From a virus: 64,000 nt of DNA. The notes under the pieces were generated by a model. The model was not told where the DNA came from. It saw nothing but the letters and a program-made list of their open reading frames with translations, and did not search any database. The translations under genes were made by a program, and so were the position numbers. The stretch's first letter is position 1, and every line of letters starts with the position of its first letter. This document shows positions 1 through 64,000 of the stretch, piece by piece. Location: IMG/VR virus record IMGVR_UViG_3300029425_000240; one strand, written 5' to 3'.

Positions 1-316
1 CAGACTCTTCAACTTTCTTTAAAAACTCCCTATTTTCGAGTTTCATGATTTCGTCTTCGTTTTTGCAGGTCTTTACTATTTTCCATTTTGTTTTATTTAT
101 TCTGATTGCCTTTTCTATGGATTCGCAATATTTCGGACTTTTGCCAATAATATAACAATGACATGGGCCAGCATCCTTCCCTTTTAACTCTCGTACGCTA
201 CTCAAACCGGCCGCGTTGTTAAGTATATACATTTTGATGCCAATTCCCTGCATCTTTCCAGGTTCGTATTTGTTTGCTCCTTTCTCAGCAATGATTATGA
301 TTTTTGTTTTTGCCAT
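1..316 (-). CDS. hypothetical protein, C-terminus cut by window edge (N-term MAKTKIIIIAEKGANKYEPGKMQGIG...)
   Basis: Minus-strand frame open to position 1; ATG at 314-316 with AAGGTGAA RBS; absent from ORF track because there is no stop inside the window. Confidence 0.4.
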   Translation of the reverse strand, partial: MAKTKIIIIAEKGANKYEPGKMQGIGIKMYILNNAAGLSSVRELKGKDAGPCHCYIIGKSPKYCESIEKAIRINKTKWKIVKTCKNEDEIMKLENREFLKKVEES

Positions 317-327
317 TTGTATTCACC

Positions 328-615
328 TTAATTATCATCAATATCATCCATATAATCATCAGCATCAATATTGTCACCAGGTGGAACCGTCTGGAATCCA
401 TTTGATACGTTTACATGCCCGCGTATCTGGTCATTTGATAAACGAATACCGTTTGATGTGCTGCCATAAATATAGTTTTTATAATCAGTAGAAACCCCGT
501 TATCTTTAACGGCAAAAGACATAAAAGAAACCACACCAAGCGTTTTACAAAGGTCGTTTAGCTCTTCTGCCTTTTTTTGAATATGCTTTTTAAATACATC
601 CTGTCTGTTGTACAT
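328..615 (-). CDS. hypothetical small acidic protein (95 aa)
   Basis: AAGGAGATGATTAT-ATG RBS; stop abuts RBS of downstream gene; acidic C-terminus IDADDYMDDIDDN; no recognisable domain. Confidence 0.45.
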   Translation of the reverse strand: MYNRQDVFKKHIQKKAEELNDLCKTLGVVSFMSFAVKDNGVSTDYKNYIYGSTSNGIRLSNDQIRGHVNVSNGFQTVPPGDNIDADDYMDDIDDN

Positions 616-627
616 ATAATCATCTCC

Positions 628-1560
628 TTAATATTGTTCTGTCATTTCGTCAAGGAACTCGTCGAAATCATCCTCATCGCTATAGGATTGAACGCTATTC
701 GCTATATTTGGATGTGCGTCAGTGTGTGCGGTTGTCATGGTTTTATTGTTTGACAATTCGAATGAATCTTCTTTTATCTTGTTGTTATTATCTTTGGAGC
801 CAGGCTCAATACTCTTTGCCTTATCATTTATCAGGGCCTTGTGCTCAGTATTTTTTACGATATCTGCTGGTTCTGCTTCATGCTTTTCTGTAGGCAGCTC
901 AACATACCTGGATTCATTATCATCTTTTACATTGTCCCATAAACTCCGTTCATCAGTGTCAACCGTGTCATCTGTTATTCCTTTTTTTTGTTTTTCTTTT
1001 AGTTTAGCTCCTCTGCTTGCTGTTTTTGTCAACTCGCCGACAAAGTCGGACTCGTTACCAGATTCTATTAAAGTTCTCGTCGTCACATCAGGGCTTTTGA
1101 GTTCTGTTTGGGTGCATTTATCTCTTTCTTTTTTTGTCTGTCTTATTTCTTTCTCATCTCTTCCACCCTGAAATTTTCGTGACATTTCATTGAAAAACGA
1201 TGTATCCCCATTGACACAGTACTCTTCAAGAAAAACACCGCAAAGATATTGACGTAGTACGACTTTAATGAAATTGTTTCTGTATCCTGGTGTTATTTTA
1301 TGCAGCAAGGAAATCGCATCAGAGTCTTCCTTTCCATCCAGTACCACATGATAGTGATAATACTTCCGGAAGCTCGTCTTTGGATACTTGGCGAGCCTTT
1401 TATCATTCGTGTGTAATAATTTGACTTTATACACTTCGCCACGGGCATAAGAATTTAGTACTTGCCTGGTTGTTTCAGGAAAGGAAACTTTCCCTGTTTT
1501 ATACAGGCCAACCAGGTCCATGTCATGATAGGAATACAGTTTTACTTCTACCTTCATCAT
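628..1560 (-). CDS. hypothetical protein: folded N-domain plus K/E-rich disordered tail with acidic C-terminus; coupled to parM-like gene (possible segregation adaptor)
   Basis: ATGA overlap with upstream actin-like ATPase gene; C-terminus DEDDFDEFLDEMTEQY; adaptor role is inferred from synteny only. Confidence 0.5.
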   Translation of the reverse strand: MMKVEVKLYSYHDMDLVGLYKTGKVSFPETTRQVLNSYARGEVYKVKLLHTNDKRLAKYPKTSFRKYYHYHVVLDGKEDSDAISLLHKITPGYRNNFIKVVLRQYLCGVFLEEYCVNGDTSFFNEMSRKFQGGRDEKEIRQTKKERDKCTQTELKSPDVTTRTLIESGNESDFVGELTKTASRGAKLKEKQKKGITDDTVDTDERSLWDNVKDDNESRYVELPTEKHEAEPADIVKNTEHKALINDKAKSIEPGSKDNNNKIKEDSFELSNNKTMTTAHTDAHPNIANSVQSYSDEDDFDEFLDEMTEQY

Positions 1561-2717
1561 TCACTTTTACCTGTCCTCTCTTTTCTCAATCGTCTATAAG
1601 CGGACATATAATATCCCCTTGCGTTTGCGTAATAAATTGGAAGCTCGTTTCCATCGTTTCCAGGAATAATCTTCAAATCTTCCAATCCTGATAACGTCTC
1701 CCTGAAATATTGAATCCATGCTGCACCGGTTCCACCAGTCACAACAAGTACATCGTAATCGGTGAAATATTCTGCCATTTCATACAGTTTCTTCGCCGCC
1801 TGCGTTGCCACTTCCTTGCACGCCTTTTCAATGTATCCGTCCAACGGGATTTTTTTACTGGTCATCTGCCGGATATCAACCACCTTGAAATATCCGTCTT
1901 TCATGTATTTCCTCATTTGTGGAATACGGATATCCATCTGATAATCTTTAAAAATATACTCAGCCGCCGTCTCCAATACTCGTTTCATTCCGAGATTGTT
2001 GATAGATTCCTCCAAAACCTTCTTCCTATTGATGATTCCGTATGGGTCAAACGTGCCAAATCCAATATCAGCGATGATGATATTTTCTGCCATCAATTCT
2101 TTAGCTTCATCTCGTCGTTCTCCTTCATCATTGAACAGAATGGAATTTAAGGTTCCGGCTGGCTGAGACATGACGCTCACATCACTATTTCTTAAATTGT
2201 TTTCAAAACGAATCCATCTACCAGTACCGATTTTTACCTCATAAACACCCTGTGCTGTGAATGCGCTTTTGATTTTCGGCGCATCTGCTTTCAGGTATGC
2301 GGCTGGAAGTCCAGTTTGGATAAATGGCTTAATCTGTGGCCCTCCCTCTCTTACTTCATTGCTCATCAATCCGATAGCTACAGCCGTCCTGGCAAGAATG
2401 ATGAATTCCTTTGTAAAATATCGGTTTCTGTCAAACGTAGAACCTGTATCGTTAGTATCATCGGCTCGGACAAGGTCCTGTGCTTTTGTTCCAATCATAT
2501 ACAGGCCTTCTTCATCCCTATAATAGATATCCTCTTCATCTACCGACATCAGATTGCTTTCAATCTGTTTAACATAAGACGGAAAGCAAAACCTTTTATT
2601 CGGAGACATTCCCTTTACTCCTGAAAAACCAATATCGACAGCAATGACCCAGTGTGACACCATTGGGTTTTTACATGCAATAATTTCCTGTGCTGTATTA
2701 AATGCTTTTAAATCCAT
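1557..2717 (-). CDS. parM: actin-like ATPase, ParM/StbA (Alp) plasmid-segregation family
   Basis: Actin-fold phosphate-1 motif AVDIGFSGVKG near N-terminus and VVTGGTGAAW motif near C-terminus; GAGGAGG RBS; 386 aa. Confidence 0.7.
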   Translation of the reverse strand: MDLKAFNTAQEIIACKNPMVSHWVIAVDIGFSGVKGMSPNKRFCFPSYVKQIESNLMSVDEEDIYYRDEEGLYMIGTKAQDLVRADDTNDTGSTFDRNRYFTKEFIILARTAVAIGLMSNEVREGGPQIKPFIQTGLPAAYLKADAPKIKSAFTAQGVYEVKIGTGRWIRFENNLRNSDVSVMSQPAGTLNSILFNDEGERRDEAKELMAENIIIADIGFGTFDPYGIINRKKVLEESINNLGMKRVLETAAEYIFKDYQMDIRIPQMRKYMKDGYFKVVDIRQMTSKKIPLDGYIEKACKEVATQAAKKLYEMAEYFTDYDVLVVTGGTGAAWIQYFRETLSGLEDLKIIPGNDGNELPIYYANARGYYMSAYRRLRKERTGKSE

Positions 2718-2790
2718 TTTTATCCTCCTCTTTTTTCTGCAGTTGTAATTTCAAAACTAAGCAATATATGCTGTGCATTTCCTGTTCTCT

Positions 2791-2806
2791 TTTAATATGC
2801 AGAAAA
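2791..2806 (-). promoter_or_regulatory. conserved upstream box (coding-strand TTCTGCATATTAAA), parM operon
   Basis: Family consensus TT(T/C)nGCATATTnnA; 77 nt upstream of ATG 2717, just after terminator 2843-2888. Confidence 0.5.
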
Positions 2807-2842
2807 AATTGCAGAGTGTTATATGATTTATTTTTTTTTATA

Positions 2843-2888
2843 CAAAAAAAAGAGAGCCGTATATTTTTGGCTCTCTTTTCCTTTTTTT
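2843..2888 (-). terminator. rho-independent terminator (bidirectional hairpin AAGAGAGCC..GGCTCTCTT)
   Basis: 9-bp stem, A-run before and T-run after; ends the giant-protein operon after 2887-3636. Confidence 0.6.
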
Positions 2889-3636
2889 AGAATTGTTTTT
2901 TATAAATAGAATATGTAACAAGTGCAATGCCTACTGCTAATAATACCATAAACACAAGTTTTATGCGGTTTGCAAGAGAACTTGGTTTTTCGTCTTCCTT
3001 CTCTGCTTGCTCCTCTTCTGGCGTTACTATGATTGTATTATCGTCTTTAGACGTACTCATATCGGAAGATGCATTACTATCTGTACTTGCATCCGATGAT
3101 TGTTCGCTGTTCGTACTGTCTGAAACATTTTCAGAGTCTTCTGTCTGACTGTCTTTACTATTTTTTTCAGAAAGTGCCTGTTTCTGGTCATATGTCAAAT
3201 ATGGATTGTCTTCTTCTTTCATTTCTCCATCTTTGATTCTTTGTTGTACAATTTCTTTTGCATTTTTATCCAACGCTTTCATGTTATCGCCAGTCATATT
3301 GTCAATAAAATCCTGAGCCGCTGGTGTCCAGTCGTAATCAGAATCCATATATCCCATGTTATACATTCGCTTGCAGTATTCTTCATACTCGTAAGATGAT
3401 TGAAATAATGATTTTGGACGATAAAAAGACTGCGTATACTCTTCGTCTTTCGTGTAATCATAATCACCATTCGTCGCACTTGTATCTTCTTCTCCATTAT
3501 CATCTGTAAACGTCGTAGAGTCTTCTTGTTCCGCAGCAAATGCTGGTACTACCAATGCTGACGCTACTATAGTAGAAAACATGAAAGAAACTATGATTGT
3601 TCCGGTTATTAACACTGTCATGTATTTTTTTTTCAT
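2887..3636 (-). CDS. secreted acidic Ser/Asp-rich protein with C-terminal TM anchor
   Basis: N-terminal signal peptide (MKKKYMTVLITGTIIVSFMF...AFA), low-complexity D/E/S-rich middle, C-terminal hydrophobic stretch plus KKQF; GGAGG RBS 8 nt before ATG. Confidence 0.55.
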   Translation of the reverse strand: MKKKYMTVLITGTIIVSFMFSTIVASALVVPAFAAEQEDSTTFTDDNGEEDTSATNGDYDYTKDEEYTQSFYRPKSLFQSSYEYEEYCKRMYNMGYMDSDYDWTPAAQDFIDNMTGDNMKALDKNAKEIVQQRIKDGEMKEEDNPYLTYDQKQALSEKNSKDSQTEDSENVSDSTNSEQSSDASTDSNASSDMSTSKDDNTIIVTPEEEQAEKEDEKPSSLANRIKLVFMVLLAVGIALVTYSIYKKQF

Positions 3637-3656
3637 TTTTTTACCTCCATCAAGAA

Positions 3657-5432
3657 TTACAACCCAGGATATCTTCCGAAATGAGCAAATCCTGAATAGT
3701 TATTTATTTTAATAGCTTTTCCTGGCGCATGGTATATTCCGTCTGTATATCCTCCAGTACAATGAAGCCAATATTTTGTACCATTTACAGTTCCTATATA
3801 AATTCCCACATGGTCTTCCCCGCCAGCATTGCCGGGCCAATGCTTTTGTCCGACATCTCCTGGTATAAGTTGACTTTCTGATATCTCTGTAAACGTGCTT
3901 GAAATTGATGGAGTTGCCCAATCCGCAGCCGACTGCCCTTCTTTAGCTGCTACTCCAGACCTCCAATAGCACTGACCTACAAATGATGAGCAATCAAGAT
4001 ATTTGGGACTTTCATATGACGGTGAGTTCCTTGCGTTCATATCATACGTCACGCCATACAGCATAACTCCCTGCTGTATAATCTCACGCCTTTCTTTTGT
4101 CACTTTACTATCCCATGTCGCCATACACTTTTTCAGTATCTCTTTCATATCATCCGGCAATTGTCCCATGTCCAGGTTTCCAGAACCACCGCCAGAGCAT
4201 TTATAATTTTCAAATACCTTTTGATAAAACTTCTGGTCCGAATATTTATATTTGCCATTTTCATCATCAGCATTAGCTCTTTCTTCACCATGGGCGATTA
4301 CTTTTGCATAAGCCTCAATGATAGAGTCATAATCCACCTCTTCTTTTTCTGCGGATTGGTTTTTACTACTTGACGCCTTGTTGTTACAATAGTCCGTAAA
4401 TGTAACAAACCCGGTTTCTTCATCAAGTTTTAGTGGCGACCTATTATATTGATTTTTTATTGCTTTAGAACTTCCACCAAATTCAAATCCCTGGACAACA
4501 CATATCAATGAATCAGTATTATAAGGTGATGGATAGACTGCTTCTTCCACTATATTCGCAAAGGCCTTTGCCGCGGCATCTATGGATTCCTGCACTGTGT
4601 ATTTTCCAGCCTCTTTTTTCTTATTTGCTAGGTTTAGCCTTTCATCTTCTCCATATTCGTCTTTCGGCGAGACATTTGCTTTGCTGCTTACCGGAGTAAC
4701 GTCTCCGTTGCTTGTATCTGCCAGCCATGAACCATTGATATGAAATAAATCAAACTTATCGCTGCCCTCTCCTTTTATATCTTTTTTCATGGCTTCATAC
4801 TCATCTTTATGCTCATTAAACCTTGCTTGCGCAATTGCCTTAAATATCTCCTTATACGTTTTAAAACCATTATCTTCCGCCGCTTTGTCCATCAGGTCTT
4901 CATACTTTGCAACCTCATCAGACAAAACCGCTTCGCAGCTATTACTCAGCTCAACTGTTTCATACATTCCTTCAAATTCATTCCAATTCGTAGAAGAGTA
5001 AAAATCTTTCATTTCTGATTCTGTATCTTCATTTTTCCAAAATATTGGCGTTTTTGTTCCATCAGTATTTAAATCAGATATATTATAAATCCCCTCCGCC
5101 AAAGCGAACGGCATGCCTCCGACGGTTAATCCCGCCCATTCGTATGCTTTATAATGAAACGTAGATAATCCTTTCATTATTTTTTCCAATGCTTTTTTTT
5201 CTTTTTTTGGCATTGTCGTTGGTGTTGGGGTCGCTTTTTTTTGCCCGGATTTATTTGCTTTTGATTTGACGGTTGAAGTTCCTGTAGTAGAGGCCACAGC
5301 CGCATAAACCGGTACGCGAGACGCGGCAATACTTGTGAGTATAAGTGCTAAAACAAGGATTATGGCCACGACTCCCGCAATTAAGCGTTCTCTATGTTTA
5401 TTTTGTTTTTGTTTTTTTCTCAATTTTATCAT
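3657..5432 (-). CDS. membrane-anchored NlpC/P60-family cell-wall peptidase
   Basis: C-terminal ~120 aa has the NlpC/P60 Cys...His...His arrangement (YLDCSSFVGQCYW ... HVGIYIG ... HCTGG); N-terminal TM anchor; start re-assigned to ATG at 5432 (track starts at 5480 upstream of the GGTAGGAGG RBS). Confidence 0.7.
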   Translation of the reverse strand: MIKLRKKQKQNKHRERLIAGVVAIILVLALILTSIAASRVPVYAAVASTTGTSTVKSKANKSGQKKATPTPTTMPKKEKKALEKIMKGLSTFHYKAYEWAGLTVGGMPFALAEGIYNISDLNTDGTKTPIFWKNEDTESEMKDFYSSTNWNEFEGMYETVELSNSCEAVLSDEVAKYEDLMDKAAEDNGFKTYKEIFKAIAQARFNEHKDEYEAMKKDIKGEGSDKFDLFHINGSWLADTSNGDVTPVSSKANVSPKDEYGEDERLNLANKKKEAGKYTVQESIDAAAKAFANIVEEAVYPSPYNTDSLICVVQGFEFGGSSKAIKNQYNRSPLKLDEETGFVTFTDYCNNKASSSKNQSAEKEEVDYDSIIEAYAKVIAHGEERANADDENGKYKYSDQKFYQKVFENYKCSGGGSGNLDMGQLPDDMKEILKKCMATWDSKVTKERREIIQQGVMLYGVTYDMNARNSPSYESPKYLDCSSFVGQCYWRSGVAAKEGQSAADWATPSISSTFTEISESQLIPGDVGQKHWPGNAGGEDHVGIYIGTVNGTKYWLHCTGGYTDGIYHAPGKAIKINNYSGFAHFGRYPGL

Positions 5433-5534
5433 CCTCCTACCGCTTACAAACACAGCTTGCGGTTTCCTTGCCTGACGCAATGACGGGCGGAGTACTCCGC
5501 CCGTACCACAATCACGCGTCGAACATACACAATA

Positions 5535-8500
5535 TTACGACTGTAGCATTGCCTGAATAGTAGCGATATCTGAATCCATCTCGGCTAAACGCTGTGCTTT
5601 ATATTGTGCACCAGGCCTTTCGTAATTCGTAATAAAGAATTCGCCTGCTTCTCTTGCAGTCGTACATGCATAGAATCCTTCTACTCCGCTCGGGGACCAA
5701 TCACTCGTATCTTCCGTAAATTCGCATTCCAAACGTTTTAGCTGGCCTTCAAGCGTATTGTACTGATATCCATTTGCATTACACCATTGAACAAGTTTTG
5801 TTCTGCGTCCAAACGACCATTGAGTTAAGCCATATCCAGTACCGCCAGTTTCTTCTTCTGTATAATTGAATGAGCACTCTCTATAGATATTTACCAATAC
5901 TCCCATTGCCTGTTCAGAGGTTAATTTTCTCGACATTTTTGTTGTCAGGAATTCATATACTTCTTTAGCAACTTTTGCTTGGTCTCCATCCCACGTTCCA
6001 GGATTGAAACTGTCTGTGGTAGAATTTTCTCCTTCTGAGCATGTTCCACTCAGACTCTTATAATAATCCGGCTTTTTAATATACTGGATTGTTCGTTTTA
6101 GCGTATTCTCTTTAGCTCTATATGTATCTGCACTTGCGTCACTGCTTTCATAGTTAGGGTTTTCCTTATCAAAATCATCTACTCCATAGATGTTTTTCTC
6201 CCACCAGTCATCAAGATTTAACAGACTATCAAAATGCAGGGTAATAACTGCTCCACTGTACTTTGTATGGCCCGGACACGGTGCATACTTTGTTTCATAA
6301 ACGATGTTTCCATCCGAGTCCGTTTTATATCCGGTGTAGTATTCGATTTGGATATCTCCGTGCTCGTTTCTGACTTGTCTTGTCTTCGTTTCCATAACCG
6401 GTACTTGATAAGACATACCATCGGTATTATTTTGACCAACAATCCTTCCATCATCGTTATATACTGGATTGATTGTTCCGTCTGGGCCTGCATGGTACTG
6501 CTTAACGGCTGTTCCCGTGATAATATGTGAAGCATTAAAAAGACCAATCAAAGCCGAATATCTCAAATCATCATAGCCGCCTGCTTTGTAATTTGTCAGG
6601 TCTAAGCCTTTTTCATTCAGGTATTCTATCAGCTTCCATTTATCATCAACTTCTTTATCCGTCATACCTTTTTGATATGTGTCGTTTGTTTTTGCCTCGT
6701 CAAAGCCGGAAGCATCTTTTTTGCTAATGATTGTGCTTTTTGTTGAAGTACTAGAACTTGCCTCAAAATCAAACATAGCCATTACCATAGAAATCAGCTC
6801 TTGATTATTATTATAGAATCCATACACTTCACCTTTTGCATCTGCTTTTACATATCCTTCCGGAGTAGGTGTTGGGGTAATACCATCTGGTACTTTTTGC
6901 TCTTCCGGAAAAGTGTAGTATATGTTTTTATCTCTGTTTAAAATGTCGCGATAAACATCCTGGTCTATTTCCTGACGATACAGGATATCGGCATTTACGC
7001 TTACCGACGAAGCAGCTGAACCAGTTCCTATCGTTGATGAATCAAATGTTCCATCCAAAATACTTCCCATATTTGTTGCAGTAGTAGGAATCAATCCATT
7101 TCCATTCAATCCTGCAGGTTTAGAGCCATAACCAATAAATTCTGCAAAATCTCGGTGGCTTCCTAAGTGATGTCCATATATTCCTTCTTGCTCTGCTGGA
7201 TAACCAGTATCTTTCCAAGCCTTTTCATCCGCAATAATAATGTACATAGTATTGGATGCTGGTTGGCTGCCTATTGTGAACTCGTTATTAAATTCCACTT
7301 TAAGGACATCTCCTACTTTTCCCCAATACGAGCCAAAAGCCGCCATATACATCTTTGTTCCGTTCTGGTCGACGACAGCGTAATTTCCATTGCCTTCAAC
7401 TGTTACCTTGTTATCCAACGCCTGTTGCCGTGTTCCGGAAGCCCAATTACCATGAATATATTGGTATGTAAACTCATAATTCCACCAGGTCCCCTCAGTC
7501 ACATCATATAACCCCTGAACCTTAGAACTATCACCCTTTTGTAGCTGTGGTGCATTCATCGTTGAGCCATCTGTACCAGACGCCGAGCCTGTGCTTGACG
7601 TTCCACCAAAATGATTCGATAATTCACTTCTGAACGAATTGTGGCACAAGGTTAAGACGTCAACCATTTCTTGTAAAACTTCAGTAGTGTCTTCATCGCC
7701 TGCATCATAATAGACTTCATTTCCTGCGTTCTTCACATATGAAATAATGCAAAGGATGATTGCCAATACAATAATCAATGCTATGATTATAGGTCCTAAT
7801 GCTGCTACTAATGCTGAAATCAATGTCTGTATCAACTTTATCGCAGCCTGGATTGCTTTAATCGCGGCCTTTTGCGCTACTTTGGCGACTTTTAAAACGC
7901 CTTTTCTGACAACTTTCGTGCCTTTCATCCGTAATTTTTTTACACCTTTTTTTAGCGTTTTTTTAAGTCCGTTTTTCCTAAGATACTGGAAACCTTTTCT
8001 CGCCGCTCTTCCGCCCATATGAACTGCATGAATACCTGCTTTTGCACCTCTATATCCTGCGACCGCAGCATTTCCTATTGACTTTCCAAGCCTGATTGAG
8101 GAATTTAGCAACCTTCCAGCGTTCTCTCTCATCCATTTTATTTTTCTTGATGTGCGATACGCTTTCATAGCAGAGCCAACAATGATTGACTCCATCATGA
8201 GGAGTCCTCGCATCGTATAATCATCGCCCATATATCTATTAGCCAATGATTTTATTTTTCGGTATCCATTTTTAACCGCTTTGACAGCACCTTTGGCATA
8301 TGCCGTTAATGTTGTTTCTGTCAAATTAAGCAAAAACATCCTTCTTTGCAGTTTAAATACATTTCTTATCAACTCTTTCGTTTCTTTTGAAGTTGTTCCT
8401 GCTTTTAATAATTTTTTTAGCGCCTTTTTATCTGACGGAAGTCCCCTTGCCTGAAGCACATATGGCAGCGCGGCAGCATAAAACGCTCTTTCTACTTTGA

Positions 8501-11500
8501 AATCGCCTATGCTCTGGTCCCCGAGCACACCTTTTCGTATAATTTTTTCTCTTGTATTTTCATATACATTCAGATAATCCGTTATTGCACTTGCTGCTTC
8601 TGGAGACAATCCGCCGCCAGCCAGAAGTTCTTTTAATGTATCTGTATTCTCAGTAAGACCAAGGTGCTTAAGTTTTGCCTTTGCGTCAAACAGATATTGA
8701 CGTTCAATATCGCTCAAATAGCGTGTTTCCAAAAACACATTCATTTGATAAAACTGTTTGCTGTTTCCACTGATTGATGTCAATATTTTATCGTAATTTG
8801 CAACCAGCGTATTTAGGTCTAATTTCAAATCAATCGACTTCATATTAGCTGCTGCGCCTGCAAGCAGCTGTGCTCGAAAGACTGAATGCATTGCCATTTT
8901 TTGTTTAAAAATAAGCTGAGAGACTTTGCCTTTGTTTAATGCTTTCTGGTACAAAAGTCCACTATACGATTCTGTTACTTTGTTTGATATAAACTTATCT
9001 CCAACTTTCACAAAATCTGCGTCTGTAATAGGCTGGTTTAATGCTGGGGCTATTGTCATCGCCATTGTCATTTGTTTTGCATTGACCTTAACATCTCTTT
9101 TAATATGGAATTCCAGGCCAGCCAACGTTTTGGTCGTTCCTATGCTTCCATCCGTACTTATATCAAGGACAGTGCCTGTAGCCGTATAAATCTTGCCGCC
9201 ATATACAGCCGCGTTTTTCCAACCAACAAAAGCTCTGTCTTTGTCTACTGAATATACGTTCAATACAATTCCATCTATTCTGATAGTCCCGTCAGAACGG
9301 ACTGTGTATCTTTTTGATTTTCCATTTCTGGATATAGTTACCTGATTTCCTTCTTTTAGGACAAACATTCCAACGTCTGTGAAATTTGAGTTCTTTACGA
9401 CGCCTGGAATTCCCAGTGTATGTATAGACGGTCTCGTTATATTAAAATTCTGTGTTGCGCCAGATGAGGTTGGTCCCACTGGGCCAGATGTAACGCCTGG
9501 AACGTTCAATCCGGAACGAGTCCCCGCTGCTATCTCTCTCGCATTCGCAAGAGCCTGCTCTACATTTATCTTTATCGTTTCTACATCAGCCTGACCTGCC
9601 AAAGCATAGGAATCGGCGATTTGTTTTCCGCTTATCTGCGTTGCTGCCTGCGCACTGTTCACTGCACTGGCATATGCAGCAAGTTCGCTGGCCGACATGA
9701 TTGATGCATCTTTCAGCATCACCATACCTTCCGCTTTGTCCGTAGCAGTCTTTGCGGCATCAGAGGTGGCCTTTGCAGCTTCTCTTGCCGCTAACGCGGC
9801 TGCTACTGCAGTTACAGCTGCAGCTCCGGACACAGTACCTCGTACAGTATGTGTCTGACCTGAGCCTGACGGTACTGTGATTTCAATAACTTTCGTTTCG
9901 TCCTTTTTTTTGATAGATTGAAGGCCATTTTTACTTTCACTCGCAACCGAAGAACCTCTCTTTTGTGGATACACCACATCAGTTTTATCAGACTTTAAGA
10001 CACGGTTTTCGGTGACTTTTCTGTCAGCCTGTCCATCCTTTCTGCCAACGTAGCTATAGGTCTCTCCTGGACCGTATGGTTCTTTCCTCTTCTCATCTAC
10101 TGGAGCCTGTCCCGAAGATTCATATGAATCCCTGCTATATGTCTGCTTTCGTTCATTGATGCCGCCAGACGCCCTATCCGCATCTTGATTTTCTTGATTA
10201 GCAGCCCTATTCCTGAGAACCTCTTCAATAGCACTCGCTCCAGGCTTTTCATCCCGATGGTTTCCTACATCTTGCCGCTGGTCATGCGTCATTGTTTTTG
10301 CTTCGGAAGGCTGGTGACTGTCCCCATCTAATCCTGGATATTGATTCGAGGCAGTATGTGAAGCTGGCATCTGAGAGATTGGTCTTCGGACAATGTTATC
10401 GGCCTGGAACCTTTCACTTTTAGATAAATCATCTACTGCAGATTGACGCCTAGATGTCACCTCTGATGCACTATGTTCTCTTGTACTACTCTTTTCATAT
10501 TTTCTTTCTACTTCTCCAATTCCGTCAGAGAATGGTGGCTGCACACTTCCTGTATGCTTATCCGCAAGCCCCTGTCTTTCCAGATTTTCATAACCACGGT
10601 CTTTATGCTCGGCTTCTCTCTGTCCAGCCATTTCATATGAACTGCTTACATATCTTTTTGCATTTTCTGAAGCCGGTTCAGCAGACGGACGTTTATCTGC
10701 GCCAAAGTTTAAGACAGAGTGTGAATCTCCATTTTCTTTTCTTGCGATGCTGTCCGTACTATTCGCTGTGGCATCATAGGCTCTTCTTTCATTCCGTGCT
10801 ACGAATGTCGAAGATTGGTCTTCATTCTTAGTAGCATCATATGCCTTGGGTTTAAACGATGCGTACGTATCCTCACCGGTATCCTTGTGAGATTGAATAT
10901 CAGCAGATTCCCGTTGCCCAGCCTGCTCATATGAATCATTAATGTATTTTTTACTTTCTGATGCTTCTCTTTTATATTGTGCGGTTCCATTTGACGCGTT
11001 TCCTGAGTCTGGATTGCTGATGGCATTCCCGTCATATACTGATTCCTTTTCATGCTGAGGAATGCTGCTCGCTTTATACGGTTCGCTGCTATTCGGCTTA
11101 TCGAATCCCTGTGTGCTTCTATAACCTTCTGTATCATGCTCTCTGCGTTTTTCTACAATAGAGCCATCTGACTCCGCGTGTTTGTTTATACCGGCATCCT
11201 TCTTGTATATAAAACCTTCGTTATATTCACTGCCTTGATTTGGTCCAACCCTTTCAGTATTGCGATTTGTGTGGTTATTCTCAGCTTCATATAAACGGTT
11301 TTCCTTATCAGTACCACCATAACCTCCGTCATATTGATGGCGCTTATAAGTTTCACCAGTATCTCTTTGTCCAGACTTCTCATACGAATCAGATATATAT
11401 TTGTTTTCCGATTCAGTCCTTCTTGTATTATCTACTGCCGCTTCTGAGCCTGCCTCTGAATGATATTGAGACGTATCCTCAGCCTTCTTTCGGTCAAGTA

Positions 11501-12848
11501 CGCCAGCACCCACCGAATCCTCACGGCTTCCCCGCGATGACTGGTACCTTGATTCGTTATGAACGTTTGCACGATTTCTTTCATCCCTTACCTCGGGTCT
11601 GTCCTGTCCAAAAAAATCAGAATAAGTATCTCCTTTTACAACATGACTTACATCCTGAGCGCTTTTCGTGTTAAGTTCTTCATGACCAGATATTTGTTCT
11701 ACATTTTCCCGCTTTGGTTCAAATACTTGAGGACCAGTTCTATTTATGTCTTCTGTAATATGGGAATCTTTTTCCGCATAGTCATTTGTGATACGAGAAG
11801 AATACTCATTTGTCGCAGACCTGTTATTATCTTTCTTTTCAGGCTCCGGCCTTTCATCTCTCTTATCATTCTTATGCGACCTGTCTTGTGCATCTGATAA
11901 TGTGTCATTGTCCTTGGTCTGCATCTGCTGATACAAATCAGACGACTTTCGAGCTTCGCGCTCGTACCCAGACGCTGAACGTGGATTCAAACCCTCGTGC
12001 GACGTTAAAATTGAAGTATTTGCCTCATGAGCGGATTCTTGCCGGTCATGGATTTCCCGTTCTTCGTTAAACGTATCTGGTTCATAATACTGAGTTTTAC
12101 TCTCATTGTGTTTTGTCAATTCGTCCGAAATATTACCTTTCACCACATTTGTAACATCATCTGCACTTTTACTCTTATCGTGTATACTTGTGATATTAAC
12201 AGTTGTTTCAGGTCTCTCAGCCAGTTCCTTTTGCCTTAAAGCTTCTCTTTGCCGTTGCTGTTCTTCAGCCCTGGCCATGGCCTCTCCACGTTCGTCTTCA
12301 AGTTTGGATTCCAGAGACATACGATGCTCATTATCATATCGCTCCTGTTCCGCAGCACGAGACAATGCTTCACGGCGTTCTTCGTCAAGATGAGCCCGCA
12401 TCTCGTCACCTTTTCGGTATTTTTCACTGTCCCTCTGGTTTCCGGTATGTTCTCCACCTACGATATTCTTTAAAACTTGGTCTTTCGTTGAAAGCCCCTG
12501 TGGTTCTTCCGGTCCTGGCTCCTCTTCGCCCTCTTCTACCTCTTCATCTGCAGAGGCATCTTCAATGGTTCTTTCACCATGTCCATCTTCTTGTCTCTCA
12601 AGCTGAAGTTCTCGCAGATATTCATAAAATTCCGGATACTTATCTGGAATTTCTAAAATTTCCGCATTATCAAAAAGTTCATCCAGGTCGACTCTGCTTA
12701 AAGCCTCATCTGCCGCTTTAAAGCTAATCCTTTCCTCGTCTGATATATCTGGGGAATCCTGTTTTCCGTCTATATCTATCATATCCAGACATAAACCTCT
12801 CTGAAACAGATTGGCCAATAAGCTTATATATTCTTCTTTTGGCAACAT
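5535..12848 (-). CDS. giant (~2440 aa) multidomain membrane protein: disordered acidic/Arg-rich N-terminal ~1000 aa, Ala-rich helical region, Lys-rich amphipathic segment plus single TM, C-terminal peptidoglycan-hydrolase region ending in a phage-tail-lysozyme/SLT-like domain (GYGLTQWSFGRR...)
   Basis: Single uninterrupted frame; start re-assigned to ATG 12848 after GGGAGGTGAAAAGG RBS; K-rich segment then LISALVAALGPIIIALIIVLAIILCIISYV TM; architecture resembles VirB1/PrgK/TcpG-type conjugation hydrolases (inference). Confidence 0.75.
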   Translation of the reverse strand: MLPKEEYISLLANLFQRGLCLDMIDIDGKQDSPDISDEERISFKAADEALSRVDLDELFDNAEILEIPDKYPEFYEYLRELQLERQEDGHGERTIEDASADEEVEEGEEEPGPEEPQGLSTKDQVLKNIVGGEHTGNQRDSEKYRKGDEMRAHLDEERREALSRAAEQERYDNEHRMSLESKLEDERGEAMARAEEQQRQREALRQKELAERPETTVNITSIHDKSKSADDVTNVVKGNISDELTKHNESKTQYYEPDTFNEEREIHDRQESAHEANTSILTSHEGLNPRSASGYEREARKSSDLYQQMQTKDNDTLSDAQDRSHKNDKRDERPEPEKKDNNRSATNEYSSRITNDYAEKDSHITEDINRTGPQVFEPKRENVEQISGHEELNTKSAQDVSHVVKGDTYSDFFGQDRPEVRDERNRANVHNESRYQSSRGSREDSVGAGVLDRKKAEDTSQYHSEAGSEAAVDNTRRTESENKYISDSYEKSGQRDTGETYKRHQYDGGYGGTDKENRLYEAENNHTNRNTERVGPNQGSEYNEGFIYKKDAGINKHAESDGSIVEKRREHDTEGYRSTQGFDKPNSSEPYKASSIPQHEKESVYDGNAISNPDSGNASNGTAQYKREASESKKYINDSYEQAGQRESADIQSHKDTGEDTYASFKPKAYDATKNEDQSSTFVARNERRAYDATANSTDSIARKENGDSHSVLNFGADKRPSAEPASENAKRYVSSSYEMAGQREAEHKDRGYENLERQGLADKHTGSVQPPFSDGIGEVERKYEKSSTREHSASEVTSRRQSAVDDLSKSERFQADNIVRRPISQMPASHTASNQYPGLDGDSHQPSEAKTMTHDQRQDVGNHRDEKPGASAIEEVLRNRAANQENQDADRASGGINERKQTYSRDSYESSGQAPVDEKRKEPYGPGETYSYVGRKDGQADRKVTENRVLKSDKTDVVYPQKRGSSVASESKNGLQSIKKKDETKVIEITVPSGSGQTHTVRGTVSGAAAVTAVAAALAAREAAKATSDAAKTATDKAEGMVMLKDASIMSASELAAYASAVNSAQAATQISGKQIADSYALAGQADVETIKINVEQALANAREIAAGTRSGLNVPGVTSGPVGPTSSGATQNFNITRPSIHTLGIPGVVKNSNFTDVGMFVLKEGNQVTISRNGKSKRYTVRSDGTIRIDGIVLNVYSVDKDRAFVGWKNAAVYGGKIYTATGTVLDISTDGSIGTTKTLAGLEFHIKRDVKVNAKQMTMAMTIAPALNQPITDADFVKVGDKFISNKVTESYSGLLYQKALNKGKVSQLIFKQKMAMHSVFRAQLLAGAAANMKSIDLKLDLNTLVANYDKILTSISGNSKQFYQMNVFLETRYLSDIERQYLFDAKAKLKHLGLTENTDTLKELLAGGGLSPEAASAITDYLNVYENTREKIIRKGVLGDQSIGDFKVERAFYAAALPYVLQARGLPSDKKALKKLLKAGTTSKETKELIRNVFKLQRRMFLLNLTETTLTAYAKGAVKAVKNGYRKIKSLANRYMGDDYTMRGLLMMESIIVGSAMKAYRTSRKIKWMRENAGRLLNSSIRLGKSIGNAAVAGYRGAKAGIHAVHMGGRAARKGFQYLRKNGLKKTLKKGVKKLRMKGTKVVRKGVLKVAKVAQKAAIKAIQAAIKLIQTLISALVAALGPIIIALIIVLAIILCIISYVKNAGNEVYYDAGDEDTTEVLQEMVDVLTLCHNSFRSELSNHFGGTSSTGSASGTDGSTMNAPQLQKGDSSKVQGLYDVTEGTWWNYEFTYQYIHGNWASGTRQQALDNKVTVEGNGNYAVVDQNGTKMYMAAFGSYWGKVGDVLKVEFNNEFTIGSQPASNTMYIIIADEKAWKDTGYPAEQEGIYGHHLGSHRDFAEFIGYGSKPAGLNGNGLIPTTATNMGSILDGTFDSSTIGTGSAASSVSVNADILYRQEIDQDVYRDILNRDKNIYYTFPEEQKVPDGITPTPTPEGYVKADAKGEVYGFYNNNQELISMVMAMFDFEASSSTSTKSTIISKKDASGFDEAKTNDTYQKGMTDKEVDDKWKLIEYLNEKGLDLTNYKAGGYDDLRYSALIGLFNASHIITGTAVKQYHAGPDGTINPVYNDDGRIVGQNNTDGMSYQVPVMETKTRQVRNEHGDIQIEYYTGYKTDSDGNIVYETKYAPCPGHTKYSGAVITLHFDSLLNLDDWWEKNIYGVDDFDKENPNYESSDASADTYRAKENTLKRTIQYIKKPDYYKSLSGTCSEGENSTTDSFNPGTWDGDQAKVAKEVYEFLTTKMSRKLTSEQAMGVLVNIYRECSFNYTEEETGGTGYGLTQWSFGRRTKLVQWCNANGYQYNTLEGQLKRLECEFTEDTSDWSPSGVEGFYACTTAREAGEFFITNYERPGAQYKAQRLAEMDSDIATIQAMLQS

Positions 12849-12862
12849 CCTTTTCACCTCCC

Positions 12863-13279
12863 TTAATCTGAATTTTTTGCTGCTGCAATAATCTCCGACA
12901 GCCTTAGTGTATGGATATTACGAACTTTAAACATCTCGTATTTTCTCGGGTCATCCAAAATCACATCAATTTTATTTGTCATTGCATAAAGTATTGCATA
13001 TGCTTCATCTTCCGATAATATTTCATCATTTCCGATAATACTTCGGAGAACTATCTTACTCGTTTTAAGCTCTGCTCTTTTGATTTCGCTCCTGAATATC
13101 TTTAGACTGTCTAAATCCAGGTTCTTCGCAAAATAGTCGTATATCTCCGAAGTCGTGTAGACCTCATCGTATAGATTCAAAATCAGGTATTCATAGCCTG
13201 AACGAAATAAAGTCTGTATAATTTCTTTATCAGCAATGAGTGCAGATTTTGCTTCTGGCAAATCACTGTATTTTGTCAA
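12863..13279 (-). CDS. hypothetical protein (138 aa), first gene of the giant-protein operon
   Basis: TTG start preceded by AAGGAGGAAAGGAAA; conserved box 98 nt upstream; no recognisable domain. Confidence 0.5.
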   Translation of the reverse strand: MTKYSDLPEAKSALIADKEIIQTLFRSGYEYLILNLYDEVYTTSEIYDYFAKNLDLDSLKIFRSEIKRAELKTSKIVLRSIIGNDEILSEDEAYAILYAMTNKIDVILDDPRKYEMFKVRNIHTLRLSEIIAAAKNSD

Positions 13280-13373
13280 TTTCCTTTCCTCCTTGCCTTT
13301 GCTTTTTCTTTTTTTTGCATTTTGTGGTTGTCACCTGTTGCTATTTCAGAAACAGGAATTAATTACCGCTTAT

Positions 13374-13389
13374 TCTAATATGCTAAATT
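13374..13389 (-). promoter_or_regulatory. conserved upstream box (TTTAGCATATTAGAA), giant-protein operon
   Basis: ~98 nt upstream of TTG 13279. Confidence 0.5.
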
Positions 13390-13480
13390 TTTTAAAAAAC
13401 GAATGCATTTTGTACACAAAAAAAAGAGAGGTAAGGTTTTGTCCTCATCTCTCTCCTTCCCTATTTTTTTTTCGTTTTTT

Positions 13481-13730
13481 GCTATCTTGATAGCTCACGC
13501 TTCGCGCTCGTGATACCTTGCCGTATCGGCTCGGTACCAATTTGCGCAGCAAATGTCAAACGAAGCCGTAAGGCTGAGTGGTTCGGCGAACTTGCGTTCG
13601 TCATCACCAGACGTTGACTGCCGTCCAGCAATGAAGCGTGTTTCGAATGGGGATTCAGACCCGCGTGCGAAGTTAAGACCTGAACCTTTGACCCGCGGAC
13701 GACTTTTTGTCAGCCGGGGGTTTTCGCCCT
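13481..13730. repeat. mosaic hairpin-repeat cluster R1 (modules C-A-B)
   Basis: GGTACCAATTTGCGCAGCAAATGTCAAACGAAGCCGTAAGGCTGAGTG (module A) and GTGCGAAGTTAAGACCTGAACCTTTGACCCGCGGACGACTTTTTGTCAGCCGGGGG (module B) recur at other loci; module B forms the last ~20 codons of ORF 13673-14497. Confidence 0.7.
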
Positions 13731-14497
13731 TCGTAAATACTTTGTTTCATTGCTGTATCTAGCGCTATAGCCCATATCACTCCAAAGCACATTGCGCTTA
13801 GCATAAAAATACTTGCGCCCATATTCACGAACAGTCCTGAAATGCAAGCAACAGCAGAAACTAAAGCATTTGCCCAATTTCTTTTCAATAGAAAGATAAG
13901 CAACACAATTAGCATCCCTGCAATTGGAAAATACGCCAACCACCCTTGCTGCAATGGGCTTAACATTAAATGACAGTCTCCTACATGTAAAATTTCAAAA
14001 ATGGCTTTTTTTACTTTTTCGAAATACCATGCACCTTCTCCTGCATTATTAAAGACAGAATCCCACTGCTTATCGTTTAAATACAGCGCCATTTTAAACA
14101 ATGATTTTTTATTTTGTACATTGTCTGGCAAATTTAATGCAAATAAAAACGCATGGCGGTTTGTTTTAAATGACAGCACGTATTCAAAATTCGACATCAC
14201 GCGCTGTAGCTTACTGTTCCATGTATACGCTGTATTAACAAGATAATTTATAAAATACGTGATTAACAACATGATTCCAATATACACCGGAAAGAATAAA
14301 TTTACTTTTGCTGTTTCCGTCTTTTTTTTATTCTTTTTTATCCCTATTACCCAAAATAGTCCCTTCACCGTTGACCCGATAATCACTGCCGAACAAAAAG
14401 CGACAAAAATAACAGACCATGCGATTGACGTTGCACCAAAATATTTTTCAAAGAAATAAGAAGACTCAGCAAGCAACGATTTTAATATTCTCAACAC
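13673..14497 (-). CDS. polytopic integral membrane protein (274 aa)
   Basis: GTG start after AAGGAGGG RBS; at least 5 hydrophobic helices; last ~20 codons lie inside repeat module B (13641-13730), so the true C-terminus is uncertain. Confidence 0.5.
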   Translation of the reverse strand: MLRILKSLLAESSYFFEKYFGATSIAWSVIFVAFCSAVIIGSTVKGLFWVIGIKKNKKKTETAKVNLFFPVYIGIMLLITYFINYLVNTAYTWNSKLQRVMSNFEYVLSFKTNRHAFLFALNLPDNVQNKKSLFKMALYLNDKQWDSVFNNAGEGAWYFEKVKKAIFEILHVGDCHLMLSPLQQGWLAYFPIAGMLIVLLIFLLKRNWANALVSAVACISGLFVNMGASIFMLSAMCFGVIWAIALDTAMKQSIYEGRKPPADKKSSAGQRFRS

Positions 14498-15030
14498 ATC
14501 CCTGCCCTCCTTATGTCTTCGAAAATCTTACAAATTGACTCCCTGCATTTTGAACTTGGATGCAGTGTGTCCAGATTTGAAAAATAGAATTTCGACAATT
14601 CAATTATCATAAGTTCAACATATCTTTGTTCCTTTTCTGTCATCTCCCCTCTTTCACTTATATCTTTAAACCATACAGCCGCATCCATATATTGTTTTAC
14701 TTTTTCCTCCGCTACAGCATTGACTTTTTGTTCTACCTGTGCAGTTCCTTTTTCTGATTTTTTTCTTTCTTTTTCTTTCTTATCTTCGTCACTCCAGAGG
14801 TCGTCTTCTGTGGATTCATCTTCATCAACAATCTCATCATCTCTGTTATCTTTATACATCCACATGCGGTCCGTTTCGTCTTCGCACTTTTTATCAATCT
14901 TTGCCTGCGCATGAGATGCAATAAGAGCCTCTCCGCTCTCATTATCAACAAACTCCATGTCTGAATAATCAGCTATATGCTCTACCAATGGATTAATTAC
15001 TTTTCTGCTTTTTTTTCTTCCTCTGGACAT
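14491..15030 (-). CDS. hypothetical acidic protein (179 aa)
   Basis: GGGGGAAATAAT-ATG RBS; overlaps helicase stop; D/E-rich middle. Confidence 0.5.
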   Translation of the reverse strand: MSRGRKKSRKVINPLVEHIADYSDMEFVDNESGEALIASHAQAKIDKKCEDETDRMWMYKDNRDDEIVDEDESTEDDLWSDEDKKEKERKKSEKGTAQVEQKVNAVAEEKVKQYMDAAVWFKDISERGEMTEKEQRYVELMIIELSKFYFSNLDTLHPSSKCRESICKIFEDIRRAGMC

Positions 15031-17192
15031 ATTATTTCCCCCATGTTTTTTAGTTTTTCTTTTAATCTTGTTATCCTGTTCCTCTTAAAACGATTACTTG
15101 CGGCAGTCTGTAAAGCATCATTAACCACTATAAGGACAACGCTCTTGCGCGCCCTGGAAATCGCTGTATTCACCATATTCCTTGTTAACAATGAAACTGG
15201 CTTATCCGGGAGCATAATATAAATATCATTATATTCGCTTCCCTGGCTCTTATGGATGGTAATCGCATCTGCGTGTTCCATGTCCACCGCATCATCTTTG
15301 TTTATATCTATTACTTTATCTTCACCCTGCATCCTGACTTTAACTGGATTTGTCAGCGTTTCAATAAATCCAATATCACCATTACAATACCCGGAATCGT
15401 AATTATTTTTTGTAAAAACAACCTTGTCTCCAATCTTAAAATGGTCTCCGTGAAACCAGATACCGGGTTGTTCCACATCCTCAAATTCTTTATTTAAAGC
15501 CATCGTACCGACCACGCCCTTTTTGGTCGTGGATAAAATCTGCGTATTGTGAGGGTCGCCGTGATACCGTGATTTTAAATAGGCCCTGGCTTCCTCTTCC
15601 GACTTACATGTTCTTACCACAAATGATTCATTTTCAATGAAATTGCTCTTGCCAGCAAGCACTTTCCCGCAGTTATCAATAACCGCTGAGCCTTCTCCCT
15701 GACGCATGATTTTTTTGAGTTTCACCTTTGGTATAACGTCTGAATCAATCATATCTCTTAAAACTGCACCACATCCAACACTTTCAAGCTGGTCAGGGTC
15801 TCCGCTTAGAATCAGTTTTGCACCTGATTTGACAGCTTTCAAAAGATGATATATCAGGTCTGTATCTACCATCGACATTTCATCAACTATAATAAGTTTT
15901 TCATTTAATGGGTTCTCCTCATTCTTACCGGCATCATCCGGCATATATGGATTCAACTCAAGCATTATATGTATTGTTGAAGACTCATGCCCTGAATGCT
16001 CTTTCAGCACACCTGCTGCACGTGCAGTTGGTGCGCACAGCCGTATCTCTTCATCTGGGTGTCTTTTTTTAAAAAGGTCAATAGCGCCACAGATTGTATG
16101 CGTTTTTCCGGTTCCGCCTCGTCCAAGGAGCAAGACAACACTGTTTTTATCAAAACTTTTCAGAAATTCGAGCTGTTCTTTATTGTATTTATCTTTGATA
16201 GATTCAAATACCTCTTCCTTTGTTCCCATCTCGGTATTTATCTGCATCAACCTGCTAATCTGGAACGCGATATCGGCCTCCTTATCCATTGTCCGGATAA
16301 ACCCAAGCATGCCATTTTCACAATACACGCTCTTCATATCTACAAGAGTCGCCAAAAGGTAATATGGAGACACAACATAATCCTTCCATGCTGAATATCG
16401 ATGAAGCCTCGCACAATTGATATAAAAATCTTTCAATTTGATTGCTGTGTTTCCAGACTGTTCGTTATTTACCAATACCTGATATATCATTGACCTGACC
16501 CGTTCTGTAGACAAATATCCAAAGCCGAGGTCCTTTGCAAAATTATCTGCGACCTGAAAATCCAGTTCCATTTTTTGCAAGACAGCATAAGGGTTCTGAC
16601 ACAATTTTTCTTCTGCTTCCAGCCCATACCATGCAGTCAGCATATCTATTTGCGGATACCCGATTCCATACTTTTGATACTTTTTTACGAGATGGTCTTT
16701 TTCCATCATCGCTCCCACTGTCTCTTTAAGTTCAGACAAGTAACGCTTTGAGCCCTTCAGTCCTTTCCAGAATTCCTTGTCATTCCACACATCAGAAAGC
16801 CTGCTTATGTCACCATCAACAGCATCCAGTATTCGGTTTGCAGTTTTACTTGATATTCCTTTCACCTTCACCAATAGCGTTTTTGCATATTCTTCGTCGT
16901 TATAATTAATACACGTATATGCTACCCGGTTCATGTATTTTTCTTTTACATATTTTGTAATCTTTTCAATCTTCAATTCACGAAAATCTATCTTCAAAAT
17001 CTTGTCCATATTATCTGCTGCAAATTCTGTAGTAATCGGGACACCTGGGACAACATCCGGGATTTTTCCGGCGCACAACGCTTCAAATCGCGGGCAGTCT
17101 TTATCGTAATCACTTTTAAATAAAAATTCAGCATACCCGTCACTACAACGGTCTATTAAAAAATCGACAATCCTACCTCTTACTGGAATCAT
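14997..17192 (-). CDS. RecD-like SF1 DNA helicase
   Basis: Walker A GRGGTGKTHTI, motif LILSGDPDQL, C-terminal IHKSQGSEY (RecD/TraA-type helicase motifs); start re-assigned to ATG 17192 after AAAGGAG (track starts at 17225). Confidence 0.75.
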   Translation of the reverse strand: MIPVRGRIVDFLIDRCSDGYAEFLFKSDYDKDCPRFEALCAGKIPDVVPGVPITTEFAADNMDKILKIDFRELKIEKITKYVKEKYMNRVAYTCINYNDEEYAKTLLVKVKGISSKTANRILDAVDGDISRLSDVWNDKEFWKGLKGSKRYLSELKETVGAMMEKDHLVKKYQKYGIGYPQIDMLTAWYGLEAEEKLCQNPYAVLQKMELDFQVADNFAKDLGFGYLSTERVRSMIYQVLVNNEQSGNTAIKLKDFYINCARLHRYSAWKDYVVSPYYLLATLVDMKSVYCENGMLGFIRTMDKEADIAFQISRLMQINTEMGTKEEVFESIKDKYNKEQLEFLKSFDKNSVVLLLGRGGTGKTHTICGAIDLFKKRHPDEEIRLCAPTARAAGVLKEHSGHESSTIHIMLELNPYMPDDAGKNEENPLNEKLIIVDEMSMVDTDLIYHLLKAVKSGAKLILSGDPDQLESVGCGAVLRDMIDSDVIPKVKLKKIMRQGEGSAVIDNCGKVLAGKSNFIENESFVVRTCKSEEEARAYLKSRYHGDPHNTQILSTTKKGVVGTMALNKEFEDVEQPGIWFHGDHFKIGDKVVFTKNNYDSGYCNGDIGFIETLTNPVKVRMQGEDKVIDINKDDAVDMEHADAITIHKSQGSEYNDIYIMLPDKPVSLLTRNMVNTAISRARKSVVLIVVNDALQTAASNRFKRNRITRLKEKLKNMGEIICPEEEKKAEK

Positions 17193-17226
17193 TGATGATA
17201 TGCTCCTTTCCTGTCCTTTCTGCAAA

Positions 17227-17242
17227 ATCAGTATGCTGAATT
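17227..17242 (-). promoter_or_regulatory. variant box (TTCAGCATACTGAT) at topB/helicase junction
   Basis: 46 nt upstream of helicase ATG 17192; CATAC variant. Confidence 0.3.
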
Positions 17243-17255
17243 TTTTTCGATGATA

Positions 17256-19904
17256 TTATTTTTGCGGTTTCTTTTTTCTCTCTGTGTCTGCGAATTCCAT
17301 ACCTCTTGTAAAATCGTCTTTTAAGGTTATATAGGCATTAAATGTGTTTCCACCTTTACTTTTCAAATCCTTTTTGAGGCCTGTCTTTTTCTTTTCAAGC
17401 AAATCCTTCATATCTTTTTCTGTCAATACGACCTTATCGCCTGGAAGCATTCTCCAAATCTGAAAATCGCACTTACCGTCTTTTTTATCTGCGCAGGAGA
17501 AAGCCTTGTCTGTTGCAACAATTGGCTTTCCGCATTTCGGACACTTGAGACCGGTATCTTTTGCAATGCTATGTTCCCATTCCAGTTTTCCATCTTTCAT
17601 TATCAGACTGGCATTAAAGGATGTACCATCTTTTTTCTTAAATCCTTTGATTGTTCCGGTAGACTGCCCAGAAAGTAATTTTTTCACCTGTGTATCTGTC
17701 AATGTTTTTCCACAGATTTTCGTCCAGAATATGAAACCGCACTCGTCGTCATCGCATTTATAAGACATAGGAGTCTTAACCAGAGGCTTTCCACACTTTG
17801 GACACGTCAAGTCTGTCTTACTTTCAAATGGAGCCCATGTAATTTTATGTTCTTTATTTAGTATTAACGCGGCAGAGAAAGTGCTCCCATCTTTCTTCTT
17901 AAAACTCATAACTTTCGTAGCCTTTCCGTTCAGCATATCCGCCATATCCTTATCTGTAAGGTCTGTTCCTGCAACACGTTTAAATACGGAAAAATCACAG
18001 TCAGGATAACCGCTGCAGCCGTATCCTTTTGGCAGGGCAACGACAGGTTTTCCGCATTTCGGGCATTTGCCGACCTCTTTTCTGTTTCCTGCAGCCACTT
18101 TCTGGATTTCCATTCCTTCCAGTTCTTTTAAAGCCTGATATACATAATCAATGACCTTTTCATAGACTTCATCATATGTCTTGGTGCCTTCACGTATATC
18201 ATTCATATATACTTCCCACTGTGCAGAAAGTTCAGGGCTTACAATAGAACTGCTGCCAAGATTCTCTATGTAACGTTTACCGGAATCTGTAATATGGAGG
18301 CCCTTTCCTTTCCCAGACTTTACGTCATCAATATATCCAGTAGAAACTAGTTCGGAAATGATTGCGGCTCTGGATGACGGCTGGCCAATGCCTCCTGCTT
18401 TCTTCAGCGCCTTCTTAAGCTCTGTCTCATCAGCCGCCATATATTTCTGGACATTCTCCATCGCTTTAATAAGTGTTGCCTGTGTAAAGCGCGCAGGCGG
18501 CTTGCTTACGATTTCGTGCAAGGATGTTTCTTTTTCTTTTAATTTCTGCCCCTTTTTAAAGTCTGGAAGCGGTGTCTCCTTTGGCTTTGAGGTAAGGACT
18601 GTAAAGCCAGGATTCACAACTTTGGAGCCGGTGCAGGAAAACTTAATATTATTGTCAGTCAGCACTGCTTTTGTTTTCTCTTCTTCCAATGGAGGGAAGA
18701 ATATTGCAAGAAATCTTTTGAAAATCATTTCACAGATATGCATTTCGTCCATTGTTAAATTACCGAGTGCTGCTGTATCGCCTGTCGGGATAAGCGCATC
18801 ATGCGAGGATTTCTGCACTTCAACATCATTTACAAATCGTTTATTCCCCTGTGCAGCAGCGATTGCTTCCGGGGTAACCGTTTTCACTGCTGCAGAAAGA
18901 CTCGGCATAGCCTCTACCGCTTTCAGTAATCTGGCAAAGTCTTTTGATTTTTCGGTAGACACATACCTTCCATCAGTTCTTGGATATGAAATAAGCTTAT
19001 GTCTTTCATACAGAGACTGAATCAGCTCCAGAGTCTTTTCCGGGGTATATCCATACTTAGAACCGGCTTCGACCTGGATGTCGGTTAATTTATATAACTG
19101 GTCCGGCTGCGTTTTCTTTGCTGTTTTTTCAAAACTCAGCACCTCCGCTTCACCGCTTAATGTAGTCAGAACTTTCTGGGCTTCATTTTTATCAGCATAA
19201 GACACTGCCTTGCCTTCATCGTCAATCATATATGCAGCAACTTCCGGGTTTTCTGTTACGATTGCCGGCTGATATGCCGTCTTAGAGCTAAATCCGTCAA
19301 TTGCCTTACAGTTGTCATACACGAGTTTTAATGTTGGCGCCTTAACTCGTCCAACCTTCATCAAAAAACCTGATTTCACTGTATATGCGACAGTCATATT
19401 AAAACCAATCAGCCAGTCGAACCGGCTTCGGATTCTAAAAGACTGTGTCATTCCTACATCACGTGGATTTGTATGATAATCTGTCAGGTTATTCATTGAT
19501 TTCATGATTCCAGCCGGCGTCAGGTCAGATTCAAAAAATCGGTAAGTCTTATAATTCTGCAGCCCGAGGTATGTTTCAATCAGGTCATAGATACCGTTAC
19601 CTTCCACATCACTATCGGTACCGACAATGATTGCATCGTATTTAACTTTTTTTAACTGTTCTTTTAAGTCTTTTACTTTGTTATCTGTCAAAATTCCAAC
19701 CCTAAACGGGTTCGGAATCATTGGCAGCTTTCGGTCTGCCCATTTTACATCCCAGTCTTCATATTCTTTTGGTTCACATAAACGGCAGATATGTCCGGCG
19801 AGAGCGAAAAAATCAATATCGCCGAGCGGCTTATTGCTTGCATTATAAGCAGCCTTCACCGATTTCATAGCAGATGGCTTCTCCGCCAGATATAAATATC
19901 TCAT
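17256..19904 (-). CDS. topB: DNA topoisomerase III (type IA) with C-terminal zinc-ribbon repeats
   Basis: Toprim start MRYLYLAEKPS, type IA core, four C-terminal CPKCGK-type Zn ribbons; AAGGAGGG RBS. Confidence 0.85.
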   Translation of the reverse strand: MRYLYLAEKPSAMKSVKAAYNASNKPLGDIDFFALAGHICRLCEPKEYEDWDVKWADRKLPMIPNPFRVGILTDNKVKDLKEQLKKVKYDAIIVGTDSDVEGNGIYDLIETYLGLQNYKTYRFFESDLTPAGIMKSMNNLTDYHTNPRDVGMTQSFRIRSRFDWLIGFNMTVAYTVKSGFLMKVGRVKAPTLKLVYDNCKAIDGFSSKTAYQPAIVTENPEVAAYMIDDEGKAVSYADKNEAQKVLTTLSGEAEVLSFEKTAKKTQPDQLYKLTDIQVEAGSKYGYTPEKTLELIQSLYERHKLISYPRTDGRYVSTEKSKDFARLLKAVEAMPSLSAAVKTVTPEAIAAAQGNKRFVNDVEVQKSSHDALIPTGDTAALGNLTMDEMHICEMIFKRFLAIFFPPLEEEKTKAVLTDNNIKFSCTGSKVVNPGFTVLTSKPKETPLPDFKKGQKLKEKETSLHEIVSKPPARFTQATLIKAMENVQKYMAADETELKKALKKAGGIGQPSSRAAIISELVSTGYIDDVKSGKGKGLHITDSGKRYIENLGSSSIVSPELSAQWEVYMNDIREGTKTYDEVYEKVIDYVYQALKELEGMEIQKVAAGNRKEVGKCPKCGKPVVALPKGYGCSGYPDCDFSVFKRVAGTDLTDKDMADMLNGKATKVMSFKKKDGSTFSAALILNKEHKITWAPFESKTDLTCPKCGKPLVKTPMSYKCDDDECGFIFWTKICGKTLTDTQVKKLLSGQSTGTIKGFKKKDGTSFNASLIMKDGKLEWEHSIAKDTGLKCPKCGKPIVATDKAFSCADKKDGKCDFQIWRMLPGDKVVLTEKDMKDLLEKKKTGLKKDLKSKGGNTFNAYITLKDDFTRGMEFADTERKKKPQK

Positions 19905-19918
19905 TTTTTATTCCCTCC

Positions 19919-20170
19919 TTATAAAATCTTGATTGTTTGATTAGTTATCTTTGTAATTTTTTTTAAAATCTTTTTTTCTTCCTCTGTCTGAGGCTTTGGC
20001 TTATGTTCGCTGTACCAAAGCAAATACAGGTAATATCTTTCTGGATTTTTTTCAATATAATCAAAAACGTCTTCCTCTGACGGAATATATCCATCGTTTT
20101 CCATTTCAATCTTTTCCAGTTTATCCATTAAGGCATCAAAGTCATGCTCTGTTATTTCAATATGTTGCAT
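19919..20170 (-). CDS. hypothetical small protein (83 aa), first gene of topB-helicase operon
   Basis: AAAGGAGAGAAAGAT-ATG; conserved box 41 nt upstream. Confidence 0.5.
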   Translation of the reverse strand: MQHIEITEHDFDALMDKLEKIEMENDGYIPSEEDVFDYIEKNPERYYLYLLWYSEHKPKPQTEEEKKILKKITKITNQTIKIL

Positions 20171-20206
20171 ATCTTTCTCTCCTTTTTTTTATTTTTGCGG
20201 TTTGCC

Positions 20207-20222
20207 TTCAATATGCCGAATT
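20207..20222 (-). promoter_or_regulatory. conserved upstream box (TTCGGCATATTGAA), topB-helicase operon
   Basis: 41 nt upstream of ATG 20170; follows terminator 20255-20305. Confidence 0.5.
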
Positions 20223-20254
20223 TTTCATTTTTCGAACGGAGTAAAAATGTTTTT

Positions 20255-20305
20255 TTTGCAAAAAGAAAGGGCACCGCGTATTTTATACGCGGTGCCCTTT
20301 CTAAC
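20255..20305 (-). terminator. rho-independent terminator after coupling-protein gene
   Basis: Hairpin AAGGGCACCGCGTA-TTTTA-TACGCGGTGCCCTT with flanking A/T runs. Confidence 0.65.
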
Positions 20306-20313
20306 CAACAATG

Positions 20314-22863
20314 TCAATCATTATCATCATCATAATCATCAAAATCTACATCGTTATTTTTTTGTGAAGCCATACAATGAGCACCATTTTTACATCCTTT
20401 TTTTAATTCTTCAAATTTATCTTCTGACAGGATATCATTAACTTTATATAAATCCTGTCTGGATATGTTTCCTCGTTTTTTCTTGGATATTGACAACTGT
20501 AATCGTTCTGCTACTTTAACGATATTACATTGGTCATTCTTTGCGCCGAACCAGCACACATGTCCATCACTGATTCCGTTGCAGGCAACGGCTAAATCCT
20601 CAAATTCCCCGTCGTGTTGCTCAAAAGCCCTGTTTATCAGACCTTTTGCAAGAGCAATATCCATATTTTTTCCGTCAAACAATATCGTTGTTTCGTCGTT
20701 ACCCATAGACATCTGGATTGTGTCTTCCAGTAATTCACTGTACTTTGTAATCATTGAATTCCTTGTTTTGTTATTATCTGCATCCTTAATCAGATAATAT
20801 CCATCTTCTTCCGGATAGTTGACCAGAATTCCGTCCAGCACTTCTTCCAGTGTTTTAGGCTGGTACTTTTCGCTTACTGTATCATTATTTTCTTCCTGCT
20901 CGGCTATCTCCTCATATTCTACTGACTTATCAACGCACGAAAACTCTTCGTCCTGCTCCAGGAAATAAAAGTTTTTTTCATCCCCATCACCTGTTTTCAT
21001 AAACTGTGGATGCTTTTCCAGTGGATATTTACTATCATAAAATGGGTCGATTCCTCGCATCATGACAATACATTTGTCAAACGGCATGGTCATTATCTCA
21101 TCTGGAAGCATCAATTCACGTCCTGTTTGGTTAAACGATAAATTGCCTCCGCTCTTGCCCACGGGCGTGGATTTACTTCTCGACGTGATGGTACCTTTTC
21201 CAAGTTTTTTACTGAAATAATCTGCCGTAGTCTGCTCATTTGTACCAAGACAGATTGCGGTGTCACAGTTACCGATGATTGTCTCATAGTCATCCTTATA
21301 CAGCATTTTTATCTGTGCAATAGACTGCAGGACAATTGTTGTTGATATATTATATTTTCGGCAAGTGGAAATCTTCTGTGGGAATTCCGGAATCTTGCCG
21401 ATGTTGGCGAACTCATCGAGCAGGAACCTTACATGATATGGAAGCCGGCTATTCGGTATTGTGGCACCCTTATAATATAAAGATTCAAACATCTGAGAGA
21501 ACAGCATGGAAATCAAGAAGTTAAATGTGCTGTTCGTCTGCGGAATGATTGCAAAAAAGCACGTCAATTCATCACCCACCTTCTCCAGTTCCACGTTATC
21601 ATCATCTGTCAGATTCTGGATTGCCGGAATACTAAATGGGTTCAGTCTAACAGCAGCTGAAATCAAAATGGATTTCAACGTTTTTGTTCCACCAAGTTTG
21701 AACGTCTTATAGTTGGTGAGGCAAAGTGAAGTTTCTATTTTATCACGCAGCCTTCCAATTTCTTTTTGGTCCGTAACCTCCACAGCATCCAGCACCGTCT
21801 GTTTCTTTCCTGTCTTTTTATCTGTAATTGTTTTTTTACCGATTTTTTTTGTTCCATCAAACAATTCATCAAGTGGCATATCTATAGAGAAGCCAAATTC
21901 AGACGATGGCTTCTGCCCTGGCCGGCCGTTTTCATCCATCTGTGCCAACTGTACCATCCACAAAATGGTTGAGAACTTCCTAAACTCTGCATCAGCAATA
22001 TCAACAAGATAAAATACCAGCGCTGAGAGCAAAGCCTTTTCCGATTTATCCCAGAACGGGTCGCCGCTTTTTTGGTCCGGACCTGTTGTGTTTGAAATAA
22101 AACAGTCCACCAGAATACTGACATCTGTTTCGCTCCTGACGTATCGGAATGGATTGTACTTATTTGAATGAGACATATCGACCAAGTTAAATACTTTTAT
22201 CTTATACCCATTCTCAACCAATACGTTATGCATTGATTTCAGAAGCTCTCCGGAAGGGTCTGTTACTATGTAAGAGCAGTTCATCTGTAATACGTTTGGC
22301 TTTATAAAAAATCGTGATTTACCAGTACCAGCACCACCGACAATAAAAACATTGTTATTCAAATGTGTTTTCATATCAGCTGTTGACAGCCTTACCAATT
22401 CCGATTCTATCATGTTAGGGTTTCCTGGTACTGGTGGTGTCTTTTTATTGTTCAGGTTTTCCCCACCCATTTTTTTTGTCAGACCAGGCTCGTCACTAAA
22501 AGTCTTTTCACCAAACGGCTCCGAATGTCCTTGGTTAAATTCTTCAACTTTCTTATTCCAATGAGCCGAGCCGGCCTCTTTACCGGCCGCATCATGTTTC
22601 CATTTTTGCTCATATATCATGAAAAGCGCTACACCAATCCAATATATAAACGTCCATCTCAAGCATGTACCCCAGCTTACCGGATTTAACCAATAGAAGA
22701 TACCAAAATGGGATACCGCTTCCACTGCTGAAAAAATACTTGCTCCATCCTGTGTATGCTTCTGATAGCCAAATGCACCAGCTATCATCAGGCCAATAAA
22801 CCACAAGATGCCATACAAGACAAAGGCAAGCTTTTTCTGTTCAAGTTCTTTATCATCTTTCAT
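20314..22863 (-). CDS. type IV secretion coupling protein (VirD4/TraG/TraD family ATPase)
   Basis: N-terminal TM helices, Walker A VGGAGTGKSRF, large TraG/TraD-type domain; GGGAGGGG RBS. Confidence 0.8.
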   Translation of the reverse strand: MKDDKELEQKKLAFVLYGILWFIGLMIAGAFGYQKHTQDGASIFSAVEAVSHFGIFYWLNPVSWGTCLRWTFIYWIGVALFMIYEQKWKHDAAGKEAGSAHWNKKVEEFNQGHSEPFGEKTFSDEPGLTKKMGGENLNNKKTPPVPGNPNMIESELVRLSTADMKTHLNNNVFIVGGAGTGKSRFFIKPNVLQMNCSYIVTDPSGELLKSMHNVLVENGYKIKVFNLVDMSHSNKYNPFRYVRSETDVSILVDCFISNTTGPDQKSGDPFWDKSEKALLSALVFYLVDIADAEFRKFSTILWMVQLAQMDENGRPGQKPSSEFGFSIDMPLDELFDGTKKIGKKTITDKKTGKKQTVLDAVEVTDQKEIGRLRDKIETSLCLTNYKTFKLGGTKTLKSILISAAVRLNPFSIPAIQNLTDDDNVELEKVGDELTCFFAIIPQTNSTFNFLISMLFSQMFESLYYKGATIPNSRLPYHVRFLLDEFANIGKIPEFPQKISTCRKYNISTTIVLQSIAQIKMLYKDDYETIIGNCDTAICLGTNEQTTADYFSKKLGKGTITSRSKSTPVGKSGGNLSFNQTGRELMLPDEIMTMPFDKCIVMMRGIDPFYDSKYPLEKHPQFMKTGDGDEKNFYFLEQDEEFSCVDKSVEYEEIAEQEENNDTVSEKYQPKTLEEVLDGILVNYPEEDGYYLIKDADNNKTRNSMITKYSELLEDTIQMSMGNDETTILFDGKNMDIALAKGLINRAFEQHDGEFEDLAVACNGISDGHVCWFGAKNDQCNIVKVAERLQLSISKKKRGNISRQDLYKVNDILSEDKFEELKKGCKNGAHCMASQKNNDVDFDDYDDDND

Positions 22864-23953
22864 CTACCAGCCCCTCCCTGTCTTGTCTATATCCTTTCGC
22901 AAATTGTTTTATATGTTGTTCATGCATCTGTTTATAATCCTGCTTATCCTGCTTAGACATCTTGTACGCTTGGATATCTTCTATCTTGTAATCCCGACAT
23001 ACCCGCATCCGCATCAAAGAATAAATCGCTTTTCTTTCGCGGTCTCCATAGTCCTCAAGATTGTTTACCATCTTTCCAATTTCATCAACAGAAGGGATGT
23101 CGCTTAAATTTAGTATATCCAATGCTTCTCTTTTTTTTAGCATTAGAGGGGATTCCCGTAAACTTTTACGCGTCATATCCTTGCTCATCACATCGGCGAG
23201 TTCTCCATAAAAAACTTTCACAGGAAATTCTTTTCCATTCATCGTATTCAGAATTTCACTCAATACTTTACGCTCATAATCCGGGTCATTTTTTGGAATA
23301 AAACGTCCTTTTTTTAATGGATTCATACTGATTGCTCCATTTTTGTCAACTCTTATTCCACGCGTCCCTGCTTCGCTCCCTAAAAATACAACGCCATCAT
23401 GATTTAGCGCCTTTGAAGCCTGGTTGATGGCATAGCGCCAATACAAATTCTGTGATACGAAATGTTTTTTGCCAACTTCCGTGGTTTCTTCTTGCTTTAT
23501 TGTATCCATCGCGTTTTTAAATATATATTCTTTATTTTCTGCAAGCAAAAAGCTAATCCTTCCATCCTCTCCGATGGACTGCTTATAATCCACTCCTGCT
23601 TCCTTAAGAAAATCTATCATACCTTTTGCTTCGCTGTGCGAAAATCCTCCATACTGCACCAGTTTTTCTCCAAGCACCAAATGTGGCTGAATTTCCATGT
23701 ATTTTTCTCTTTGTTCTCGTGGATATATTAAAACCAAGTTTCCAGCAATATCCAACAGCCATGAGTCAAAAGCATCATTTATATCTGTTTCTTTTAATAT
23801 TTTTTGAGCCAGTCCTTTATCTTTCATATCAAGGACCACTGCATCAACTCCGCGATTGTAATGGATGCATTGAGCAAGAGTTTCTGCATGTCCGTTTTCA
23901 TTTACTTCCTGTCTGGCTTTAAAATATCTGTACAAAATATCTGTTGTCGCCAT
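22853..23953 (-). CDS. hypothetical protein (366 aa) co-transcribed upstream of coupling protein
   Basis: Start re-assigned to ATG 23953 (MATTDILYRYF...) after AAAGGAGG; the track ORF extends to 24247 across the promoter box; no relaxase HUH motif recognised. Confidence 0.55.
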   Translation of the reverse strand: MATTDILYRYFKARQEVNENGHAETLAQCIHYNRGVDAVVLDMKDKGLAQKILKETDINDAFDSWLLDIAGNLVLIYPREQREKYMEIQPHLVLGEKLVQYGGFSHSEAKGMIDFLKEAGVDYKQSIGEDGRISFLLAENKEYIFKNAMDTIKQEETTEVGKKHFVSQNLYWRYAINQASKALNHDGVVFLGSEAGTRGIRVDKNGAISMNPLKKGRFIPKNDPDYERKVLSEILNTMNGKEFPVKVFYGELADVMSKDMTRKSLRESPLMLKKREALDILNLSDIPSVDEIGKMVNNLEDYGDRERKAIYSLMRMRVCRDYKIEDIQAYKMSKQDKQDYKQMHEQHIKQFAKGYRQDREGLVDER

Positions 23954-23978
23954 ATATTTTTCCTCCTTTATCTTTATC

Positions 23979-23994
23979 TCCAATATGCAAAATA
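23979..23994 (-). promoter_or_regulatory. conserved upstream box (TTTTGCATATTGGA), coupling-protein operon
   Basis: ~30 nt upstream of ATG 23953. Confidence 0.5.
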
Positions 23995-24032
23995 AAAAAA
24001 ATATCGGCACGGCTAGGTTAAAAAGGGATTCA

Positions 24033-24046
24033 TTTCGCATATTAAA
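24033..24046 (+). promoter_or_regulatory. conserved upstream box, plus orientation (TTTCGCATATTAAA)
   Basis: 45 nt upstream of plus-strand ATG 24088; orientation follows gene strand. Confidence 0.5.
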
Positions 24047-24087
24047 AGAAAGAAATAAAAAATATCGGAAAAAGGAGTTAAAATACA

Positions 24088-24768
24088 ATGGGAATATTAA
24101 ACGATTATGAAGATGTCCTGCTTGGAAACCGGCAGCGCATACCGACAAGCTATTTTTTGTTTGACAAAAAGGGAAACGAGAGGATTGCACTTTCTGTAAT
24201 CCGATATGCGATAGAGAATTTATTAGGATGGGATATCCACAATGCAATAAAGCTATTTAATAAAAATTACATTTCATTTATGAAACTTGACCAGATGGTA
24301 AAATACATTGCGTTTCCATCTGATGTTACCAAGGATGATACAGAATATATACTTTATCTTCTTTATCCTCGCTATGTGGATTACGACGTAAAAAGGTATA
24401 CACTTCGTGTATATGATAAGGTAATGGCAGGAGAGGGGCGATACCCAAAGGACTATATGTACGGATACTTAGGTATGCTTCGCGCCAAAATATGTCTTCA
24501 ATACGTAATCAACAAAACATGTATGTTCAAATCAGAAGATGAACTATACAGGTTCTTTTCTTCAAAAGAGTGTATTAAATATTTAAAACAAAATAAATTA
24601 TATCAATTATATATCAGTTTTTACGCAACACCGCTGGAATACATGCACGACAGCATGCCGTCTGCAGTGAAAAATGATTTTCTTTTTCATAACTATATGT
24701 TCATGTCAAAATATGAACAATTAGAGGATATAAAGCGGGAATCCTCGGCAATTAAATTACCGAGATGA
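24088..24768 (+). CDS. hypothetical protein (226 aa), plus-strand island
   Basis: AAAAAGGAG RBS; plus-oriented conserved box 45 nt upstream; own terminator. Confidence 0.55.
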   Translation: MGILNDYEDVLLGNRQRIPTSYFLFDKKGNERIALSVIRYAIENLLGWDIHNAIKLFNKNYISFMKLDQMVKYIAFPSDVTKDDTEYILYLLYPRYVDYDVKRYTLRVYDKVMAGEGRYPKDYMYGYLGMLRAKICLQYVINKTCMFKSEDELYRFFSSKECIKYLKQNKLYQLYISFYATPLEYMHDSMPSAVKNDFLFHNYMFMSKYEQLEDIKRESSAIKLPR

Positions 24769-24805
24769 AAGCGCGAAATAAATAAAAGTATCGTTTACGA
24801 TTTTT

Positions 24806-24842
24806 ATCTTCGTGTCCAGATATGGATGCGAAGATTTTTTAC
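24806..24842 (+). terminator. rho-independent terminator after plus-strand 226-aa gene
   Basis: ATCTTCG..CGAAGAT stem followed by TTTTTT. Confidence 0.55.
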
Positions 24843-24886
24843 TTCCATACAGAAATTTTTCGCAAAAAACGACCGGTCTGTAAATT

Positions 24887-24901
24887 TTTCGGCATATTAA
24901 A
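24887..24901 (+). promoter_or_regulatory. conserved upstream box, plus orientation (TTCGGCATATTAAA) in front of tnpB
   Basis: 35 nt upstream of tnpB ATG 24933, after terminator 24806-24842. Confidence 0.5.
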
Positions 24902-24932
24902 TATGTAATGAAAAGGCAAGGAGGTGAGACGA

Positions 24933-26534
24933 ATGGCAAAGGCGAGAAGACGCAAAGATACGCAGTTTGAAACTTCTATGACGAAAAGTGTATTTCTGTA
25001 TGGCAGCCCGAATAAAGACAAATCTAAAATCATCCGGGATATGCAGAATGAATTTACAAAGATGGTAAATGGATATATCAGACTCCTTGCGGGTAATGAT
25101 AAATTTACACTTCAAATCGTAAAAAATGATAAGAAGAGCAGTGACATCCGCAAGTTTGAAAAATCCATCCGTCCGAAAAATGCAAATTCTGCATTCTCTC
25201 AGAATGCCTTTGACATGGCGGTGACCCATCTTTCTAACCGTATGGATAGCATCCGGCAGGATATGTATACAGAAGAACAGTCAGTCTTTACATCATCAAA
25301 AGTCCTGTTTGCAATGTCCATTGATTCCAAGACGAAGTCTGAGATGCTGAGCACTATGAAACAGATTGCGTCTAAAACAAAGAAAGACAAGGCTTTCTAT
25401 GAAGACTGTATCAGTATCCTGAATGAAATGTCAGACGACGAGTTTACATTTAAACAGGTGGAATTCATGGATATGTATATCAGTTTATCAATGGAATACC
25501 GTGTCCCAGAATTAAGACGGGCGCATATGCCTCTTGACAGCAGGCTGATGAAGATTGAAGTATCAACAGATACCGTCATGCCATATGTGATTAAGATAAG
25601 CGACGCTTTACATAAAAACGCAGAAAGAATCGTAATACCGATTAACACAAGCAGACATCCTGCCAATAAAATCAAATCACATAAAATGGCCGGTACGGTC
25701 ATGGCGTCAATTGATGAAAACGGAATCCTGCAGGTCGGATGGAGTTATGAGTCAAAAATGAAACAGCCAAAGACTTCAAATGTGGTAGGCGTTGATGTCG
25801 GTATCTCTGACACACTGCATACATCTGAAGATAAAGCAATCGGCAGCATGAAGCCGGTGATTGCTTTTTACCACGATACAGTGGAAAAGTCATTCGCTTC
25901 GCTGTCTGACATGAGAAATAAAAAACGCAGTATCAGCCATTACCTGCGAAGACATAAGGCCCTTCCGGAAGATGTGAGACGTTCTCTCATCAAAAAGATG
26001 GACCGGCTTGACCAGATGATTCAAAAGGCTGATGCCCCATACCGCAAGAAGCGCTGCTATTATGAAACACTTGACCATGAGATTAAATCAAGCATAGACA
26101 GATATATAGAATCAATCTCACATGATACCCTGACAGTCCTAGAAAAACTGGATATCAGGGAATTTAACAAAAGCCGTAAGTCTAACGGTATGATGTCAAC
26201 ATTTGCGAGAGGGAAGCTGCAGAAGAAGCTCATGGAGACTTTAAACTGGTATGGCTATGATTTCAAGGAAATTATACCGGATTACACCAGCCAGACATGT
26301 CCGGTATGCAGCCATCTTGAAAAAGACAACCGCAATGGCAAGTCTTTTAAATGCAAGTGCTGCGGATATGAAGCGGATGCGGATTATGTTGGAAGCCTGA
26401 ACATCAAGGCAAGAATCGACGACCAGGAAATACAGGAGATATGCGAAAAGTATAAGTATAAACATAATGAGTTACAGAAGAATCTTAAGATGATATACAA
26501 ATCACGTAACGACCAATACAAAGCAGCGGCCTGA
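24933..26534 (+). CDS. tnpB: TnpB-like RNA-guided endonuclease (IS605 OrfB / Cas12-ancestor family), RuvC triad intact
   Basis: RuvC-I VGVDVGISD, RuvC-II LTVLEKLD, Zn finger CPVCSH...CKCCG, RuvC-III ADADYVGSLNI; ATG 24933 after AAGGAGGTGAGACGA (track starts at GTG 24924); no adjacent tnpA. Confidence 0.8.
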   Translation: MAKARRRKDTQFETSMTKSVFLYGSPNKDKSKIIRDMQNEFTKMVNGYIRLLAGNDKFTLQIVKNDKKSSDIRKFEKSIRPKNANSAFSQNAFDMAVTHLSNRMDSIRQDMYTEEQSVFTSSKVLFAMSIDSKTKSEMLSTMKQIASKTKKDKAFYEDCISILNEMSDDEFTFKQVEFMDMYISLSMEYRVPELRRAHMPLDSRLMKIEVSTDTVMPYVIKISDALHKNAERIVIPINTSRHPANKIKSHKMAGTVMASIDENGILQVGWSYESKMKQPKTSNVVGVDVGISDTLHTSEDKAIGSMKPVIAFYHDTVEKSFASLSDMRNKKRSISHYLRRHKALPEDVRRSLIKKMDRLDQMIQKADAPYRKKRCYYETLDHEIKSSIDRYIESISHDTLTVLEKLDIREFNKSRKSNGMMSTFARGKLQKKLMETLNWYGYDFKEIIPDYTSQTCPVCSHLEKDNRNGKSFKCKCCGYEADADYVGSLNIKARIDDQEIQEICEKYKYKHNELQKNLKMIYKSRNDQYKAAA

Positions 26535-26835
26535 AACGAGTATGCAGAAAAGAAATAGTCTCTGACTATTACACCTTCTGTCGAAAGCTTCAGGCCCATA
26601 GGAGCCTCGTCGTGTCCTGCTGTAGCATGTCTGCAGCCGGGCCTCTGTCCAGGGATAGTTCTGGTGCATATGCTTGCATATGTGTCGGTTGTATTTCTCG
26701 CAGGTAAAAGTAATTGTTTTACCTGGTGTCTTCGGATACTCGGTAATTCATATTTATTCTGGTAACGACTCCGGCAAAGCCGGGGAGTTATCAATTTCCG
26801 AGAGGTTCACAAAGCGTGCAAGATTAAAAAAAGCA
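26535..26835 (+). ncRNA. candidate TnpB guide (omega/right-end) RNA scaffold
   Basis: ~300 nt ORF-poor structured region directly 3' of tnpB, with hairpins caggtaaaag..cttttacctg (26700-26726) and ccggcaaagccgg (26771-26783), then a strong terminator; by analogy to IS605-family omega RNAs. Confidence 0.35.
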
Positions 26836-26862
26836 AGAGGGCTGCCCTCTTGCTTTTTTATT
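26829..26862. terminator. bidirectional terminator between tnpB/omega region and dnaN-like gene
   Basis: GCAAGAGGGC-TGC-CCTCTTGC stem with A-run upstream and T-run downstream. Confidence 0.65.
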
Positions 26863-26885
26863 ATGTTAACTTTTCTATTTTTATC

Positions 26886-28037
26886 TTATTCGCGTTTTCT
26901 TGGAAGCACACAGTAAACATATTCGTTACTGTCCCCACAGCACATCCAGATTGGCGCTTTCGGTCCAATCACTCCGATTGTAATTTTGTCCTTAGGATAA
27001 ATGCTTGCTGCTTCTTTCAGAAAATCCGGGTTAAAATAAGCAGGCTCTGGAACTTCTCCGACTGTCTCAGCCTCAATCTTTTCTCCATACTGAGAAAGAC
27101 CGATTCCTCCAATCTCGAGTTCTTTTTCTTTGAATTTCAGCATCGCTGATGAGTTCACTCCAGATGCCCCGGTCTCCTGAAGTACATACTGAACACAGGA
27201 GATGGATTCAATAAAGTCTCTCTTGTCAATTGTGATAGAGAATTTGCAAGCGTCTTTTCCGATTTCTCCGTCAATCATTCGCTGTACGGCCGGATATTTT
27301 TTATCCAGGACCGGAATGCACACATGCTTTTTACTGTAATCCATATATAATTTTCCGCTATCGATAGTAATATCGATATTAGCATCATCATCTGATGCAT
27401 CTACAATGTCAATCATTGTCTTAAACTGCTCAGGCGGAACAATCACAGTTCCGGTGTAGTCTCCATTCTTGACAGCATATGCAGTTCGCTGAGCCACGCG
27501 TAAGCCATCAAGGCATGTAATCGTAAGAGCCAGCAGCCCGTCCTCATCTTCACGGATATTCAGATGTACGCCATACCCTGCATTTGTCTCCTCACGGCTT
27601 GCAGCAAAAATTGTTTCTGCAACCATTTTCTTTAATGTTGCAAACGGAAGCGCAACCTTCGGTGTATCTTTTTCAGGCTTTGCTACGTCATTAAATACAA
27701 CATCAACTCTTGTGAGTACAGTCTTGGCATTTCCGTCTCTGTACATCATGGTCATAGCGTTGCCATCATCACTTGATGATGCAGAGATTTTTCCGGTGCA
27801 CTTTCTAAGACTAAAGATGTTAAGTTCTGAAAATGACACGACAAACTCTCCATCTTCTCCATCTGTCAATTCAACCTGGACGATGCATCCAATATTACCA
27901 TTTGTAGATAATTCCAGGATATTTCCTTTTACCTCCATCTTAACAACGGCCATTTCGTTGATACCGTTTTTCTTTACAGCTTTTCCAATTGTTGCGATTG
28001 CTCCTCTAAATGTCTCATAGTCTGTTTTAAATTTCAT
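26886..28037 (-). CDS. dnaN: DNA polymerase III beta sliding-clamp (DnaN)-like protein
   Basis: 383 aa, N-terminus MKFKTDYETFRGAIATIGKAV typical of beta clamps, three-domain length; GAAAGGAAAAAATATT-ATG. Confidence 0.6.
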   Translation of the reverse strand: MKFKTDYETFRGAIATIGKAVKKNGINEMAVVKMEVKGNILELSTNGNIGCIVQVELTDGEDGEFVVSFSELNIFSLRKCTGKISASSSDDGNAMTMMYRDGNAKTVLTRVDVVFNDVAKPEKDTPKVALPFATLKKMVAETIFAASREETNAGYGVHLNIREDEDGLLALTITCLDGLRVAQRTAYAVKNGDYTGTVIVPPEQFKTMIDIVDASDDDANIDITIDSGKLYMDYSKKHVCIPVLDKKYPAVQRMIDGEIGKDACKFSITIDKRDFIESISCVQYVLQETGASGVNSSAMLKFKEKELEIGGIGLSQYGEKIEAETVGEVPEPAYFNPDFLKEAASIYPKDKITIGVIGPKAPIWMCCGDSNEYVYCVLPRKRE

Positions 28038-28090
28038 AATATTTTTTCCTTTCTTTTTTTAGCTATTTTAGCTATATTTTGTTTAGCATC

Positions 28091-28106
28091 TTTAATATGC
28101 CAAATT
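28091..28106 (-). promoter_or_regulatory. conserved upstream box (TTTGGCATATTAAA), dnaN-like gene
   Basis: 58 nt upstream of ATG 28037. Confidence 0.5.
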
Positions 28107-28202
28107 TGATTGTCGCTAAAAAACACCAGAGCAGCATCTCCAGCCTGAGACTTCTGTCCTTTGTTACTGACTTCCCGGATTTGCCGGACTCATTTCCAGA
28201 TA

Positions 28203-29072
28203 TCAGACTGCCATTCTTTTTTCTCTTTCTTCTGCTTTTTCTTTGAGCAGATTTTTAAGTTCCATCATGCTATTCACTCTATATTTATCCATCAATTGTT
28301 TTTTTACATCAAAAGTATCAACACTTTCGATACGCAGCCCATTTTCTTTTTCCTCTTTTTTTGTAATCCCCCATTTCTCAGTCAACGTGTCATAATAAAT
28401 CTTCCCAATCGAAGTATCGCAAAAAATCCATTCTGCATAGTTTCGATACGAACTCTGCCAAAAATACGCATAGTTTACAACGCAGGCTTTTTTATTTTGT
28501 TCCATCTTTTTCATCCTGCGGTAACTTCCGGTGCAGTCTATAAACGTTTCTTTTAGATTTTCCAGACTGTTCTTATCTGTAAAATTTTCACCGCACTTTT
28601 TAGCCATTCTTTTTATATCAAAATATGAATTATCAATAGATTTATACTTGGATTCAATGATATCATTATTCAGCATCGAAATAATAGAATATGGTTTGCA
28701 AGAAACTATAATCCCGTCATATTTTATAAAATAATCAGACACAGCTCTTGCCATTTCCTTCTTTTCCATACCATTTCTTAATTCTTCAAGCGTTACTCCA
28801 ACTTTTCTTAATGTTTCCGGTCTTCTCTTTCTTTCATCTTTACAAACGATGTTCAATTTGGCACAAGGGTCAGAGTTTGCAATGAATTTTCCGATTATAT
28901 TAATAACATCGCCATTCTCAAGAACATCTTCCACATAATAGGTTTCTGCTTCGATACGCAGGATTTCTTTACCTACGCTAAATATATTCAAAAAAGTAAT
29001 ATTACGAGAGCCTCTAATCATATTTTCCACATTTTTTGTTTCATATTTTGCCGTTTCTGTCATAAATGCCAT
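28203..29072 (-). CDS. hypothetical protein (289 aa)
   Basis: GGAGGAATAAGGT-ATG RBS; no domain recognised. Confidence 0.5.
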   Translation of the reverse strand: MAFMTETAKYETKNVENMIRGSRNITFLNIFSVGKEILRIEAETYYVEDVLENGDVINIIGKFIANSDPCAKLNIVCKDERKRRPETLRKVGVTLEELRNGMEKKEMARAVSDYFIKYDGIIVSCKPYSIISMLNNDIIESKYKSIDNSYFDIKRMAKKCGENFTDKNSLENLKETFIDCTGSYRRMKKMEQNKKACVVNYAYFWQSSYRNYAEWIFCDTSIGKIYYDTLTEKWGITKKEEKENGLRIESVDTFDVKKQLMDKYRVNSMMELKNLLKEKAEEREKRMAV

Positions 29073-29104
29073 ACCTTATTCCTCCATACCTTCTTATGCG
29101 TTTA

Positions 29105-29200
29105 TCTCGATACCCCACCAGCTCTGCCGGATTCGTTACCAATTTGCGTAGCAAATGACAAGCGAAGCCGTAAGACTGAGTGCAGAGATTAAAATTAGTA
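29105..29200. repeat. repeat locus R2 (module A copy)
   Basis: CGTTACCAATTTGCGTAGCAAATGACAAGCGAAGCCGTAAGACTGAGTGCAGAG: ~90% identical to module A at 13536 and 34193. Confidence 0.65.
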
Positions 29201-29226
29201 TGCCAAAAAAAAGAAACCGGAGATAT
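29193..29226 (-). terminator. rho-independent terminator after 29255-30448 gene
   Basis: ACCGGAGATATCTCCCCGGT imperfect stem, T-run on minus strand (plus A-run 29194-29203). Confidence 0.45.
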
Positions 29227-29254
29227 CTCCCCGGTCTTATATTTTTTGAAAGCA

Positions 29255-30448
29255 TTATCTTATCAGAGCGCGCCCTAACTCCAACTCATAGCGACGCTTT
29301 CCGCCGTCATATCCGCTGCTTGTATGCTTTTTGTTTTTTATATTAAATATCCCTGTCTTTATTACATCTGAAGCCATAGCGATTGGCGTATCAGTGTTAA
29401 TAGATGACATGTAAGTTACAAACCTCTCTTCTGCTTTTTTTGGAACAAGTCCTTTTTGCAGCACGTTTTTAATGATATCATTTGCTGTAATATTTAGATT
29501 TAAATCTGCCGTATAACATACTTCGAATCGTTTAATGATGTTATCGGCAATCTCGTCTCCGGACATCTTAGTACGATGGTTAACTTCCATACTGTCAAGG
29601 ATATACAGCCTGTTATCAATCTTTACTGCAAAATCGACGCGCATGCTCTTTCTCCCAGATAATGTATCCTGGAACAAAATACATACCGGGATTCCGTCGG
29701 AACGCAACCGGGCAGGTTTGCATCTAAAAGTAAAGCTTAATGCTGGCTGTCTTTTTATCTGCTCTAGGTATGCAGACTCAAACAGCATACTCCTTCCGCA
29801 TTTATTATATAGACATCTAGCAATCTCTACCGCAGAAATCTGATTCTCACCATTCATAGATTTTAGCCCAACAAGCCGTGCATATACTTTTTTTCTGGCA
29901 CGGACCGGTTTATAATGAATACCGATAAGCTCATCTGTCCGCCTTAATCTTCCGGCCAGTGTTTTCAATGTGTCCGGTGATGAGAAATGATTTACCGTTA
30001 TAGGAGGTTCTTTTGTTTTTCCTTTGTTCATACAGTCATCAACAATATTCTTGCGGCTGTAATCGTTCAGCGTTCTGCTGTTTACTTCACGGCTTGGGAT
30101 ATAGCGTATTCCGTCAATCTCATAAAAGCACTCGGATTTATTGATGATATAGCACATTTTATCAGGCAATTGTTCAAAAATCGTCTCCTGTTTTCCAGTA
30201 CTTACGGATGTGACCAGCATTTCCAGCCCTCCTGTTTTTATTTCCTTTGCCTGATAGATTTTTGCTTTTTTAAAATCAATCTTTGTCGATTTTATTGCAG
30301 AAGAATAGTCTTCCCATAAATCTTTCAGGCCTTCCATATTAAATGTTCTCAAATTAATTTCCCCTTTCTTATTTGTTTTTGTTTCACATTTAATATGAAT
30401 GTTTTTCGTTTCATCAAAAAAGCAGCGGAGCTCATGCCGCTGCCTCAT
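29255..30448 (-). CDS. hypothetical protein (~397 aa), possibly replication-associated
   Basis: Track ORF begins at 30493 inside the SSB-like acidic-tail codons; first ATG after the SSB-like stop is 30448 (MRQRHELRCFFDE...), weak RBS; start uncertain. Confidence 0.45.
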   Translation of the reverse strand: MRQRHELRCFFDETKNIHIKCETKTNKKGEINLRTFNMEGLKDLWEDYSSAIKSTKIDFKKAKIYQAKEIKTGGLEMLVTSVSTGKQETIFEQLPDKMCYIINKSECFYEIDGIRYIPSREVNSRTLNDYSRKNIVDDCMNKGKTKEPPITVNHFSSPDTLKTLAGRLRRTDELIGIHYKPVRARKKVYARLVGLKSMNGENQISAVEIARCLYNKCGRSMLFESAYLEQIKRQPALSFTFRCKPARLRSDGIPVCILFQDTLSGRKSMRVDFAVKIDNRLYILDSMEVNHRTKMSGDEIADNIIKRFEVCYTADLNLNITANDIIKNVLQKGLVPKKAEERFVTYMSSINTDTPIAMASDVIKTGIFNIKNKKHTSSGYDGGKRRYELELGRALIR

Positions 30449-30452
30449 ATAG

Positions 30453-31307
30453 TTACTCTGAGTCTTCGTTCTCATCATCGTCTTCTTCGTCATCCGGAGC
30501 CAGGTTCGGAAGTCTAAGATATTCTGTATCGTATGAAAGGACTTCCAGTGTCCTTCCCCTTACGTCATACTCTTCGCCGCATACTCCACAGGTATACTGT
30601 TCTTTAAATTTTCTTGCCTGCAGGGCGCCATCTACAAATACGAGGGCACCTTTTTCAAGATTCTGGTAATCTTCAATAGATTTGTCACCATAAGAGTACA
30701 CCCACGGATAGTCTGTTCTTTCGTACATTTCATTTCCGCCCTTTGGACAATACTTACGGTTGATAGCCAGCTGGAATCTTGTATACGGCTTTCGTCCTCC
30801 CTGCAGCTCCCCGTGGATAGGAGAGTTTGTTAAATTACCAAGCACAAACACACGGTTTGCATCCTCTTCGTTTGCATGCAGATACTCGTACGCTGCCTGT
30901 TCGGTTTCAAACTTCTCCTCTACTCTTAGCGTAATTGGATATACAAAAATCTCATTACCGCCGGATTTTGGCTTTCCGTTTCTTACGCATGCATCAACTC
31001 TTCGGTTGACCGCATTGCAAAACGGACACTCTGCTTTTTTATCTTTTTCTCTTGTTGCTAAAAATCCTGTCATTTTTACAACATCCCATAACTGCAATGT
31101 ATCCATCACATCAAGGATTTCTTTTTCCTGTGTTCTGGCACAAAAAGAAACACTGTTTAATTGATAACCGCTTGTAGCCTTGTCGTACTCTCTTCCACTC
31201 ATAATCGTTGTAAGACCAACGATTCCGGCTCTTCCGTCAACTGTGTCTTTGAATTTTGGTTCCTTTCGTACCAGCGCAAGAACACTCACATAATTATGTC
31301 TTGCCAT
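30453..31307 (-). CDS. SSB-like protein with acidic C-terminal tail and two Cys-x2-Cys pairs
   Basis: N-terminal OB-fold-like pattern (NYVSVLALVRKEPKFKDTVDGRAGIVGLTTI), C-terminal DDEEDDDENEDSE tail as in SSBs; CPFC / CGVC motifs; GAGGAGG RBS. Confidence 0.45.
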   Translation of the reverse strand: MARHNYVSVLALVRKEPKFKDTVDGRAGIVGLTTIMSGREYDKATSGYQLNSVSFCARTQEKEILDVMDTLQLWDVVKMTGFLATREKDKKAECPFCNAVNRRVDACVRNGKPKSGGNEIFVYPITLRVEEKFETEQAAYEYLHANEEDANRVFVLGNLTNSPIHGELQGGRKPYTRFQLAINRKYCPKGGNEMYERTDYPWVYSYGDKSIEDYQNLEKGALVFVDGALQARKFKEQYTCGVCGEEYDVRGRTLEVLSYDTEYLRLPNLAPDDEEDDDENEDSE

Positions 31308-31377
31308 ATTTTTTCCTCCTCTTTTTTTTCTATAGTTTTCTTTCTTTTAGAGAGTCTTTTTTTTCTTTTCTCTATTC

Positions 31378-31393
31378 TCCAATATGCAAAATA
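31378..31393 (-). promoter_or_regulatory. conserved upstream box (TTTTGCATATTGGA), SSB-like operon
   Basis: 75 nt upstream of ATG 31307; overlaps T-run of terminator 31391-31432. Confidence 0.5.
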
Positions 31394-31432
31394 AAATAAA
31401 AAAGGTACATCGTAGCATTTCGCGATGTACCT
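31391..31432 (-). terminator. rho-independent terminator after SPFH gene
   Basis: GGTACATCG..CGATGTACC 9-bp stem plus T-run that merges into the next promoter box. Confidence 0.65.
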
Positions 31433-31465
31433 TTTTCTTATTTTTTTTGTCTATTGCAGCGCCTG

Positions 31466-32530
31466 TCAGTCAGTTTCGTCCTTATGCATATCATGGACCA
31501 TTCCCGCATTAGTCATCGCCGACTGCATACTTACTTTCGTCCTTGGTGTTTTCATGCAGGCATCCTCAGACACCGTCTTTTTGACGCATTTTTCTTTTCG
31601 GATTTTTTCCGCTTCGGCATTTGAGAATTCCTTTTTAGGTTCCTTTGTTGCTCCCCAAAAAGCCTCGCCGGCAATCGCTGCAGGCCCGACACCTTCTGCC
31701 AGATTATTTGGGATAAAGATTTTTGTAGCCCGGCCATCGGCCACATCCTTCATCGCTTCAATAGATTTTAAACGTAAAATATTTTCATTTACGCCTGACT
31801 CCGCAAGCCTTCTAAGTCCTTCTGCTTCTGCTTCATATACAAGCCTGATAGCCTCCGCCTGGCCTTTCGCAAGAGCAATTTTTGCGTCTCTCTCAGCTTC
31901 TGCGTCAAGCAGTTTCGCCTGCTTATCACCTTCTGCCCTGGATACTACAGATTCTTTATGTGCCTGTGCTTCCAATACGGTCTGGCGTCTTTCTCTTTCA
32001 GCCCTCATCTGCTTTGTCATGACCTCTTCAATCTCTTTCGGTGGCTTGATATTTTTGACCTCCACGCGTGATACCTTAATACCCCATTCATCAGTTGCTT
32101 CATCAAGCACATCCTGCATCTGGCGGTTGATATCTGCTCTCGAAGACAGTGTCTGGTCTAATTCCATGGCGCCAATAATACTTCTGAGAGTCGTGGCTGT
32201 CAAATTCTGTAAACCAGTGATAGGTTTCTCAATTCCATATGTATACAATTTTGGGTCGAAAACACTTGCATACACGACAGAATCGATACTAATTGTGACG
32301 TTATCTTTTGTGATAACATCCTGTGGCGGAAAATCGTACACCTGTTCCTTGATGGAGATTTTCTTTACAATCTTATCAATGACTGGAACTTTCACATGCA
32401 GGCCAGCCTCCCACGTTGTGCTGTATTTTCCAAGGCGCTCAATAATGTAGCATGCCTGCTGAGGGACGATACGTATCTGGTTCGCCAGGAATACAATGAT
32501 TATTACTAGAATAACTATAACAAAAAACAT
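31466..32530 (-). CDS. SPFH/band-7 (stomatin/prohibitin/HflK-C-like) membrane protein
   Basis: N-terminal TM, SPFH core, then Ala/Glu-rich coiled coil (AEAERDAKIALAKGQAEAIRL); AGGAGG RBS. Confidence 0.75.
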   Translation of the reverse strand: MFFVIVILVIIIVFLANQIRIVPQQACYIIERLGKYSTTWEAGLHVKVPVIDKIVKKISIKEQVYDFPPQDVITKDNVTISIDSVVYASVFDPKLYTYGIEKPITGLQNLTATTLRSIIGAMELDQTLSSRADINRQMQDVLDEATDEWGIKVSRVEVKNIKPPKEIEEVMTKQMRAERERRQTVLEAQAHKESVVSRAEGDKQAKLLDAEAERDAKIALAKGQAEAIRLVYEAEAEGLRRLAESGVNENILRLKSIEAMKDVADGRATKIFIPNNLAEGVGPAAIAGEAFWGATKEPKKEFSNAEAEKIRKEKCVKKTVSEDACMKTPRTKVSMQSAMTNAGMVHDMHKDETD

Positions 32531-32743
32531 ATTTTATCCTCCTGTGTGTTTTGTTGCCGATAACCGAAACAGGAATTTAAAGTGTTGATACAATGGCCAG
32601 TTGTCGCAAGCACGTTGTTTATGTCCCGGGTCTCTATGTACAATATGATAAATATTTGGAAGAACAGTGTATTTGTATATAAAAAACGTATAAAAAAAAA
32701 ACATGGAGGTCATCCTAATCGGCAAGCCGATTACTCTGACCTC

Positions 32744-32897
32744 GAGACAAGACATATACACTGCAAAATCGCGGAAGGTTCTATCCGCTCCGATACTGGA
32801 TATCCTATAAGTTTTCTTAAAATTCATATATATCGTGATATCCAGTATCTTCGCGTTCCAGATATATGAAGATTTTGCAGTGTACATGTCTTGTCTC
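32744..32897. repeat. 154-bp nested inverted repeat (27-bp outer arms, 13-bp perfect inner arms, AT-rich centre): candidate origin / oriT / operator
   Basis: Outer arms GAGACAAGACATATACACTGCAAAATC (32744-32770) and its complement at 32871-32897 (26/27); inner GATACTGGATATC (32792-32804) / GATATCCAGTATC (32837-32849); 32-bp AT-rich core. Confidence 0.7.
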
Positions 32898-34042
32898 AGC
32901 TTTTTTCTTTCGTTAGTGCGGGCGTGATTCATATATTCTAAAAGTTTTGACATGTTGAGTGTTATTACGATGCGTGATGTCGCTTTACCGGATAAATCAC
33001 ACCCTTCGTTAATGGGCTGCATTCCCAGTTGCCATCTCAACGTTACACCTTGCAAAAAGTAAATTTATATTTCGTAACCTTACGTTTTGAAAGGCGGCCT
33101 TTGGCCGCCATGCAGCCCAGAGGAGGAGGGAGCTGAGCAGATTGACATAGCTTCTCCTTGCGAAAAAGCGCAGACTCTCCCTATAATGGTATGCGTCTGC
33201 GCGGAAGAAGGATAACGCTATGCCATTCTGCTCAGATTTTATGTAGCCCGTCGGAATCGGTCGCTTCACATCATGACGGTCTTAGATAGCAGTCGCACTC
33301 ATCGAAAAACTTATCGAAGAGTTTATCGGAAAGCGCAACCCTGCAGTTCAAATCAGCCGTGCTGATTTTGGCGTAGTCTAAATTATACATTTCTTCTGTA
33401 CAATCTATGGCACATCCCACACGCCATGATGTTTCCATCATCCTACAGGTCCCGACAGCCCGCAAGCTGCCTGTGCATTTGTGCTTCACTTCCTCCTGTT
33501 GCGGTTTTATTACATCAACTGTATATACAATTTGTCTTTATTTCCGCGGATTCCGTTATCCACAAACTCCCCCGCGTCCTACTCTTAACCAGGTTTCCAC
33601 CCGTGCTTTCGCATCTTACGCATACAACTACGTATTAGGCAAAGGGCTTGCAACGCACTACACCCCCTTAGGTCATCGGATAGTCTAAGACCAAACTATT
33701 TTTTCCGCTCCCTGCTCGACTTTTGCCGCTCGGCAACACTTAACGTTGTTTTAGTAACCAGATTGGTCCTTGCTCTGCATTACTGCAGCATATGTCTCGT
33801 TCTCATCACGTTTTTTTTATTATTTTTGCTGATTTTGTCTTTCTTTTTTTATCTTTATGCAAAAAAAACAATAATTAACGTCCTCTTGGTAGAGGTGACA
33901 CCTCAATATTCAATTTGACCGCGTGATATTTCCACAAATTTCCTGCCTCCTTTTATTTCTTTTTTTTCGCTTCTTTGTACAATATCAGTAAGGTCCTTCA
34001 GGACTTTTTGTAAAGTTCCTGGCTGTCATCTGTATCATCAGA

Positions 34043-34058
34043 ATCAATATGCAGAATA
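34043..34058 (-). promoter_or_regulatory. conserved box (TTCTGCATATTGAT) inside the 2-kb noncoding region
   Basis: No annotated CDS downstream; AAAGGAGG-type RBS and a ~20-codon TTG/GTG mini-ORF follow ~75 nt later; may drive a leader or noncoding transcript. Confidence 0.35.
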
Positions 34059-34117
34059 ATTTGTGAACCGGACGGATTTTTTTATTTTTTTTAAAAATCA
34101 TCGACGGGAGGAAAGCC

Positions 34118-34560
34118 CTCGTCCAACTTTGATACCTCGCCGGCTTTGCCGGAGTCGGTACCAGAGCACGCATGATACCTTGTCGCATCGGCTCGTTACC
34201 AATTTGCGCAGCAAATGTCAAGCGAAACCGTAAGGCTGAGTGCAGAGAATAAATATGATACTTCGTGCTTCGCACTCAGTACCAGAATGAATATGATAAC
34301 TCAGGCTTAGCGCCTTCGTTACCAGAATAAATATGATGCCTCACCGGCCTTGCCGGATTCGGCACCAGAGCACGCATGATACCTCGCCTGCTTTACAGGA
34401 CTCGGCACCAGATTAAAAATGATAACTCAGGCTTAACGCCTTCGTTACCAGAATAAATATGATAACTCGCCGTTACCGGCTCGTTACCAAGCCTCGCAGA
34501 GGCTGACAAGCGAGCATAGCTCGCGGTATCATGAGCCTGTATGACAGGCTACTTATTTTT
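34118..34560. repeat. tandem hairpin array R3 (~10 units, period 39-45 bp)
   Basis: Unit = ~27-nt conserved block (C)GGTACCAGA-ATAAATATGATAACTC alternating with short 4-5-bp-stem hairpins (GCCGGCTTTGCCGG, GTGCTTCGCAC, AGGCTTAGCGCCT, CCGGCCTTGCCGG, CCTGCTTTACAGG, GCCGTTACCGGC); one unit carries a module A insertion. Confidence 0.75.
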
Positions 34561-35565
34561 TTTCGTTCTTTTCCATCCTTCCGACATGTCCATGTCATCG
34601 AACTCCTCATACATGTCGTCATCTTCATTTCCATCATCACCCATGACTGGTATGTAATTATCCTCCAATGCTTTTTCCTGTGCGATAATATAAGGGTACA
34701 ATTGTGCAAACTGTTTATTATTTTTTAGCTTTGTGGTAATGCGTGATATCTTACGTTTTACTTTTGGAATATTACTGCCTGGAATCTGTTCTGCAATCTC
34801 ACGATAACTGGAGTGCTTTTTACTTGAATTCTCAGGATTTAACAACAGTTCTAAGAGATTAAGCTCTTCGTCCGTCAATACATCCTTAAGGATTGTTTTT
34901 AAGTTTTCCTCTGATTCTGATTCAATAACAGATTCTTCCGGTCCTTTAATTGATGCTGTATAGTCTGCGCCCGCATCAATTAATGCTTCGTATGAGACGC
35001 TGTCTTTTTTTGACATTAAATCAAGAGTATTCTTTACGGTCGCTTCTGACAGCCCTGTCAGGCTCATGATTGTCTCAATGTCCTCTGCATTTAATCCATA
35101 TTGTTTGCAGTAATTCTGCGCGCCATTGATTTTTTTCATGGCATTCGCATAATATACAGAGGTTTTTCTGAAATTTTTGCTTGCATAATCGCTTACCACA
35201 TGGCGAATCCATGGCGCTATGAACGTAGTGATAGCACCTTTGTCAGGGTCGTAATTTTTTAATTCCGAAAAAATCTTAATCCACACATCTTGAACAATGT
35301 CTTCCTGGTGATATCTGTTCTGCATAAGTGTGCGATAGTTATCCCAAAGTGTTTTATAAACGTAATTTTTGATAAAATAGTATATCTGCGTAAATGCGTC
35401 CTGTACCGTTGCGTTGTCGCCTGCTTCAAGCGCCATATGGTATACTTTGACCAGTTTATTAATCTCTTGTGGGTCGTATTTTCCATTTGAACTGTAGACT
35501 ACCTTCTTTTCTTCTAATAGTTGAGTATTATCGGCAGCATTCATCTTTGTCACTGACGTGTCCAT
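34549..35565 (-). CDS. sigma-70 family RNA polymerase sigma factor (element-encoded), acidic C-terminal extension
   Basis: Region-2-like DIVQDVWIKIFSELKNYDPDKGAITTFIAPWIRHVVSDY, region-4 HTH SYREIAEQIPGSNIPKVKRKISRITTKL; ATG 35565 after AAGGAGGAG. Confidence 0.65.
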   Translation of the reverse strand: MDTSVTKMNAADNTQLLEEKKVVYSSNGKYDPQEINKLVKVYHMALEAGDNATVQDAFTQIYYFIKNYVYKTLWDNYRTLMQNRYHQEDIVQDVWIKIFSELKNYDPDKGAITTFIAPWIRHVVSDYASKNFRKTSVYYANAMKKINGAQNYCKQYGLNAEDIETIMSLTGLSEATVKNTLDLMSKKDSVSYEALIDAGADYTASIKGPEESVIESESEENLKTILKDVLTDEELNLLELLLNPENSSKKHSSYREIAEQIPGSNIPKVKRKISRITTKLKNNKQFAQLYPYIIAQEKALEDNYIPVMGDDGNEDDDMYEEFDDMDMSEGWKRTKKNK

Positions 35566-35824
35566 CAAAAAACTCCTCCTTGTTGATTTCTGGCTTTAAC
35601 ATCTTTTTTATAGTTTCACGATAGCTCCTCTCCGGCACCGATTTGATGTCACTCTTATCTATCTGACATAAACTTTCTCCCATCTTTTTTAATTCTTTAG
35701 TAGTTTCTTCTAATGGTTTATATTTGGAACTCCATTCTTTCCAGATAGTTTCAAAGTCATAACTTTCGTTCCCAGCAATATATTCTGCTAGATTTTTCAT
35801 TGCTGAATACATTGTTTTTCGCAT
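35528..35824 (-). CDS. hypothetical protein (98 aa), overlaps and is co-transcribed with the sigma factor gene
   Basis: ATG 35824 after AAAAGGAGG (track ORF starts at 36103 inside the previous gene); C-terminal DKDECCR; 38-nt overlap with the sigma gene. Confidence 0.45.
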   Translation of the reverse strand: MRKTMYSAMKNLAEYIAGNESYDFETIWKEWSSKYKPLEETTKELKKMGESLCQIDKSDIKSVPERSYRETIKKMLKPEINKEEFFDGHVSDKDECCR

Positions 35825-35860
35825 ATTCTTCGGCCTCCTTTTCAGGTCTTCGTGTTCTAT

Positions 35861-35876
35861 GTTAATATGCCGAAAA
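35861..35876 (-). promoter_or_regulatory. conserved upstream box (TTTCGGCATATTAAC), sigma-factor operon
   Basis: 41 nt upstream of ATG 35824, follows terminator 35895-35938. Confidence 0.5.
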
Positions 35877-35894
35877 CAATATGAAGGATTACGT

Positions 35895-35938
35895 TTTTTT
35901 TGCAAAAAAAAGAGCAGGAATATAAATCTCTGCTCTTC
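35895..35938 (-). terminator. rho-independent terminator after 35952-37028
   Basis: AGAGCAG..CTGCTCT stem followed by T8 on minus strand. Confidence 0.6.
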
Positions 35939-35951
35939 GTGTTGCTTAGAA

Positions 35952-37028
35952 TTATTCGATTGAATTATCGTCCTCGGTGTTATCAGTTTCAGCAGCATCA
36001 GAGCTGCTTGTTGAACTTTCCTGACTGTTAATTTGAACTTTTTTATAAATGCTGGTGACAACATCCTCCTCAAATAAAAGGTACTTTTTTCTTTCAATTT
36101 CATATTTCGAAAGTCCTTCTTTTTCCGATTTGTCTAGCTTTTCATACCTTTTTTCCAGGTCCGTTTTTGTCGCAACGCCATCATTCTTTATAACCGATGC
36201 GATAAAGAAAATTTTATAAAGACTATGCTTTGCCTGTTCATATGTTGCATTTGGGTCATCTTTCTGGATGACTTCCAGCTCTCTTTGGATAAGGCTTTCC
36301 GGAAGCTGAATGAATGTAGTCTGTTCCATCATCGTATCAATCAGTGAATTTATCGTATGTTCCCTTGCAATTTCTTTGGCCTCTCCGCTTGCATCGTTTT
36401 TTAATGCGGAACACATATCATGCACACTGTCGTATTCTGTATTGTTCTGAATGTAATCGTCGGTAACTGGATATGGCATATTCAAAATATCAGATATCGT
36501 TATGTCTACTGATGCATCTTCAACACCATTAAAATTTGTATCCGTTACCCTTACAGTGTCTCCTTTTTTAGCGTTATTCAATGCAGTATATACGTCGTCA
36601 CCGTATATCTTCGAGTTGTCGCTGTATGCCATTTTAAAATTACTTTTAACTTCTTTTACTTTGCCTTTTTGCGTTACTGTATAATCCACAATAAGAGTGA
36701 TATTATCGTTACTGTCTAATTGCACTGAACCTAATCGGTCTGCAGTTTTATCGAGCTGTTCATACATAACATCTTGCACATTATCATCTGTGACCTCAAT
36801 ATTATCCAAGTCTTCTGTGATGTCAATGTCTGAAAATGATTCTGGAAGCGAAACATATGATGTCATGTCAATCTCTGATAACAGTTCTGGACTTTTCACC
36901 TTTGAAACTGTTTCCTCTGTCTTTTGCGGCTCAAGCCCAGCATTCTGCCTGTTTATGTATAAACCGGCAGAGATAAAGCATGTGGCTCCAGCAAAAAAAC
37001 ATAAAAACACAACTATTTTTTTTACCAT
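35952..37028 (-). CDS. secreted hypothetical protein (358 aa)
   Basis: Signal peptide MVKKIVVFLCFFAGATCFISAG; GAAGGAGAG RBS; acidic C-terminus. Confidence 0.55.
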   Translation of the reverse strand: MVKKIVVFLCFFAGATCFISAGLYINRQNAGLEPQKTEETVSKVKSPELLSEIDMTSYVSLPESFSDIDITEDLDNIEVTDDNVQDVMYEQLDKTADRLGSVQLDSNDNITLIVDYTVTQKGKVKEVKSNFKMAYSDNSKIYGDDVYTALNNAKKGDTVRVTDTNFNGVEDASVDITISDILNMPYPVTDDYIQNNTEYDSVHDMCSALKNDASGEAKEIAREHTINSLIDTMMEQTTFIQLPESLIQRELEVIQKDDPNATYEQAKHSLYKIFFIASVIKNDGVATKTDLEKRYEKLDKSEKEGLSKYEIERKKYLLFEEDVVTSIYKKVQINSQESSTSSSDAAETDNTEDDNSIE

Positions 37029-37030
37029 TT

Positions 37031-38269
37031 TTATTGACTCTCCTTCTCTCTGTTTAATCTTTCGTTCTGTTTTGACGCTGCTTCAGGGTCAGCCATCACG
37101 ATATTACTGTTTGAAGCATTTTTTTGTATTGCAAGAAGATTACCGCAGTTTCCTGATATACTTAATTTGTCACCGTTTGTTGTTGCCCCCATCAGTACAC
37201 CTTCAAATGAATCCGAGTCTGAATTGATTTCCAACTTGCCATTTAAGGACTCGCAGCCATTGTAACAATCAGTAAAATTTATTACGGATTCTGGAATCGT
37301 TGCTCCCGTCAGCAATCCGGTACATCCTGCATATGCTGCGCTGATTTCTTCTATACTTTTCGGGAATTTTACCGCTTCTTTAATATTGATACAGTCTTTA
37401 TATGTTTCGTTCATGTAGATAACACTATCAGGTATTGTCGTTGCCTCCCTCAGGTTTGTGCACCCAGAATATAGTCCAGAGACGTTCGTCAGATTACTTG
37501 TTTTATCAAGACTGATTGGGCTTTGGAGTGAAATGCAATCGGCATATGTGTATTTCATTGATGACACATTGACCGGGATGATGTCTGCTTCTTTTAATGC
37601 AGAGCAGCCAGAGAATGCATAATCCATAATTTTTAAATTCGAGCACTGGAAATAATCAGGAGTCTTCTCTATTGCCGTACATCCTGCGAATGTGCTCTTC
37701 ATTGTCTTTAACGTTTTTGGCAAATTGTCGCAGTATACCAGATTTTCATTCCCCTCAAACCAGTTGTCCATATTCTCGATTTTTAGTGAATCGTCAATAT
37801 ACACATGGGAATATGTACTTGATGACCACGGAAACGTTGTGAAGTTTGTAATATCCCCCTTTCCTGTGAATTCCAAATCTCCATTTGAATAGCATGTCAC
37901 TTTTGCGCTTTTCTCATTTGGATATCCGATATTTTCTTCAAGTACCGGTTCTCTTGTGATGTCAACAATGACTGTTGCCGACTGTCCTTGAGCCTCAATA
38001 TTCACTTCACAAGATGCTCCGTTTTCTGCAGCAGTAGTTGTTTTTGAAGAAAAGTCATTTATCTGCACAACCTTACCCGCCTCAGTGGTTCCAGTCACTT
38101 TAAACATGTTTTTAGATAACGACCCTCCCGGTCCTACCTTTCCAACGAATTCAGCCTGCAGTCCGGTTATCTCAGGGTCTTTGTTCATTTCTTTTGATAT
38201 TTGTGTGTATCCAATCATCCCAACTGCAACAACGGCAACGGCGATGATTGCTTTTATTTTGTTGTCCAT
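37031..38269 (-). CDS. membrane-anchored BspA-type leucine-rich-repeat (LRR_5) surface protein
   Basis: Repeated Cys-containing ~22-aa units (FAGCTAIEKTP.., FSGCSALKEADI.., YSGCTNLREAT.., YAGCTGLLTGAT..); start set to MDNK ATG 38269 after AAGGAGAGG. Confidence 0.6.
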   Translation of the reverse strand: MDNKIKAIIAVAVVAVGMIGYTQISKEMNKDPEITGLQAEFVGKVGPGGSLSKNMFKVTGTTEAGKVVQINDFSSKTTTAAENGASCEVNIEAQGQSATVIVDITREPVLEENIGYPNEKSAKVTCYSNGDLEFTGKGDITNFTTFPWSSSTYSHVYIDDSLKIENMDNWFEGNENLVYCDNLPKTLKTMKSTFAGCTAIEKTPDYFQCSNLKIMDYAFSGCSALKEADIIPVNVSSMKYTYADCISLQSPISLDKTSNLTNVSGLYSGCTNLREATTIPDSVIYMNETYKDCINIKEAVKFPKSIEEISAAYAGCTGLLTGATIPESVINFTDCYNGCESLNGKLEINSDSDSFEGVLMGATTNGDKLSISGNCGNLLAIQKNASNSNIVMADPEAASKQNERLNREKESQ

Positions 38270-38282
38270 CTCCATCCTCTCC

Positions 38283-39179
38283 TTAGCCAATTTTGAAATC
38301 ATCTAAGTCGTCATCTTCAAAAGATTCACTTTCGATTTCCTGATTTCTTTCTTTTTTGATAATGTGCGAAGTTAAAACCGGAGCGCTTGACCCGCGGACG
38401 ACTTTTTGTCGGCCGGGGATTTCCTGTTCTCCATTAATAATCCGCGCTTCCCTCCTGTGGCCAGTTCTTAGACTCGGTGCCTCCTGTTTCTTATCAGTAT
38501 TAACGTTATCTAAAAGTTCCTGTGTGCTGTTATACTCTTCGTCTTCTTCCTCATCTTCTTCCTCGTCTTCTTCATACTCATCCTCTTCATTCGTCGGCAA
38601 TTTGTCAGCAAAACTTGATTCGTTATCGAACTCAGGGCGTGAATTTAAGCCTTCATGAAAAGCTGAAACCGCAGGACCTGGCTCACAGACGATATCATCG
38701 GCCGAGTCCCCTTCGCTCTTTGCTGATTTATTGTGACTCTCTCTTGCTTTTTCTCGTTCCGGTTTCTCTTTAACATCTTCATGAGCGTTATTTCTATTTC
38801 CAATGTTTAACGCCTTTTTTATCGCGTTATTATGCATCTTCATGATACTTGTATCACTGTCAACATTGATACCCTCCAATGCAGTCTCATAATCACCCTG
38901 GTCTTCTTTAAGGAAGTTAAGGGCATTGATAATCAGATTATACATATACTGATTTCCAGTATAAATATCAGCCAGCTGTTCAAGCGTGTCCTCAATGTTT
39001 CCAGTGTTTTCAAAACATTCCTGGAAATTTTCTGCATAATCGTCTGCAAGCAGTTTCTTATTTCCTGATGCTTCACTCTCTTCCTGTGAGCCCATTTTTG
39101 CCAATTTAACAAACAGAGCGAAACCAATCACGACGCAAGAAACACCGGCTCCGATTAAAATAATCACTGTATTGTCCAT
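38283..39179 (-). CDS. TM-anchored acidic low-complexity protein (298 aa); C-terminal region carries repeat module B in frame
   Basis: N-terminal TM (IILIGAGVSCVVIGFALFV), EEDEYEEDEEEDEEEDEEY run; AAAGGAGGAG RBS; repeat 38364-38418 inside the CDS. Confidence 0.5.
   Translation of the reverse strand: MDNTVIILIGAGVSCVVIGFALFVKLAKMGSQEESEASGNKKLLADDYAENFQECFENTGNIEDTLEQLADIYTGNQYMYNLIINALNFLKEDQGDYETALEGINVDSDTSIMKMHNNAIKKALNIGNRNNAHEDVKEKPEREKARESHNKSAKSEGDSADDIVCEPGPAVSAFHEGLNSRPEFDNESSFADKLPTNEEDEYEEDEEEDEEEDEEYNSTQELLDNVNTDKKQEAPSLRTGHRREARIINGEQEIPGRQKVVRGSSAPVLTSHIIKKERNQEIESESFEDDDLDDFKIG
38362..38420. repeat. repeat locus R4 (module B copy inside CDS 38283-39179)
   Basis: GTGCGAAGTTAAAACCGGAGCGCTTGACCCGCGGACGACTTTTTGTCGGCCGGGG; read in a different frame from the copy in 13673-14497. 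Confidence 0.65.
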
Positions 39180-39241
39180 TTTTCTACTCCTCCTTTATGC
39201 GTGCCCATCAGTAATGAGTAAATTACCGATGGGCTGTACTA

Positions 39242-41110
39242 TTATTTTTTGAAATTTTCAGACAATGATGCTACAATGTCGTCGACATCTTCAGCAGCGG
39301 CATTTTTCTTGAAATATGACCTTGCTGCAATCCTGTCATCTTTTGTACTGTAAAATTTGACATCATTGTACTTTGTGTTAAGTTTCCTCAGAATCTGGTC
39401 TTTTAGCGCTGCGCTTCTTGATACTTCAACGTAGTTTGTCTCTCCGATACGGATTCTAACTTCAAGAGCCCCGTCATTGTATACAACAAATTCTGCATTT
39501 GGGGCATGAAATTTTTTGATTTCAGCATCGGAATACTGCTCATAATAAGAAATCAGGTCCTCCGGTGTCAGGATATGCCCGATTTCGTCCAGCTGCTTCT
39601 GGATACTTTCCGCGCGTTCTTCTACTTTTTTAACTTCATCTGCTACCTGGCTTTTAACCATGTCTTCAATATTGCTTTCAATCTTTTTGATTTCACGGTC
39701 CTTCTTTCCAATGGAATCAGAGAGTTCTTTGATTTTTGATTCTTTTGTGACAATTTTTTCTGTTAATTTTTTCTCCAAGGCAATCTTCTGTCCTACCAGC
39801 TGCTGCACTTTCTGCTTCATTCTGAACACTTCTTCTTCCGCTTCGTTATCAGTTTTTCCCAGAGCATTCTGTCTATCCTGCAATGCAGCCAGCTGCTTTG
39901 CGAGCTGCTGCAGATTCAGTATATTTTTTGTATCCCTTTCCTCATATTCTTTGATTTTATTCTGCATCTCCTCTTCATGCTCTTTTACTTTCGCCTCTTC
40001 TGACTTGATTTTCTCCTGAAGTGCAGCCCTTTCTTCTTCCAATACAGCAACCTGTTTTTGTAGTTCTGCCTCTTTTTTCTGCATCTCTTTTTCTTTCTGT
40101 TCCATTTCATTTTCACGCTCAGCGACAGCCTTCTCTCGCTCAGATACCATTGCTGTTTGTTCTGACAAAATCTGCTGTACGTCTGACGCAAAGTCCGCGG
40201 AATCTTTCTTTTTTAGCGTTCTTTCATATTCCTTCATGCATGCAACTAGAGCCGTTCTGCATAAATCCAGACGCTCTTTTGTTTCATCCGGTGCGTATTT
40301 GTCTGGGCTTGAATACGTTCTTACTTTGAATACTTCATTGTCTGCGTCATAAGCAGCCATCAATTCCGGATAATTTGCATTGATGTAGGAAACATATATC
40401 GTGCCGGCATCATTATCTGCCGGAGTAGATACGGAAACCAGAATCTCCGCATCCAGAGGAAAAAAGATACAGTCTGTTGTAATTTTTTCTTTTTCGTCGG
40501 TGAGGATAACTTCATTTCCATTTAATGTCCCACCAATTTCAGCTGCTAAATCACGGAAAATTTTTTCCGCAAATTTGCGATGCTCTTCCTCATAGTCCTC
40601 TGTATCCTGCATCGTAGTGGATACCGCATGGTATGCATTATCCACGTGTACAAGATTTACGTTTTCTTCCGGGTTATAGTCTTCCTCTTTGGCCTCAACA
40701 TCTTTTTCAAGAAAGTTTACGCAGTCGTTCTCAAATGTCACCACAGCGTCCTGCATCGCATCAATGATTTCTTCTGTTGTTTTTACTGCTTCTTCTACTG
40801 TCTGGTATGAAAAAAACTTTGAAAACGCAAATACCTGGCCGCTTACATATACATTACATCCGGAATATTTTTCCATCATCTCCTGCTGAAACTCTTCTAC
40901 GGATTCTTCGGAAATCGGATACTTATATTCCTGCGTACCTTTGATTTTTACTGTATTTGGGGCACACTCAATCGCAATGCTTATACCTTTAATGCCTGTC
41001 TTTAATTCTGCATTAATCGTAATCTTGCTGTCCCCCTCTTCAATACTTGATGTGCCGGGAATATATGATTTGATTTCCTCTGCCATCCCAATTAAATAAT
41101 TTTCTGCCAT
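39242..41110 (-). CDS. long coiled-coil protein (622 aa)
   Basis: E/K/Q-rich heptad-like central region; GAAAGGAGAAAG RBS; conserved box 54 nt upstream. Confidence 0.55.
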   Translation of the reverse strand: MAENYLIGMAEEIKSYIPGTSSIEEGDSKITINAELKTGIKGISIAIECAPNTVKIKGTQEYKYPISEESVEEFQQEMMEKYSGCNVYVSGQVFAFSKFFSYQTVEEAVKTTEEIIDAMQDAVVTFENDCVNFLEKDVEAKEEDYNPEENVNLVHVDNAYHAVSTTMQDTEDYEEEHRKFAEKIFRDLAAEIGGTLNGNEVILTDEKEKITTDCIFFPLDAEILVSVSTPADNDAGTIYVSYINANYPELMAAYDADNEVFKVRTYSSPDKYAPDETKERLDLCRTALVACMKEYERTLKKKDSADFASDVQQILSEQTAMVSEREKAVAERENEMEQKEKEMQKKEAELQKQVAVLEEERAALQEKIKSEEAKVKEHEEEMQNKIKEYEERDTKNILNLQQLAKQLAALQDRQNALGKTDNEAEEEVFRMKQKVQQLVGQKIALEKKLTEKIVTKESKIKELSDSIGKKDREIKKIESNIEDMVKSQVADEVKKVEERAESIQKQLDEIGHILTPEDLISYYEQYSDAEIKKFHAPNAEFVVYNDGALEVRIRIGETNYVEVSRSAALKDQILRKLNTKYNDVKFYSTKDDRIAARSYFKKNAAAEDVDDIVASLSENFKK

Positions 41111-41159
41111 TATTTCTTTCTCCTTTCAAACTATCTAAATCAAAATTAATTTTCTCTAA

Positions 41160-41175
41160 GATAATATGCCAAATA
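41160..41175 (-). promoter_or_regulatory. conserved upstream box (TTTGGCATATTATC)
   Basis: 54 nt upstream of ATG 41110; after terminator 41215-41260. Confidence 0.5.
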
Positions 41176-41214
41176 ATTTCAAGAATCGTTGCTTTTTTGC
41201 GCATTTTTTTTACC

Positions 41215-41260
41215 GACAAAAAAAGCCCTCATCTGTGAATAAATGAAGGGCTTTTTCTAT
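41215..41260. terminator. bidirectional hairpin terminator
   Basis: AAGCCCTCAT..ATGAAGGGCTT stem flanked by A and T runs; separates surface-protein operon from coiled-coil operon. Confidence 0.55.
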
Positions 41261-41280
41261 CTATTTTTGCTAGTTTCCTA

Positions 41281-41380
41281 TCGGCTGAGCGCTTTCTGCT
41301 TGATACCTCGCCGTATCGGCTCGGCACCAGATTAAAATTGATAACTCTCCGTTCGACCCGGTACCAGATTAAAATTAATT
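41281..41380. repeat. repeat locus R5 (two module C units)
   Basis: GATACCTCGCCGTATCGGCTCGGCACCAGATTAAAATTGATAACTC...GGTACCAGATTAAAATTAA, ending on the stop codon of 41375-42235. Confidence 0.6.
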
Positions 41381-42235
41381 TTTCTTTTTCTTCTTATAAA
41401 TCAGCACTCCTGCGGCAGCACCAAGACAAACAACAATCAGCGCTCCGATTGCGATGATATTGTTCTCATCTCCTGTTTCTACAACATTATTCTGAACTTC
41501 CACGTTTCCTACTGCTGTATCAGCGGCTGCCTGTTCAGGCTGTGAATTACCTTCTGTTTCTGTCGCTTCAGGCTGTGCTGTATTGTCTTCCGGTTTTGCC
41601 TTTGGGGTAGCGGTTGGCTTCGGCGTTGCAGTCGGTTTTGGAGTTGCCGTTGGGGTTGGCGTTGCAACTTCGTTGACGGTACAGGTGTAACCTTCTACTG
41701 TCTTCATGTCTCCATCTGCACCAAGAACCGTGTAAGAGATATCGTAAGTTCCAGCCTCTTCATTGTCTACCTCATCGGTATTTAATGTTACGGAACTTAC
41801 ATAATCATCGAATGTACATCCGGATTCTGTAGGCAGTTCATCCCCTTTGTCAATCTCGATATCTTGCATGCCCTCTACATGTGATGCCAACTCAGGTTTT
41901 ACGGTGCATTTTACAGTTGCAGTCCTGTCTGTGCCATGGCTGTCTTTAAAAGTGTATTTAACATCATATTCACCCGGCTCGCTTGTATGTACACCACTGA
42001 TATCAGGTGTTATAGAATCAATATTGATATTTGATTCGGTACCTTTGAACTCTTCCTCTACGGATGGGAGGTCTTCTTTTTCGTATACCGTGATAGCCGG
42101 CAGGCTGGATATCGTTTTCGTCATATCCTGCTCATATTTTTTTTCTGCTACTTTTTTCTGGTATACAGTATAGCCCCCAGCGCCTCCAGCGGCTAAAACT
42201 GCAACAAGCACTACAGCAATTAATCCTTTTTTCAT
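41375..42235 (-). CDS. cell-surface protein with Thr/Pro linker and C-terminal sorting signal (VVETGDENN + TM + KKKKKN)
   Basis: Signal peptide; TPTPTATPKPTATPKPTATP linker; tripartite C-terminal sorting-signal architecture. Confidence 0.6.
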   Translation of the reverse strand: MKKGLIAVVLVAVLAAGGAGGYTVYQKKVAEKKYEQDMTKTISSLPAITVYEKEDLPSVEEEFKGTESNINIDSITPDISGVHTSEPGEYDVKYTFKDSHGTDRTATVKCTVKPELASHVEGMQDIEIDKGDELPTESGCTFDDYVSSVTLNTDEVDNEEAGTYDISYTVLGADGDMKTVEGYTCTVNEVATPTPTATPKPTATPKPTATPKAKPEDNTAQPEATETEGNSQPEQAAADTAVGNVEVQNNVVETGDENNIIAIGALIVVCLGAAAGVLIYKKKKKN

Positions 42236-42314
42236 TACGTTTTCCTCTTTTCTATGAATTTTTATGTATGAGGCAGTCTGTGCTGCCTCATGTAATGGTT
42301 ACATCGTTCCGTTC

Positions 42315-45300
42315 TTATCTTTTAATGAATTTCTTCAGTGAAATAAATGCTGCTGCAAGTGCCGCCGTGATTGCAGCCCCTGCTATTGCAATGATACCCA
42401 TATTATCGTCGCCGGTTTTTACTCCGCTCGTTGTGGCAACATCGCTTCCCTTCTCTGTTGCTCCTGAACCGGAACCATCAAGAGTCGTAGATGTATTTCC
42501 GTTCGGGGCTGGGGTATTATCTGTTACATCAGACGCTCCGTATTTCTTTAATTTGGTCTTGCCTTCTTCCAGGTCATTTTTGATGGCATCTTCTGTTGTG
42601 TCTGAGTTAATCTTTTCTACGTAAGAATCAAACACTTTCTGTGCATCTTCTTTCTTGTCTGAAGGGACTGTATCAAGCATTTTCTGGAGTGTACTGATTG
42701 CGTCTGCCCTTAACTGCGCAAGTTTTGATGCATCTGCCGTGCTGCTCGCATCAACCCCTGCGTCTTTCAGTGCCTGCTGACATCCATCAACAAGTTTATT
42801 GATATCATCTTCTGACGTTGCTTTGTTGATTTTGTCTGTGTAAGTATCGATAATCTTGTTCGAAGTATCTGTAGGATTTGTTACCATTGCCTTGATTTTT
42901 GCTATCGCATCCGTTTTTGCTTGTGCAAGTTTTGCTGCTGCGTCCTGCGCGTTTACAAGCTTCGCAAGGTTGTCTTTGGCAAGGTTGTAACATTTTTCCA
43001 TTGCTGTTTCATTTTTTGCTTTGTTAATGTTCTCTTTCTGCTTGTTGATTACTTCCTGTGCTTTCTGAGAATATGTATCATCTGTAAATTTGTACTCTGT
43101 AAGGAGTGCATCCAGCTTATTGTTAAATGCAGACCGCATTGATGTCAGGTATGCATTGTTGTAATCCGTTTTTGCCTGGGCGTAAATCTTAGAGCATTCA
43201 GATGCAGACTGTGCATTTTCAATGTTTGCTTTCGCAGTGCTGATGATGCTGTTCATATCTGCTGTTACATACTCAGACTTCACTTTTGACTCAAGAACAG
43301 ACAATTTACTTAATGTGTCTGCTTTCACTGATGCAAGTTCTTTGTCTTTTTTGTAAGCATCTGTAGTTGTCTGTACGTCAGATTTAAATTCCTCTACTAT
43401 ATCTTTTACTTCATCCTCTGTTGCAGCATTCTCTATTTTTTTCAGTGCGGCACCAGCCAGCTGCTGAATTGAGGCCTTCAGTTCTTCGTCAGACTGATTG
43501 TCTACAGTATTCTGAATCTCTTTCTTGGCGCTCTCTTTCACTGAACTCAGACCCTCATTATTTGTAATTTCATCTTTCAGGTCCTTGATTTCGCTTTTAG
43601 CATCACTGACAATAGTCTCTACTTCTTCTGCAGATGCTGCGGCATCAATTTTTTTAAACACCTCGTCTTTAATCTGACCTTTCTTGTCTGTTACTTCTTC
43701 ATTGTCACTTGTAATCTCATCAAGTGCTTTCTGGATTTCTGACTTTGCATCTTCTTTTACTTTTGTGAGGTCTGCATCTGGGGTTCCGTTCGTAGCTTTT
43801 ACGTAAGCGGCATAAGCCTCTGCTTTTGTTTCTCCAGAAATTGTTTCACCGGCGCGTCCGGTAAGATATGCTGTAAACTCATCCACGTCGCTCGTGATAG
43901 CCTTATGGATATCTGAAATCTTATCTTCTCCATCAGAAATATCACTTGGTGTGCCGAGTAATATGATTTCGTCAATTGTTTCCGTTGTATCGCTGTCTGG
44001 AGCAATGCCCTTAAGGTCTTTATACAAAGCAAACATTGAATCCATGTCACCTTCAATCGCAGCTTTCACATGGGCAAAAGCGCTGTCTGCGGAATTTGTT
44101 ACGGAATCAATTTCTTTCGCTGTTGTGCATGTATCGAGTTTGAAAATTAATGAACCGTATACATTCTGCAGTACGGTTGTTTTATCCTTGATTCCATCCA
44201 TAGCAGCATTGATTTTCTTCTTCGCCTCGCTCTTCAGCGCATCAATAGATGAATTATCCTGCGCAGCGATTTTTTCGATGCTTTCAATTCCTTCATCCAT
44301 TGCCTGCTTAGCGTCTTCAACTGTTTCGGATTTCTTGATTTTTGCGACTGCGTCTTTTAAGACATCGTTTGCCATGTTTTTCTGCGCATCAGTGACAAAT
44401 TCCATGGACTCAAATTTACTATACATTTCGCCAACATATCCGTTTTTAGTTACATAAAGCTGCTGGTCATTAAGGATTGATGCGGCTGTTTCTGTCAGTT
44501 TATCCAACACTGCCTGCATCTCTTCTTCATTTTTCTTCTTGTTGATTTCTGCTTTTGCTGCTTTTACGGCTTCATCCCATTTGCTTTTGAAATCTTTTTC
44601 GGTAAACTTACCTTTTTCAATCTCGCCGGCTTTTTCACACATCTGTTTTCTCAGTTCCTTAAGGACCGGGTCTTCAGATACTGCACACTGTTTATTTACA
44701 ATCTTAGTGGTACCATCAACTCCTTTGATGATGTAAGAAATCGTATACACTCCGATTGTGTTTTTGTCTACTTTTGAAGTGTCAAGTGATACAGATACGA
44801 CTTTTGTATCATCATAGGAAACGCGTGGACTCGGAAGGTCATCTCCAAGCTGGATTTCAATATCGTCAAGCCCTTCCACATATTCATCAAGGCTTCTCTT
44901 CTCTTCCTCTGCAGAATCTGAATCTGTTGTTACGTCTCCTGGGGTATCCGGGTTTGTTGTATCAGACGGCGTTTCTTCTGTAGTTGAGTCATCTGCTCCG
45001 TTCTGGTCTTCGTCTTTAGTAACTGAATCTGTGTCGTTTGGTGAGTCTGTAGCACCTGTCTCATCTGGATTTTCCGGTTGTTCGGATACCGCTTTAAAAA
45101 GAGTAGTCGGAATCGCTGTTGTTCCGCCTGCGCTGATGTATACCGTATCAGCCTCTGCAATTGTTCCGCATACAGCAAAATCTTCATCTTTACTGCTATC
45201 TGCAATCAGTGCACGTCTGATATCCCGTCCTGGCATAAAAGCGTCCTCTCCATAAACACTTTCAAATGTCAGAGCAACCTGGTATTTTGATGCAGCAATC

Positions 45301-45743
45301 GCTTCTGCACTTTCATCTTTGGTAAGTTCGGCTACCTTATCTACCATATCCATTTCGCAATTGTAAATAGAACCTGTATCTACCTCGCTGCCATTGATAT
45401 ACTCGTTTAATGAATCCGCATATCTTCCAAATACATCATCAGAAAAAACAATGTTGCTCAGTTTAGGTCCGAAATCGTCTGGTGTATCTGCGACTTTTGC
45501 ACTCTCGTCTGTTGCATAGTCAATCATTTTCTGGACAGCTGTATCAGTATCCTGTTTATCCTGGCTCTCCTCATCGTTCTGCTCTGCCTCAGACGCTCCT
45601 CCTTCTGTTTCTGGGACCTCAGCTGCGGTCTCCTCTACTGCGGTAGACTCGGAACCGTCTTCCGCTGCCATAACTACTGTGCCTGGCACAGCCATTGTTG
45701 CTGACATGCCTAAAAGCATGGCTGAAATAACTTTATTTTTCAT
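42315..45743 (-). CDS. large (1142 aa) alpha-helical/coiled-coil surface protein with C-terminal sorting signal (GVKTGDDNM + TM + KKFIKR)
   Basis: Signal peptide MKNKVISAMLLGMSATMAVPGTVVMA; long A/K/E/D-rich helical body; TAGGAGAT RBS. Confidence 0.65.
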   Translation of the reverse strand: MKNKVISAMLLGMSATMAVPGTVVMAAEDGSESTAVEETAAEVPETEGGASEAEQNDEESQDKQDTDTAVQKMIDYATDESAKVADTPDDFGPKLSNIVFSDDVFGRYADSLNEYINGSEVDTGSIYNCEMDMVDKVAELTKDESAEAIAASKYQVALTFESVYGEDAFMPGRDIRRALIADSSKDEDFAVCGTIAEADTVYISAGGTTAIPTTLFKAVSEQPENPDETGATDSPNDTDSVTKDEDQNGADDSTTEETPSDTTNPDTPGDVTTDSDSAEEEKRSLDEYVEGLDDIEIQLGDDLPSPRVSYDDTKVVSVSLDTSKVDKNTIGVYTISYIIKGVDGTTKIVNKQCAVSEDPVLKELRKQMCEKAGEIEKGKFTEKDFKSKWDEAVKAAKAEINKKKNEEEMQAVLDKLTETAASILNDQQLYVTKNGYVGEMYSKFESMEFVTDAQKNMANDVLKDAVAKIKKSETVEDAKQAMDEGIESIEKIAAQDNSSIDALKSEAKKKINAAMDGIKDKTTVLQNVYGSLIFKLDTCTTAKEIDSVTNSADSAFAHVKAAIEGDMDSMFALYKDLKGIAPDSDTTETIDEIILLGTPSDISDGEDKISDIHKAITSDVDEFTAYLTGRAGETISGETKAEAYAAYVKATNGTPDADLTKVKEDAKSEIQKALDEITSDNEEVTDKKGQIKDEVFKKIDAAASAEEVETIVSDAKSEIKDLKDEITNNEGLSSVKESAKKEIQNTVDNQSDEELKASIQQLAGAALKKIENAATEDEVKDIVEEFKSDVQTTTDAYKKDKELASVKADTLSKLSVLESKVKSEYVTADMNSIISTAKANIENAQSASECSKIYAQAKTDYNNAYLTSMRSAFNNKLDALLTEYKFTDDTYSQKAQEVINKQKENINKAKNETAMEKCYNLAKDNLAKLVNAQDAAAKLAQAKTDAIAKIKAMVTNPTDTSNKIIDTYTDKINKATSEDDINKLVDGCQQALKDAGVDASSTADASKLAQLRADAISTLQKMLDTVPSDKKEDAQKVFDSYVEKINSDTTEDAIKNDLEEGKTKLKKYGASDVTDNTPAPNGNTSTTLDGSGSGATEKGSDVATTSGVKTGDDNMGIIAIAGAAITAALAAAFISLKKFIKR

Positions 45744-45811
45744 TTCTTTTATCTCCTATTTTTTTTGCTTTCGCATATTTTTTTGCTGGTTCTTTTAGAA
45801 CTATCTGCAGG

Positions 45812-46078
45812 TATCATTTGTCAGCGGCTAAAGCCTACTGCGTTCAGCCTTTACGAGACTTGGGTAGACGCGAGCACAGCTCGCGGTATCATCAATTGAT
45901 AACTCGCCAGCAGAGCCGGACTTGTTACCTGACTTCGAACGGGGATTCCGGCCCGTGTGCGAAGTTAAAACCGGGACATTTTACCCGCGGACGACTTTTG
46001 GTCGGCCTGGGGCTTTTCGCTCTCCGTTGATAACAAAAGGGTTTGTTCCGAGTTACCAATCGGCCGTATATGCCATGC
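45812..46078. repeat. repeat locus R6 (modules C-like plus B) inside the long 5' UTR of the 1142-aa surface-protein gene
   Basis: CGCGAGCACAGCTCGCGGTATCATCAATTGATAACTC...GTGCGAAGTTAAAACCGGGACATTTTACCCGCGGACGACTTTTGGTCGGCCTGGGG; a plus-oriented copy of the promoter box (TTTCGCATATTTTT, 45768-45781) lies just 5' on the plus strand. Confidence 0.65.
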
Positions 46079-46093
46079 CTGCATGTTCTCTAT

Positions 46094-46109
46094 ATTCAAT
46101 ATGCAAAAT
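46094..46109 (-). promoter_or_regulatory. conserved upstream box (TTTTGCATATTGAA) with GTGTTACA 17 nt further upstream
   Basis: ~355 nt upstream of ATG 45743 with repeat cluster 45812-46078 in between (long structured 5' UTR). Confidence 0.45.
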
Positions 46110-46149
46110 AAATTTTTTTTTGTAACACTTTTTCTTGACAATTTATTTT

Positions 46150-46192
46150 TGTCAAAAAAAAGATGACCGGACATTATATCCAGTCATCTTTT
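46150..46192 (-). terminator. rho-independent terminator after sortase gene
   Basis: AGATGACCGG..CCAGTCATCT stem plus T-run on minus strand. Confidence 0.5.
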
Positions 46193-46197
46193 TGCAC

Positions 46198-47034
46198 TCA
46201 TTCCGGTTCTACTCTTACGCCCTGTACTACAAATCTTGTTGAAGAATCGCCTGTACATGTTGAAAGTGTAACAATCTTATCAGTTTGTTTAAATTGATAA
46301 TCTCCTGTATTTATCAGCGATTTTGCCTTCATACTTTCACCATATTCAATAGTCTCTTTTCCCGGGCCCTTAATCAAAGTGTACGTATCGCCATCCACAT
46401 TTGCCACATACATCGCAAAAATCTTATATTTATATGCTTCTTTTGGCGTGATTACCCAGAAGTATGGACTTTTATCAATGGTCTCCTGCAGCTTATATTG
46501 TTTTAATGTTCCGAACATAGAACCATTCTTCATATTGTGCCCATAAACTATGGTATTCTGGTCGGAAAAATCTTTTGTGTTCTTGCAGTCAACAAAAATA
46601 GAACCTGCGAAAATAGATTCTTTTTTGTATGTGTGATGTAAATAAAAATCATTATCACTTCCCTGGACAATCGGGTAATTAATGTTTGGTAAAGCCTCCA
46701 TATAAAGCCAACCTGCTACATCTTGATTAATGCTCTTCAACTCATCAAAATTAATTTCCAACGGTGACGTCCAATGTTTGGTCTCATGTCCTTTTGCGTC
46801 TTTCAGTTTTTTTACATCCTCCGCGTCCGCATCTCTTTCTTTGACAACCGTGTCTGCAATTTCGTTGTACTCATCGACACCCGCTTTGTATTCCATCATG
46901 ATAGAATATAATTTATAACCAGAGACAGCGGCGACCGTAATCGCAACGACAAAAATCACAATCAAGACAACGTCGCTGGCTGTCATCTTCTTTTTTTTAT
47001 TTTTTCTGCTTTCTTTCGCTCCTATCTTTTCCAT
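46198..47034 (-). CDS. sortase (class-B-like transpeptidase)
   Basis: N-terminal TM anchor, His motif IVYGHNM, catalytic Cys in TLSTCTG, downstream Arg (STRFVVQGVR); GAGGAGG RBS. Confidence 0.75.
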   Translation of the reverse strand: MEKIGAKESRKNKKKKMTASDVVLIVIFVVAITVAAVSGYKLYSIMMEYKAGVDEYNEIADTVVKERDADAEDVKKLKDAKGHETKHWTSPLEINFDELKSINQDVAGWLYMEALPNINYPIVQGSDNDFYLHHTYKKESIFAGSIFVDCKNTKDFSDQNTIVYGHNMKNGSMFGTLKQYKLQETIDKSPYFWVITPKEAYKYKIFAMYVANVDGDTYTLIKGPGKETIEYGESMKAKSLINTGDYQFKQTDKIVTLSTCTGDSSTRFVVQGVRVEPE

Positions 47035-47100
47035 TCAGGCAGCGTCCTCCTCTCGTCTGTTTTCAGAAAAAAGCAGGCTGAATATATCAGCCCGCGCTGC

Positions 47101-48336
47101 TTATCTTCCGATAAGACTATTCAGATAATTATACAGTTCAGTGCTTGTTGCCTCGTCATAATCTTGTCCGTCTGTTGTACTAAATCCAGAACTTACAAGA
47201 TGATTGTAAGCATCAATAAACGGAATGCTCAGGTTCTGATACATGTAGGTATTAAATGTTGAAATCTTCTGGTTTGAAGTGGTGCTTTCAGCAGATACCG
47301 GTCCCACTGCTACAAAATAAACAGAGGCCCCTTTGTCCTGCCACTCTTTCGCTTTTGTATTGATGGAAGATGCGTAAGCCTGGTAGTTATCAAGGTCGTT
47401 AATGCCCATACTGATAAATATTTTTGTTCCATTTCCAATCTTTGTATCTACATCCGGGTATGCCGTGTCTGTCATCCATGAAAAATCACCAGATGCAGAG
47501 CACTCCCATAAATCAGACTGCCCGCTAGCGTAGTTTGCCATCGTTCGGAATCTCTCATCACCAAGGAAAATTACCTCTGCTGGCTCCTGTGACTGTGAGT
47601 CTGAGTCCGCAACAGTAGTATCACCGGTGTTCTCGGCTTCCGTACTGTCTGTTTCATTATTTGCATCAACAACATCCGTGTTCTCTTCTGTATTTGGTAT
47701 GTCTGTTGGTATTGGAGTGGCAGTAGGTAATGGCTTTGGCGTTGAAGTCGGCATGGCATCGTTTTCATCTGTACTGCCATCTTCATCTTCGTCAGTGGAA
47801 TCACTGTCTGCATCAGCACTGTCTGCACCGTCGTCGGTCTCCGTACTGTCGTCACCGAAGTCTTCTTCGTAGTCGCTGTCTTCACTTGCGCTGTCAGCCT
47901 CAGGCGTCGGTGTCTCTGTTACTTCGGCTGTTTGCTGCTCCTGATGCGTTCCTTCATTATTTCCTTTTAATTTCTGGTATGTACATACGCCTGCCGCTGC
48001 TACGGCCGCTGCGACAATGATTGCAATGATAATGATTTTCTTCTTTCCGCCGTTTTCTTCTTCATCGTCATCGTCGTCATAATCATAGTCATCTTCTTCC
48101 TCTTCCTCGTCATGGATTATTTCTTTTTTCTCCTTTTTGGTATTTGTCCTTTCAGTGCCCGCTGCGTTGTTAGACGTAGTCTTTCTTTCAGGTTTTTTAT
48201 TAACCCGGGTCTCTGCTTCCTCCTCTCCTTCCGGCTCTTCCGGTTCTTCATCAAGGTCGTCATTGGTTCCGCCTATCATAAAGTCCTCATCTTCATCATC
48301 TTCTTCGAGATTGTAATTCTTATCTTCGTCTTTCAT
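47101..48336 (-). CDS. acidic membrane protein with C-terminal SGNH/GDSL-hydrolase-like domain (nucleophile Ser replaced)
   Basis: Central TM (IIIIAIIVAAAVAAAGV); blocks VIFLGDERF (GDS -> GDE), GIND, DGQD resemble SGNH blocks I/III/V; AGGAGG RBS. Confidence 0.45.
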   Translation of the reverse strand: MKDEDKNYNLEEDDEDEDFMIGGTNDDLDEEPEEPEGEEEAETRVNKKPERKTTSNNAAGTERTNTKKEKKEIIHDEEEEEDDYDYDDDDDEEENGGKKKIIIIAIIVAAAVAAAGVCTYQKLKGNNEGTHQEQQTAEVTETPTPEADSASEDSDYEEDFGDDSTETDDGADSADADSDSTDEDEDGSTDENDAMPTSTPKPLPTATPIPTDIPNTEENTDVVDANNETDSTEAENTGDTTVADSDSQSQEPAEVIFLGDERFRTMANYASGQSDLWECSASGDFSWMTDTAYPDVDTKIGNGTKIFISMGINDLDNYQAYASSINTKAKEWQDKGASVYFVAVGPVSAESTTSNQKISTFNTYMYQNLSIPFIDAYNHLVSSGFSTTDGQDYDEATSTELYNYLNSLIGR

Positions 48337-48375
48337 TATTTATTTTTTCCTCCTGTTCTTTCTCTGATATCGTTT

Positions 48376-48391
48376 CGATGTATGCAAAACG
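48376..48391 (-). promoter_or_regulatory. variant box (TTTTGCATACATCG)
   Basis: 45 nt upstream of ATG 48336; abuts hairpin 48391-48422. Confidence 0.35.
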
Positions 48392-48424
48392 GCCAGCGCA
48401 ACAGAAAACTGTCGCGTTGGCCGG
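48389..48424 (-). terminator. hairpin terminator after lepB
   Basis: 14-bp stem GGCCAGCGCAACAG / CTGTCGCGTTGGCC (one mismatch, one wobble); short T-run. Confidence 0.45.
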
Positions 48425-48516
48425 AAGGAGTCCTGCATATCGACATCTTTTATTTTAGCATGCCCGTCTAGACCGGGCCCTGCCCATCAGAGAGTCGTTA
48501 CAGGGTTGTTATTTTG

Positions 48517-49089
48517 TTACTTTACCACCTTGAACCCCTTCCAATACCTGAAAGAAGCCTTGGCTACTATTTGGTCAGCGGATACATATGGATTATCCCA
48601 ATACCGTGAATCTGCGGATTCATTCCTGTTGTCTCCCAACATGAAATAGCATCCCTCAGGGACATTGAATTCCATATCGGGTTCTGTCTCCATTTTTTCA
48701 CGGATAAACGAATCATCGAGTGGAGTGGAACTGTCATTGATGTAGACCTTTCCTTTTTTGATTGTTACTTTTTCCCCTGGTAGACCGATGATTCTTTTAA
48801 TATAAATCATGCTCGGGTCATCCGGGAAATGAAACATAACAATATCAAATCTTTCCGGGTCGTGTCCAAACTTATAGGCGAGACGGTTGCCGATTACCCT
48901 ATCGCCAGTCATCAGTGTGTTTTCCATTGATTCGGATGGAATATAAGCATTCATAAGTACCTGCGTATATAATACGACCATTGCAACCATTGTCATAACG
49001 GCTATCGTCAGGTATACAACTATAGTATGCCGAATATTTTTTAAATCGTTCGTTTTTTCTTCTTCTTTTTTAACTTTATCTTCTTCCAT
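48517..49089 (-). CDS. lepB: signal peptidase I
   Basis: SESMENTL (Ser box), KRIIGLPGE, GDNRNESADSRYW motifs; N-terminal TM. Confidence 0.8.
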   Translation of the reverse strand: MEEDKVKKEEEKTNDLKNIRHTIVVYLTIAVMTMVAMVVLYTQVLMNAYIPSESMENTLMTGDRVIGNRLAYKFGHDPERFDIVMFHFPDDPSMIYIKRIIGLPGEKVTIKKGKVYINDSSTPLDDSFIREKMETEPDMEFNVPEGCYFMLGDNRNESADSRYWDNPYVSADQIVAKASFRYWKGFKVVK

Positions 49090-49107
49090 AAAATTTTCCT
49101 CGCCTTT

Positions 49108-50490
49108 CTATTCTGTTCCTTGTGCAGTCTGTCCCGTGATATTGGAATCATCGTAGACTATAATCGGCCAGTTGTCCTGAAATGTGGTGAATATTGCATT
49201 CATAGATGTCTCATCAACAGCAATGCATCCCTGTTTTACACCATTCGATGTTGCCGTTGCTGAAATATCTTCGTTTCCGGAGAAACCAGGCATCGCCGCA
49301 GTATCATCAAACTGATAAACAGCACCATCTCCGAAATACATGATATTTTTTGTACCGTCTTCTGCTGCTGCCTCTCTCAGCTTTAATCTATAGAATCCGG
49401 ATGAGATGTCTGTGCCAAGCCTTGCCTGACATTGAACCACTGGATTTCCATCTACGTATAAGACCACGCTTCCATGTGACTTATCAATTTCCAGATAAGA
49501 ATGACCGATGTCGTCTGAATTCCTGCTGACTGTACTCTGGCTGTATGTTGGATTCACAACATCAATTGTCTTATCTGTAATCATCTGTTTTAAATCCTGT
49601 GCCGTCTTTTTTATATCTATCTGCCACCCATAATCGCCTCCGGAAATGCTGGAAGTCCGATTATCATAGGTAACAAAGCTTCTTTCATTTCCAATTGTAT
49701 CATATTTTTCCGCTAATGATTTCACATACTCTTCAATCTTTTTCTGGCTCAGTTTAAAATCTTTACTGAGCATATTCTTTCTTATCGTTTCAACATCCAC
49801 AGTTTCTTTTCTATCCCCAAAGTCATATGTTATGATAACATCTTTGATTGAGTTTAAAAAGTCACACTGCTTTTGCAATTCTTTTTCATCTGTTTTTTCT
49901 GCTTCTTTGTAGCATCCTTTGTCTTCAAGGTTTACGCTCTTGTGCCATTGCCTTATGGACGTTTCTATCACCTGTTTTGCTTTCTCCCTGTCGAGTTCAG
50001 TTCCTATGACCTGCTGCGCTACCTGGTAAAACCCATCTGTGTCAACGATACGTGCGCTCTCAGGGCTCACCATATTGTGCATACATTTTAATTTCGCGAT
50101 TGCTTTTTGTATCTTTGCTGAATCTATCGCATAACTTTCCTCATCAAGATTATGTTCCTTTATTTCTGGCATAAACCATAATCTATAATCTTGATTGTTG
50201 ATGATGTCCACTAGTCCTTCTTTTCCATTGAACGTCATTCCTACATCTTTTGCAGTTAGTTTTTCGACCCCTCCATTCCTCGTATCTATGGCGATTGCGT
50301 AACTGCTGACTTCTTTTGATAACAGTGCCTCGGCCTCGTCAACCGTCTTAAACGCACAATGAAAACCGTTGATTGTAGTGCCTATTTTAAAATGTGTCTG
50401 AAAATACGCCATTCCCAGAAAATAGGATGTGCCCAGTATAATACATAGCGCGCATAACATTGTAATGATTATCTTTCTTGTTGTCTTCAT
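49108..50490 (-). CDS. membrane-anchored protein with C-terminal L,D-transpeptidase-like (YkuD-type) region
   Basis: N-terminal TM; C-terminal ...SHGSV...KQGCIAVDETS resembles the YkuD active-site region; start re-assigned to ATG 50490 after AAGGAG (track starts at 50511). Confidence 0.4.
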   Translation of the reverse strand: MKTTRKIIITMLCALCIILGTSYFLGMAYFQTHFKIGTTINGFHCAFKTVDEAEALLSKEVSSYAIAIDTRNGGVEKLTAKDVGMTFNGKEGLVDIINNQDYRLWFMPEIKEHNLDEESYAIDSAKIQKAIAKLKCMHNMVSPESARIVDTDGFYQVAQQVIGTELDREKAKQVIETSIRQWHKSVNLEDKGCYKEAEKTDEKELQKQCDFLNSIKDVIITYDFGDRKETVDVETIRKNMLSKDFKLSQKKIEEYVKSLAEKYDTIGNERSFVTYDNRTSSISGGDYGWQIDIKKTAQDLKQMITDKTIDVVNPTYSQSTVSRNSDDIGHSYLEIDKSHGSVVLYVDGNPVVQCQARLGTDISSGFYRLKLREAAAEDGTKNIMYFGDGAVYQFDDTAAMPGFSGNEDISATATSNGVKQGCIAVDETSMNAIFTTFQDNWPIIVYDDSNITGQTAQGTE

Positions 50491-50521
50491 TTTTTTTCTG
50501 CTCCTTTGCATATCGTTTTCT

Positions 50522-50537
50522 TACAGTATGCAAAAAA
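50522..50537 (-). promoter_or_regulatory. variant box (TTTTTTGCATACTGTA)
   Basis: 36 nt upstream of ATG 50490. Confidence 0.35.
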
Positions 50538-50546
50538 CAGTCTGTT

Positions 50547-51212
50547 TTATGATGCGTATTTCTTTAAAATCTCATAATATTCATTAATCTTTTCTGCCTC
50601 TTCATTGCTGCCGCCGGCATCCGGATGTGCGGTCTTCATAAACTGTCTTCTACGTTCTTTCAGTTCTTTTTCTGTAAAAGGCATCTGAAGTTTATAAAAT
50701 TCAAGTGCCATTTCATAATCGCTCTTCGTATTTGCTCTTCCAGAATAGTTATAAGAATAATCTCTCTGACCGGTTCCGGTATTGTTGTAACCATAACCGG
50801 CATTTCCGGAATTATATCCGTAACCGCTATAACCATAATATCGACCACCCTGCTGCTGATTTTGGTATCTTTGGTATCCATTTTCAGCGTTACTATATGT
50901 GTTATTGCTATCGCTATTATTGTCATGTGTATATGAATAATGGTCTTCTGCATTTGCATCGTTTCCTAATGCATACAAAATCATTCGGCAAATAAATGAA
51001 GGGATTATTATCAGAACTGAAAGGACAAGACCAAGAAGAGGATAGATAACCAATACAGAGAACAGTACGATAAAAACGTTCATGCCGTCTTTATTCACAG
51101 CAATCCAATGGCCGGTCATAATGATGCACATGACGATAGTGATAATTCGCGCAATATCCGGCGCATGATAGCCGATTACAGTGAGAATCTTTTTTAGGAT
51201 ATTTTTAGCCAT
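50547..51212 (-). CDS. membrane protein with Q/N/Y/G-rich low-complexity region and C-terminal J-domain (HPD motif)
   Basis: Two N-terminal TM helices; NNTYSNAENGYQRYQNQQQGGRYYGYSGYGYNSGNAGYGYNN; C-terminal LEFYKL...AHPDAGG...INEYYEILKK J-domain; sigmaA-like promoter upstream. Confidence 0.6.
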   Translation of the reverse strand: MAKNILKKILTVIGYHAPDIARIITIVMCIIMTGHWIAVNKDGMNVFIVLFSVLVIYPLLGLVLSVLIIIPSFICRMILYALGNDANAEDHYSYTHDNNSDSNNTYSNAENGYQRYQNQQQGGRYYGYSGYGYNSGNAGYGYNNTGTGQRDYSYNYSGRANTKSDYEMALEFYKLQMPFTEKELKERRRQFMKTAHPDAGGSNEEAEKINEYYEILKKYAS

Positions 51213-51245
51213 CTTCTTTCTCCTTTCTTTCTATTTTCTATTTAT

Positions 51246-51274
51246 ATTATACGTCATTTTTGAGATTGCTGCAA
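51246..51274 (-). promoter_or_regulatory. sigmaA-like promoter (TTGCAG-17-TATAAT) upstream of J-domain protein gene
   Basis: Near-consensus -10 TATAAT (minus strand) 17 nt after TTGCAG; ~30 nt 5' UTR; the conserved element box is absent here. Confidence 0.45.
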
Positions 51275-51343
51275 ATTTTTGCGGGTTAAAAGAAAAAATT
51301 ACCTAACTCACGATTAAAGTCACGAGAATGCGGAGGCTAATTT

Positions 51344-51378
51344 TTCAAAATGTCTACACGATGTGTAGACATTTTGAA
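51344..51378. promoter_or_regulatory. perfect 35-bp palindrome TTCAAAATGTCTACAC-GAT-GTGTAGACATTTTGAA (candidate operator)
   Basis: 16-bp perfect arms, 3-bp centre, ~70 bp upstream of the sigmaA-like -35; dimeric-regulator-site geometry. Confidence 0.45.
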
Positions 51379-51461
51379 CAGACTAAAACCGTGAACACCC
51401 CTCCCGACTACGTTACAAGAAATGGTAGCTTTGTCGGATGAGGTGTTCTGCGCTAAAGTTA

Positions 51462-51502
51462 AATAAAAAAAACAGGCTCGTTGATTGAGCCTGCCTTTTA
51501 TT
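51462..51502 (-). terminator. rho-independent terminator after pilin-like gene
   Basis: CAGGCTCG-TTGATT-GAGCCTG stem, A8 before and T-run after. Confidence 0.65.
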
Positions 51503-51508
51503 TAATCA

Positions 51509-51883
51509 TCATGATGTTCCATCAAGTCTAGTATCGTTAATCTTGGTAGTATCAATCACTGTGCTATCAAGTCCAAGATTTTTAACAACAGCCGCTACTC
51601 CCATAAGTGCAATTCCACAAACTGCTGTTTGTACCGCATCAGCTTTAGAATCCGCATCCGAACGTTTTGTGGCAAGGATAAACTGAATAACAGCCCAGAC
51701 AAAAATTGCAGCGCCTACAAATTTAAACATGGAACACATTAAGCTAATTAAGTTTGACATAACAGTCTTTGCTGTCACTGCTGCAAATGCCGGCACAATA
51801 AACATCATGCTTCCCAGCACCATTATCGCCAGGCACCATGCCACCTTCTTATAGTCAATCTTTCTTTTTGCTTTATTTTGCAT
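51509..51883 (-). CDS. small three-helix membrane protein (124 aa), possibly VirB2/TrbC-like pilin
   Basis: Signal-like TM1 plus two further hydrophobic helices; size and topology fit conjugative pilins (weak inference); CAGGAGG RBS; own terminator. Confidence 0.4.
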   Translation of the reverse strand: MQNKAKRKIDYKKVAWCLAIMVLGSMMFIVPAFAAVTAKTVMSNLISLMCSMFKFVGAAIFVWAVIQFILATKRSDADSKADAVQTAVCGIALMGVAAVVKNLGLDSTVIDTTKINDTRLDGTS

Positions 51884-52042
51884 TGGCCTTTCCTCCTGTT
51901 AGATTTTTTTGCGCTTTCTTTTGCGCATCTATATATTTATTTTGCAAAATCCAGGTGCTTTTAAAAATCGGGCCGGAGGATTACCAATTGAGGCAAAGCC
52001 CTGTTTTTTATCCCGCTTTTTTGCATCTCTTTTGCATCCATA

Positions 52043-52058
52043 TACAATATGAAAAATA
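52043..52058 (-). promoter_or_regulatory. variant box (TTTTTCATATTGTA) with GTGTTACA 17 nt further upstream
   Basis: ~165 nt upstream of ATG 51883; the 45-nt context is near-identical to box 46094-46140. Confidence 0.4.
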
Positions 52059-52109
52059 AAAAAATTTTTGTAACACTTTTTTGACCAACTTTTGAAAAAA
52101 AATTTTTTC

Positions 52110-52838
52110 TTATTTTTCTAGCTGAATCTGAGCGAATGTTTCTCCAATTGGCTCACGGATAACCAAATCTGCATGCATATCACGCGGTGACGGGGTTTTG
52201 TTAATCACCACCAGATGATTACCGTAAAAATAGTCAATCAAACTGGCGGCAGGCCAAACAGAAAGTGATGTTCCTCCAATGATTAGCACTTGCGCTTCAC
52301 GGAGTGCCCTTGCAGCCTTGGCCATAATACCGTCATTGAGATTTTCTCCATATAGTACTACATCAGGTTTAACGATTCCGCCGCATTCACAATGCGGTAC
52401 TCCATCAGAATCCTTAATGTAATCAAGGCCGTATGCCTTTCCGCATTTCGTACAATGGTTGCGGTATACGCTTCCATGCAGTTCCAGTACATTTTTACTT
52501 CCGGCCATCTGATGCAGATTGTCAATGTTCTGCGTAATAATAGCCTTAACTTTTCCAGCTTCTTCCAGCTCAGCTAATTTTAAATGTGCAGCATTTGGCT
52601 TTGCTGCATCGCATAACATTTTATCACGGTAAAATTTAAAAAATTCTTCCGGGAATTTTTTAAAGAACTGTTTGCTTAAGATTGTCTCTGGTGAATATTC
52701 GTATTCCATATTATACAGCCCGTTTTGGCTTCTGAAATCCGGGATGCCGCTTTCTGTTGAGACCCCTGCGCCTCCAAAAAATACAATGTTATCGTGGTTA
52801 TCGATTAGTTCCTGCAACTTCTCTACTTCTTTCGTCAT
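52110..52838 (-). CDS. Sir2-family NAD-dependent protein deacylase (sirtuin)
   Basis: GAGVSTESGIPDFR Rossmann motif, Zn ribbon CTKCGK...CECGG; start re-assigned to ATG 52838 (MTKEVEKL) after GAAGGAGG. Confidence 0.8.
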   Translation of the reverse strand: MTKEVEKLQELIDNHDNIVFFGGAGVSTESGIPDFRSQNGLYNMEYEYSPETILSKQFFKKFPEEFFKFYRDKMLCDAAKPNAAHLKLAELEEAGKVKAIITQNIDNLHQMAGSKNVLELHGSVYRNHCTKCGKAYGLDYIKDSDGVPHCECGGIVKPDVVLYGENLNDGIMAKAARALREAQVLIIGGTSLSVWPAASLIDYFYGNHLVVINKTPSPRDMHADLVIREPIGETFAQIQLEK

Positions 52839-52864
52839 TTCTTTTCCTCCTTCTTTTTTATATT

Positions 52865-52880
52865 TACAATATGCAGAATT
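52865..52880 (-). promoter_or_regulatory. conserved upstream box (TTCTGCATATTGTA), sirtuin gene
   Basis: 31 nt upstream of ATG 52838. Confidence 0.5.
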
Positions 52881-52932
52881 TCTTTCCTGAAATACGCACA
52901 ATTTTCTCTGTATGCAAAATAAGAGGCAGCCG

Positions 52933-53535
52933 CTATTCTTCGGCTGCCTCTTCACTCTTTTCTTTTTTCTGCTCTTCTTTCTTGCTTAAAAGACTGTATA
53001 TATTTTTATTTCTATCCAGTGCTATCAGGATAAATGCTGTATCTGTGTCGTTTTTGTACATCTTTGCCATTTTTCTATTGAGTGTAAATTCCTGATAATA
53101 CACATTTTCCTGTTCATCCTGAATCTTTACAGTTAGTTTGCCAAAATTTGTTCCATAGCCCGGCATCACATGATGCACTTTAACATCTCTTATCGTGTAC
53201 TTTCTTTCTTTGACTATCTTGTCAAGTTTTTTATCCACAACAGCAAAGCGGTATGTATTTACAATAACAATCATGACAAACACAGCAAGAGTGATAAAGA
53301 AATAAATGGTTATTTCTGATTTCGATTTTACATGGATATAAATATATACGATAATAAATGCAATCCCAATTATTGACCATAGAACAGATGCCAAAAGCTC
53401 CCTGCTTATTTTTTTATGCATTATATCTTCTATATATTCATGCTCTTCGTCATCTGGTGGATGAAGGCCAGCCACTTTGCTGATTGGCAGTTCACCCCTG
53501 CCGGTCATTCTGTTAAAAAAATTATCTTTCTGCAA
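52933..53535 (-). CDS. hypothetical membrane protein (200 aa) downstream of ftsH
   Basis: TTG start after GGGGAGGAAATTAG; two TM helices; K/E-rich C-terminus. Confidence 0.45.
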   Translation of the reverse strand: MQKDNFFNRMTGRGELPISKVAGLHPPDDEEHEYIEDIMHKKISRELLASVLWSIIGIAFIIVYIYIHVKSKSEITIYFFITLAVFVMIVIVNTYRFAVVDKKLDKIVKERKYTIRDVKVHHVMPGYGTNFGKLTVKIQDEQENVYYQEFTLNRKMAKMYKNDTDTAFILIALDRNKNIYSLLSKKEEQKKEKSEEAAEE

Positions 53536-55345
53536 TTTTTCTAATTTCCTCCCCTGTGAGTGTTTCCTTTTTCATAAGTTCTTCTGCAATATCCCGCAGC
53601 CTGTCAATGTTTTCTTTCATTAGTATCAGAGACTGCTCCTGAAGCGCCTTTGCGAGTTTGACCGCCTCTTTTGTAATGACTTCCGGCTTTACATCGAGAT
53701 TATCCAGATTCAGCAGTCCGAACTCATCATTCATGCCATATTCTACAATCATTTTCTTGATGATGTCTGTAGCCTTTTCAATATCATTTGATGCCCCGGT
53801 TGTAACTCCTTCCTCTTCGCCGTTGCTCTCTGTCAGCAGTGCTTCAGCGTTTCTTCCTGCATACAGCATGATTACCTGCTCTTTTAATTCTTTGACTGTG
53901 AATAATCCAAGTTTCTTTGGAGTGATAAAGGTTGCGCCTCCAGCACCAGATGTTGACGGGATGATGGATGCCTTTGTCAGGTCCTGACCAAGCAGGAGCC
54001 CTGCCAGCGCATGTCCTGCTTCGTGCCATGCTACGACTTCAATATTATTTCTTTCACCGTTCCTTCTTAAATGCCCTTCCATTAACTGTTTCATCCATGC
54101 TTCATCAAGGATTTTTCTGTCGATGATTCCGTTATTATCTCTTGCTGCAATAATAGCCGCTTCGTTTAATACAGTCTTGATTGTCGCCGGGCTGCTGCCC
54201 ATGGTTTCTTTTGCAAATGCATCAAAATCAACGTCCTCGGCAAATTTCTTGTTATTCGTATAAAGGTCAATAATAACCCTTCTTTCTTTTGCGCTTTCCG
54301 GAAGGCTGACTGCAAAATGGTTATCAAATCTTCCTGGTCTTGTCAGCGCCGGGTCCAGGTCTTCCAGTCTGTTTGTTGCTGCAATCACCACAACACCATT
54401 GCTTCCGTCAAATCCGTCCATCTCTGAAAGCAGCGTGTTCAGCGTCTGTCTGTCATAATTATTCTGTTTGGAGTGCCTACGGCCGCCCATGGAGTCAATC
54501 TCATCAATAAAGATGATGCATGGTGCATTGTTCTTTGCGTCGTCAAAAAGTTTTCTCATTTTGCTCGCTCCAACACCGACATACTTTTCATCAAAGTCTG
54601 AACCGGACGTTGCAATAAACTTTACTCCGGCTTCTCCTGCCACAGCCTTTGCCAGAAGTGTTTTTCCTGTTCCTGGAGGGCCGTAAAGCAGCACACCTTT
54701 CGGTATATCTGCGCCTGCTTCTTTATATTTATCCGGATTTTTCAGGAAGTCAACGACCGTCATGAGGTCTTCTTTTACCTCATCCAGGCCGGCAACGTCT
54801 TTGAATTTAACATTGCTTTTTTGTTCTTTCTTTCTGGTTGATTTTATGGAACCAATACCCATTATCTTTGTCATTGCATAGAATAAAGCGGCATACATAA
54901 GTAACTGAACTGCCATCATAATCGGCGTTTCATATTTCTTGAGCATTCCTGATTCTTTAACTTCTACGCCCTGCTCCAGCATATCTACTTTGAAATCATC
55001 GTATTTTGGATTTGACGTTGTATATTCTTTATCTTTTTTGTCATAGGCAGTGATGGTCTCGTCATCTTCATTCCACTTGATTTCCTTAATCTGCCCCGTA
55101 TCCACCATATCCAGGAATTTTTCATATTTTATTTCTTTTGGCTTTCCTGGCCTTCCAGGACCCGAACCGACATAAAGCCCAGCTCCAGCGGTAACTATCA
55201 GAACGGCCAGCATGATATATGAAATAATTTTTACTATCTTATCTTTCCCGGGACCCTTTCCTGCTGTTCCATCGTTCCTGCCGTTATCTCTGTCTGTTAC
55301 GTTTGACTTCACCGTATCTTTTTTTACGTTGTCTTTTTTTCTCAT
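53522..55345 (-). CDS. ftsH: FtsH-type membrane-bound ATP-dependent zinc metalloprotease
   Basis: TM1 - extracytoplasmic domain - TM2 - AAA+ (GPPGTGKT, Walker [12 protein letters not shown]) - M41 protease HEAGHAL. Confidence 0.85.
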
Positions 55346-55384
55346 TTTTCTATTGTTTCCTTTCTGCTATATTTTTTTTCTAAC

Positions 55385-55400
55385 TGTAATATGCAGAATC
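55385..55400 (-). promoter_or_regulatory. conserved upstream box (TTCTGCATATTACA), ftsH
   Basis: 45 nt upstream of ATG 55345. Confidence 0.5.
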
Positions 55401-55538
55401 TTTTGATTTCCGTTCGTTTTTTGCGAACAAAAAACTTGGAGATGATTCTCCAGGTTAGTCTTTGCACATAGCGAGAATTCTTAAGGCTTCAGCAAATATG
55501 GCAAAAAAGCTGCCGCGAAGCGGCAGCTTGCAAGAAAG

Positions 55539-56444
55539 TCAAACTATTTTATGCAAGGTGTATGTTTTTGCATCCTTTTTTCCCGTTCCTTTTGTATATG
55601 GCTTTACATATCCGACTTTCCCGGATGCATAATGACGGTAATGACCGCGGACAGTCCAGGATTCAGTCAGTCTCTGATGCGGCTTGCAGGCAAGACGATG
55701 TATTGTCTCCTCATTAAGCGAAACGATTTTCGTTCCGTTTAATACAATTGCCTTTTGTCCATATTGTCCATACTTTACATTTTCGTGATGCGATATGGCT
55801 TGCTCCTGTTTCATTTGGTTTGAAGGTTCTACCTGTTTGATTTCAGGGTTTTTGCTAATGTAGTTTAGCATTCCTATTGTCTTTAAGAACATACGAAATT
55901 CATCAAAAGTATCATTCATCAAATTATTACAATCTGACGAAACAAAATCTCGATATCCTATTCCGTTTTCGTTCGGCATTAAAGCACACGGCATGTCCAT
56001 ATCTCGGATTACAATTTTGGGATATGTTCCAGTGCGAGAACTGTTTGGATAAATAGTAAAACAAGCATTATAATAATATGTGGGATTATTTTCCTTTCTA
56101 ATATCAATAAAAGATTCCACTATGATGTCGTAACTATTTTCCCCAACATTTGTAACATTGAATACCATAGAAAATATTGAATCATCTTTATGTTCAATAA
56201 ATACCCCATTATTTAATATAGGCAAATATTGTAGTTGCTTATTCGCCAAATCAAGACGACTTATCTCTAATTCTACACGTTCTTTATCGACAATGATTTT
56301 ATCCATCTTTTCAGCTTTAGACATAAGACTTTTCAGTTTGATATCTGACTTCTTTTTCTTCTCTATTATCTCGTTCATTCTAATCTGTTCAAATATCTTT
56401 TCCTGCATTTTTCCTGCATATCCCTTTTTTCTTTTGATTTTCCT
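55539..56444 (-). CDS. hypothetical basic protein (~300 aa)
   Basis: Track ORF starts at GTG 56486 inside the promoter box; first ATG at 56444 (MRKIKRKKGY). Confidence 0.5.
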   Translation of the reverse strand, partial: RKIKRKKGYAGKMQEKIFEQIRMNEIIEKKKKSDIKLKSLMSKAEKMDKIIVDKERVELEISRLDLANKQLQYLPILNNGVFIEHKDDSIFSMVFNVTNVGENSYDIIVESFIDIRKENNPTYYYNACFTIYPNSSRTGTYPKIVIRDMDMPCALMPNENGIGYRDFVSSDCNNLMNDTFDEFRMFLKTIGMLNYISKNPEIKQVEPSNQMKQEQAISHHENVKYGQYGQKAIVLNGTKIVSLNEETIHRLACKPHQRLTESWTVRGHYRHYASGKVGYVKPYTKGTGKKDAKTYTLHKIV

Positions 56445-56487
56445 CATTGTTTTTCTTCCTTTCTTTGTAAAAATTTTCTTTGTCACC

Positions 56488-56503
56488 TCTAATATGCCGA
56501 ATC
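56488..56503 (-). promoter_or_regulatory. conserved upstream box (TTCGGCATATTAGA)
   Basis: 48 nt upstream of ATG 56444. Confidence 0.5.
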
Positions 56504-56570
56504 GCTATTTTTACAAGAAAAAATGCCGCCGCAAAATGCGACGACATGTCATAGCTAAGTCATAGAATTA

Positions 56571-57068
56571 TTATGCCATTTTTTTGTAAACTTCCAGAAG
56601 TTGTTTAACTTCTTCAGACTCGCAACACTTTTCTAATGCTGTAATACAATCCAATATTGGCGTGCTGATTCTTACCTGAACCTTTAAAGGACCACATTTG
56701 TTATCTTTTGATTTAACCTCAAATACTGCATAAATCCCATAGAATCCATCCTGATTTTTCACATCAAGGAATTCATCTGAATGTTCTAATTGCATCTGAT
56801 GTTCACAAGAAACATTCTGCAGCCATTTCAGGAGGGTTGTTGCTTCACTTTTAGAGTCCACAATTATCATAACGTTAATTGTATCGTCTGCATTTAATGC
56901 CGCATCAATTCCGGTTTTGCAATCTGGCCTTTTTATAAATCCATCAGTTGATACAATCGCCACTTTTGAAAAACGTGCTGCCTCGCCAATCGCGGCATCC
57001 ATACACCACATTGCCCGCTGCATGTATTTATAGTGTTCTCCATAGAATTTTTCTACTGATTTCTCCAT
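56571..57068 (-). CDS. hypothetical protein with possible RelA/SpoT-like nucleotidyltransferase fold
   Basis: ATG 57068 after AAAGGAAAATGAT (track starts at TTG 57095); pattern FIKRPDCK...DDTINVMIIVD...GFYGIYAVFEV...LKVQVRIST loosely parallels small-alarmone-synthetase motifs; tentative. Confidence 0.45.
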   Translation of the reverse strand: MEKSVEKFYGEHYKYMQRAMWCMDAAIGEAARFSKVAIVSTDGFIKRPDCKTGIDAALNADDTINVMIIVDSKSEATTLLKWLQNVSCEHQMQLEHSDEFLDVKNQDGFYGIYAVFEVKSKDNKCGPLKVQVRISTPILDCITALEKCCESEEVKQLLEVYKKMA

Positions 57069-57099
57069 ATCATTTTCCTTTCTTTGCTGATTCAATAAA

Positions 57100-57115
57100 A
57101 GTTTTCATTCTTAAT
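57100..57115 (-). promoter_or_regulatory. conserved upstream box (ATTGACATATTAAG)
   Basis: 36 nt upstream of ATG 57068. Confidence 0.45.
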
Positions 57116-57177
57116 ATGTCAATTCTCCATTTTTACAAAAAAAAATACAGCCAAAAGTTCTGGCTGTATCAAAAAAC

Positions 57178-57396
57178 TTAAACCTGCTGGCAGATTTCTC
57201 CATATCCATAGCATCCGCCCCCCTCTGCGTCCACAGTCCAATGTGGCATATTGTTGTCATCTACCCAAAAATATGCATCATGTGCCGCAGTTATGACTCT
57301 GGCAGCATTTGGATTGAATTCGCCATCCACAAAAAATTTGTCTCCTTTTCTTATTTTCTGAATAGTCTCTTCCGGCATTAGGATGTATTTTACCAT
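57178..57396 (-). CDS. hypothetical small protein (72 aa)
   Basis: GAAAGGAGAAAAAAGAA-ATG; own box 58 nt upstream. Confidence 0.45.
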   Translation of the reverse strand: MVKYILMPEETIQKIRKGDKFFVDGEFNPNAARVITAAHDAYFWVDDNNMPHWTVDAEGGGCYGYGEICQQV

Positions 57397-57449
57397 TTCT
57401 TTTTTCTCCTTTCTTTCTTTATATAAATAATATCATATATCTGTAATAA

Positions 57450-57465
57450 AATAATATGAAGGATT
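57450..57465 (-). promoter_or_regulatory. variant box (TCCTTCATATTATT)
   Basis: 58 nt upstream of ATG 57396. Confidence 0.4.
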
Positions 57466-57534
57466 TCTATTTTTACAAAAAAAACAAGCGCCGCCGAAGG
57501 CAGCGCCCGTCTCTAATCACATTAAAAATTTCCC

Positions 57535-58290
57535 TCAATCCCACAACGCGAAAAAATATTTCTTCGTTAAATCAAACACCTCATCTTTGCATTTTTCTCT
57601 ATACGCCATCAGTCGCTTCTCCTCTTCCATATGCAGCCGGCTGATTTCTTCATACTCTGGCAGTTCACTCATAAAATGCATTCTTCTGGAGCCTGTCTTT
57701 TTTGTTTTTTCTTTTTCTTCTTCTGTTTCCAGGCCTTCCCCAAAGAAACCATATTTCTCATTAAACTCTTCGAATGCTTTTGAATATTCTTTTTCATATT
57801 TATTTTTTTCGCTGCAAGTCTCTTCGTCAAGTTCCCGCCAGAGGAAAATCATCCGGTCAAGGATTTTATCCCATTCTTTATGGCAAGCATCGTTCTGCAT
57901 TATGCCATGCTCGTCAGTATAATTTTCACCGAGCATCGCCGGGCTTCCCATCCGGTTATCTTTCAGATACTGCAGCATTGCCGGCATCAGTTCTTCTAGA
58001 TATGTGTACATGCTCCACACATCAGAGTCAGCAAAACCTCTTTTTGCTCTTTGCTTTGACCATTTGATGCATCTGAAGAAATGTTTGATTTTTGCTAACA
58101 TTCGGGATTTTTTCCCAAGCCCGCACATTACGAATCCATTTCCATTCCAGATATTCAGCAGAGAATCATCTTCGTACATCTTCTTATTGCGGCGCTGCTT
58201 GCGCGAAGGCCGTTTGCAGGTGGAGGACTTTGTCTTTAGACTTCTTTTTGGTTTGGTTTTTGTTTTTGTTTTAAGCTTCTTTTTAAGCAT
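57535..58290 (-). CDS. hypothetical protein with highly basic N-terminus (251 aa)
   Basis: AAAGGAGATG RBS; KKKLKTKTKTKPKRSLKTK N-terminus; overlaps upstream gene stop. Confidence 0.5.
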   Translation of the reverse strand: MLKKKLKTKTKTKPKRSLKTKSSTCKRPSRKQRRNKKMYEDDSLLNIWNGNGFVMCGLGKKSRMLAKIKHFFRCIKWSKQRAKRGFADSDVWSMYTYLEELMPAMLQYLKDNRMGSPAMLGENYTDEHGIMQNDACHKEWDKILDRMIFLWRELDEETCSEKNKYEKEYSKAFEEFNEKYGFFGEGLETEEEKEKTKKTGSRRMHFMSELPEYEEISRLHMEEEKRLMAYREKCKDEVFDLTKKYFFALWD

Positions 58291-58675
58291 TTTGAATCAT
58301 CTCCTTTTCAGGGCGTATGTATCCTTCGTGTTGCCGTGTATATCGCATATATTCATGCTTAGCAAAAGAATTTCTTTTCAGCAAAGCTGTGACATCGCTG
58401 GACAGAAAACATACTGTTTCGGTGTGCGTGTTACTGTTCTGACGGTATTGAAGTCCAAGGTATTTGTTTTCGGCATGCTTAGCAATCCAGTCTGCATCCA
58501 GAACAATAGTTTCACACGTGTGGTCTGAGAGAATCTCCTGGTTTGCTGCATTTTTGCCGTCTGACAGGAACCAATACAGGTTCTGTGCATTTCGTATACC
58601 TTTCTCGTCTTCTGCTACTGCGTGGCAGATTACGAAAAAAGTTGAGTTATCCAAGACTAGTATTTTTTCAGGCAT
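58283..58675 (-). CDS. hypothetical protein (130 aa)
   Basis: AAAGGAGAC RBS; box 31 nt upstream. Confidence 0.5.
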   Translation of the reverse strand: MPEKILVLDNSTFFVICHAVAEDEKGIRNAQNLYWFLSDGKNAANQEILSDHTCETIVLDADWIAKHAENKYLGLQYRQNSNTHTETVCFLSSDVTALLKRNSFAKHEYMRYTRQHEGYIRPEKEMIQNA

Positions 58676-58701
58676 TTTTTGTCTCCTTTGTTTTTTCTAT
58701 A

Positions 58702-58717
58702 TATGATATGCGGGATT
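58702..58717 (-). promoter_or_regulatory. variant box (TCCCGCATATCATA)
   Basis: 31 nt upstream of ATG 58675. Confidence 0.4.
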
Positions 58718-58740
58718 TTTTGGAGAGAAGAAAAATTTGC

Positions 58741-58772
58741 GAAAAAAGAGCCTGCAGAATTTCTGCAGGCAA
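58741..58772 (-). terminator. rho-independent terminator after 59-aa gene
   Basis: Perfect GCCTGCAGAA-T-TTCTGCAGGC stem immediately after TAA, T-run on minus strand. Confidence 0.65.
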
Positions 58773-58787
58773 AATTGCTTCACGGAG

Positions 58788-58967
58788 TTATCTTCCGTAC
58801 TGGAAATCTCCGTTAGAATCCACGAACTCATCCCACCAGTCCTCGCCGTCAAAGACCTCATATCCGGTTGCATGGCAAAGTTCAGAGTTTCCGTCCACAT
58901 CAAAACGCTTATCAAACGGCATTTCCTCAAGGTGGCGGCGTTCTTTCCAAAATTCATGTTCGTTCAT
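58788..58967 (-). CDS. small acidic Trp-rich protein (59 aa: MNEHEFWKERRHLEEMPFDKRFDVDGNSELCHATGYEVFDGEDWWDEFVDSNGDFQYGR), below ORF-track threshold
   Basis: AAGGAAAAAAAGAT-ATG, TAA stop immediately followed by a perfect hairpin terminator; own conserved box; the overlapping 86-aa track ORF (58697-58957) is the wrong frame and runs through the next promoter. Confidence 0.45.
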   Translation of the reverse strand: MNEHEFWKERRHLEEMPFDKRFDVDGNSELCHATGYEVFDGEDWWDEFVDSNGDFQYGR

Positions 58968-59006
58968 ATCTTTTTTTTCCTTTCTTGAATGGTATTGCTA
59001 GATACA

Positions 59007-59022
59007 TCTAATATGCGGAAAA
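59007..59022 (-). promoter_or_regulatory. conserved upstream box (TTCCGCATATTAGA)
   Basis: 45 nt upstream of ATG 58967 (59-aa ORF). Confidence 0.45.
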
Positions 59023-59052
59023 TTTTCTCTACTGAAAATTCAGAAAGTTTTA

Positions 59053-59093
59053 GAAAAAAAAGAAACCGCCGTCTACTGGAACTAGACGGCGGG
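59053..59093 (-). terminator. rho-independent terminator
   Basis: CCGCCGTCTA..TAGACGGCGG stem plus T12 on minus strand. Confidence 0.55.
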
Positions 59094-59125
59094 CATAAGC
59101 CAGTTTAAAGATTCCTGAAAAACAT

Positions 59126-59154
59126 TTGCTTATACAGGAATTTCTTGCTATACT
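59126..59154 (+). promoter_or_regulatory. sigmaA-like promoter (TTGCTT-17-TATACT) on plus strand
   Basis: Correct 17-bp spacing; drives the plus-strand small ORF 59267-59410 through a ~110-nt leader containing a GAGGAGG..CCTCCC hairpin. Confidence 0.4.
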
Positions 59155-59266
59155 GTTATGCATAGGAAGCCGGAATTACGGCAGGCGGTTTATCTCCTCC
59201 AAAGCAGCAACATCGCTGAGGAGGTTCATCCTCCCAGCTTTATTTTTACAAAGGAGGGTGATGCGT

Positions 59267-59410
59267 ATGTACGAAAAACTCGCTCTTGAGTTAACTGCGT
59301 TAGCTTTTTTGTTTCAGTGTATCCGTTTTATATGGAAAATTGAAATTGAGCGTTACAAGATGCGTAAGAAAAAACCGTCGACTACTGCCAATAGACGACG
59401 GAAGAAATAA
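59267..59410 (+). CDS. small hydrophobic/basic protein (47 aa: MYEKLALELTALAFLFQCIRFIWKIEIERYKMRKKKPSTTANRRRKK)
   Basis: AAAGGAGGGTGATGCGT-ATG on plus strand, ~110 nt downstream of a sigmaA-like promoter TTGCTT-17-TATACT; below track threshold as a separate ORF. Confidence 0.3.
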   Translation: MYEKLALELTALAFLFQCIRFIWKIEIERYKMRKKKPSTTANRRRKK

Positions 59411-59716
59411 AATTACATCATAGTAATATTGGAGATAGACCGTTTGCACGGCTTCCTATATTTATATATATCATACTCCCCCGCGCTATCAAAGTCAAGC
59501 GCGGGTTTCCCATTCGCTCTATCTTTTTTACTCCATTTTTTTATTTCGCTCCTCACTTCGCAACCTGATTCCCCGTCATTCTCACCAGCCCTTCCATATC
59601 CCGGTTCAGCCTGTCCAACGATTCCTTGCTCGGCCTTCTCTCTGGCGGGACCTTTACCAGTTCCGCCCAGCCGCCGCTTTTGCTCAGTTCTTTTTCCAAT
59701 ATTTTTCTTATTTCCA

Positions 59717-60592
59717 TCAAGATTCCTCACAAATTTTTCTCGAACCAGCACCTTCAATTTTAGAGCAAACAATACTGGTCATTTTTACAGCGCGTTTCTT
59801 TCCTTTTTTATTGCGCTCTACTGTTACATATGTTAACATCTTACATCTGATTTGCAAAGTTCGCTCTTTTCCAGGCTTAAACAGCCCTCTCATTTTTACC
59901 TGTTTGTCAACTTTAATAAGAACATCTTTTTTGAAGTCGTAATGTTCATACGTGACCATATCACAATCACTGGAAACATATGCGGATTTAATTCTTACGA
60001 CATCGTAATCGCTTCTGTTGCGATTAACATCCCACTTAGAAAACTGCATGTAAATTGTTTTATTATCAAAACATTCTAATTCTTTAATATAATCTTTTCC
60101 CGGTGGCAAATCTGATATATCATTGTACTCATTTTTTCGTTGCCCTTTCTTCCACATTGAAAAGCAGCGAAAACCTAATCCCTTTTTTCCAGCATCTTCT
60201 GATTGTTTAGTTTCTGAAATCTGATATTCATAAAACACTCCATCCAGCTGGAGTGGCAAAACGCCATTTATTTCCGTTAAATTAATACGTTTCTTTAAGT
60301 CTTTGTTGATTGCTGTCCAAAAACGTCCAAATATCTTTACCGGAATTTGTTCTTCGTCAATTGAATTGCATTTAATAATTTTAATTGAATGAAACATTAT
60401 GGTATCACAGATTTTATTTCCAATTCTTCCAGGCATTAAAGCCCAATCGTCAGATTCTATTAATACATTGTGACCAATCCAGGGTTCTAGCTCGTCAATA
60501 TAACCGCTGCTTTTCTGCAAGCTTGAAAAATCAGTATTTTGCTTATTCCTTACCGTTGGTTTTGTTAGTTTGTTTTTGAATTTTTTATTCAT
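59717..60592 (-). CDS. hypothetical protein (291 aa), paralogue of 62435-62938 product
   Basis: AGAGGAG RBS; N-terminal ~110 aa aligns with 62435-62938 protein (YIDELEPWIGHNVLIESDDWALMPG vs YVEELEPLLGAVIVLECDDWVFIPG; GFRCFSMWKKG vs GFQCFSMGKVG). Confidence 0.55.
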   Translation of the reverse strand: MNKKFKNKLTKPTVRNKQNTDFSSLQKSSGYIDELEPWIGHNVLIESDDWALMPGRIGNKICDTIMFHSIKIIKCNSIDEEQIPVKIFGRFWTAINKDLKKRINLTEINGVLPLQLDGVFYEYQISETKQSEDAGKKGLGFRCFSMWKKGQRKNEYNDISDLPPGKDYIKELECFDNKTIYMQFSKWDVNRNRSDYDVVRIKSAYVSSDCDMVTYEHYDFKKDVLIKVDKQVKMRGLFKPGKERTLQIRCKMLTYVTVERNKKGKKRAVKMTSIVCSKIEGAGSRKICEES

Positions 60593-60629
60593 CTTTTACT
60601 CCTCTTGCGTGCATTTCTGCCCGCTTTTC

Positions 60630-60746
60630 TCACACTGCTCCCGCAATCGCCGGGTTCATCTTTTCTGTCTTTCCATAATGTCTTACTTTATTTGCATCAA
60701 GAATTTTCTTGAAATATTCTTCTACCTTTTCTTCTACGCTTGGCAT
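60630..60746 (-). CDS. very small protein (38 aa: MPSVEEKVEEYFKKILDANKVRHYGKTEKMNPAIAGAV)
   Basis: Strong GGAGGCAAAAAT-ATG RBS, two conserved boxes upstream; below track threshold. Confidence 0.3.
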   Translation of the reverse strand: MPSVEEKVEEYFKKILDANKVRHYGKTEKMNPAIAGAV

Positions 60747-60776
60747 ATTTTTGCCTCCTTTTTTTGTCTTTCTGCA

Positions 60777-60792
60777 TGTAATATGCCGCGAA
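60777..60792 (-). promoter_or_regulatory. conserved upstream box (TCGCGGCATATTAC)
   Basis: 36 nt upstream of ATG 60746. Confidence 0.45.
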
Positions 60793-60823
60793 TTTCAAAA
60801 AACCTTATTTTTTTGCGGATTTT

Positions 60824-60839
60824 TTCGCTTGAGGTTAAT
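60824..60839 (-). promoter_or_regulatory. conserved upstream box (TTTTGCATATTAAC), tandem with 60777-60792
   Basis: Second copy 47 nt further upstream, just after terminator 60858-60892. Confidence 0.45.
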
Positions 60840-60857
60840 ATGCAAAACGCAGAGAAG

Positions 60858-60892
60858 AGTGGAACGTCCAAAGAAAAAGCCCGCAGCAAAAG
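60858..60892 (-). terminator. rho-independent terminator after 60914-61174
   Basis: GCCTGCAGC-UUUU-GCUGCGGGC stem (one wobble) plus T-run on minus strand. Confidence 0.55.
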
Positions 60893-60913
60893 CTGCAGGC
60901 GTGAGATTTTTTT

Positions 60914-61174
60914 TTAAAGCCTTTCGCACATCTTCTGATGGCCCTTATCTTCGTAGTAGTTCTGCCCCATCCATGTCAGCTGCCCAACCTGTACAACGCC
61001 ATATCGGGTTGTTTCATCGAAAACAAGCCCTCTGTCCAGCATCAGTTTCAGGGTATACTTAACTTCTTCTTCGCTAACCTCAGCAGATTTGAAATCATTG
61101 ACTCCAAAGATATCCTTATCGCTTTCTGCGATAGTTTTAACGATGGAATTAATCAGTTTCCAATTTCTTTTCAT
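60914..61174 (-). CDS. hypothetical small protein (86 aa)
   Basis: CAGGAGGC RBS; terminator right after stop. Confidence 0.45.
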   Translation of the reverse strand: MKRNWKLINSIVKTIAESDKDIFGVNDFKSAEVSEEEVKYTLKLMLDRGLVFDETTRYGVVQVGQLTWMGQNYYEDKGHQKMCERL

Positions 61175-61200
61175 CTTTTTTTGCCTCCTGTTTTTAGTAT

Positions 61201-62301
61201 TTATATTTTTACCACTTCAAAATCGCAAGAATTAAAATATTCCGCTAATTCACTTTCGCTTATCGTGGAAGTAGTAAGATTTTTATACACAAGAATATAA
61301 CAATCTTTTGTAATCACTCTCCCGCAACGGCCGTATTTATCATAATCATCATAATAATCTTTATATATAACATCTTTGCTTCGTGACATATGATTTTTAT
61401 GAACTTTCATCTCCCTCAACACCGACGGGTAATCATCCCCAACAGAAGGTTTTAGTTCCAAAAATATATTTGCATTATAAGGAAATCCTAAATGTATATA
61501 AACATCCCATCCATTTACCTCAAATGTTGTTTTTTCTATCACAAATCCGTTATTTTTTAATTTTTCATATAATTTATTTAAATACGACTTCTTGCCTAAA
61601 ACTTTAGATTGCTTCTTACTCAGCGTCTTGATACTTGAATCTATATCTCTAATTTTATTAGAAATCTCCCACTTCTTATTTCTATATTTATTTTCCGGTT
61701 CATTTAATTTGTCTATTTTAGACTCGCATTCATTGTATTTCTGCTGGATTTCTTCGTATTCTTCTTTTTCTAACTTAGTTTGACTATAATTGCTTGTTTT
61801 CCAATCGTCGTAACTCCGGCTCATTAAGTACGGATTATTGCACATTTTGCGATATTCAGCGCATTTATTTTTCAAGTACTCAATTTCATCTTTATGCTCT
61901 TCGTGCTCCTTTTTCTCAAGGTCAGAAAATTCTTTTTCTTTTACCTCGTGTTCTTCTTTTTCTTTTTGTAGTTCAGTAATCTGTAGTTCAATATCACTTA
62001 TTCTTTCATCGCAATCTTCAATGCGCTTTTTATAGCCTTTCATTAATTCTTCTGGTTCTTTGAATAATTGCCTTATAACTTTTTCTTTGACCTCAGTTTT
62101 CATAAAATCGGCCTGCATTCTGTTGTGTTCAGGAGTATCCGATGGCTCGCAAAAATTATTAACGATGACGTTATAGAGCTGAATATGGCCCGTCCTAAAC
62201 CATTCTTGAGCCATTAGCCAATCCGTGTATTTTTTATCATTCGCCAAAACCTCTACCGGCTGGCCTTTATACTTTCCGAATGTAATTAATTCAGCGCTCA
62301 A
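61201..62301 (-). CDS. coiled-coil protein with DUF3820-like N-terminus (FGKYKGQPVEVL...YTDWL)
   Basis: TTG start after AAAAGGGGAAG; N-terminal FGKYKG motif as in DUF3820 / Qsr-type proteins; E/K-rich coiled coil. Confidence 0.5.
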   Translation of the reverse strand: MSAELITFGKYKGQPVEVLANDKKYTDWLMAQEWFRTGHIQLYNVIVNNFCEPSDTPEHNRMQADFMKTEVKEKVIRQLFKEPEELMKGYKKRIEDCDERISDIELQITELQKEKEEHEVKEKEFSDLEKKEHEEHKDEIEYLKNKCAEYRKMCNNPYLMSRSYDDWKTSNYSQTKLEKEEYEEIQQKYNECESKIDKLNEPENKYRNKKWEISNKIRDIDSSIKTLSKKQSKVLGKKSYLNKLYEKLKNNGFVIEKTTFEVNGWDVYIHLGFPYNANIFLELKPSVGDDYPSVLREMKVHKNHMSRSKDVIYKDYYDDYDKYGRCGRVITKDCYILVYKNLTTSTISESELAEYFNSCDFEVVKI

Positions 62302-62336
62302 AGTATCTTCCCCTTTTTATGTTTTTTTTGCTTTAT

Positions 62337-62352
62337 TTTAATATGCCGAACA
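62337..62352 (-). promoter_or_regulatory. conserved upstream box (TTCGGCATATTAA)
   Basis: 41 nt upstream of TTG 62301. Confidence 0.5.
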
Positions 62353-62434
62353 TTTTTCTTTTTTGTCGTTTTTTAGAGCCATTTTTTTCTTTTTACAAAA
62401 AAAAGGCAGCCGCCGGCTTCGCCGGCGTCTGCTC

Positions 62435-62938
62435 CTATCTGTCTCCAACTTTCCCCATGGAAAAGCATTGAAACCCAATGTTTTTCTTTACGAATTTGCC
62501 ATTTATCCCGTCAATAAAGACCTTGTGTTCATATACTCTCCCGCGCACATGAATCGGAGTCCTTCCATGGATGCCTGATTTATATTTGTCTATTTTTCCT
62601 TTCAGTCCAAGACGTTCCCTGAAATCAGCATCCACAGCCGTCCAGATTTTCTTTGAAATTTTCACCGGACATTCAACTCCTCTGCTTGCCGGACACTTGA
62701 CAAGCTTCACAGATTTCAGCAGTAACTTCTCGCACGGCATACCGCCAAGCTCTCCGGGGATAAACACCCAGTCATCACATTCCAGAACAATCACTGCGCC
62801 AAGCAGCGGTTCCAGTTCTTCCACGTAGCGCTTACCTTTCGGAATCTCAGCAAATTCTTTTCCGAATTTCTTTTTTCTTTCTGGTTCAGTTTCCAATTTG
62901 TTTTTATGTATATACTTTTCATCTCTATTGCGGCTCAT
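62435..62938 (-). CDS. hypothetical protein (167 aa), short paralogue of 59717-60592 product
   Basis: AAAGGAGAGG RBS; shared N-terminal domain with 59717-60592. Confidence 0.55.
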   Translation of the reverse strand: MSRNRDEKYIHKNKLETEPERKKKFGKEFAEIPKGKRYVEELEPLLGAVIVLECDDWVFIPGELGGMPCEKLLLKSVKLVKCPASRGVECPVKISKKIWTAVDADFRERLGLKGKIDKYKSGIHGRTPIHVRGRVYEHKVFIDGINGKFVKKNIGFQCFSMGKVGDR

Positions 62939-62975
62939 TTTTTTTGCCTCTCCTTTTCTTTTTATTTTTTATATA

Positions 62976-62991
62976 CCCAATATGTCAAATT
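62976..62991 (-). promoter_or_regulatory. conserved upstream box (TTTGACATATTGGG)
   Basis: 43 nt upstream of ATG 62938; follows terminator 63001-63033. Confidence 0.5.
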
Positions 62992-63000
62992 TCTGCCGAC

Positions 63001-63033
63001 AAAGAAAAAAAACGGCCGGAAAAATTCCGGCCA
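63001..63033 (-). terminator. rho-independent terminator after LRR gene
   Basis: GGCCGGAA-AAA-TTCCGGCC stem plus T-run on minus strand. Confidence 0.6.
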
Positions 63034-63043
63034 GACTTAAAAA

Positions 63044-64000
63044 TTAAAGTGAAAATGATGATTTTCCGCCTGTTATATCTTTCTGTGCTTCGCAGATGTA
63101 CGCCATCACAGTTGTGAGGCCTTTTTCTTTTGCTTTTTTGTAAGTATCATCTAATGCTTTTGGTGTCATGATACCAAGCTTGATAAAATCAATCAGTCCA
63201 GTCTCATCATTTAATTCCATGTACATTGCGATAATGTTCTTGCTGACTCTTCTGAGATATGTTTTAACTGCATCGTTCGGGCATTCTTTTATTGTTTTTA
63301 TCGCAGTCTTCCACTTGATTTCCGGCTGCATTCCATAATCATACAGTAATTCTTCGCATTTTTCTCTGAATGATGGGATTGCAAGCCGTGTGTCTAATGT
63401 GGCAGCATCTGCTGTAACAATATATCTTGGCATGAAAACCGTTGCAGCTGGCTTTTTGATTTTAATATATATAGGGCTGTTATCTGGTATCGTATTTGAC
63501 GTTATTGCTTCTGCGATACCATAAGGCATGTTATCCGATGACAGTGTGACGCTATCCATACCAGGAAAGCTCTGTCTTCCGATATATTTTAACGATGCCG
63601 GCAGTGTAACCTCCTTAATACAACTCTGCTTGAACGCATAATCCATAATTTGCGTCAGTCCTTCATGAAAAGTCACTTTGCTGATTGCTGTTCCAAGAAA
63701 TGCACTTTCTCCAATTATTCTAACTTGCGACGGAATTTCAATCTCATGAAGCATGCTGCATTGCATAAACAACCTGCAATCATGTCCGATGCCTATTTCC
63801 TCAATGCCATGTCCAAAATCTACTTTTTGTAATTTATTACACAGACAGAAACACTTCGGCATCAAGACCCTCAGTGAATCAGGAAAATATACCTCCTCAG
63901 CCTCACTGAGAATGAATGCATACGATGTAATAGTTTCAATTCCATCAGGAATATGTACTGTTCCAGAAATAGCCGATGGATATTTAACTAAAACCAACCC
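63044..64000 (-). CDS. BspA-type leucine-rich-repeat (LRR_5) protein, N-terminus beyond window
   Basis: Repeated ~22-aa units with conserved Cys/Phe (ITSYAFILSEAEEVYFPDSL, IGESAFLGTAISKVTFHEGL, IMDYAFKQSCIKEVTLPASL); frame open to window end. Confidence 0.55.
   Translation of the reverse strand, partial: GLVLVKYPSAISGTVHIPDGIETITSYAFILSEAEEVYFPDSLRVLMPKCFCLCNKLQKVDFGHGIEEIGIGHDCRLFMQCSMLHEIEIPSQVRIIGESAFLGTAISKVTFHEGLTQIMDYAFKQSCIKEVTLPASLKYIGRQSFPGMDSVTLSSDNMPYGIAEAITSNTIPDNSPIYIKIKKPAATVFMPRYIVTADAATLDTRLAIPSFREKCEELLYDYGMQPEIKWKTAIKTIKECPNDAVKTYLRRVSKNIIAMYMELNDETGLIDFIKLGIMTPKALDDTYKKAKEKGLTTVMAYICEAQKDITGGKSSFSL

Follow-up and report, generated by a model that had tools for sequence, protein, structure and literature searches.

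Large, intricately folded bacterial RNAs for which no job is known are rare, and the named classes include OLE, GOLLD, ROOL, raiA and HEARO, the last of which was later recognised as the guide RNA of IscB. GOLLD, ROOL, OLE and raiA have a number of traits in common with the RNA-like element described below: a size between several hundred and ~900 nt, numerous covarying helices with highly conserved unpaired blocks and GNRA loops in between, and an independent gene on Firmicutes mobile DNA with no protein partner or function evident from sequence. Cryo-EM has shown that GOLLD, ROOL and OLE form homo-oligomeric RNA-only complexes (PMC12286853). Circularly permuted (CP) group II RNAs, which are about 900 nt long and occur in Firmicutes, were noticed precisely because they match Rfam group II fragments (PMC8637638). 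Folded elements also occur in single-stranded DNA, as in the Frpo elements located immediately upstream of ssb in F-like plasmids (PMC11541004).

A second group of systems relevant here consists of dispersed DNA palindromes. The REP/BIME sequences of enterobacteria and the BOX elements of Streptococcus pneumoniae are imperfect palindromes of ~40 nt in intergenic and 3' regions, which occur as single, inverted-pair and clustered copies, vary between strains in the number of modules, and show both stem covariation and evidence of mobility. All of these properties recur in the repeat described below.

The locus analysed here belongs to a conjugative element of gut bacteria and lies within a window of 64,000 nucleotides (the whole stretch of DNA that was analysed). 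Between a sigma-like gene and an SPFH/Band_7 gene, this element has a gap of 2018 bp (32531-34548). We consider it likely that the gap is a composite of two unrelated minus-strand parts, namely a mobile palindrome array and an independent structured ncRNA gene (Table 1).

Table 1. Positions of the gap features, the flanking genes and the dispersed repeat copies in the window.
Feature	Position	Strand	Basis or remark
Sigma-like gene	34549-35568	minus	
Tandem array, ~9 palindromic units of 38-44 nt	34125..34533	minus	TRF, repeat finder, regex map, MFE fold
Two longer 'head' modules of the array	34530-34490, 34245-34201	minus	
Unit cores, first four	34488-34461, 34449-34421, 34409-34378, 34366-34335	minus	
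Unit cores, last four	34323-34295, 34283-34257, 34200-34174, 34162-34131	minus	
Terminator-like hairpin GACGAGGGCUUUCCUCCCGUC, then U/A-rich run	34093..34123	minus	read from sequence
Promoter-like box GCATATTG, T-rich stretch upstream	34045..34052	minus	orphan: no ORF after it
Candidate large structured ncRNA, ~950 nt	34035..33085 (approx.)	minus	homologs, covariation, fold z-score
P1 of three-way junction	33901-33897 with 33796-33792	minus	
P2 of three-way junction	33895-33882	minus	
GC-rich hairpin GGCGGCC-AAA-GGCCGCC, then UUUC	33093..33109	minus	read from sequence
154-nt inverted repeat: 27-nt outer arms (96% complementary), 13-nt perfect inner arms	32744..32897	none	repeat finder
Strong intrinsic-terminator-like hairpin, arms 32743-32726/32723-32706, then 10 U	32690..32743	minus	inverted repeat I6 and sequence
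Variant promoter box TCATATTG, ~110 nt upstream of SPFH start codon	32641..32648	minus	read from sequence
SPFH/Band_7 gene	31466-32530	minus	
Two units, intergenic 3' region, upstream of terminator	41302..41365	minus	
Solitary unit copy	26750..26792	plus	within conserved 3' flank of TnpB-like gene
Single units	45929-45898 and 13538-13512		

A non-coding gap that distant relatives lack

The initial annotation had described about 2 kb without credible protein-coding capacity, and this description was borne out, as the gap is non-coding. None of the open reading frames listed for it has a Pfam match at E<=0.1, and these frames are broken or unconserved in relatives. In the L030-type variant of this element, a loss of 2 nt disrupts a 173-aa frame (33055->32534), and neither a 72-aa frame (33489->33271) nor a ~20-codon mini-ORF (33934->33872) is preserved in the diverged homolog L070, where there are indels, a frameshift and no RBS. 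A tRNA/tmRNA scan found no genes of either type.

In near-identical elements the gap measures 2018, 1892, 1899 and 1750 bp, and variants that cover most of it diverge by only ~3-4%. The entire gap is missing from more distant relatives, in which the sigma gene is followed by a small ORF and Band_7 within 40-460 bp, or directly by SSB. Downstream of the gap, genes for SSB, a DnaN-like clamp and topoisomerase III give the region the look of a conjugative leading region. No iterons, Rep gene or GC-skew switch were found at the gap site, which the initial annotation had also considered as a candidate origin region; no Rep or relaxase gene was identified adjoining it, and cumulative GC skew continues through it. 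Neither the window region nor three homologous RNAs had a DNA match in phage and plasmid collections, the sigma protein had no match in plasmids, and searches of viral and genome collections with this protein recovered no relatives.

Conservation and covariation of a large RNA-like element

Roughly half of the gap consists of an RNA-like element on the gene strand that is both conserved and highly structured, in agreement with the large structured ncRNA that had been suspected from the sequence alone. Its predicted 5' end was placed by the promoter box and its predicted 3' end by the hairpin at 33109-33093. Homologs obtained with blastn, nhmmer and a covariance model represent five diverged lineages (window/L030, L070/L075/L176, L153, L058 and L008). 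At ~70% identity, these homologs consist of near-identical blocks split by inserts of variable length, and their helices are kept by double substitutions, which together indicate purifying selection on the fold. A three-way junction is formed by P1, P2 and P3 with a conserved junction strand, GAUGAGAACGA (33807-33797). The conserved blocks past this junction are AACGUUAAGUG, P7, GCCUAAG, P8 and GGUUAAGAGUAGGACGCGGGGGAGU (~33590-33565), while the 3' domain comprises P10, an internal hairpin (33202-33195/33175-33168) and P11 (33235-33217 with 33151-33133). P11 is the long-range pair enclosing a hairpin that the initial annotation had pointed out, and its conservation extends to other lineages. 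The middle third of the RNA (~33560-33300) is common only within lineage pairs. Scanning viral contigs with the conserved blocks yielded just one further copy, of the L070 type. A closing helix between a 5' AAGGAGG and a 3' CCUCC run was also considered; it is suggestive in two lineages only and was not adopted as established.

Comparative alignment, which had been recommended as a check, revealed compensatory base changes across the five lineages. In alignment A1, composed of sequences trimmed of the variable inserts P3, P4 and P9, 92.3% of the cells at 31 pairs can pair, compared with 26-60% when partners are slid. Double-sided changes are seen at 14 of these 31 pairs (1-4 in the slid controls), and the covariation score is 0.542 versus at most 0.139. 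On four of five measures none of 500 shuffles reached the observed value, and on the fifth, further pair types, 5 of 500 did so; these statistics are drawn from few independent sequences (five lineages, two of them incomplete) and from a structure partly derived from the same sequences. An independent RNAalifold run recovered P1, P2, P3 and P7, with a compensatory change at 17 of 50 predicted pairs, and P8, P10 and P11 were added by a manual pair table. P10 and P11 depend on this table because the MAFFT alignment of the 3' domain is too inconsistent for pair counting; MAFFT also misaligns P8 (helix 6) in two lineages, and the assignment of P5 is ambiguous in view of the long-range alternative that RNAalifold favours. 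The minimum free energy is -283.7 kcal/mol (z -7.39) for the minus strand versus -223.5 (z -2.77) for the plus strand, and GNRA loops (GAAA, GUAA, GGAA) are present on the minus strand only. As is generally required of structured ncRNAs, the helices are maintained by compensatory substitutions in independent homologs.

These results bear on whether the gap is simply decaying junk, made up of remnants of degraded genes and dead mobile elements that lie between modules and have no function of their own. Such a reading would accommodate the absence of the whole module from related elements, the mobile repeats, unique inverted repeat and broken ORFs within the gap, and the small divergence between variants. 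It is at odds with a fold that is under purifying selection in homologs of ~70% identity and with a promoter box that is kept in all lineages, and we judge it highly improbable for the gap as a whole. The poorly conserved junk that the initial annotation had named as the contrary outcome is largely refuted for 33940-33085, while 33085-32750 may still be material of this kind.

The initial annotation had also likened the region to places that carry RNAs of the GOLLD/ROOL class, and had proposed a scan for these, HEARO, group II intron domains and raiA-type motifs; there is no Rfam 15 match to any of them. A cmscan of the whole window at the gathering score gave 0 matches, OLE included; at E<=10, the interval 32300-34800 gave only four chance-level matches, to unrelated families, and at E<=1 nothing overlapped the RNA in L058, L070 and L153. 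Group II introns, including circularly permuted ones, were rejected, with no Intron_gpII or group-II-D1D4 matches and no D5-like hairpin in the conserved blocks. A known large class (such as ORF-less or circularly permuted group II, group I, GOLLD, ROOL) might be represented here by a form too divergent or degenerate for the models to detect. In favour of this are the ~0.9 kb size, the mobile-element setting and the GNRA loops; in addition, the CCUAAG block resembles half of the 11-nt tetraloop receptor, and the junction strand GUGAUGAG..CGAGAC is reminiscent of a ribozyme core. Against such membership, no Rfam 15 family was recovered at E=10 (2.5 kb, permissive filters) or at E=1 (three other lineages), and the element has neither a domain V-like 34-nt hairpin with an AGC triad nor a GUGYG 5' end, which leaves little room for this explanation. 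Unlike GOLLD, ROOL, OLE and raiA, the window RNA is without sequence or structure match in Rfam 15 and has a distinctive three-way junction with the invariant junction strand RAUGMGAACGA. It is found in human-gut conjugative-element contigs and not in prophages next to tRNAs. We found no description of such an RNA in the literature.

Predicted transcription signals and alternative roles for the fold

The isolated promoter box that had been reported at 34043-34058 is real and lies at 34045-34052. It is a copy of GCATATTR, the element's general gene-proximal motif, which occurs 20 times in the window versus 6.5 expected, nearly always in the orientation of a gene whose start codon lies 35-55 nt further downstream. 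The same box precedes the three-way junction by 168-345 nt in all six RNA loci (window, L070, L075, L153, L058 and L008). The hairpin at 34093..34123, which is conserved in the L030 and L031 variants, would close a transcript of the sigma gene and the array; a consensus terminator scan called neither this hairpin nor the one at 32690..32743. The orphan copy of the box would drive an independent gene for a structured ncRNA of ~950 nt, with a core formed by the three-way junction and its invariant 11-nt strand, beyond which come several covarying helices, hairpins with GNRA caps and long unpaired blocks that are conserved. Judged from its sequence, the hairpin at 33093..33109 is the probable 3' end of the RNA or a weak terminator, and transcription would stop either there or 350 nt later, at the strong terminator. 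In the L030 type, the stem of the former hairpin is retained and its loop is flipped from AAA to TTT. The variant box at 32641..32648 suggests that the SPFH-SSB genes have a promoter of their own.

These signals also bear on whether the region is a very long cis-acting leader, of the attenuator or riboswitch type, that controls the SPFH-SSB operon, directly upstream of which it lies on the same strand. The initial annotation had seen an attenuator-like layout with a mini-ORF and mutually exclusive hairpins. An SD-like AAGGAGG followed by UUG/GUG and the 20-codon ORF at 33934-33872 is indeed present, as is a second SD plus AUG at 33161-33148. However, the frame and RBS of the mini-ORF are lost in L070, L153 and L058, and only one of the two hairpins covaries: CCUCUACCAAGAGG (33895-33882) is retained in other lineages as CCCC/GGGG, UUUC/GAAA and GUC/GAC and corresponds to P2 of the three-way junction, whereas its competitor, GAGGUGUCACCUC, is not retained. 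The second SD plus AUG was rejected as a true start, since this motif is the 3' strand of the conserved helix P11, and the alternative hairpin is not maintained. Moreover, each lineage has different genes downstream, the RNA is separated from SPFH by two terminator-like hairpins and a further promoter box, and relatives express Band_7-SSB without the RNA module. Overall, control of this operon in cis appears very unlikely, and the independent RNA gene proposed here would not be a cis-regulator of SPFH-SSB.

The genomic surroundings of the RNA vary between lineages, the neighbours being SSB in the window, a type I methylase/specificity pair in L070 and an IscB element in L058. A kinase-like gene precedes the RNA in L070 and L153; this association is not fixed, because homologs of the gene in L165-L175 are followed directly by LRR genes, with no RNA. 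Because the RNA module moves between gene contexts, we infer that it acts in trans, as a stably folded RNA that would serve the conjugative element itself, most likely at establishment in a new host.

The same surroundings are compatible with a conserved fold that acts as single-stranded DNA, either as a single-strand origin (sso/ssi) or as a Frpo-like single-strand promoter upstream of the SSB gene; such an element would allow priming or transcription of the transferred strand once this has reached the recipient. Known sso/Frpo elements are 150-330 nt long. With Frpo/ssi elements the locus has in common the position upstream of ssb, uniformly oriented establishment-type genes and large stable hairpins such as the 154-nt inverted repeat (PMC11541004). 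This repeat is located just upstream of SPFH-SSB and folds strongly on either strand under RNA or DNA parameters (z-scores of -11 to -16); it is absent from the other RNA lineages. The leading-region look of the downstream genes is complemented by methylase genes beside the L070 copy. Compensatory changes are equally expected of DNA hairpins, and covariation and G.T pairs fit a folded single DNA strand of the same sense. Nevertheless, the structure strongly favours the sense strand, whereas a transferred-strand promoter must fold on the template strand, and the presence of several GNRA tetraloops along with long unpaired invariant blocks is typical of RNA with tertiary structure. The conserved element, at ~850 nt, is far above the size of known sso/Frpo elements and has no similarity to known Frpo, and no recognisable -35/-10 pair was found inside a stem. 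The box found in all six loci is an ordinary double-strand promoter box, and terminator-like hairpins follow the window copy. We therefore regard a single-stranded DNA element as unlikely, although less so than a leader. In a separate comparison, the 154-nt inverted repeat was dismissed as a multicopy MITE, as neither the rest of the window nor any compared locus contains a second copy.

Returning to the trans-acting RNA, we tentatively propose, with slightly less than even confidence, that the RNA at ~34035-33085 founds an undescribed class of tertiary-structured RNAs of 0.85-1.3 kb, carried by Firmicutes conjugative elements of the human gut and acting in trans during establishment of the incoming element. 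If so, RNAs of this class would use the promoter type of the element that carries them and would occur in islands resembling leading regions, with genes for SSB, methylases and guided nucleases as neighbours. They might, for example, serve there as scaffolds, as ribozymes or as decoys against host defence, and would be to conjugative elements what GOLLD and ROOL are to phages. A new self-contained class of ~0.9 kb, borne by conjugative elements of Firmicutes that are abundant in the human gut, would add conjugation to the settings of the few large RNA classes named at the outset, and its location beside SSB and methylase genes would make it a concrete candidate for an RNA that functions early in establishment or against host defence.

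A mobile palindromic repeat of variable copy number

The tandem hairpin array recorded at the other end of the gap withstood analysis, with a TRF period of 40-43 and an MFE fold that is a row of hairpins. On the sense strand, the unit consensus is UCUGGUAAC-GA-[variable stem, mostly triloop]-GA-GUUAUCA plus an AU-rich linker. Repeats of the array are mutually 64-88% alike with variable stems, according to the repeat finder. Among 317 instances there are 93 unique unit cores. The basal stem of the unit covaries (TAAC/GTTA, TACC/GGTA, TGCC/GGCA, TACT/AGTA), as does the upper stem, in which triloops dominate and which has 31 distinct 5-nt starts among 61 unique middles. Each 38-44-nt unit is predicted to fold into a hairpin in which a conserved tandem GA/GA internal loop separates the covarying basal stem from the variable upper stem.

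Units are present at six sites in the window, and both their mobility and their variation in number are evident from comparisons between loci. The unit at 26750..26792 is a clean 43-nt insertion: the window flank reads ...ggtaattca[tatttattctggtaac...gagttatca]atttccgag..., and the homologous flank in L040, which lacks the unit, reads ...ggtaattca/attgccgag.... Since the L040 flank places the insertion inside the flank, we rejected the possibility that this unit is the terminal stem of a TnpB guide RNA. Within the array, L027 has a 126-bp deletion that corresponds to 3 units. Units are inserted as discrete blocks, arrays gain or lose them, and those in mRNA 3' regions probably form stable REP/BOX-like hairpins ahead of the terminator.

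Having the short imperfect palindrome, dispersed intergenic copies, variable cluster size and stem covariation of REP/BIME- or BOX-type repeats, the array is one that we read as belonging to a dispersed REP/BOX-like mobile DNA repeat family and not as an origin-specific feature. It differs from REP/BIME and BOX in the hallmark of its unit, GGUAAC-GA...GA-GUUAUC with a tandem G.A motif. Unlike BIMEs, in which orientation alternates, the window units form long direct tandem arrays; unlike REP, they have no RAYT/TnpA gene nearby, and their host range is that of gut Lachnospiraceae-type mobile elements. Other array types were rejected. Against a ToxI-like type III toxin-antitoxin array stand the limited likeness of the repeats, their variable stems and the single units dispersed elsewhere, and the array is not followed by a toxin-like ORF, just as no gap ORF has a Pfam match. 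In a CRISPR array the variable part would be a spacer, whereas here it is a self-complementary stem-loop of 13-20 nt and the constant part is the hairpin base plus linker. An attC array and iterons were likewise considered and rejected.

With the end hairpins of IS200/IS605 elements and PATEs, the unit shares sub-terminal DNA hairpins, a strand-specific asymmetry (G.T pairs on one strand) and insertion without obvious long target duplication beside a short target (~TCA). Repeated insertion next to an existing copy is possible in both cases, and TnpB-like and TnpA-like genes exist in the gene pool. Unlike these systems, the window unit is a single hairpin and not a pair of left and right ends, it lies inside the conserved TnpB 3' flank and does not end it, and no TnpA is encoded in the window. 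No enzyme mobilising the repeat and no TnpA homolog were identified in the window; Y1 TnpA homologs, sought with an approximate query sequence, were detected in 5 hairpin-bearing loci (L048 and L149 among them), not adjacent to the units. A hairpin-pattern scan of the genome collection returned only chance-level matches in unrelated phyla. Relative to the genes, the repeat keeps a uniform orientation in the window but, by a crude survey, a mixed one among metagenome loci, which makes an RNA-level role for it doubtful.

The palindromic unit provides a clean, easily searched marker for a family of uncultured gut mobile elements, and possibly a new substrate of single-strand DNA transposition. 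Copies of it occur in more than 119 stretches of human-gut metagenome, and six matching stretches lie on a single 137-kb IMG/VR contig.

A non-coding gap in a large conjugative element

The window belongs to a large conjugative element, present in many human-gut assemblies, whose G+C content is 40% and whose genes lie nearly all on the minus strand. Its genes encode a VirD4/TraG-type coupling protein, topoisomerase III, a RecD2-like helicase, SSB, a DnaN-like clamp, FtsH, sortase, BspA-type LRR surface proteins and a sigma-70-family protein, whose 90% cluster includes a member annotated from Blautia massiliensis. Between the sigma-like gene and an SPFH/Band_7 gene lies a gap of 2018 bp (32531-34548), and searches of phage and plasmid collections gave no match for it or for the sigma gene. 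The initial annotation saw no credible coding capacity here, and we find that the gap is indeed non-coding. None of its mechanical ORFs has a Pfam match. The 20 loci retrieved via the same or 90%-cluster SPFH protein represent two variants, with about 3-4% divergence across the alignable positions of the gap. The 173-aa ORF is disrupted in one of them (the L030 type) by a deletion of 2 nt, and indels in a diverged homolog, L070, destroy the 72-aa ORF and a 20-codon mini-ORF. Since more distant relatives of the element carry a small ORF and Band_7 within 40-460 bp downstream of the sigma gene, or SSB directly, the gap is an accessory insertion.

Features of the gap and associated repeats and motifs (window coordinates)
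Feature	Position	Strand	Remarks
Tandem array of palindromic units	34533-34125	minus (gene strand)	unit period 37-44 nt
Single or paired units	45929, 41365/41328, 13538	minus	same unit as array
Solitary 43-nt unit	26750-26792	plus	in conserved 3' flank of TnpB-like gene
Second repeat module	34530-34461, 34245-34170, 13580-13510	minus	precedes some units
Terminator-like hairpin	34123-34103	minus	U/A-rich tail; after array
Promoter-like box GCATATTG	34052-34045	minus	T-rich stretch precedes; no ORF follows
GCATATTR sites (examples)	2793, 13376, 20209, 24892, 28093, 31380, 34045, 35863, 41162, 46097, 55387, 62339		T-rich stretch, then GCATATT(A/G)
GC hairpin	33109-33093		downstream of RNA
Strong terminator	32743-32690		350 nt beyond GC hairpin
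154-nt inverted repeat	32744-32897		27-nt outer, 13-nt inner arms; just upstream of SPFH-SSB promoter region
Variant promoter box TCATATTG	32648-32641		about 110 nt before SPFH start

A conserved, covarying and strand-specific fold

BLAST of the gap against metagenome loci fetched through the hairpin repeat showed L070 to be collinear with 33940-33130 at roughly 70-75% identity. Profile and covariance-model searches added two copies of the L070 type (L075, L176), two that are much more diverged (L153, L058), and one in L008, a relative of the window element whose contig ends 70 nt into the RNA. The homologs consist of near-identical blocks separated by inserts of widely differing length (the P3 interior measures 13, 64, 85 and 151 nt in four lineages), and their helices change in sequence between lineages while pairing is maintained. 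The 5' core is a three-way junction of P1 (GUGUC/GACAU, AAGUC/GACUU, GUGUC/GACAC), P2 (CCUC/GAGG, CCCC/GGGG, UUUC/GAAA, GUC/GAC, CCAAU/AUUGG, with a mostly UACCAA loop) and P3 (ACGUU/AACGU, GCGCU/AGCGU, GCAUA/UGUGU, GCAUG/CAUGC, ACAUA/UAUGU), with an invariant junction strand, RAUGMGAACGA. The order 3' of the junction is AACGUUAAGUG, P7, GCCUAAG, P8 (a GUUGUA-type loop on a stem with four different sequences), then a variable hairpin and finally the block GGUUAA..GUAG...CGGGGG.G. Two helices of the 3' domain, P10 and the long P11, are maintained in each of the four full-length lineages; P11, in which GGCAUAGY pairs with a sequence resembling a Shine-Dalgarno plus AUG, is the long-range complementary pair noticed initially. 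GNRA loops cap several hairpins, exclusively on the minus strand. One pair of substitutions between the two window-type variants changes GGU-GGAA-ACC to GGU-GAAA-GCC and so preserves the tetraloop.

Pair statistics were computed for a 31-pair model of the trimmed 5' domain in a 5-sequence alignment, and thus for few independent lineages. Paired cells reached 92.3%, versus 26-60% when partners were slid by 1-3 columns; double-sided changes occurred in 14 pairs, versus 1-4 in the slid controls; and the covariation score was 0.542, versus at most 0.139. None of 500 shuffles reached the observed values on four of five measures, and 5 of 500 did so for further pair types. Run blind on the same alignment, RNAalifold recovered P1, P2, P3 and P7, with a compensatory change in 17 of 50 predicted pairs, and offered a long-range alternative to our P5. 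For the 856-nt window sequence, the computed folding energy is -283.7 kcal/mol on the minus strand (z = -7.4), compared with -223.5 on the plus strand (z = -2.8). These observations demonstrate that the gap carries a conserved, covarying and strand-specific fold, in line with the large structured RNA proposed in the initial annotation.

With regard to minor features, an 11-nt segment (TCTGCTCAGCT) of the 3' strand of P11 (~33141) is duplicated in tandem in the L030 type, whose GC hairpin has the same stem as in the window and a loop flipped from AAA to TTT. The minus-strand junction strand at 33807-33792, GUGAUGAG-AA-CGAGAC, is similar to the core of the hammerhead (CUGAUGAG...CGAAAC) but has no stem II; given that Rfam gives no hammerhead match, the likeness is probably coincidence.

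Large ornate non-coding RNAs on mobile elements are a kind already known. Rfam 15 gives no match at gathering score anywhere in the window, nothing better than chance for the gap at E<=10, and no match for three other RNA lineages at E<=1. This excludes detectable membership in GOLLD, ROOL, OLE, HEARO, raiA, group I/II introns, RNase P, tmRNA, 6S or T-box, so the GOLLD/ROOL, HEARO, group II intron and raiA-type affiliations raised initially are not supported. Group II RNAs of the circularly permuted class have a similar size, but were recognised via D5/D6-like domains and hits to group II fragments in Rfam (PMC8637638); both are absent here, and this assignment is unlikely. An attenuator, also suggested by the initial layout of a mini-ORF and mutually exclusive hairpins, is rejected, as the mini-ORF is lost in L070 and only one of the competing hairpins, P2, is maintained. 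We found no description of such a large RNA in the literature. The family appears to be new, with uncultured human-gut conjugative elements as its only carriers so far, and we consider it likely that this is a genuine structured RNA gene of a family absent from Rfam.

Promoter motif, genomic context and possible role of the RNA

The promoter-like motif GCATATTR occurs 20 times in the window (6.5 expected), and nearly all copies share the orientation of the genes and precede a start codon by 35-55 nt. It is the element's standard promoter-proximal motif and may be recognised by the sigma-70-family protein that the element itself encodes (34549-35568). The isolated box noted initially is one such site, and six of six RNA loci have a GCATATT(G/A) box, preceded by a T-rich leader, at a distance of 168-345 nt upstream of P2. 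Flanking genes differ in every lineage: the RNA lies between the sigma gene and SPFH-SSB in the window, between a kinase-like gene and hsdM-hsdS in L070, between a kinase-like gene and a 170-aa ORF followed by an LRR protein in L153, and downstream of an IscB-like gene in L058. At other loci, homologs of the kinase-like gene are not followed by the RNA. The RNA is thus a self-contained module rather than the leader of one operon; it has a promoter-type motif of its own and is mobile as a module.

The main rival explanation, a folded single-strand DNA element, is improbable: the strand asymmetry of the fold, the GNRA loops, the size of the element and the ordinary promoter box all argue against it. 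The fold would instead represent a stable, trans-acting RNA, about 0.95 kb long (up to 1.3 kb if read-through occurs), which the element would make for its own benefit. The neighbours of this RNA (SSB, clamp, type I methylase, guided nucleases) suggest that it acts while the element establishes itself and counters host defence during transfer, and a role in establishment specifically is a tentative and rather doubtful proposal.

The remainder, 33085-32531, is unique to the window lineage. Its 154-nt inverted repeat, which has no further copy in the window or the fetched loci, could either extend the RNA at its 3' end or act at the DNA level, for instance as a Frpo-like single-strand promoter before SPFH-SSB (cf. 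PMC11541004). In L058, the IscB-like gene (1549-3024, minus; 491 aa, HNH motif) has a sub-threshold HEARO match just upstream (3099-3377, minus; 35 bits, E 7e-4), both immediately upstream of the large-RNA copy.

A mobile palindromic repeat next to the RNA

The tandem hairpin array reported initially folds, at minimum free energy, as a row of unit hairpins. On the gene strand, each unit reads UCUGGUAAC-GA-[variable stem-loop]-GA-GUUAUCA, followed by an AU-rich linker. The basal stem covaries (TAAC/GTTA, TACC/GGTA, TGCC/GGCA, TGCC/GGTA with G.T, TACT/AGTA, TAAT/ATTA) and the tandem GA/GA is nearly invariant. The upper stem shows 31 distinct 5-nt starts among 61 unique middles, 47% of which form at least 4 contiguous pairs (5% when shuffled), and the loops are mostly triloops (GAA, AAA, TTT), including the GCGAAGC mini-hairpin. 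Unit number varies between near-identical elements (gaps of 2018, 1892, 1899 and 1750 bp), and the L027 array lacks exactly three units, or 126 bp.

The copy near the TnpB-like gene is decisive for the nature of the unit. This gene (24924-26534, plus), on the strand opposite to almost all others, encodes 536 aa with a Cas12f1-like TNB domain. Its 3' flank of roughly 250 nt (26535-26810) is a candidate guide (omega) RNA, because its conservation extends to the corresponding flank of a homolog in L040 (65% identical); Rfam gives no match for it. The L040 flank reads uninterrupted (...ggtaattca|attgccgag...), and the window's 43-nt unit sits precisely at that junction, which identifies the unit as a discrete insertion. 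The repeat is therefore mobile as well as variable in copy number.

Scanning for the unit pattern returned more than 119 human-gut metagenome stretches, with repeated occurrences on one 137-kb IMG/VR contig, and only chance-level matches in 185,579 representative genomes. Many unit-bearing loci carry genes common to the window element or arrays of LRR_5 surface-protein genes, and units occur alone, as direct tandems or as inverted pairs about 100 nt apart, embedded among other palindromic modules. We conclude that the unit belongs to a REP/BOX-like mosaic repeat family moving at the DNA level. Its triloops, strand-specific G.T pairs and short TCA-like junction recall IS200/IS605-type single-strand transposition, which may mobilise it. 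We only infer this mechanism, since the window encodes no Y1 transposase and the Y1 TnpA homologs in five unit-bearing loci (L149 2225-2650, L048 424-822, L117 3-236, L072 641-892, L092 13061-13472), possibly the mobilising enzymes, are not adjacent to units.

Some of the inverted pairs, with units about 100 nt apart, form REPIN-like doublets (L117 4658-4788, L043 1877-2007, L054 9285-9415, L041 3249-3380). The genes upstream of these doublets share a conserved C-terminal stretch of 25-40 residues with the window proteins 38283-39179 and 5535-12857. The hairpin of the second repeat module swaps its stem fully between copies (GCCU/AGGC versus UUUG/CAAA) around a constant CUGCG loop, and the repeat family is therefore modular.

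Follow-up and report, generated by a model that had tools for sequence, protein, structure and literature searches.

The stretch of DNA analysed here (64,000 nucleotides, hereafter the window) encodes a sigma-70-family protein with a three-domain layout that, as judged from sequence, probably guides host core RNA polymerase to promoters belonging to the element itself. These putative promoters share a promoter-like motif, TTyKGCATATTR, which we call the box. The initial annotation had nominated the protein as a candidate dedicated regulator of a box regulon, and it stands as a favoured candidate rather than a proven one: it is the sole sigma found among the scanned ORFs, the box is the sole strongly enriched upstream motif, box and sigma are inherited together, and a conserved histidine, His122, predicts the base that defines the box. 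Several independent lines thus make this sigma most likely the dedicated reader of box promoters. The window also encodes a VirD4-type coupling protein, a topoisomerase, a ParM-like protein, SSB, a sortase, a helicase, a 2440-aa protein and TnpB, a gene context suggesting that the sigma is carried by a large conjugative element of a gut Firmicute of the Lachnospiraceae type.

A three-domain sigma factor outside the named subfamilies

The sigma gene (34549..35565) and the small open reading frame (ORF) before it both lie on the minus strand. The length of 339 aa given initially holds from an alternative TTG at 35568 (34549..35568); the ATG at 35565, with AGGAGG at 35580..35575, appears the more likely start and yields 338 aa. 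The protein is a member of the sigma-70 family and falls inside no named subfamily. Pfam Sigma70_r2 (PF04542) matched aa 78-132 with 41.9 bits against a cutoff of 24, and TIGR02937 matched with 52.4 against 42.9, aligning aa 70-282 to profile positions 11-163 of 165 and so spanning regions 2 to 4; these matches place the protein within the family and bear out both the assignment and the recognisable region 2 of the initial annotation. The PHROG_351 sigma factor profile also matched (E 2.5e-16, aa 51-283). Region 2, as aligned to Pfam, occupies 35170..35334 (minus strand), with regions 2.3/2.4 corresponding to TTFIAPWIRHVVSDY and the His122 codon at 35200..35202 (minus strand). The helix-turn-helix of region 4 (aa 209-283; SYREIAEQIPGSNIPKVKRKISRITTKLK; 34717..34941, minus strand), also reported before, is supported by the TIGR02937 alignment and by helices at residues 209-229, 232-242, 254-260 and 266-281 of the AF2 model (pLDDT 82-90), but Sigma70_r4_2 (PF08281) alone scored 12.3 bits there, below its cutoff of 25.7.

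The AF2 model as a whole comprises sigma2, a helical sigma3-like domain of about 70 residues, sigma4 and a disordered acidic tail, and a Foldseek search with it returned full-length sigma factors with 260-320 columns aligned. The sigma3-like domain between sigma2 and sigma4 led us to reject the two-domain layout of ECF (group 4) factors, and none of the ECF equivalog models was matched (16-30 bits against cutoffs of 190-265). The FliA/WhiG (sigma-28) subfamily was not matched either, TIGR02479 giving 29.6 bits against 189.6, with the FliA_WhiG profile aligning partially over regions 2-3. Membership of a sporulation-sigma subfamily, which the initial annotation had raised for comparison, likewise found no support: SigH (TIGR02859) scored 18.8 against 294.8, aligning to region 4 only, the SigE, SigF, SigG and SigK models were not among the best 25 of 43 profile matches, and no named subfamily cutoff was passed. 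The long acidic C-terminal extension described earlier is present at aa 284-338 (34552..34716, minus strand) as a conserved FAQLYPYIIAQEKALEDNYIPV segment followed by an acidic tail with a [DE]xYxxF motif, the last 50 residues having a pI of 4.05. It is kept in homologue alignments, in which the conserved segment reads YPYIIAQEKALExNYIPV; AF2 places helices at 284-302, beyond which pLDDT drops below 50.

Homologues of the sigma form 48 clusters, and the wider family comprises 754 representatives at 50% identity, nearly all unannotated. Neither megablast of positions 30000-42000 nor tblastn of the sigma gave a match among 72,556 plasmids and 50,697 phage records, and the element is thus absent from the catalogued plasmids and phages in these collections. 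Scanning species-representative genomes with the single protein returned no match, and an alignment-based scan returned distant relatives only (at most 35% identity, over short segments). The taxon labels met were those of Acetatifactor and Roseburia MAG contigs carrying distant sigma relatives, and one small-ORF homologue bears the name "Lachnospiraceae bacterium". Gene order around the sigma is syntenic in relatives, some of which lie on contigs of about 380 kb.

A box motif heads most transcription units

The 12-mer, allowing up to two mismatches, occurs 36 times in the window against 12.1 +/- 3.4 expected, its GCATATTR part 20 times against 6.5, and a position weight matrix (PWM) scan gave 27 matches against 4.4; the strong matches are all oriented with their genes, plus-strand genes included. 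An unbiased count of 7-mers upstream of genes returned GCATATT (13 against 1.0) and CATATTA (12 against 1.07) as the top words, and no second, unrelated upstream motif appeared in it. Sites of the sigma-A type were not enriched in the window, whether TTGACA/TATAAT (32 against 24.5 +/- 4.5) or TGnTATAAT with one mismatch (105 against 93.6). The C at the predicted -12 position of the box is essentially invariant, and T-G occupies -15/-14 in some of the boxes, among them TTTGGCATATT at 28100 and 41169. A subset carries a GCAAAAAAC tract about 21 nt upstream, and the combination CAAAAA-N20-26-CATATT is found six times against 0.37 expected. Boxes occupy most of the larger intergenic gaps of the window, the gap before the small ORF included, and at most sites 25-76 nt separate the end of the -10 from a start supported by a Shine-Dalgarno (SD) sequence.

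Among the genes preceded by a minus-strand box are those for the ParM-like protein (1557..2717, with an ALP_N domain; box 2793..2804, PWM 22.3, 76 nt from the start), the DnaN-like protein (28093..28104, PWM 21.3), SSB (30453..31307; box 31380..31391, PWM 21.6), a SIR2 protein (52867..52878, PWM 19.9) and an FtsH-like protein (55387..55398, PWM 20.3, with an A-tract). Other minus-strand boxes lead into operons, one standing before a small ORF and the topoisomerase operon (20209..20220, PWM 22.5) and one before the gene starting at 23953 and the T4CP operon (23981..23992, PWM 21.6). The box at 41162..41173 (minus strand, PWM 18.8), with an A-tract, precedes 39242..41110 and heads the operon whose end lies immediately before the sigma operon. 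On the same strand, boxes were found before 12863..13279 (13376..13387, PWM 18.0), 55539..56447 (56490..56501, PWM 22.3) and 61201..62301 (62339..62350, PWM 21.5), before small ORFs starting at 58967 (59009..59020, PWM 20.2) and at 60746 (60779..60790, PWM 15.4, with an A-tract), and, with a 354-nt leader, before the gene for a 1142-aa protein (46097..46108, PWM 21.7). Of the plus-strand boxes, that at 24888..24899 lies with a GCAAAAAAC tract before the TnpB gene (24924..26534) and has the best score in the window (PWM 23.1); that at 24033..24044 (PWM 14.7) precedes 24088..24768, and in the relative L010 an orthologous box precedes the reverse-oriented counterpart of this gene.

The sigma operon

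A box also stands before the two-gene operon of the small ORF and the sigma gene: TTTTCGGCATATTA at 35863..35876 (minus strand), an exact match to the 12-mer (PWM 20.9) with its predicted -10 CATATT at 35869..35864. The initial annotation had placed such a box 41 nt before the small ORF; the box is there, and its distance to the ATG is 39-40 nt. Upstream follow an A-tract element, GCAAAAAAAAC (35893..35903, minus strand), with an equivalent in relatives, and a terminator-like hairpin (GAGCAG...CTGCTC then T8; 35904..35935, minus strand) that closes the upstream operon, both read from the sequence; a consensus terminator scan missed the hairpin, probably because its loop is 12 nt. At the equivalent position in the relatives L010, L014 and L018, GCATATTA is kept despite diverged flanks. 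The sigma operon is without a box of its own in L015 and L017, so autoregulation would not be constant within the family, and in L001, a relative whose sigma is 29% identical, the small-ORF/sigma operon has a canonical sigma-A-type TGTATAAT in place of the box. A search for a sigma-A promoter feeding the sigma operon in the window gave nothing convincing.

Downstream, the sigma gene adjoins a stretch of about 2 kb without a long ORF (32531..34548) that includes a hairpin array at about 34110..34530, both as initially described. This stretch contains a box (34045..34056, minus strand, PWM 19.7) with no SD-supported ORF found downstream of it. Rfam reported nothing in the whole window at gathering thresholds, and at permissive thresholds only noise over 32400-34700. 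A degraded SSB gene in this stretch was rejected, since the SSB gene is intact at 30453..31307 and a Band_7 gene lies at 31466..32530.

The 98-aa partner

The small ORF (35528..35824, minus strand; 98 aa) has an SD AGGAGG at 35839..35834 and overlaps the sigma ATG by 38 nt in a different frame, in agreement with the overlap first noted. Because of this overlap, the lack of an intervening box or terminator and the juxtaposition kept in relatives, the two genes are predicted to be co-transcribed, as had been proposed. By its conservation the ORF is a genuine gene: its homologues form 30 clusters, W31, P37, L45, L52 and I60 are invariant in their alignment, and pN is 0.31-0.45 against a pS of 0.70-0.92, with synonymous sites saturated. 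The close juxtaposition with the sigma is kept in most relatives with an overlap ranging from 0 to 38 nt, and because the overlap length differs in this way we rejected a programmed frameshift joining the small ORF to the sigma. In one lineage (L015/L016) the small ORF is absent and the sigma retained; the ORF therefore appears dispensable for sigma function.

In our view the 98-aa protein most likely binds and modulates the sigma, as an anti-sigma or as a co-factor, and translational coupling would supply it in fixed proportion to the sigma. As an anti-sigma, a role that we regard as possible but tentative, it would hold the sigma inactive until a signal such as mating, entry into a recipient or DNA damage, making the system a switch rather than a constitutive driver. 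Such a role would suit the close translational coupling seen in most relatives and the recurrence of an upstream small ORF in two distant ones, L001, whose product is weakly similar to the 98-aa protein (hhalign E 0.005), and L020. In the sigB and sigF operons, too, the anti-sigma gene lies upstream of the sigma gene. The AF2 model of the 98-aa protein, a five-helix bundle (pLDDT 67), suggests a small, all-helical protein, as are several anti-sigmas. However, profile searches (Pfam, NCBIfam, PHROG) placed the protein in no family and a structure search found no known fold; it gave no match to the anti-sigma families and folds and is unlike FlgM, RsbW or SpoIIAB, consistent with the initial remark that it has no recognisable anti-sigma fold, and carries neither a zinc-binding anti-sigma motif nor a membrane segment. 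The loss of the ORF in L015/L016, where the sigma stays, also speaks against an anti-sigma, as does the L020 small ORF, which has no detectable homology to the 98-aa protein.

That the protein is instead a positive co-factor required together with the sigma for promoter use seems doubtful. The pairing and coupling with the sigma support this role in the same way as they do an anti-sigma, and adjacent small-protein/sigma pairs occur in phages (SPO1 gp33 with gp34, T4 gp33 with gp55). An obligatory co-factor is difficult to reconcile with L015/L016, in which the small ORF is gone and CATATT-type boxes persist, and the protein has no similarity to known co-factors.

Which sigma factor reads the box

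Scanning of ORFs in the 64 kb turned up no other sigma. The relatives L010, L014 and L018 retain the box at orthologous sites, with synonymous sites saturated and flanks unalignable. Elements with orthologous sigmas, ranging from 30% to 45% GC, contain 1.6-3.8 boxes per 10 kb, against 0-1.1 per 10 kb in nine unrelated loci, which come from other organisms and not from the host chromosome. In L001, TCATATT heads the upstream words (7 against 0.5), and CATATT lies 25-45 nt before the start in 8 of 13 upstream regions, against none of 31 in the unrelated control loci L005, L008 and L009, taken from organisms other than the host. The sigma-A-type sequence before the L001 sigma operon (TGTATAAT) agrees with a cascade in which host sigma-A drives the element sigma and this in turn the element genes.

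A specific residue may account for the motif. His122 aligns with Gln437 of E. coli sigma-70 through pairwise alignments to RpoH (8hkc) and sigma-70, both of them low-scoring (E 0.004 and 0.03) and the latter made with a fragment of sigma-70. All 44 family members carry histidine at this position, and so do 104 of the 149 distant representatives compared, about 70% of the best-scoring ones. The Q437H substitution in sigma-70 suppresses a T-to-C change at -12 (PMC2613000), and an invariant His at this position therefore predicts C at -12, the base that defines the box.

Alternatively, a host sigma could read the box, either sigma-A, as a weak or extended -10, or a sporulation-type sigma-G, sigma-K or sigma-E, leaving the element sigma to control something else or a few targets only; we consider this unlikely. 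CATATT keeps A-11 and T-7 of the sigma-A hexamer TATAAT, and a host sigma could therefore read it; the T-G at -15/-14 of some boxes points the same way. The CATATT core also resembles, on sequence comparison, the -10 elements of host sporulation sigmas. The sigma-G consensus -10 is CATnnTA. In C. difficile the sigma-K -10 is CATATAAT, and that of sigma-E is very similar (PMC3789822). Yet the near-invariant C at -12 is not sigma-A-like and is what the His at the Q437 position predicts, and restricting replication, partition and transfer genes to sporulation would be odd. A host reader would also leave no second enriched motif for the element sigma, and it sits poorly with a box that accompanies this sigma across elements of 30-45% GC and into L001 with its 29%-identical sigma, and that does not occur upstream of genes in the control loci.

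With the element sigma as the reader, the sigma would bind host core RNA polymerase and recruit it to extended -10 promoters of the form TTyK-G-CATATT-R, a subset with the A-tract GCAAAAAAC about 21 nt upstream, His122 most likely reading the C at the predicted -12. These promoters would head most of the transcription units seen in the 64 kb, covering replication (SSB, DnaN-like), partition (ParM-like), transfer (coupling protein, topoisomerase) and surface proteins. The first sigma molecules may come from read-through or from weak use of TG-containing boxes by host sigma-A; since the sigma is the second cistron of an operon with its own box, its expression would be self-reinforcing after this start. 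A large conjugative element of gut Lachnospiraceae-type bacteria would then have most of its genes transcribed by a sigma/promoter pair of its own, which would explain how expression stays coherent in hosts that differ widely in base composition and would single out one gene whose induction or inhibition should turn the entire element on or off. The pair, with its CATATT -10 and its His at the -12-reading position, could also serve as a compact orthogonal system for engineering difficult gut Firmicutes.

We regard as very improbable a further arrangement in which the sigma tail and the 98-aa protein tether the sigma to the element's DNA-handling machinery, such as the downstream-encoded SSB or DnaN-like clamp; transcription from box promoters would then favour element DNA that has just been transferred or is replicating. 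This would be the equivalent, on a conjugative plasmid, of T4 late transcription (gp55/gp33 with the gp45 clamp), and would provide a host-independent orthogonal programme that could explain the presence of the element in 30-45% GC backgrounds.

Relation to known systems

The closest known analogue of the sigma looks to be SigN (ZpdN) of B. subtilis pBS32, and the pair described here looks to have been uncharacterised until now. SigN is a plasmid-encoded sigma-70-family factor outside the standard subfamilies, with an essentially plasmid-confined regulon that includes replication and nucleotide-metabolism genes, and it activates itself through a SigN-type promoter before its own gene (PMC6751061). 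Our sigma is likewise encoded on a mobile element and associated with a motif that heads many operons as well as its own. Differences are also apparent: SigN promoters, such as TTTACGTTT...GATATAAT, are unlike the box; SigN is primed by a LexA-repressed sigma-A promoter, of which we found none here; and the SigN text consulted notes neither a coupled small ORF nor an acidic C-terminal tail (PMC6751061). Furthermore, the element here is conjugative, and tblastn at 1e-5 matched our sigma to none of the 72,556 plasmids, a collection that may not contain pBS32.

Orf7/Orf8 of Tn916, a small two-gene regulatory operon on a Gram-positive conjugative element, switches on its own promoter and, through it, the transfer genes (PMC5812530). 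Compared by description only, Orf7 and Orf8 are much smaller and rely on read-through from one promoter, whereas here a box precedes each operon. The group 3 sigmas (sigma-28 FliA/WhiG with FlgM; sigma-B and sigma-F with upstream anti-sigmas) share with our sigma the three-domain layout, a long extended -10 and a small or upstream partner gene, but the FliA/WhiG score is 29.6 against 189.6, and promoter sequence and partner differ. Sigma-70 Q437H likewise has a His facing base pair -12 in region 2.4 and a preference for C there (PMC2613000), but there the His was introduced into the E. coli housekeeping sigma in the laboratory, whereas the His is the natural, invariant state of the present family, which would thus be a natural counterpart of the Q437H/-12C specificity swap. 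Phage-encoded sigmas (PHROG_351 and others) are also mobile-element sigmas that redirect host polymerase to element genes; in contrast, the context here is conjugative (coupling protein, topoisomerase, sortase, ParM-like protein), and the phage collection gave no match.

The element itself can be compared with the Hodor conjugative megaplasmids, which exceed 300 kb and encode Rep_3, ParA/B/M, VirB4/VirD4, a MOBH-like relaxase and a helicase, together with several sortases, Sec genes and giant surface proteins (preprint PMC12934698). Genes for a ParM-like protein, a VirD4-type coupling protein, a helicase, a sortase, the 2440-aa protein and TnpB occur in the window, and relatives lie on contigs of about 380 kb. 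Rep_3, Sec genes and a protein of >7300 aa were not seen in the 64-kb window, and GC content is 40% here against 44.6-47.1% in Hodors (PMC12934698).

A sigma-70 protein outside the named subfamilies

The 338-aa protein encoded at 34549..35565 on the minus strand belongs to the sigma-70 family. Profile searches bore out this assignment, which the initial annotation had made from motifs: Pfam Sigma70_r2 matched aa 78–132 at 41.9 bits (gathering score 24), and NCBIfam TIGR02937 (sigma-70 family) matched at 52.4 against 42.9, with aa 70–282 aligned to profile positions 11–163 of 165, from region 2 to the region 4 helix-turn-helix. Pfam region 4 on its own was sub-threshold. PHROG_351 (phage sigma factor) also matched (2.5e-16), and the top PDB sequence match was RpoH (E 0.004), with an alignment running from region 2 into region 3. 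The protein passed no named subfamily cutoff: it scored 29.6 versus 189.6 for FliA/WhiG and 16–30 versus 190–265 for the ECF equivalogs. The sporulation subfamilies raised in the initial annotation gave no assignment, with SigH at 18.8 against 294.8 and no SigE, SigF, SigG or SigK model among the best 25 of 43 hits.

An AlphaFold2 model built from 35 homologues (mean pLDDT 72) contains confident helical domains at approximately aa 30–135, 140–185 and 209–302, with residues 1–28, 187–208 and 304–338 disordered. Foldseek aligned 260–320 columns to full-length group 1–3 sigmas (sigma-A, sigma-S, sigma-B and sigma-28), with low TM-scores because relative domain placement is not modelled. The protein shares its domain layout with group 3 sigmas but not their scores. 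It is extended at both ends, and the C-terminal extension, FAQLYPYIIAQEKALEDNYIPV, is conserved and leads into an acidic tail. From sequence and model together, we read it as a probable three-domain member of an undescribed clade.

Homologues form 48 clusters with 48–99% identity, all from metagenome or metagenome-assembled genome (MAG) assemblies and none with a protein name. A profile search of 1.84 billion representatives retrieved 754 proteins at E ≤1e-3 and 282 at ≤1e-10, mostly of 290–430 aa and aligned over nearly their full length; of 10 relatives looked up, nine were unnamed and one was labelled just as a sigma-70-family sigma factor. Neither the sigma nor its locus had a match among 72,556 plasmids and 50,697 phage records, and the species-representative genomes searched held no close relative. 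A 79%-identical copy lies on L022 (IMGVR_UViG_3300029091_000057, 59.6 kb), an IMG/VR contig catalogued as viral; it has probably been misfiled and is part of a conjugative element of this kind. One relative, P0048 (245 aa), has an ordinary ECF-like sigma2 and first half of sigma4, yet from SYREIAEQIPGSNIPKIKRK through the acidic tail it nearly matches the window's sigma family residue for residue; natural recombination or a chimeric assembly would account for it.

A small gene coupled to the sigma gene

Re-reading the ORFs, Shine–Dalgarno sequences, overlap and box confirmed the initial description and coordinates of a sigma gene paired with an overlapping small ORF. A TTG start gives the sigma 339 aa (34549..35568, minus strand), although ATG 35565, with AGGAGG 9 nt before it, is more plausibly the start. 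The small ORF (35528..35824, minus strand; 98 aa) has the Shine–Dalgarno sequence AGGAGG at 35839..35834, and its stop lies 38 nt within the sigma ORF in another frame. The operon's box, TTTTCGGCATATTA (35876..35863, minus strand), lies 39–40 nt before the small-ORF ATG, and a hairpin with a T8 run (35935..35904, minus strand) lies upstream of the box, directly past the preceding gene's stop codon. Every gene in this part of the window is on the minus strand. The product of the adjoining upstream gene (35952–37028, minus strand) has 358 aa and a membrane anchor at its N terminus, and a Pfam search gave no match for it; its counterpart (329–335 aa) stands beside the small ORF in all relatives.

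Comparison across relatives indicates that the small ORF is a genuine gene. Its homologues form 30 clusters, with locus-derived copies as low as 34% identity, invariant Trp, Pro and Leu positions, and pN of 0.31–0.45 against saturated pS of 0.70–0.92 (sigma pN, 0.13–0.25). The codons of its conserved C-terminal KPEINKEE form the sigma's Shine–Dalgarno sequence, and the tail beyond is variable. Juxtaposition with the sigma gene is constant but overlap length is not, ranging from 0 nt (L010) to 35 nt (L014) at orthologous loci. In distant relatives, too, a small ORF abuts the sigma: that of L001, an Acetatifactor MAG relative with a 29%-identical sigma, is weakly similar over 26 columns (hhalign E 0.005), and L020 has a 77-aa ORF with a 4-nt overlap and no detectable similarity.

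The small protein is predicted to form a five-helix bundle (pLDDT 67). Family (profile) and fold searches gave no match, in line with the earlier remark that it has no recognisable anti-sigma fold. Translational coupling suggests that it is a stoichiometric partner of the sigma, and its loss from the L015/L016 lineage, where the sigma is 62% identical, argues against an obligatory co-factor role. It is most likely a sigma-binding modulator, of either sign.

A single promoter-like motif across the window

Growing a 12-mer seed gave the motif wwTTyK-G-CATATT-R-n-A, in which the TT, y and K flanks lie outside the seed yet carry 1.3–1.6 bits each. GCATATTR occurs 20 times in the window against 6.5 ± 2.4 expected, and a PWM scan found 27 sites where Markov simulations gave 4.4. 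Of these sites, 22 are on the minus strand, which is the coding strand here; the strong sites on the plus strand lie ahead of its two genes. The end of CATATT lies 25–76 nt from a Shine–Dalgarno-supported start at most sites, with a few leaders of 124–354 nt. In a subset, a GCAAAAAAC tract lies 21–22 nt upstream of the box, a layout repeated in relatives (CAAAAA-N20-26-CATATT: 6 matches, 0.37 expected). Unbiased 7-mer enrichment from −110 to −15 of supported starts ranked GCATATT (13 versus 1.0) and CATATTA (12 versus 1.07) first, then fragments of the same promoter; it yielded no second independent motif in the window, where sigma-A-type patterns were not enriched either.

The window's best box, TTTTCGGCATATTA (PWM 23.1), accompanied by GCAAAAAAC, precedes an opposite-strand TnpB gene with a Cas12f-like TNB domain (24863–26534, plus strand); this transposon-type nuclease gene therefore seems to be tied into the element's own promoter system. 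By inspection, most larger intergenic gaps contain a box. Two do not, before 47101..48336 and before 56571..57095, and these hold the sigma-A-like extended −10 sequences TGCTAAAAT (48452–48460), TGGTAAAAT (57387–57395) and TGATATTAT (57427–57435), all on the minus strand. The genes that follow may be the element's few host-sigma-driven genes.

Evidence for the sigma as the probable reader of the box

Box and sigma are inherited together. L010, L014 and L018 have the box at orthologous sites, the one ahead of the small ORF among them, with synonymous sites saturated and flanks unalignable. Every locus with an orthologous sigma (GC 30.5%–44.9%) has TTNNNCATATTR at 1.6–3.8 per 10 kb, against 0–1.1 in the comparison set of nine unrelated loci from other organisms. 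CATATT appears in 0 of 31 upstream regions of the control loci L005, L008 and L009. In L001 the top upstream word is TCATATT (7 versus 0.5), and ...TCTATCATATT(A/G) stands 25–45 nt before the start in 8 of 13 upstream regions; L020, whose sigma P0101 is still more distant, has CATAATA, CATATTA and CATTATA upstream of genes. No second sigma was found among the window ORFs scanned, and no motif other than CATATT is enriched upstream of the genes.

A host sigma factor might read the box instead, and CATATT also fits the sigma-G consensus, CATnnTA. Clostridial sigma-K and sigma-E use a −10 that is similar to it, CATATAAT (PMC3789822). We consider a host reader unlikely because sigma and box are co-inherited, the element sigma would otherwise have no motif to read, and sporulation-restricted replication and transfer genes are implausible.

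Reading by the element sigma also agrees with its putative recognition residue. APWIRHVVSDY lines up with TWWIRQAITRS in low-scoring pairwise alignments to RpoH and to an E. coli sigma-70 fragment (E 0.004 and 0.03), which puts His122 at the apparent position of sigma-70 Gln437. In sigma-70, the Q437H mutation classically suppresses a T-to-C substitution at −12 within the −10 hexamer (PMC2613000). Taken as that hexamer, CATATT carries C at −12 and retains A-11 and T-7. All 44 aligned family members have His122; among 149 aligned distant representatives, 104 have it and 13 have Gln instead. From co-inheritance, the lack of a second sigma among the ORFs scanned and His122, we infer on good grounds that the sigma reads the box, as proposed when it was first annotated as a candidate dedicated regulator; it would be a natural case of the His/−12C specificity rule.

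The element sigma would join host core polymerase and start transcription at CATATT-type promoters across the element, and the box on its two-gene operon would give positive feedback, as described for SigN of Bacillus subtilis plasmid pBS32 (PMC6751061). That box is not universal, being absent from L015, L017 and L001. Upstream of the window's sigma operon, no convincing sigma-A promoter was found; the loop might be primed by read-through past the hairpin from a box at 41169, or by weak host use of boxes with T-G at −15/−14. In L001, a canonical extended −10 of sigma-A type, TGTATAAT, precedes the small-ORF/sigma operon (approximately 9650–9730) and CATATT is found elsewhere, as expected if host sigma-A makes the element sigma. 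This arrangement fits a cascade from host sigma-A through element sigma to CATATT promoters.

SigN is functionally closest, being plasmid-borne, outside the standard classes and autoactivating, with a plasmid-confined regulon, but its promoter differs and homology was not detectable by tblastn (1e-5) of the plasmid collection, which may not include pBS32. Phage sigma factors follow the same logic, and Tn916 Orf7/Orf8 offer a looser analogy to the operon. Our verdict is an uncharacterised mobile-element sigma with its own promoter set, in itself no conceptual surprise; its coupled small protein and its conserved acidic extension at the C terminus are unexplained extras. For large conjugative elements of the gut, a poorly understood class, it offers a concrete point of control that can be tested.

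The element family

By its gene content, the window is evidently a conjugative element. Among its products are a VirD4-type coupling protein, topoisomerase III, a RecD2-like helicase, a DnaN-like protein, a ParM-like actin (1557–2717), an SSB and a 2440-aa protein with a lysozyme domain, as well as a sortase, signal peptidase, Ig-like and LRR surface proteins, an FtsH-like protease and SIR2. Relatives share the gene order surface proteins, 330-aa protein, small ORF, sigma, (Band_7) SSB, and on to the coupling protein and topoisomerase. In two independent polished assemblies, L012 and L013, the orthologous locus lies on contigs of 379,969 and 382,248 bp, and the family may be a megaplasmid of approximately 380 kb. 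It is possibly related to the Hodors, conjugative megaplasmids of >300 kb from gut Bacillota with sortases, ParM, VirD4 and TnpB genes, described in a 2026 preprint whose text contains neither 'sigma' nor 'promoter' (PMC12934698). In L017, by contrast, an integrase of Tn916 type is encoded 5 kb downstream of the sigma gene. L020 (14570–20872) has two SSB genes and a DNA polymerase III alpha subunit divided between two ORFs that flank a LAGLIDADG endonuclease gene.

A hairpin array beyond the sigma gene

The sigma gene is followed by approximately 2 kb without a long ORF (32531–34548), an insertion relative to L017, where a Band_7 gene begins 14 nt after the sigma stop. At least eight hairpins (34110–34530, minus strand; MFE z-score −5.75) lie directly 3′ of the sigma stop codon, without an intervening terminator. 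Every hairpin combines a 7-bp outer stem with covarying sequences (GGUAAC/GUUAUC or GGUGCC/GGCAUC), a symmetric GA/GA internal loop and a 4–5-bp inner stem. Rfam families gave no match to the array, and only noise across the 2-kb stretch. The seed TGGTRHCGA has 12 occurrences, where 1.55 would be expected, and all but one are on the coding strand. Isolated copies near 13531, 29133 and 41321 sit intergenically or in long leaders downstream of boxes, and variants occur near 46050 and 52000. Candidate roles are an RNA stabiliser, a protein-binding site or an ssDNA structure of the transferred strand. Beyond the array come a terminator-like hairpin and a good box at 34045–34056 with no ORF behind it, which could drive a non-coding RNA of approximately 1.4 kb; the interior (33800–32600) is GC-richer and structured in appearance.

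Follow-up and report, generated by a model that had tools for sequence, protein, structure and literature searches.

A tandem array of hairpin units behind a sigma factor gene as a local cluster of a dispersed, REP/BIME/BOX-like repeat of large gut plasmids

The stretch of DNA analysed here (the window, 64,000 nucleotides of an IMG/VR record) has a GC content of about 40% and carries nearly all its genes on the minus strand. Pfam and PHROG searches with ~45 of its proteins give it the character of a Firmicutes-type conjugative element. Its products include a CD1115-type VirD4 coupling protein, which reaches at most 37% identity with any PLSDB plasmid, along with topoisomerase III, a RecD2-like helicase, an actin-like ParM, SSB and the beta subunit of DNA polymerase III. 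Genes for a sortase, a signal peptidase and LRR and Ig surface proteins are also present, as are those for a 2440-aa protein with a phage-lysozyme domain, FtsH, SIR2 and a TnpB-like protein. The latter, the only Cas12f/TnpB-like protein, lies 7.5 kb from the array described below and has a 3' RNA region of its own. Neither megablast and blastn of the region nor tblastn of the sigma factor found a match among known phages and plasmids. Human-gut samples contain homologues of the sigma factor on contigs as long as 382-427 kb, a size in keeping with the megaplasmids named next. The plasmid family of the window resembles the 'Hodor' plasmids, conjugative megaplasmids of >300 kb presented in a 2026 preprint (PMC12934698), in whose keyword-searched text hairpin or intergenic repeats are not mentioned; this is a resemblance only.

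The locus under study is bordered by the sigma gene on one side and by an ORF-free stretch on the other. Its transcription context is defined by the following features:

34549 to 35568, minus strand: gene of a sigma-70-family factor (Pfam Sigma70_r2, E 8.6e-11; PHROG sigma factor)
35863 to 35873, minus strand: promoter-like motif TCGGCATATTA upstream of sigma (TNNGCATATTR scan)
34534 to 34550, no strand assigned: 7-bp hairpin abutting the sigma stop codon, with a T-run on the plus strand only (terminator scan and reading of the sequence)
34045 to 34055, minus strand: next promoter-like motif, TCTGCATATTG, just past the terminal hairpin of the array, where the following transcription unit starts (TNNGCATATTR scan)

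No identical sigma protein is on record, probably because the translation used here begins at a TTG that differs from the called start. The interval between sigma and SSB measures 3.2 kb in the window and is made up of the array, an ORF-free 1.4 kb and a gene for an SPFH protein; no credible ORF lies in these 1.4 kb, and a mechanical ORF of 173 aa beyond the array has no Pfam or PHROG match. The motif TNNGCATATTR, which was used as a promoter-proximal marker, has 18 copies in the window against 1.6 expected, and its strand is always that of the downstream gene: 16 copies are on the minus strand and the two plus-strand copies lie exactly upstream of the only two plus-strand genes. No copy separates the sigma gene from the array. 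The stop-codon hairpin would be terminator-like for antisense transcription and would not stop the sigma transcript. Since the motif is missing from this interval and the T-run of the hairpin is on the plus strand only, the array is placed within the sigma transcription unit, where it would form a 3' UTR of ~440 nt in the sigma mRNA.

The tandem array that a sequence-only reading had located next to the sigma gene is present at 34129-34533, as attested by Tandem Repeats Finder, pattern counts and a covariance model. It is a genuine tandem repeat with eight canonical hairpin units and two hairpin blocks of the module-A type, in agreement with the 'about 10 hairpins' of that reading. Tandem Repeats Finder reports periods of 40 (5.5 copies) and 43 (3.6 copies) over 34246-34472. 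A pattern written from the conserved block originally described has 8 matches (0.16 expected), and a hairpin-aware pattern has 11 (0.00 expected, none in shuffled sequences). Seven units of the array were recovered by the covariance model and the eighth, 34173-34201, by a regular expression. A unit read in the sense of the sigma gene (minus strand) has ~40 bases and starts with an AU-rich linker of 7-9 nt (UAUUUAUUC, UUUUUAAUC or UGCGUGCUC) followed by one hairpin. The lower stem of this hairpin has 7 bp (UGGUxxx/x'x'x'AUCA), one of which is an almost constant G•U; above it come a symmetric internal loop, made of tandem GA/GA, and then an upper stem of 4-7 bp that is variable. The 'conserved ~27-nt block' that had been thought to separate small hairpins is composed of a 3' half-stem, the 7-9 nt linker and the next 5' half-stem. 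The real unit is thus a single larger hairpin that bears the small variable hairpin on its top. In sense order, the array and its ends read as follows:

34490 to 34533, minus strand: entry module of the module-A type (GAUACC, a GCGAGC-UAU-GCUCGC hairpin, UUGUCA and a GCCU-CUGCG-AGGC hairpin)
34460 to 34489, minus strand: hairpin unit 1 (GGUAAC-GA-GCCG GUAA CGGC-GA-GUUAUC; 37.1 bits)
34419 to 34459, minus strand: hairpin unit 2 and linker (50.9 bits)
34376 to 34417, minus strand: hairpin unit 3 and linker (37.3 bits)
34334 to 34375, minus strand: hairpin unit 4 and linker (31.5 bits)
34293 to 34333, minus strand: hairpin unit 5 and linker (50.5 bits)
34255 to 34292, minus strand: hairpin unit 6 and linker (32.2 bits)
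34202 to 34254, minus strand: internal module A (AGCC-UUAC-GGUU, UCGCUUGACA, then a UUUG-CUGCG-CAAA hairpin; direct-repeat families D5 and D8)
34173 to 34201, minus strand: hairpin unit 7, with a GA/AA internal loop (regular-expression match)
34129 to 34172, minus strand: hairpin unit 8 and linker (40.9 bits)
34085 to 34128, minus strand: terminal module (hairpin GGACGAGGG...CCUCCCGUC, then GAUGAUUUUU), probably the transcript end

The eight units and the two module A blocks fill the ~440 nt that separate the sigma stop codon from the terminal hairpin with its U-run. The units of the array are 60-90% alike, with compensatory changes. The junction of the entry module (UUGWCA, the hairpin with the CUGCG loop and UUGGUAAC) recurs at many loci. 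Module A had also been reported at 13536 and 29136, and indeed the D5 and D8 repeats of 34202-34254 are shared with 13504-13580 and 29106-29182. The terminal module was not called by a simple terminator scan. In L283 and other contigs, homologous arrays end in GTCGAT plus a T-run, with compensatory changes, which makes this a conserved closing module. Folding of both strands, a check proposed with the sequence-only reading, clearly favors the minus strand: -187.5 kcal/mol (z -6.2) against -154.6 kcal/mol (z -4.5) for the plus strand, an advantage of 33 kcal/mol.

The structural constraint on the unit was evaluated with an alignment of 64 distinct units (A2). In this alignment, 94.2% of the cells pair, compared to 78.7% in shuffled alignments, and the covariation score is 0.415 against 0.137 in the shuffles and at most 0.086 in slid registers. 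Compensatory exchanges are frequent: pair 15:40 is AU in 37 units, CG in 25 and GC in 2, and pair 19:36 is GC in 31, AU in 21 and CG in 7. The units had been chosen for their pairing, which makes the test partly circular, and single positions were therefore freed in turn. Of the 60 units collected with the wobble position freed, 53 kept G•U, 6 had G:C and 1 had A:U; with the loop position freed, GA/GA was kept in 53 of 65 units and a Watson-Crick combination was never found. The four outer pairs of the stem are essentially invariant. When units were selected by a strand-symmetric rule, the variable stem positions had 49 G•U and 20 A•C; an earlier, noisier scan that used the anchors only gave balanced and uninformative counts. 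These patterns indicate that the hairpin is constrained on the gene-sense strand, with a stem foot conserved in sequence and a top free to vary. The constraint fits RNA and single-stranded DNA alike and does not decide between them, and the constancy of G•U and GA/GA may stem from recent common descent instead of selection. Several of the upper hairpins are GCGAAGC, a sequence that forms very stable mini-hairpins in DNA, and for these a role as single-stranded DNA would fit equally well.

The unit is not restricted to the array. A covariance model built from the 64 distinct units (R1) locates it at six other sites; the count for the window is 14 units:

26751 to 26794, plus strand: single unit, in sense, in the only plus-strand gene block (TnpB; 53.7 bits)
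41300 to 41384, minus strand: a good and a degenerate unit (match of the model at 41300-41338), right behind the stop codon of an Ig-like surface protein
45896 to 45939, minus strand: single unit beside a D1 element, within the long leader of the gene for a 1142-aa protein (43.9 bits)
13510 to 13548, minus strand: single unit attached to module A, with a D1 element upstream
29107 to 29150, minus strand: degenerate unit joined to module A (21.5 bits)
1026 to 1069, minus strand: single unit inside the mechanical ORF 628-1560, downstream of parM (27.8 bits)

The family extends well beyond the window. A strict scan collected 218 units (132 of them distinct) in runs of 1-6 from ~80 loci in human-gut metagenomes and viromes, compared to 3 matches in 2.5 Mb of unrelated DNA. 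A pattern of two units was present in 74 stretches from metagenome contigs, whose source is the human gut wherever the record names state one, and one IMG/VR contig has units at five places. A first pattern scan of viromes had given chance single matches, except for one contig that truly carries arrays; among the matches listed for the genome contigs, all were chance singles and none passed the pairing filter. Most contigs with units have nothing else in common with the window at the nucleotide level. The units lie in intergenic sites, flanked by genes that belong to many unrelated groups, among them those for LRR and Ig surface proteins, sortase, ClpX, ParA and a radical-SAM enzyme. Four contexts recur: just after the promoter-like motif, just before a Shine-Dalgarno sequence, after D1 and before the conserved terminal hairpin. 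Some units begin no more than ~10 nt from the promoter motif, or have their end right at the Shine-Dalgarno sequence. D1 is a second dispersed repeat of ~95 nt that often accompanies the units; RNAalifold gave it only 4 pairs, and D1 is not shown as structured. The units begin with (A/U)UCUGGU and end with ATCA in 126 of the 132 distinct cases; copies of D1 begin behind a TTA or TCA. The variable parts are palindromes of 9-18 nt that recur between units and between loci, and the distance from half-stem to half-stem within a unit varies from 13 to 20 nt. Arrays run head-to-tail on one strand, and a facing pair was seen at two loci only (L116, L141).

The orientation of the units mostly agrees with that of the local transcription unit. 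Each of the 14 units in the window has the sense orientation with respect to the local promoter motif, and this holds for the one in the plus-strand block as well. Over all loci, 50 units are in sense and 12 in antisense to the promoter motif, and the comparison with the downstream ORF, based on crude ORF calls, gives 65 and 16; about 80% of the units are thus in sense. The genes of the replicon run nearly all one way, so that the bias relative to genes is confounded with the direction of replication, and only the plus-strand unit at 26751 separates the two.

The comparison with related plasmids indicates that these elements come and go. In sister plasmids whose sigma factors are 74-81% identical, the synteny upstream is kept and sigma is directly followed by SSB; the spacers between both genes (106, 118 and 455 nt; L097-L102) contain no unit in the stretches examined. 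Similarly, the units of 41300-41384 are absent from the orthologous site in L099, L100 and L101 (alignment A1). Relative to L107, the 26751 unit is a clean insertion of 43 nt (linker plus hairpin) between ...GGTAATTCA and ATTKCCGAG, which sits exactly after ...TTCA and ends in ...ATCA. Contigs 96% identical to the window have three fewer units, with the loss at two separate places and in register with the units. Between strains with flanks 97-100% identical, one locus has 8 or 5 units, another 2, 4 or 5, a third 1, 4 or 5, and a further one ~1, 5 or 7. The existence of empty and filled sites and of copy differences in whole units implies that whole units are gained and lost. The units are lineage-specific and dispensable, and the absence of the array from the sister lineage, together with the hypervariable copy number, shows the array itself to be dispensable.

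Several readings may account for these observations. The one preferred here, to which about an even chance is given, is that the array is a local cluster of a modular dispersed hairpin repeat of the REP/BIME/BOX kind with an RNA-level role at this locus. The assignment to this kind of repeat is well supported by the behavior of the family, and its distribution is best read as that of a repeat which has spread through the intergenic regions of a single lineage of large conjugative gut plasmids of the Firmicutes type. A scatter of the REP/MITE type with no tie to maintenance genes, which the sequence-only reading had set against its own proposals, is what is found within the plasmid family. One of the options in that reading, a structured 3' RNA or multi-hairpin RNA, holds up, as the array lies inside the sigma transcription unit and its hairpins show compensatory changes. 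The RNA-level role may be that of a stabiliser, a processing site or a protein-binding site. The array would be transcribed at the sigma locus as the ~440-nt 3' UTR, and its stable hairpins separated by AU-rich single strands may block 3' exonucleases and protect the sigma transcript. Alternatively, the string of hairpins could offer sites to an endonuclease or a binding protein and so set the stability or processing of this transcript. In either case, the invariant lower stem, the G•U and the GA/GA may be the surface read by the protein or enzyme that handles the units. The length of the array would change through unequal recombination or slippage between units, and the insertion of new units 3' of the ...TCA in which the units end would be a second possible route of growth. 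Neither a transposase nor a binding protein for the units was identified among the ~45 proteins of the window that were scanned.

The likeness to REP/BIME, the palindromic repeats of Enterobacteria and Pseudomonas, is extensive. Both are short (~30-40 nt) imperfect palindromes, present in high copy in intergenic regions, mostly inside transcription units, with local clusters, compensatory changes in the stem and a presence that varies between strains. The roles reported for REP/BIME are those of 3' stabilisers of mRNA and of protein-binding sites. Yet several features set the present units apart. REP has a GT(A/G)G head and the units of alignment A2 have no GTAG; BIMEs and REPINs alternate inverted copies, whereas these arrays are strictly head-to-tail; and the fixed G•U and the tandem G•A loop are foreign to REP, as is the location on a plasmid and not on a chromosome. 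REP/BIME come with a RAYT gene; the ~45 proteins scanned in the available 64 kb, from a family whose relatives reach 382-427 kb, include none. The BOX elements of Streptococcus pneumoniae (boxA-boxBn-boxC) are comparable in build: both families are modular, with a tandem middle module of ~45 nt in variable number, differing end modules, stable folds and a location in intergenic regions of Firmicutes. The array has this layout, with an entry module, 8 units and a terminal module, and orthologous sites contain 1-8 units. It differs from BOX in its companions (module A, D1 and the terminal hairpin) and in its units, each a closed hairpin of its own in which non-canonical pairs are conserved. The kind of element, a small dispersed palindromic repeat, is already known; this particular family, marked by strictly head-to-tail arrays and by a stem foot with conserved G•U and tandem G•A, appears undescribed as far as Rfam and the keyword-searched preprint text extend.

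The first alternative is that the units are selfish hairpins acting at the DNA level, moved as single-stranded DNA by an HUH/Y1 transposase of the RAYT or IS200/IS605 TnpA type. The mismatched foot of the hairpin would be the recognition site, the gene of the enzyme would lie on another part of the plasmid or in the host, and any effect on RNA would be incidental. This scenario is tenable, though unlikely. Units that end in ATCA and are inserted 3' of TCA would generate head-to-tail arrays, and the 43-nt insertion right after ...TTCA, itself ending in ...ATCA, the ATCA end of 126 of the 132 units and the start of D1 after TTA or TCA all agree with it. HUH enzymes, such as those of IS608 and REP-RAYT, typically read an invariant stem foot with fixed mismatches and leave the upper stem free, which is the organisation of the units. 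The lineage-specific expansion, the occurrence of a few antisense units (L141, L116) and the GCGAAGC loops of several upper hairpins point the same way. IS605-family TnpB genes are present, and a search with an IS200 TnpA query had one match, an IS200-like TnpA in L277. Nevertheless, the ends of this L277 element are unrelated to the units, and no Y1 transposase is found among the ~45 proteins scanned in the window, 64 kb from a family whose relatives reach 382-427 kb. The units at 41300 are not preceded by TCA, copy changes in multiples of the unit are equally explained by recombination, and the 26751 unit, the sole discriminator between the directions of transcription and replication, is in sense to transcription.

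A decidedly less probable alternative is that single hairpins near ribosome-binding sites are operators and that arrays, including cassettes made of promoter, D1, array and terminator, titrate a hairpin-binding regulator in the fashion of CsrB/RsmZ and CsrA, with a strain-specific copy number that tunes the regulon. The arrays recall CsrB/RsmZ by their many repeated hairpins with one conserved feature and single-stranded linkers, and in both systems single copies of this feature are found near the ribosome-binding sites of mRNAs. Several genes have units that end directly at AAAGGAGG-N-ATG, non-coding arrays of up to 7-8 units lie between a promoter region and a terminator-like module (L283), and the invariant G•U, GA/GA and UCU 5' flank resemble a protein-recognition surface above which the upper stem varies. 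Unlike CsrB/RsmZ, however, the units have no GGA loops, their conserved part is the foot of the stem and not the loop, their copy number varies between strains and they have no known cognate protein. In addition, no candidate RNA-binding protein is found among the ~45 proteins scanned in the window, the same 5' UTR holds from 1 to 5 units depending on the strain, most single units are not beside a ribosome-binding site, and sister plasmids with the same genes have no units, which is hard to square with a conserved regulon. A broader version, a plasmid-wide post-transcriptional regulon in which a putative protein reads the stem foot and arrays act as decoy RNAs whose strain-dependent copy number sets the amount of free regulator, is also rather doubtful; the operators would be the single hairpins at the mRNA 5' ends or ribosome-binding sites of surface-protein genes.

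The sequence-only reading had put forward a ParR centromere or Rep iterons, that is, an array bound by ParR or an adaptor for ParM (1557-2717) or by Rep. The direct tandem repeat, its period near four helical turns and the presence of an actin-like ParM on the plasmid are in line with it, but the array lies 31 kb from parM and no rep gene of the window adjoins it. The unit is dispersed at 6 other sites in the window and, in related contigs, at ~100 sites that adjoin unrelated genes. Moreover, the array is absent from the orthologous spacer of the sister plasmids (L097-L102), its copy number is hypervariable, and the compensatory changes in the stem combined with a half-stem distance of 13-20 nt are a poor match, as variable half-site spacing does not suit an operator of double-stranded DNA. 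This origin is thus very improbable. An antitoxin RNA of a type III system (ToxI, CptI or AntiQ type), cut by the endoribonuclease toxin encoded downstream, is scarcely credible: the period of 39-44 nt is within the ToxI/CptI range and a terminator-like hairpin follows the array, but no toxin gene lies downstream, where 1.4 kb have no credible ORF, the units are divergent with compensatory changes instead of near-identical, and single units are dispersed in the UTRs of many genes.

Other identities were rejected. The array had been judged not CRISPR-like, which stands: its variable parts are recurring palindromes of 9-18 nt, and there are no cas genes nearby. Rfam gave 0 family matches for the window at gathering thresholds, and only chance-level ones at E up to 5 for 32400-34700, which rejects a T-box or riboswitch leader; a kink-turn is discarded by the lack of a 3-nt bulge beside the G•A pairs, and ARAGORN detected no tRNA or tmRNA. 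Another small structure in tandem, STAXI (Rfam RF01728), lies close to genes of mobile elements for SSB, topoisomerase and anti-restriction proteins and could act either as RNA or as single-stranded DNA (Weinberg et al. 2010, PMC2864571), as could the array studied here. STAXI is a pseudoknot repeated 2-3 times in Enterobacteriales, in contrast to the array, which matches no Rfam model even at E up to 5.

These results have some practical and functional consequences. One megaplasmid lineage is densely seeded with modular repeats, namely the hairpin units, module A, D1 and the shared promoter-like motif. Such repeats will break short-read assemblies and are easily mistaken for CRISPR arrays or iterons. 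The units sit in the UTRs of sigma-factor and surface-protein genes, and REP- or BOX-like elements in UTRs alter mRNA stability and expression. If the stem foot with its G•U and G•A pairs is a protein-binding site, it would be a new recognition module between RNA, or single-stranded DNA, and protein on a very widespread mobile element of the gut. The copy number of the units is a ready strain marker.

The sister plasmids (L097-L102), which carry orthologous sigma and SSB genes, have SSB directly after sigma, whereas in the window a 3.2-kb segment (31308-34548) separates the two genes. This segment contains the hairpin-unit array and the following features:

31466-32530: SPFH/Band-7 gene
32575-34040, minus strand: ORF-free stretch, with the SPFH gene on one side and, on the other, the terminal hairpin of the array together with a promoter-like motif

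Over its 1.4 kb the latter stretch holds no credible ORF. Its 741-nt core (33060-33800) has a minus-strand fold of -261 kcal/mol (z -6.1), and the plus-strand fold is weaker (-205 kcal/mol, z -4.6). Neither Rfam nor the phage and plasmid collections returned a match to the stretch, and its copies in related metagenome stretches are near-identical only (L292, L316 and L321). It may correspond to a large non-coding RNA or to a piece of the 3.2-kb insertion relative to the sister plasmids.

The promoter-like motif, TNNGCATATTR, occurs at 18 sites in the window against 1.6 expected (for example 34045-34055 and 35863-35873, or 24034-24044 and 24889-24899 on the plus strand). At every site its strand is that of the downstream gene, including the two plus-strand genes. 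The motif probably serves the element as a promoter or promoter-proximal signal of its own, and the plasmid-encoded sigma factor adjoining the array is possibly what reads it.

Besides the hairpin unit, there is a second dispersed repeat, D1 (~95-100 nt; ACGGAGAACGGGAAATCCCCGGCCGAC...GGGTCTGAATCCCCGTTCGAAGTC), whose copies in the window are:

11977-12067, minus strand: D1
13637-13734, minus strand: D1
38364-38434, minus strand: D1
45929-46027, minus strand: D1

Related loci provide 87 matches to D1, and none was found in the unit-free sister-lineage stretches compared (L097, L099-L102). The repeat often starts exactly 3' of the promoter-like GCATATTA, or 3' of TTA/TCA, and is often followed by hairpin units. 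It contains a T-arm-like GGGTCTGAATCCC, and RNAalifold found no consensus structure for it. Some of its copies fall within long ORFs, and D1 is open in two of its three frames, features which recall the Rickettsia palindromic elements.

Hairpin units also occur next to or within other genes:

1026-1069, minus strand: hairpin unit within mechanical ORF 628-1560, which directly follows parM
24924-26534, plus strand: TnpB/Cas12f-like protein, 536 aa

The first of these ORFs is the one that the sequence-only reading took for ParR. Since the unit (~43 nt) is not a multiple of three, ORF 628-1560 may be two genes or partly spurious. Directly 3' of the TnpB/Cas12f-like gene, ~215 nt of conserved non-coding sequence (26535-26750; 72% identity in the related stretch L107) resemble an omega-RNA region, and the end of this conservation is the exact insertion point of a hairpin unit. 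A 1310-nt internal piece of the same gene is found, 100% identical, in another context (L333). Finally, an IS200-like Y1 transposase gene (151 aa) is inserted at 1880-2335 of L277, in the vicinity of a radical-SAM gene and with a two-unit array ~630 nt away; the hairpins that flank this gene are unlike the hairpin units.
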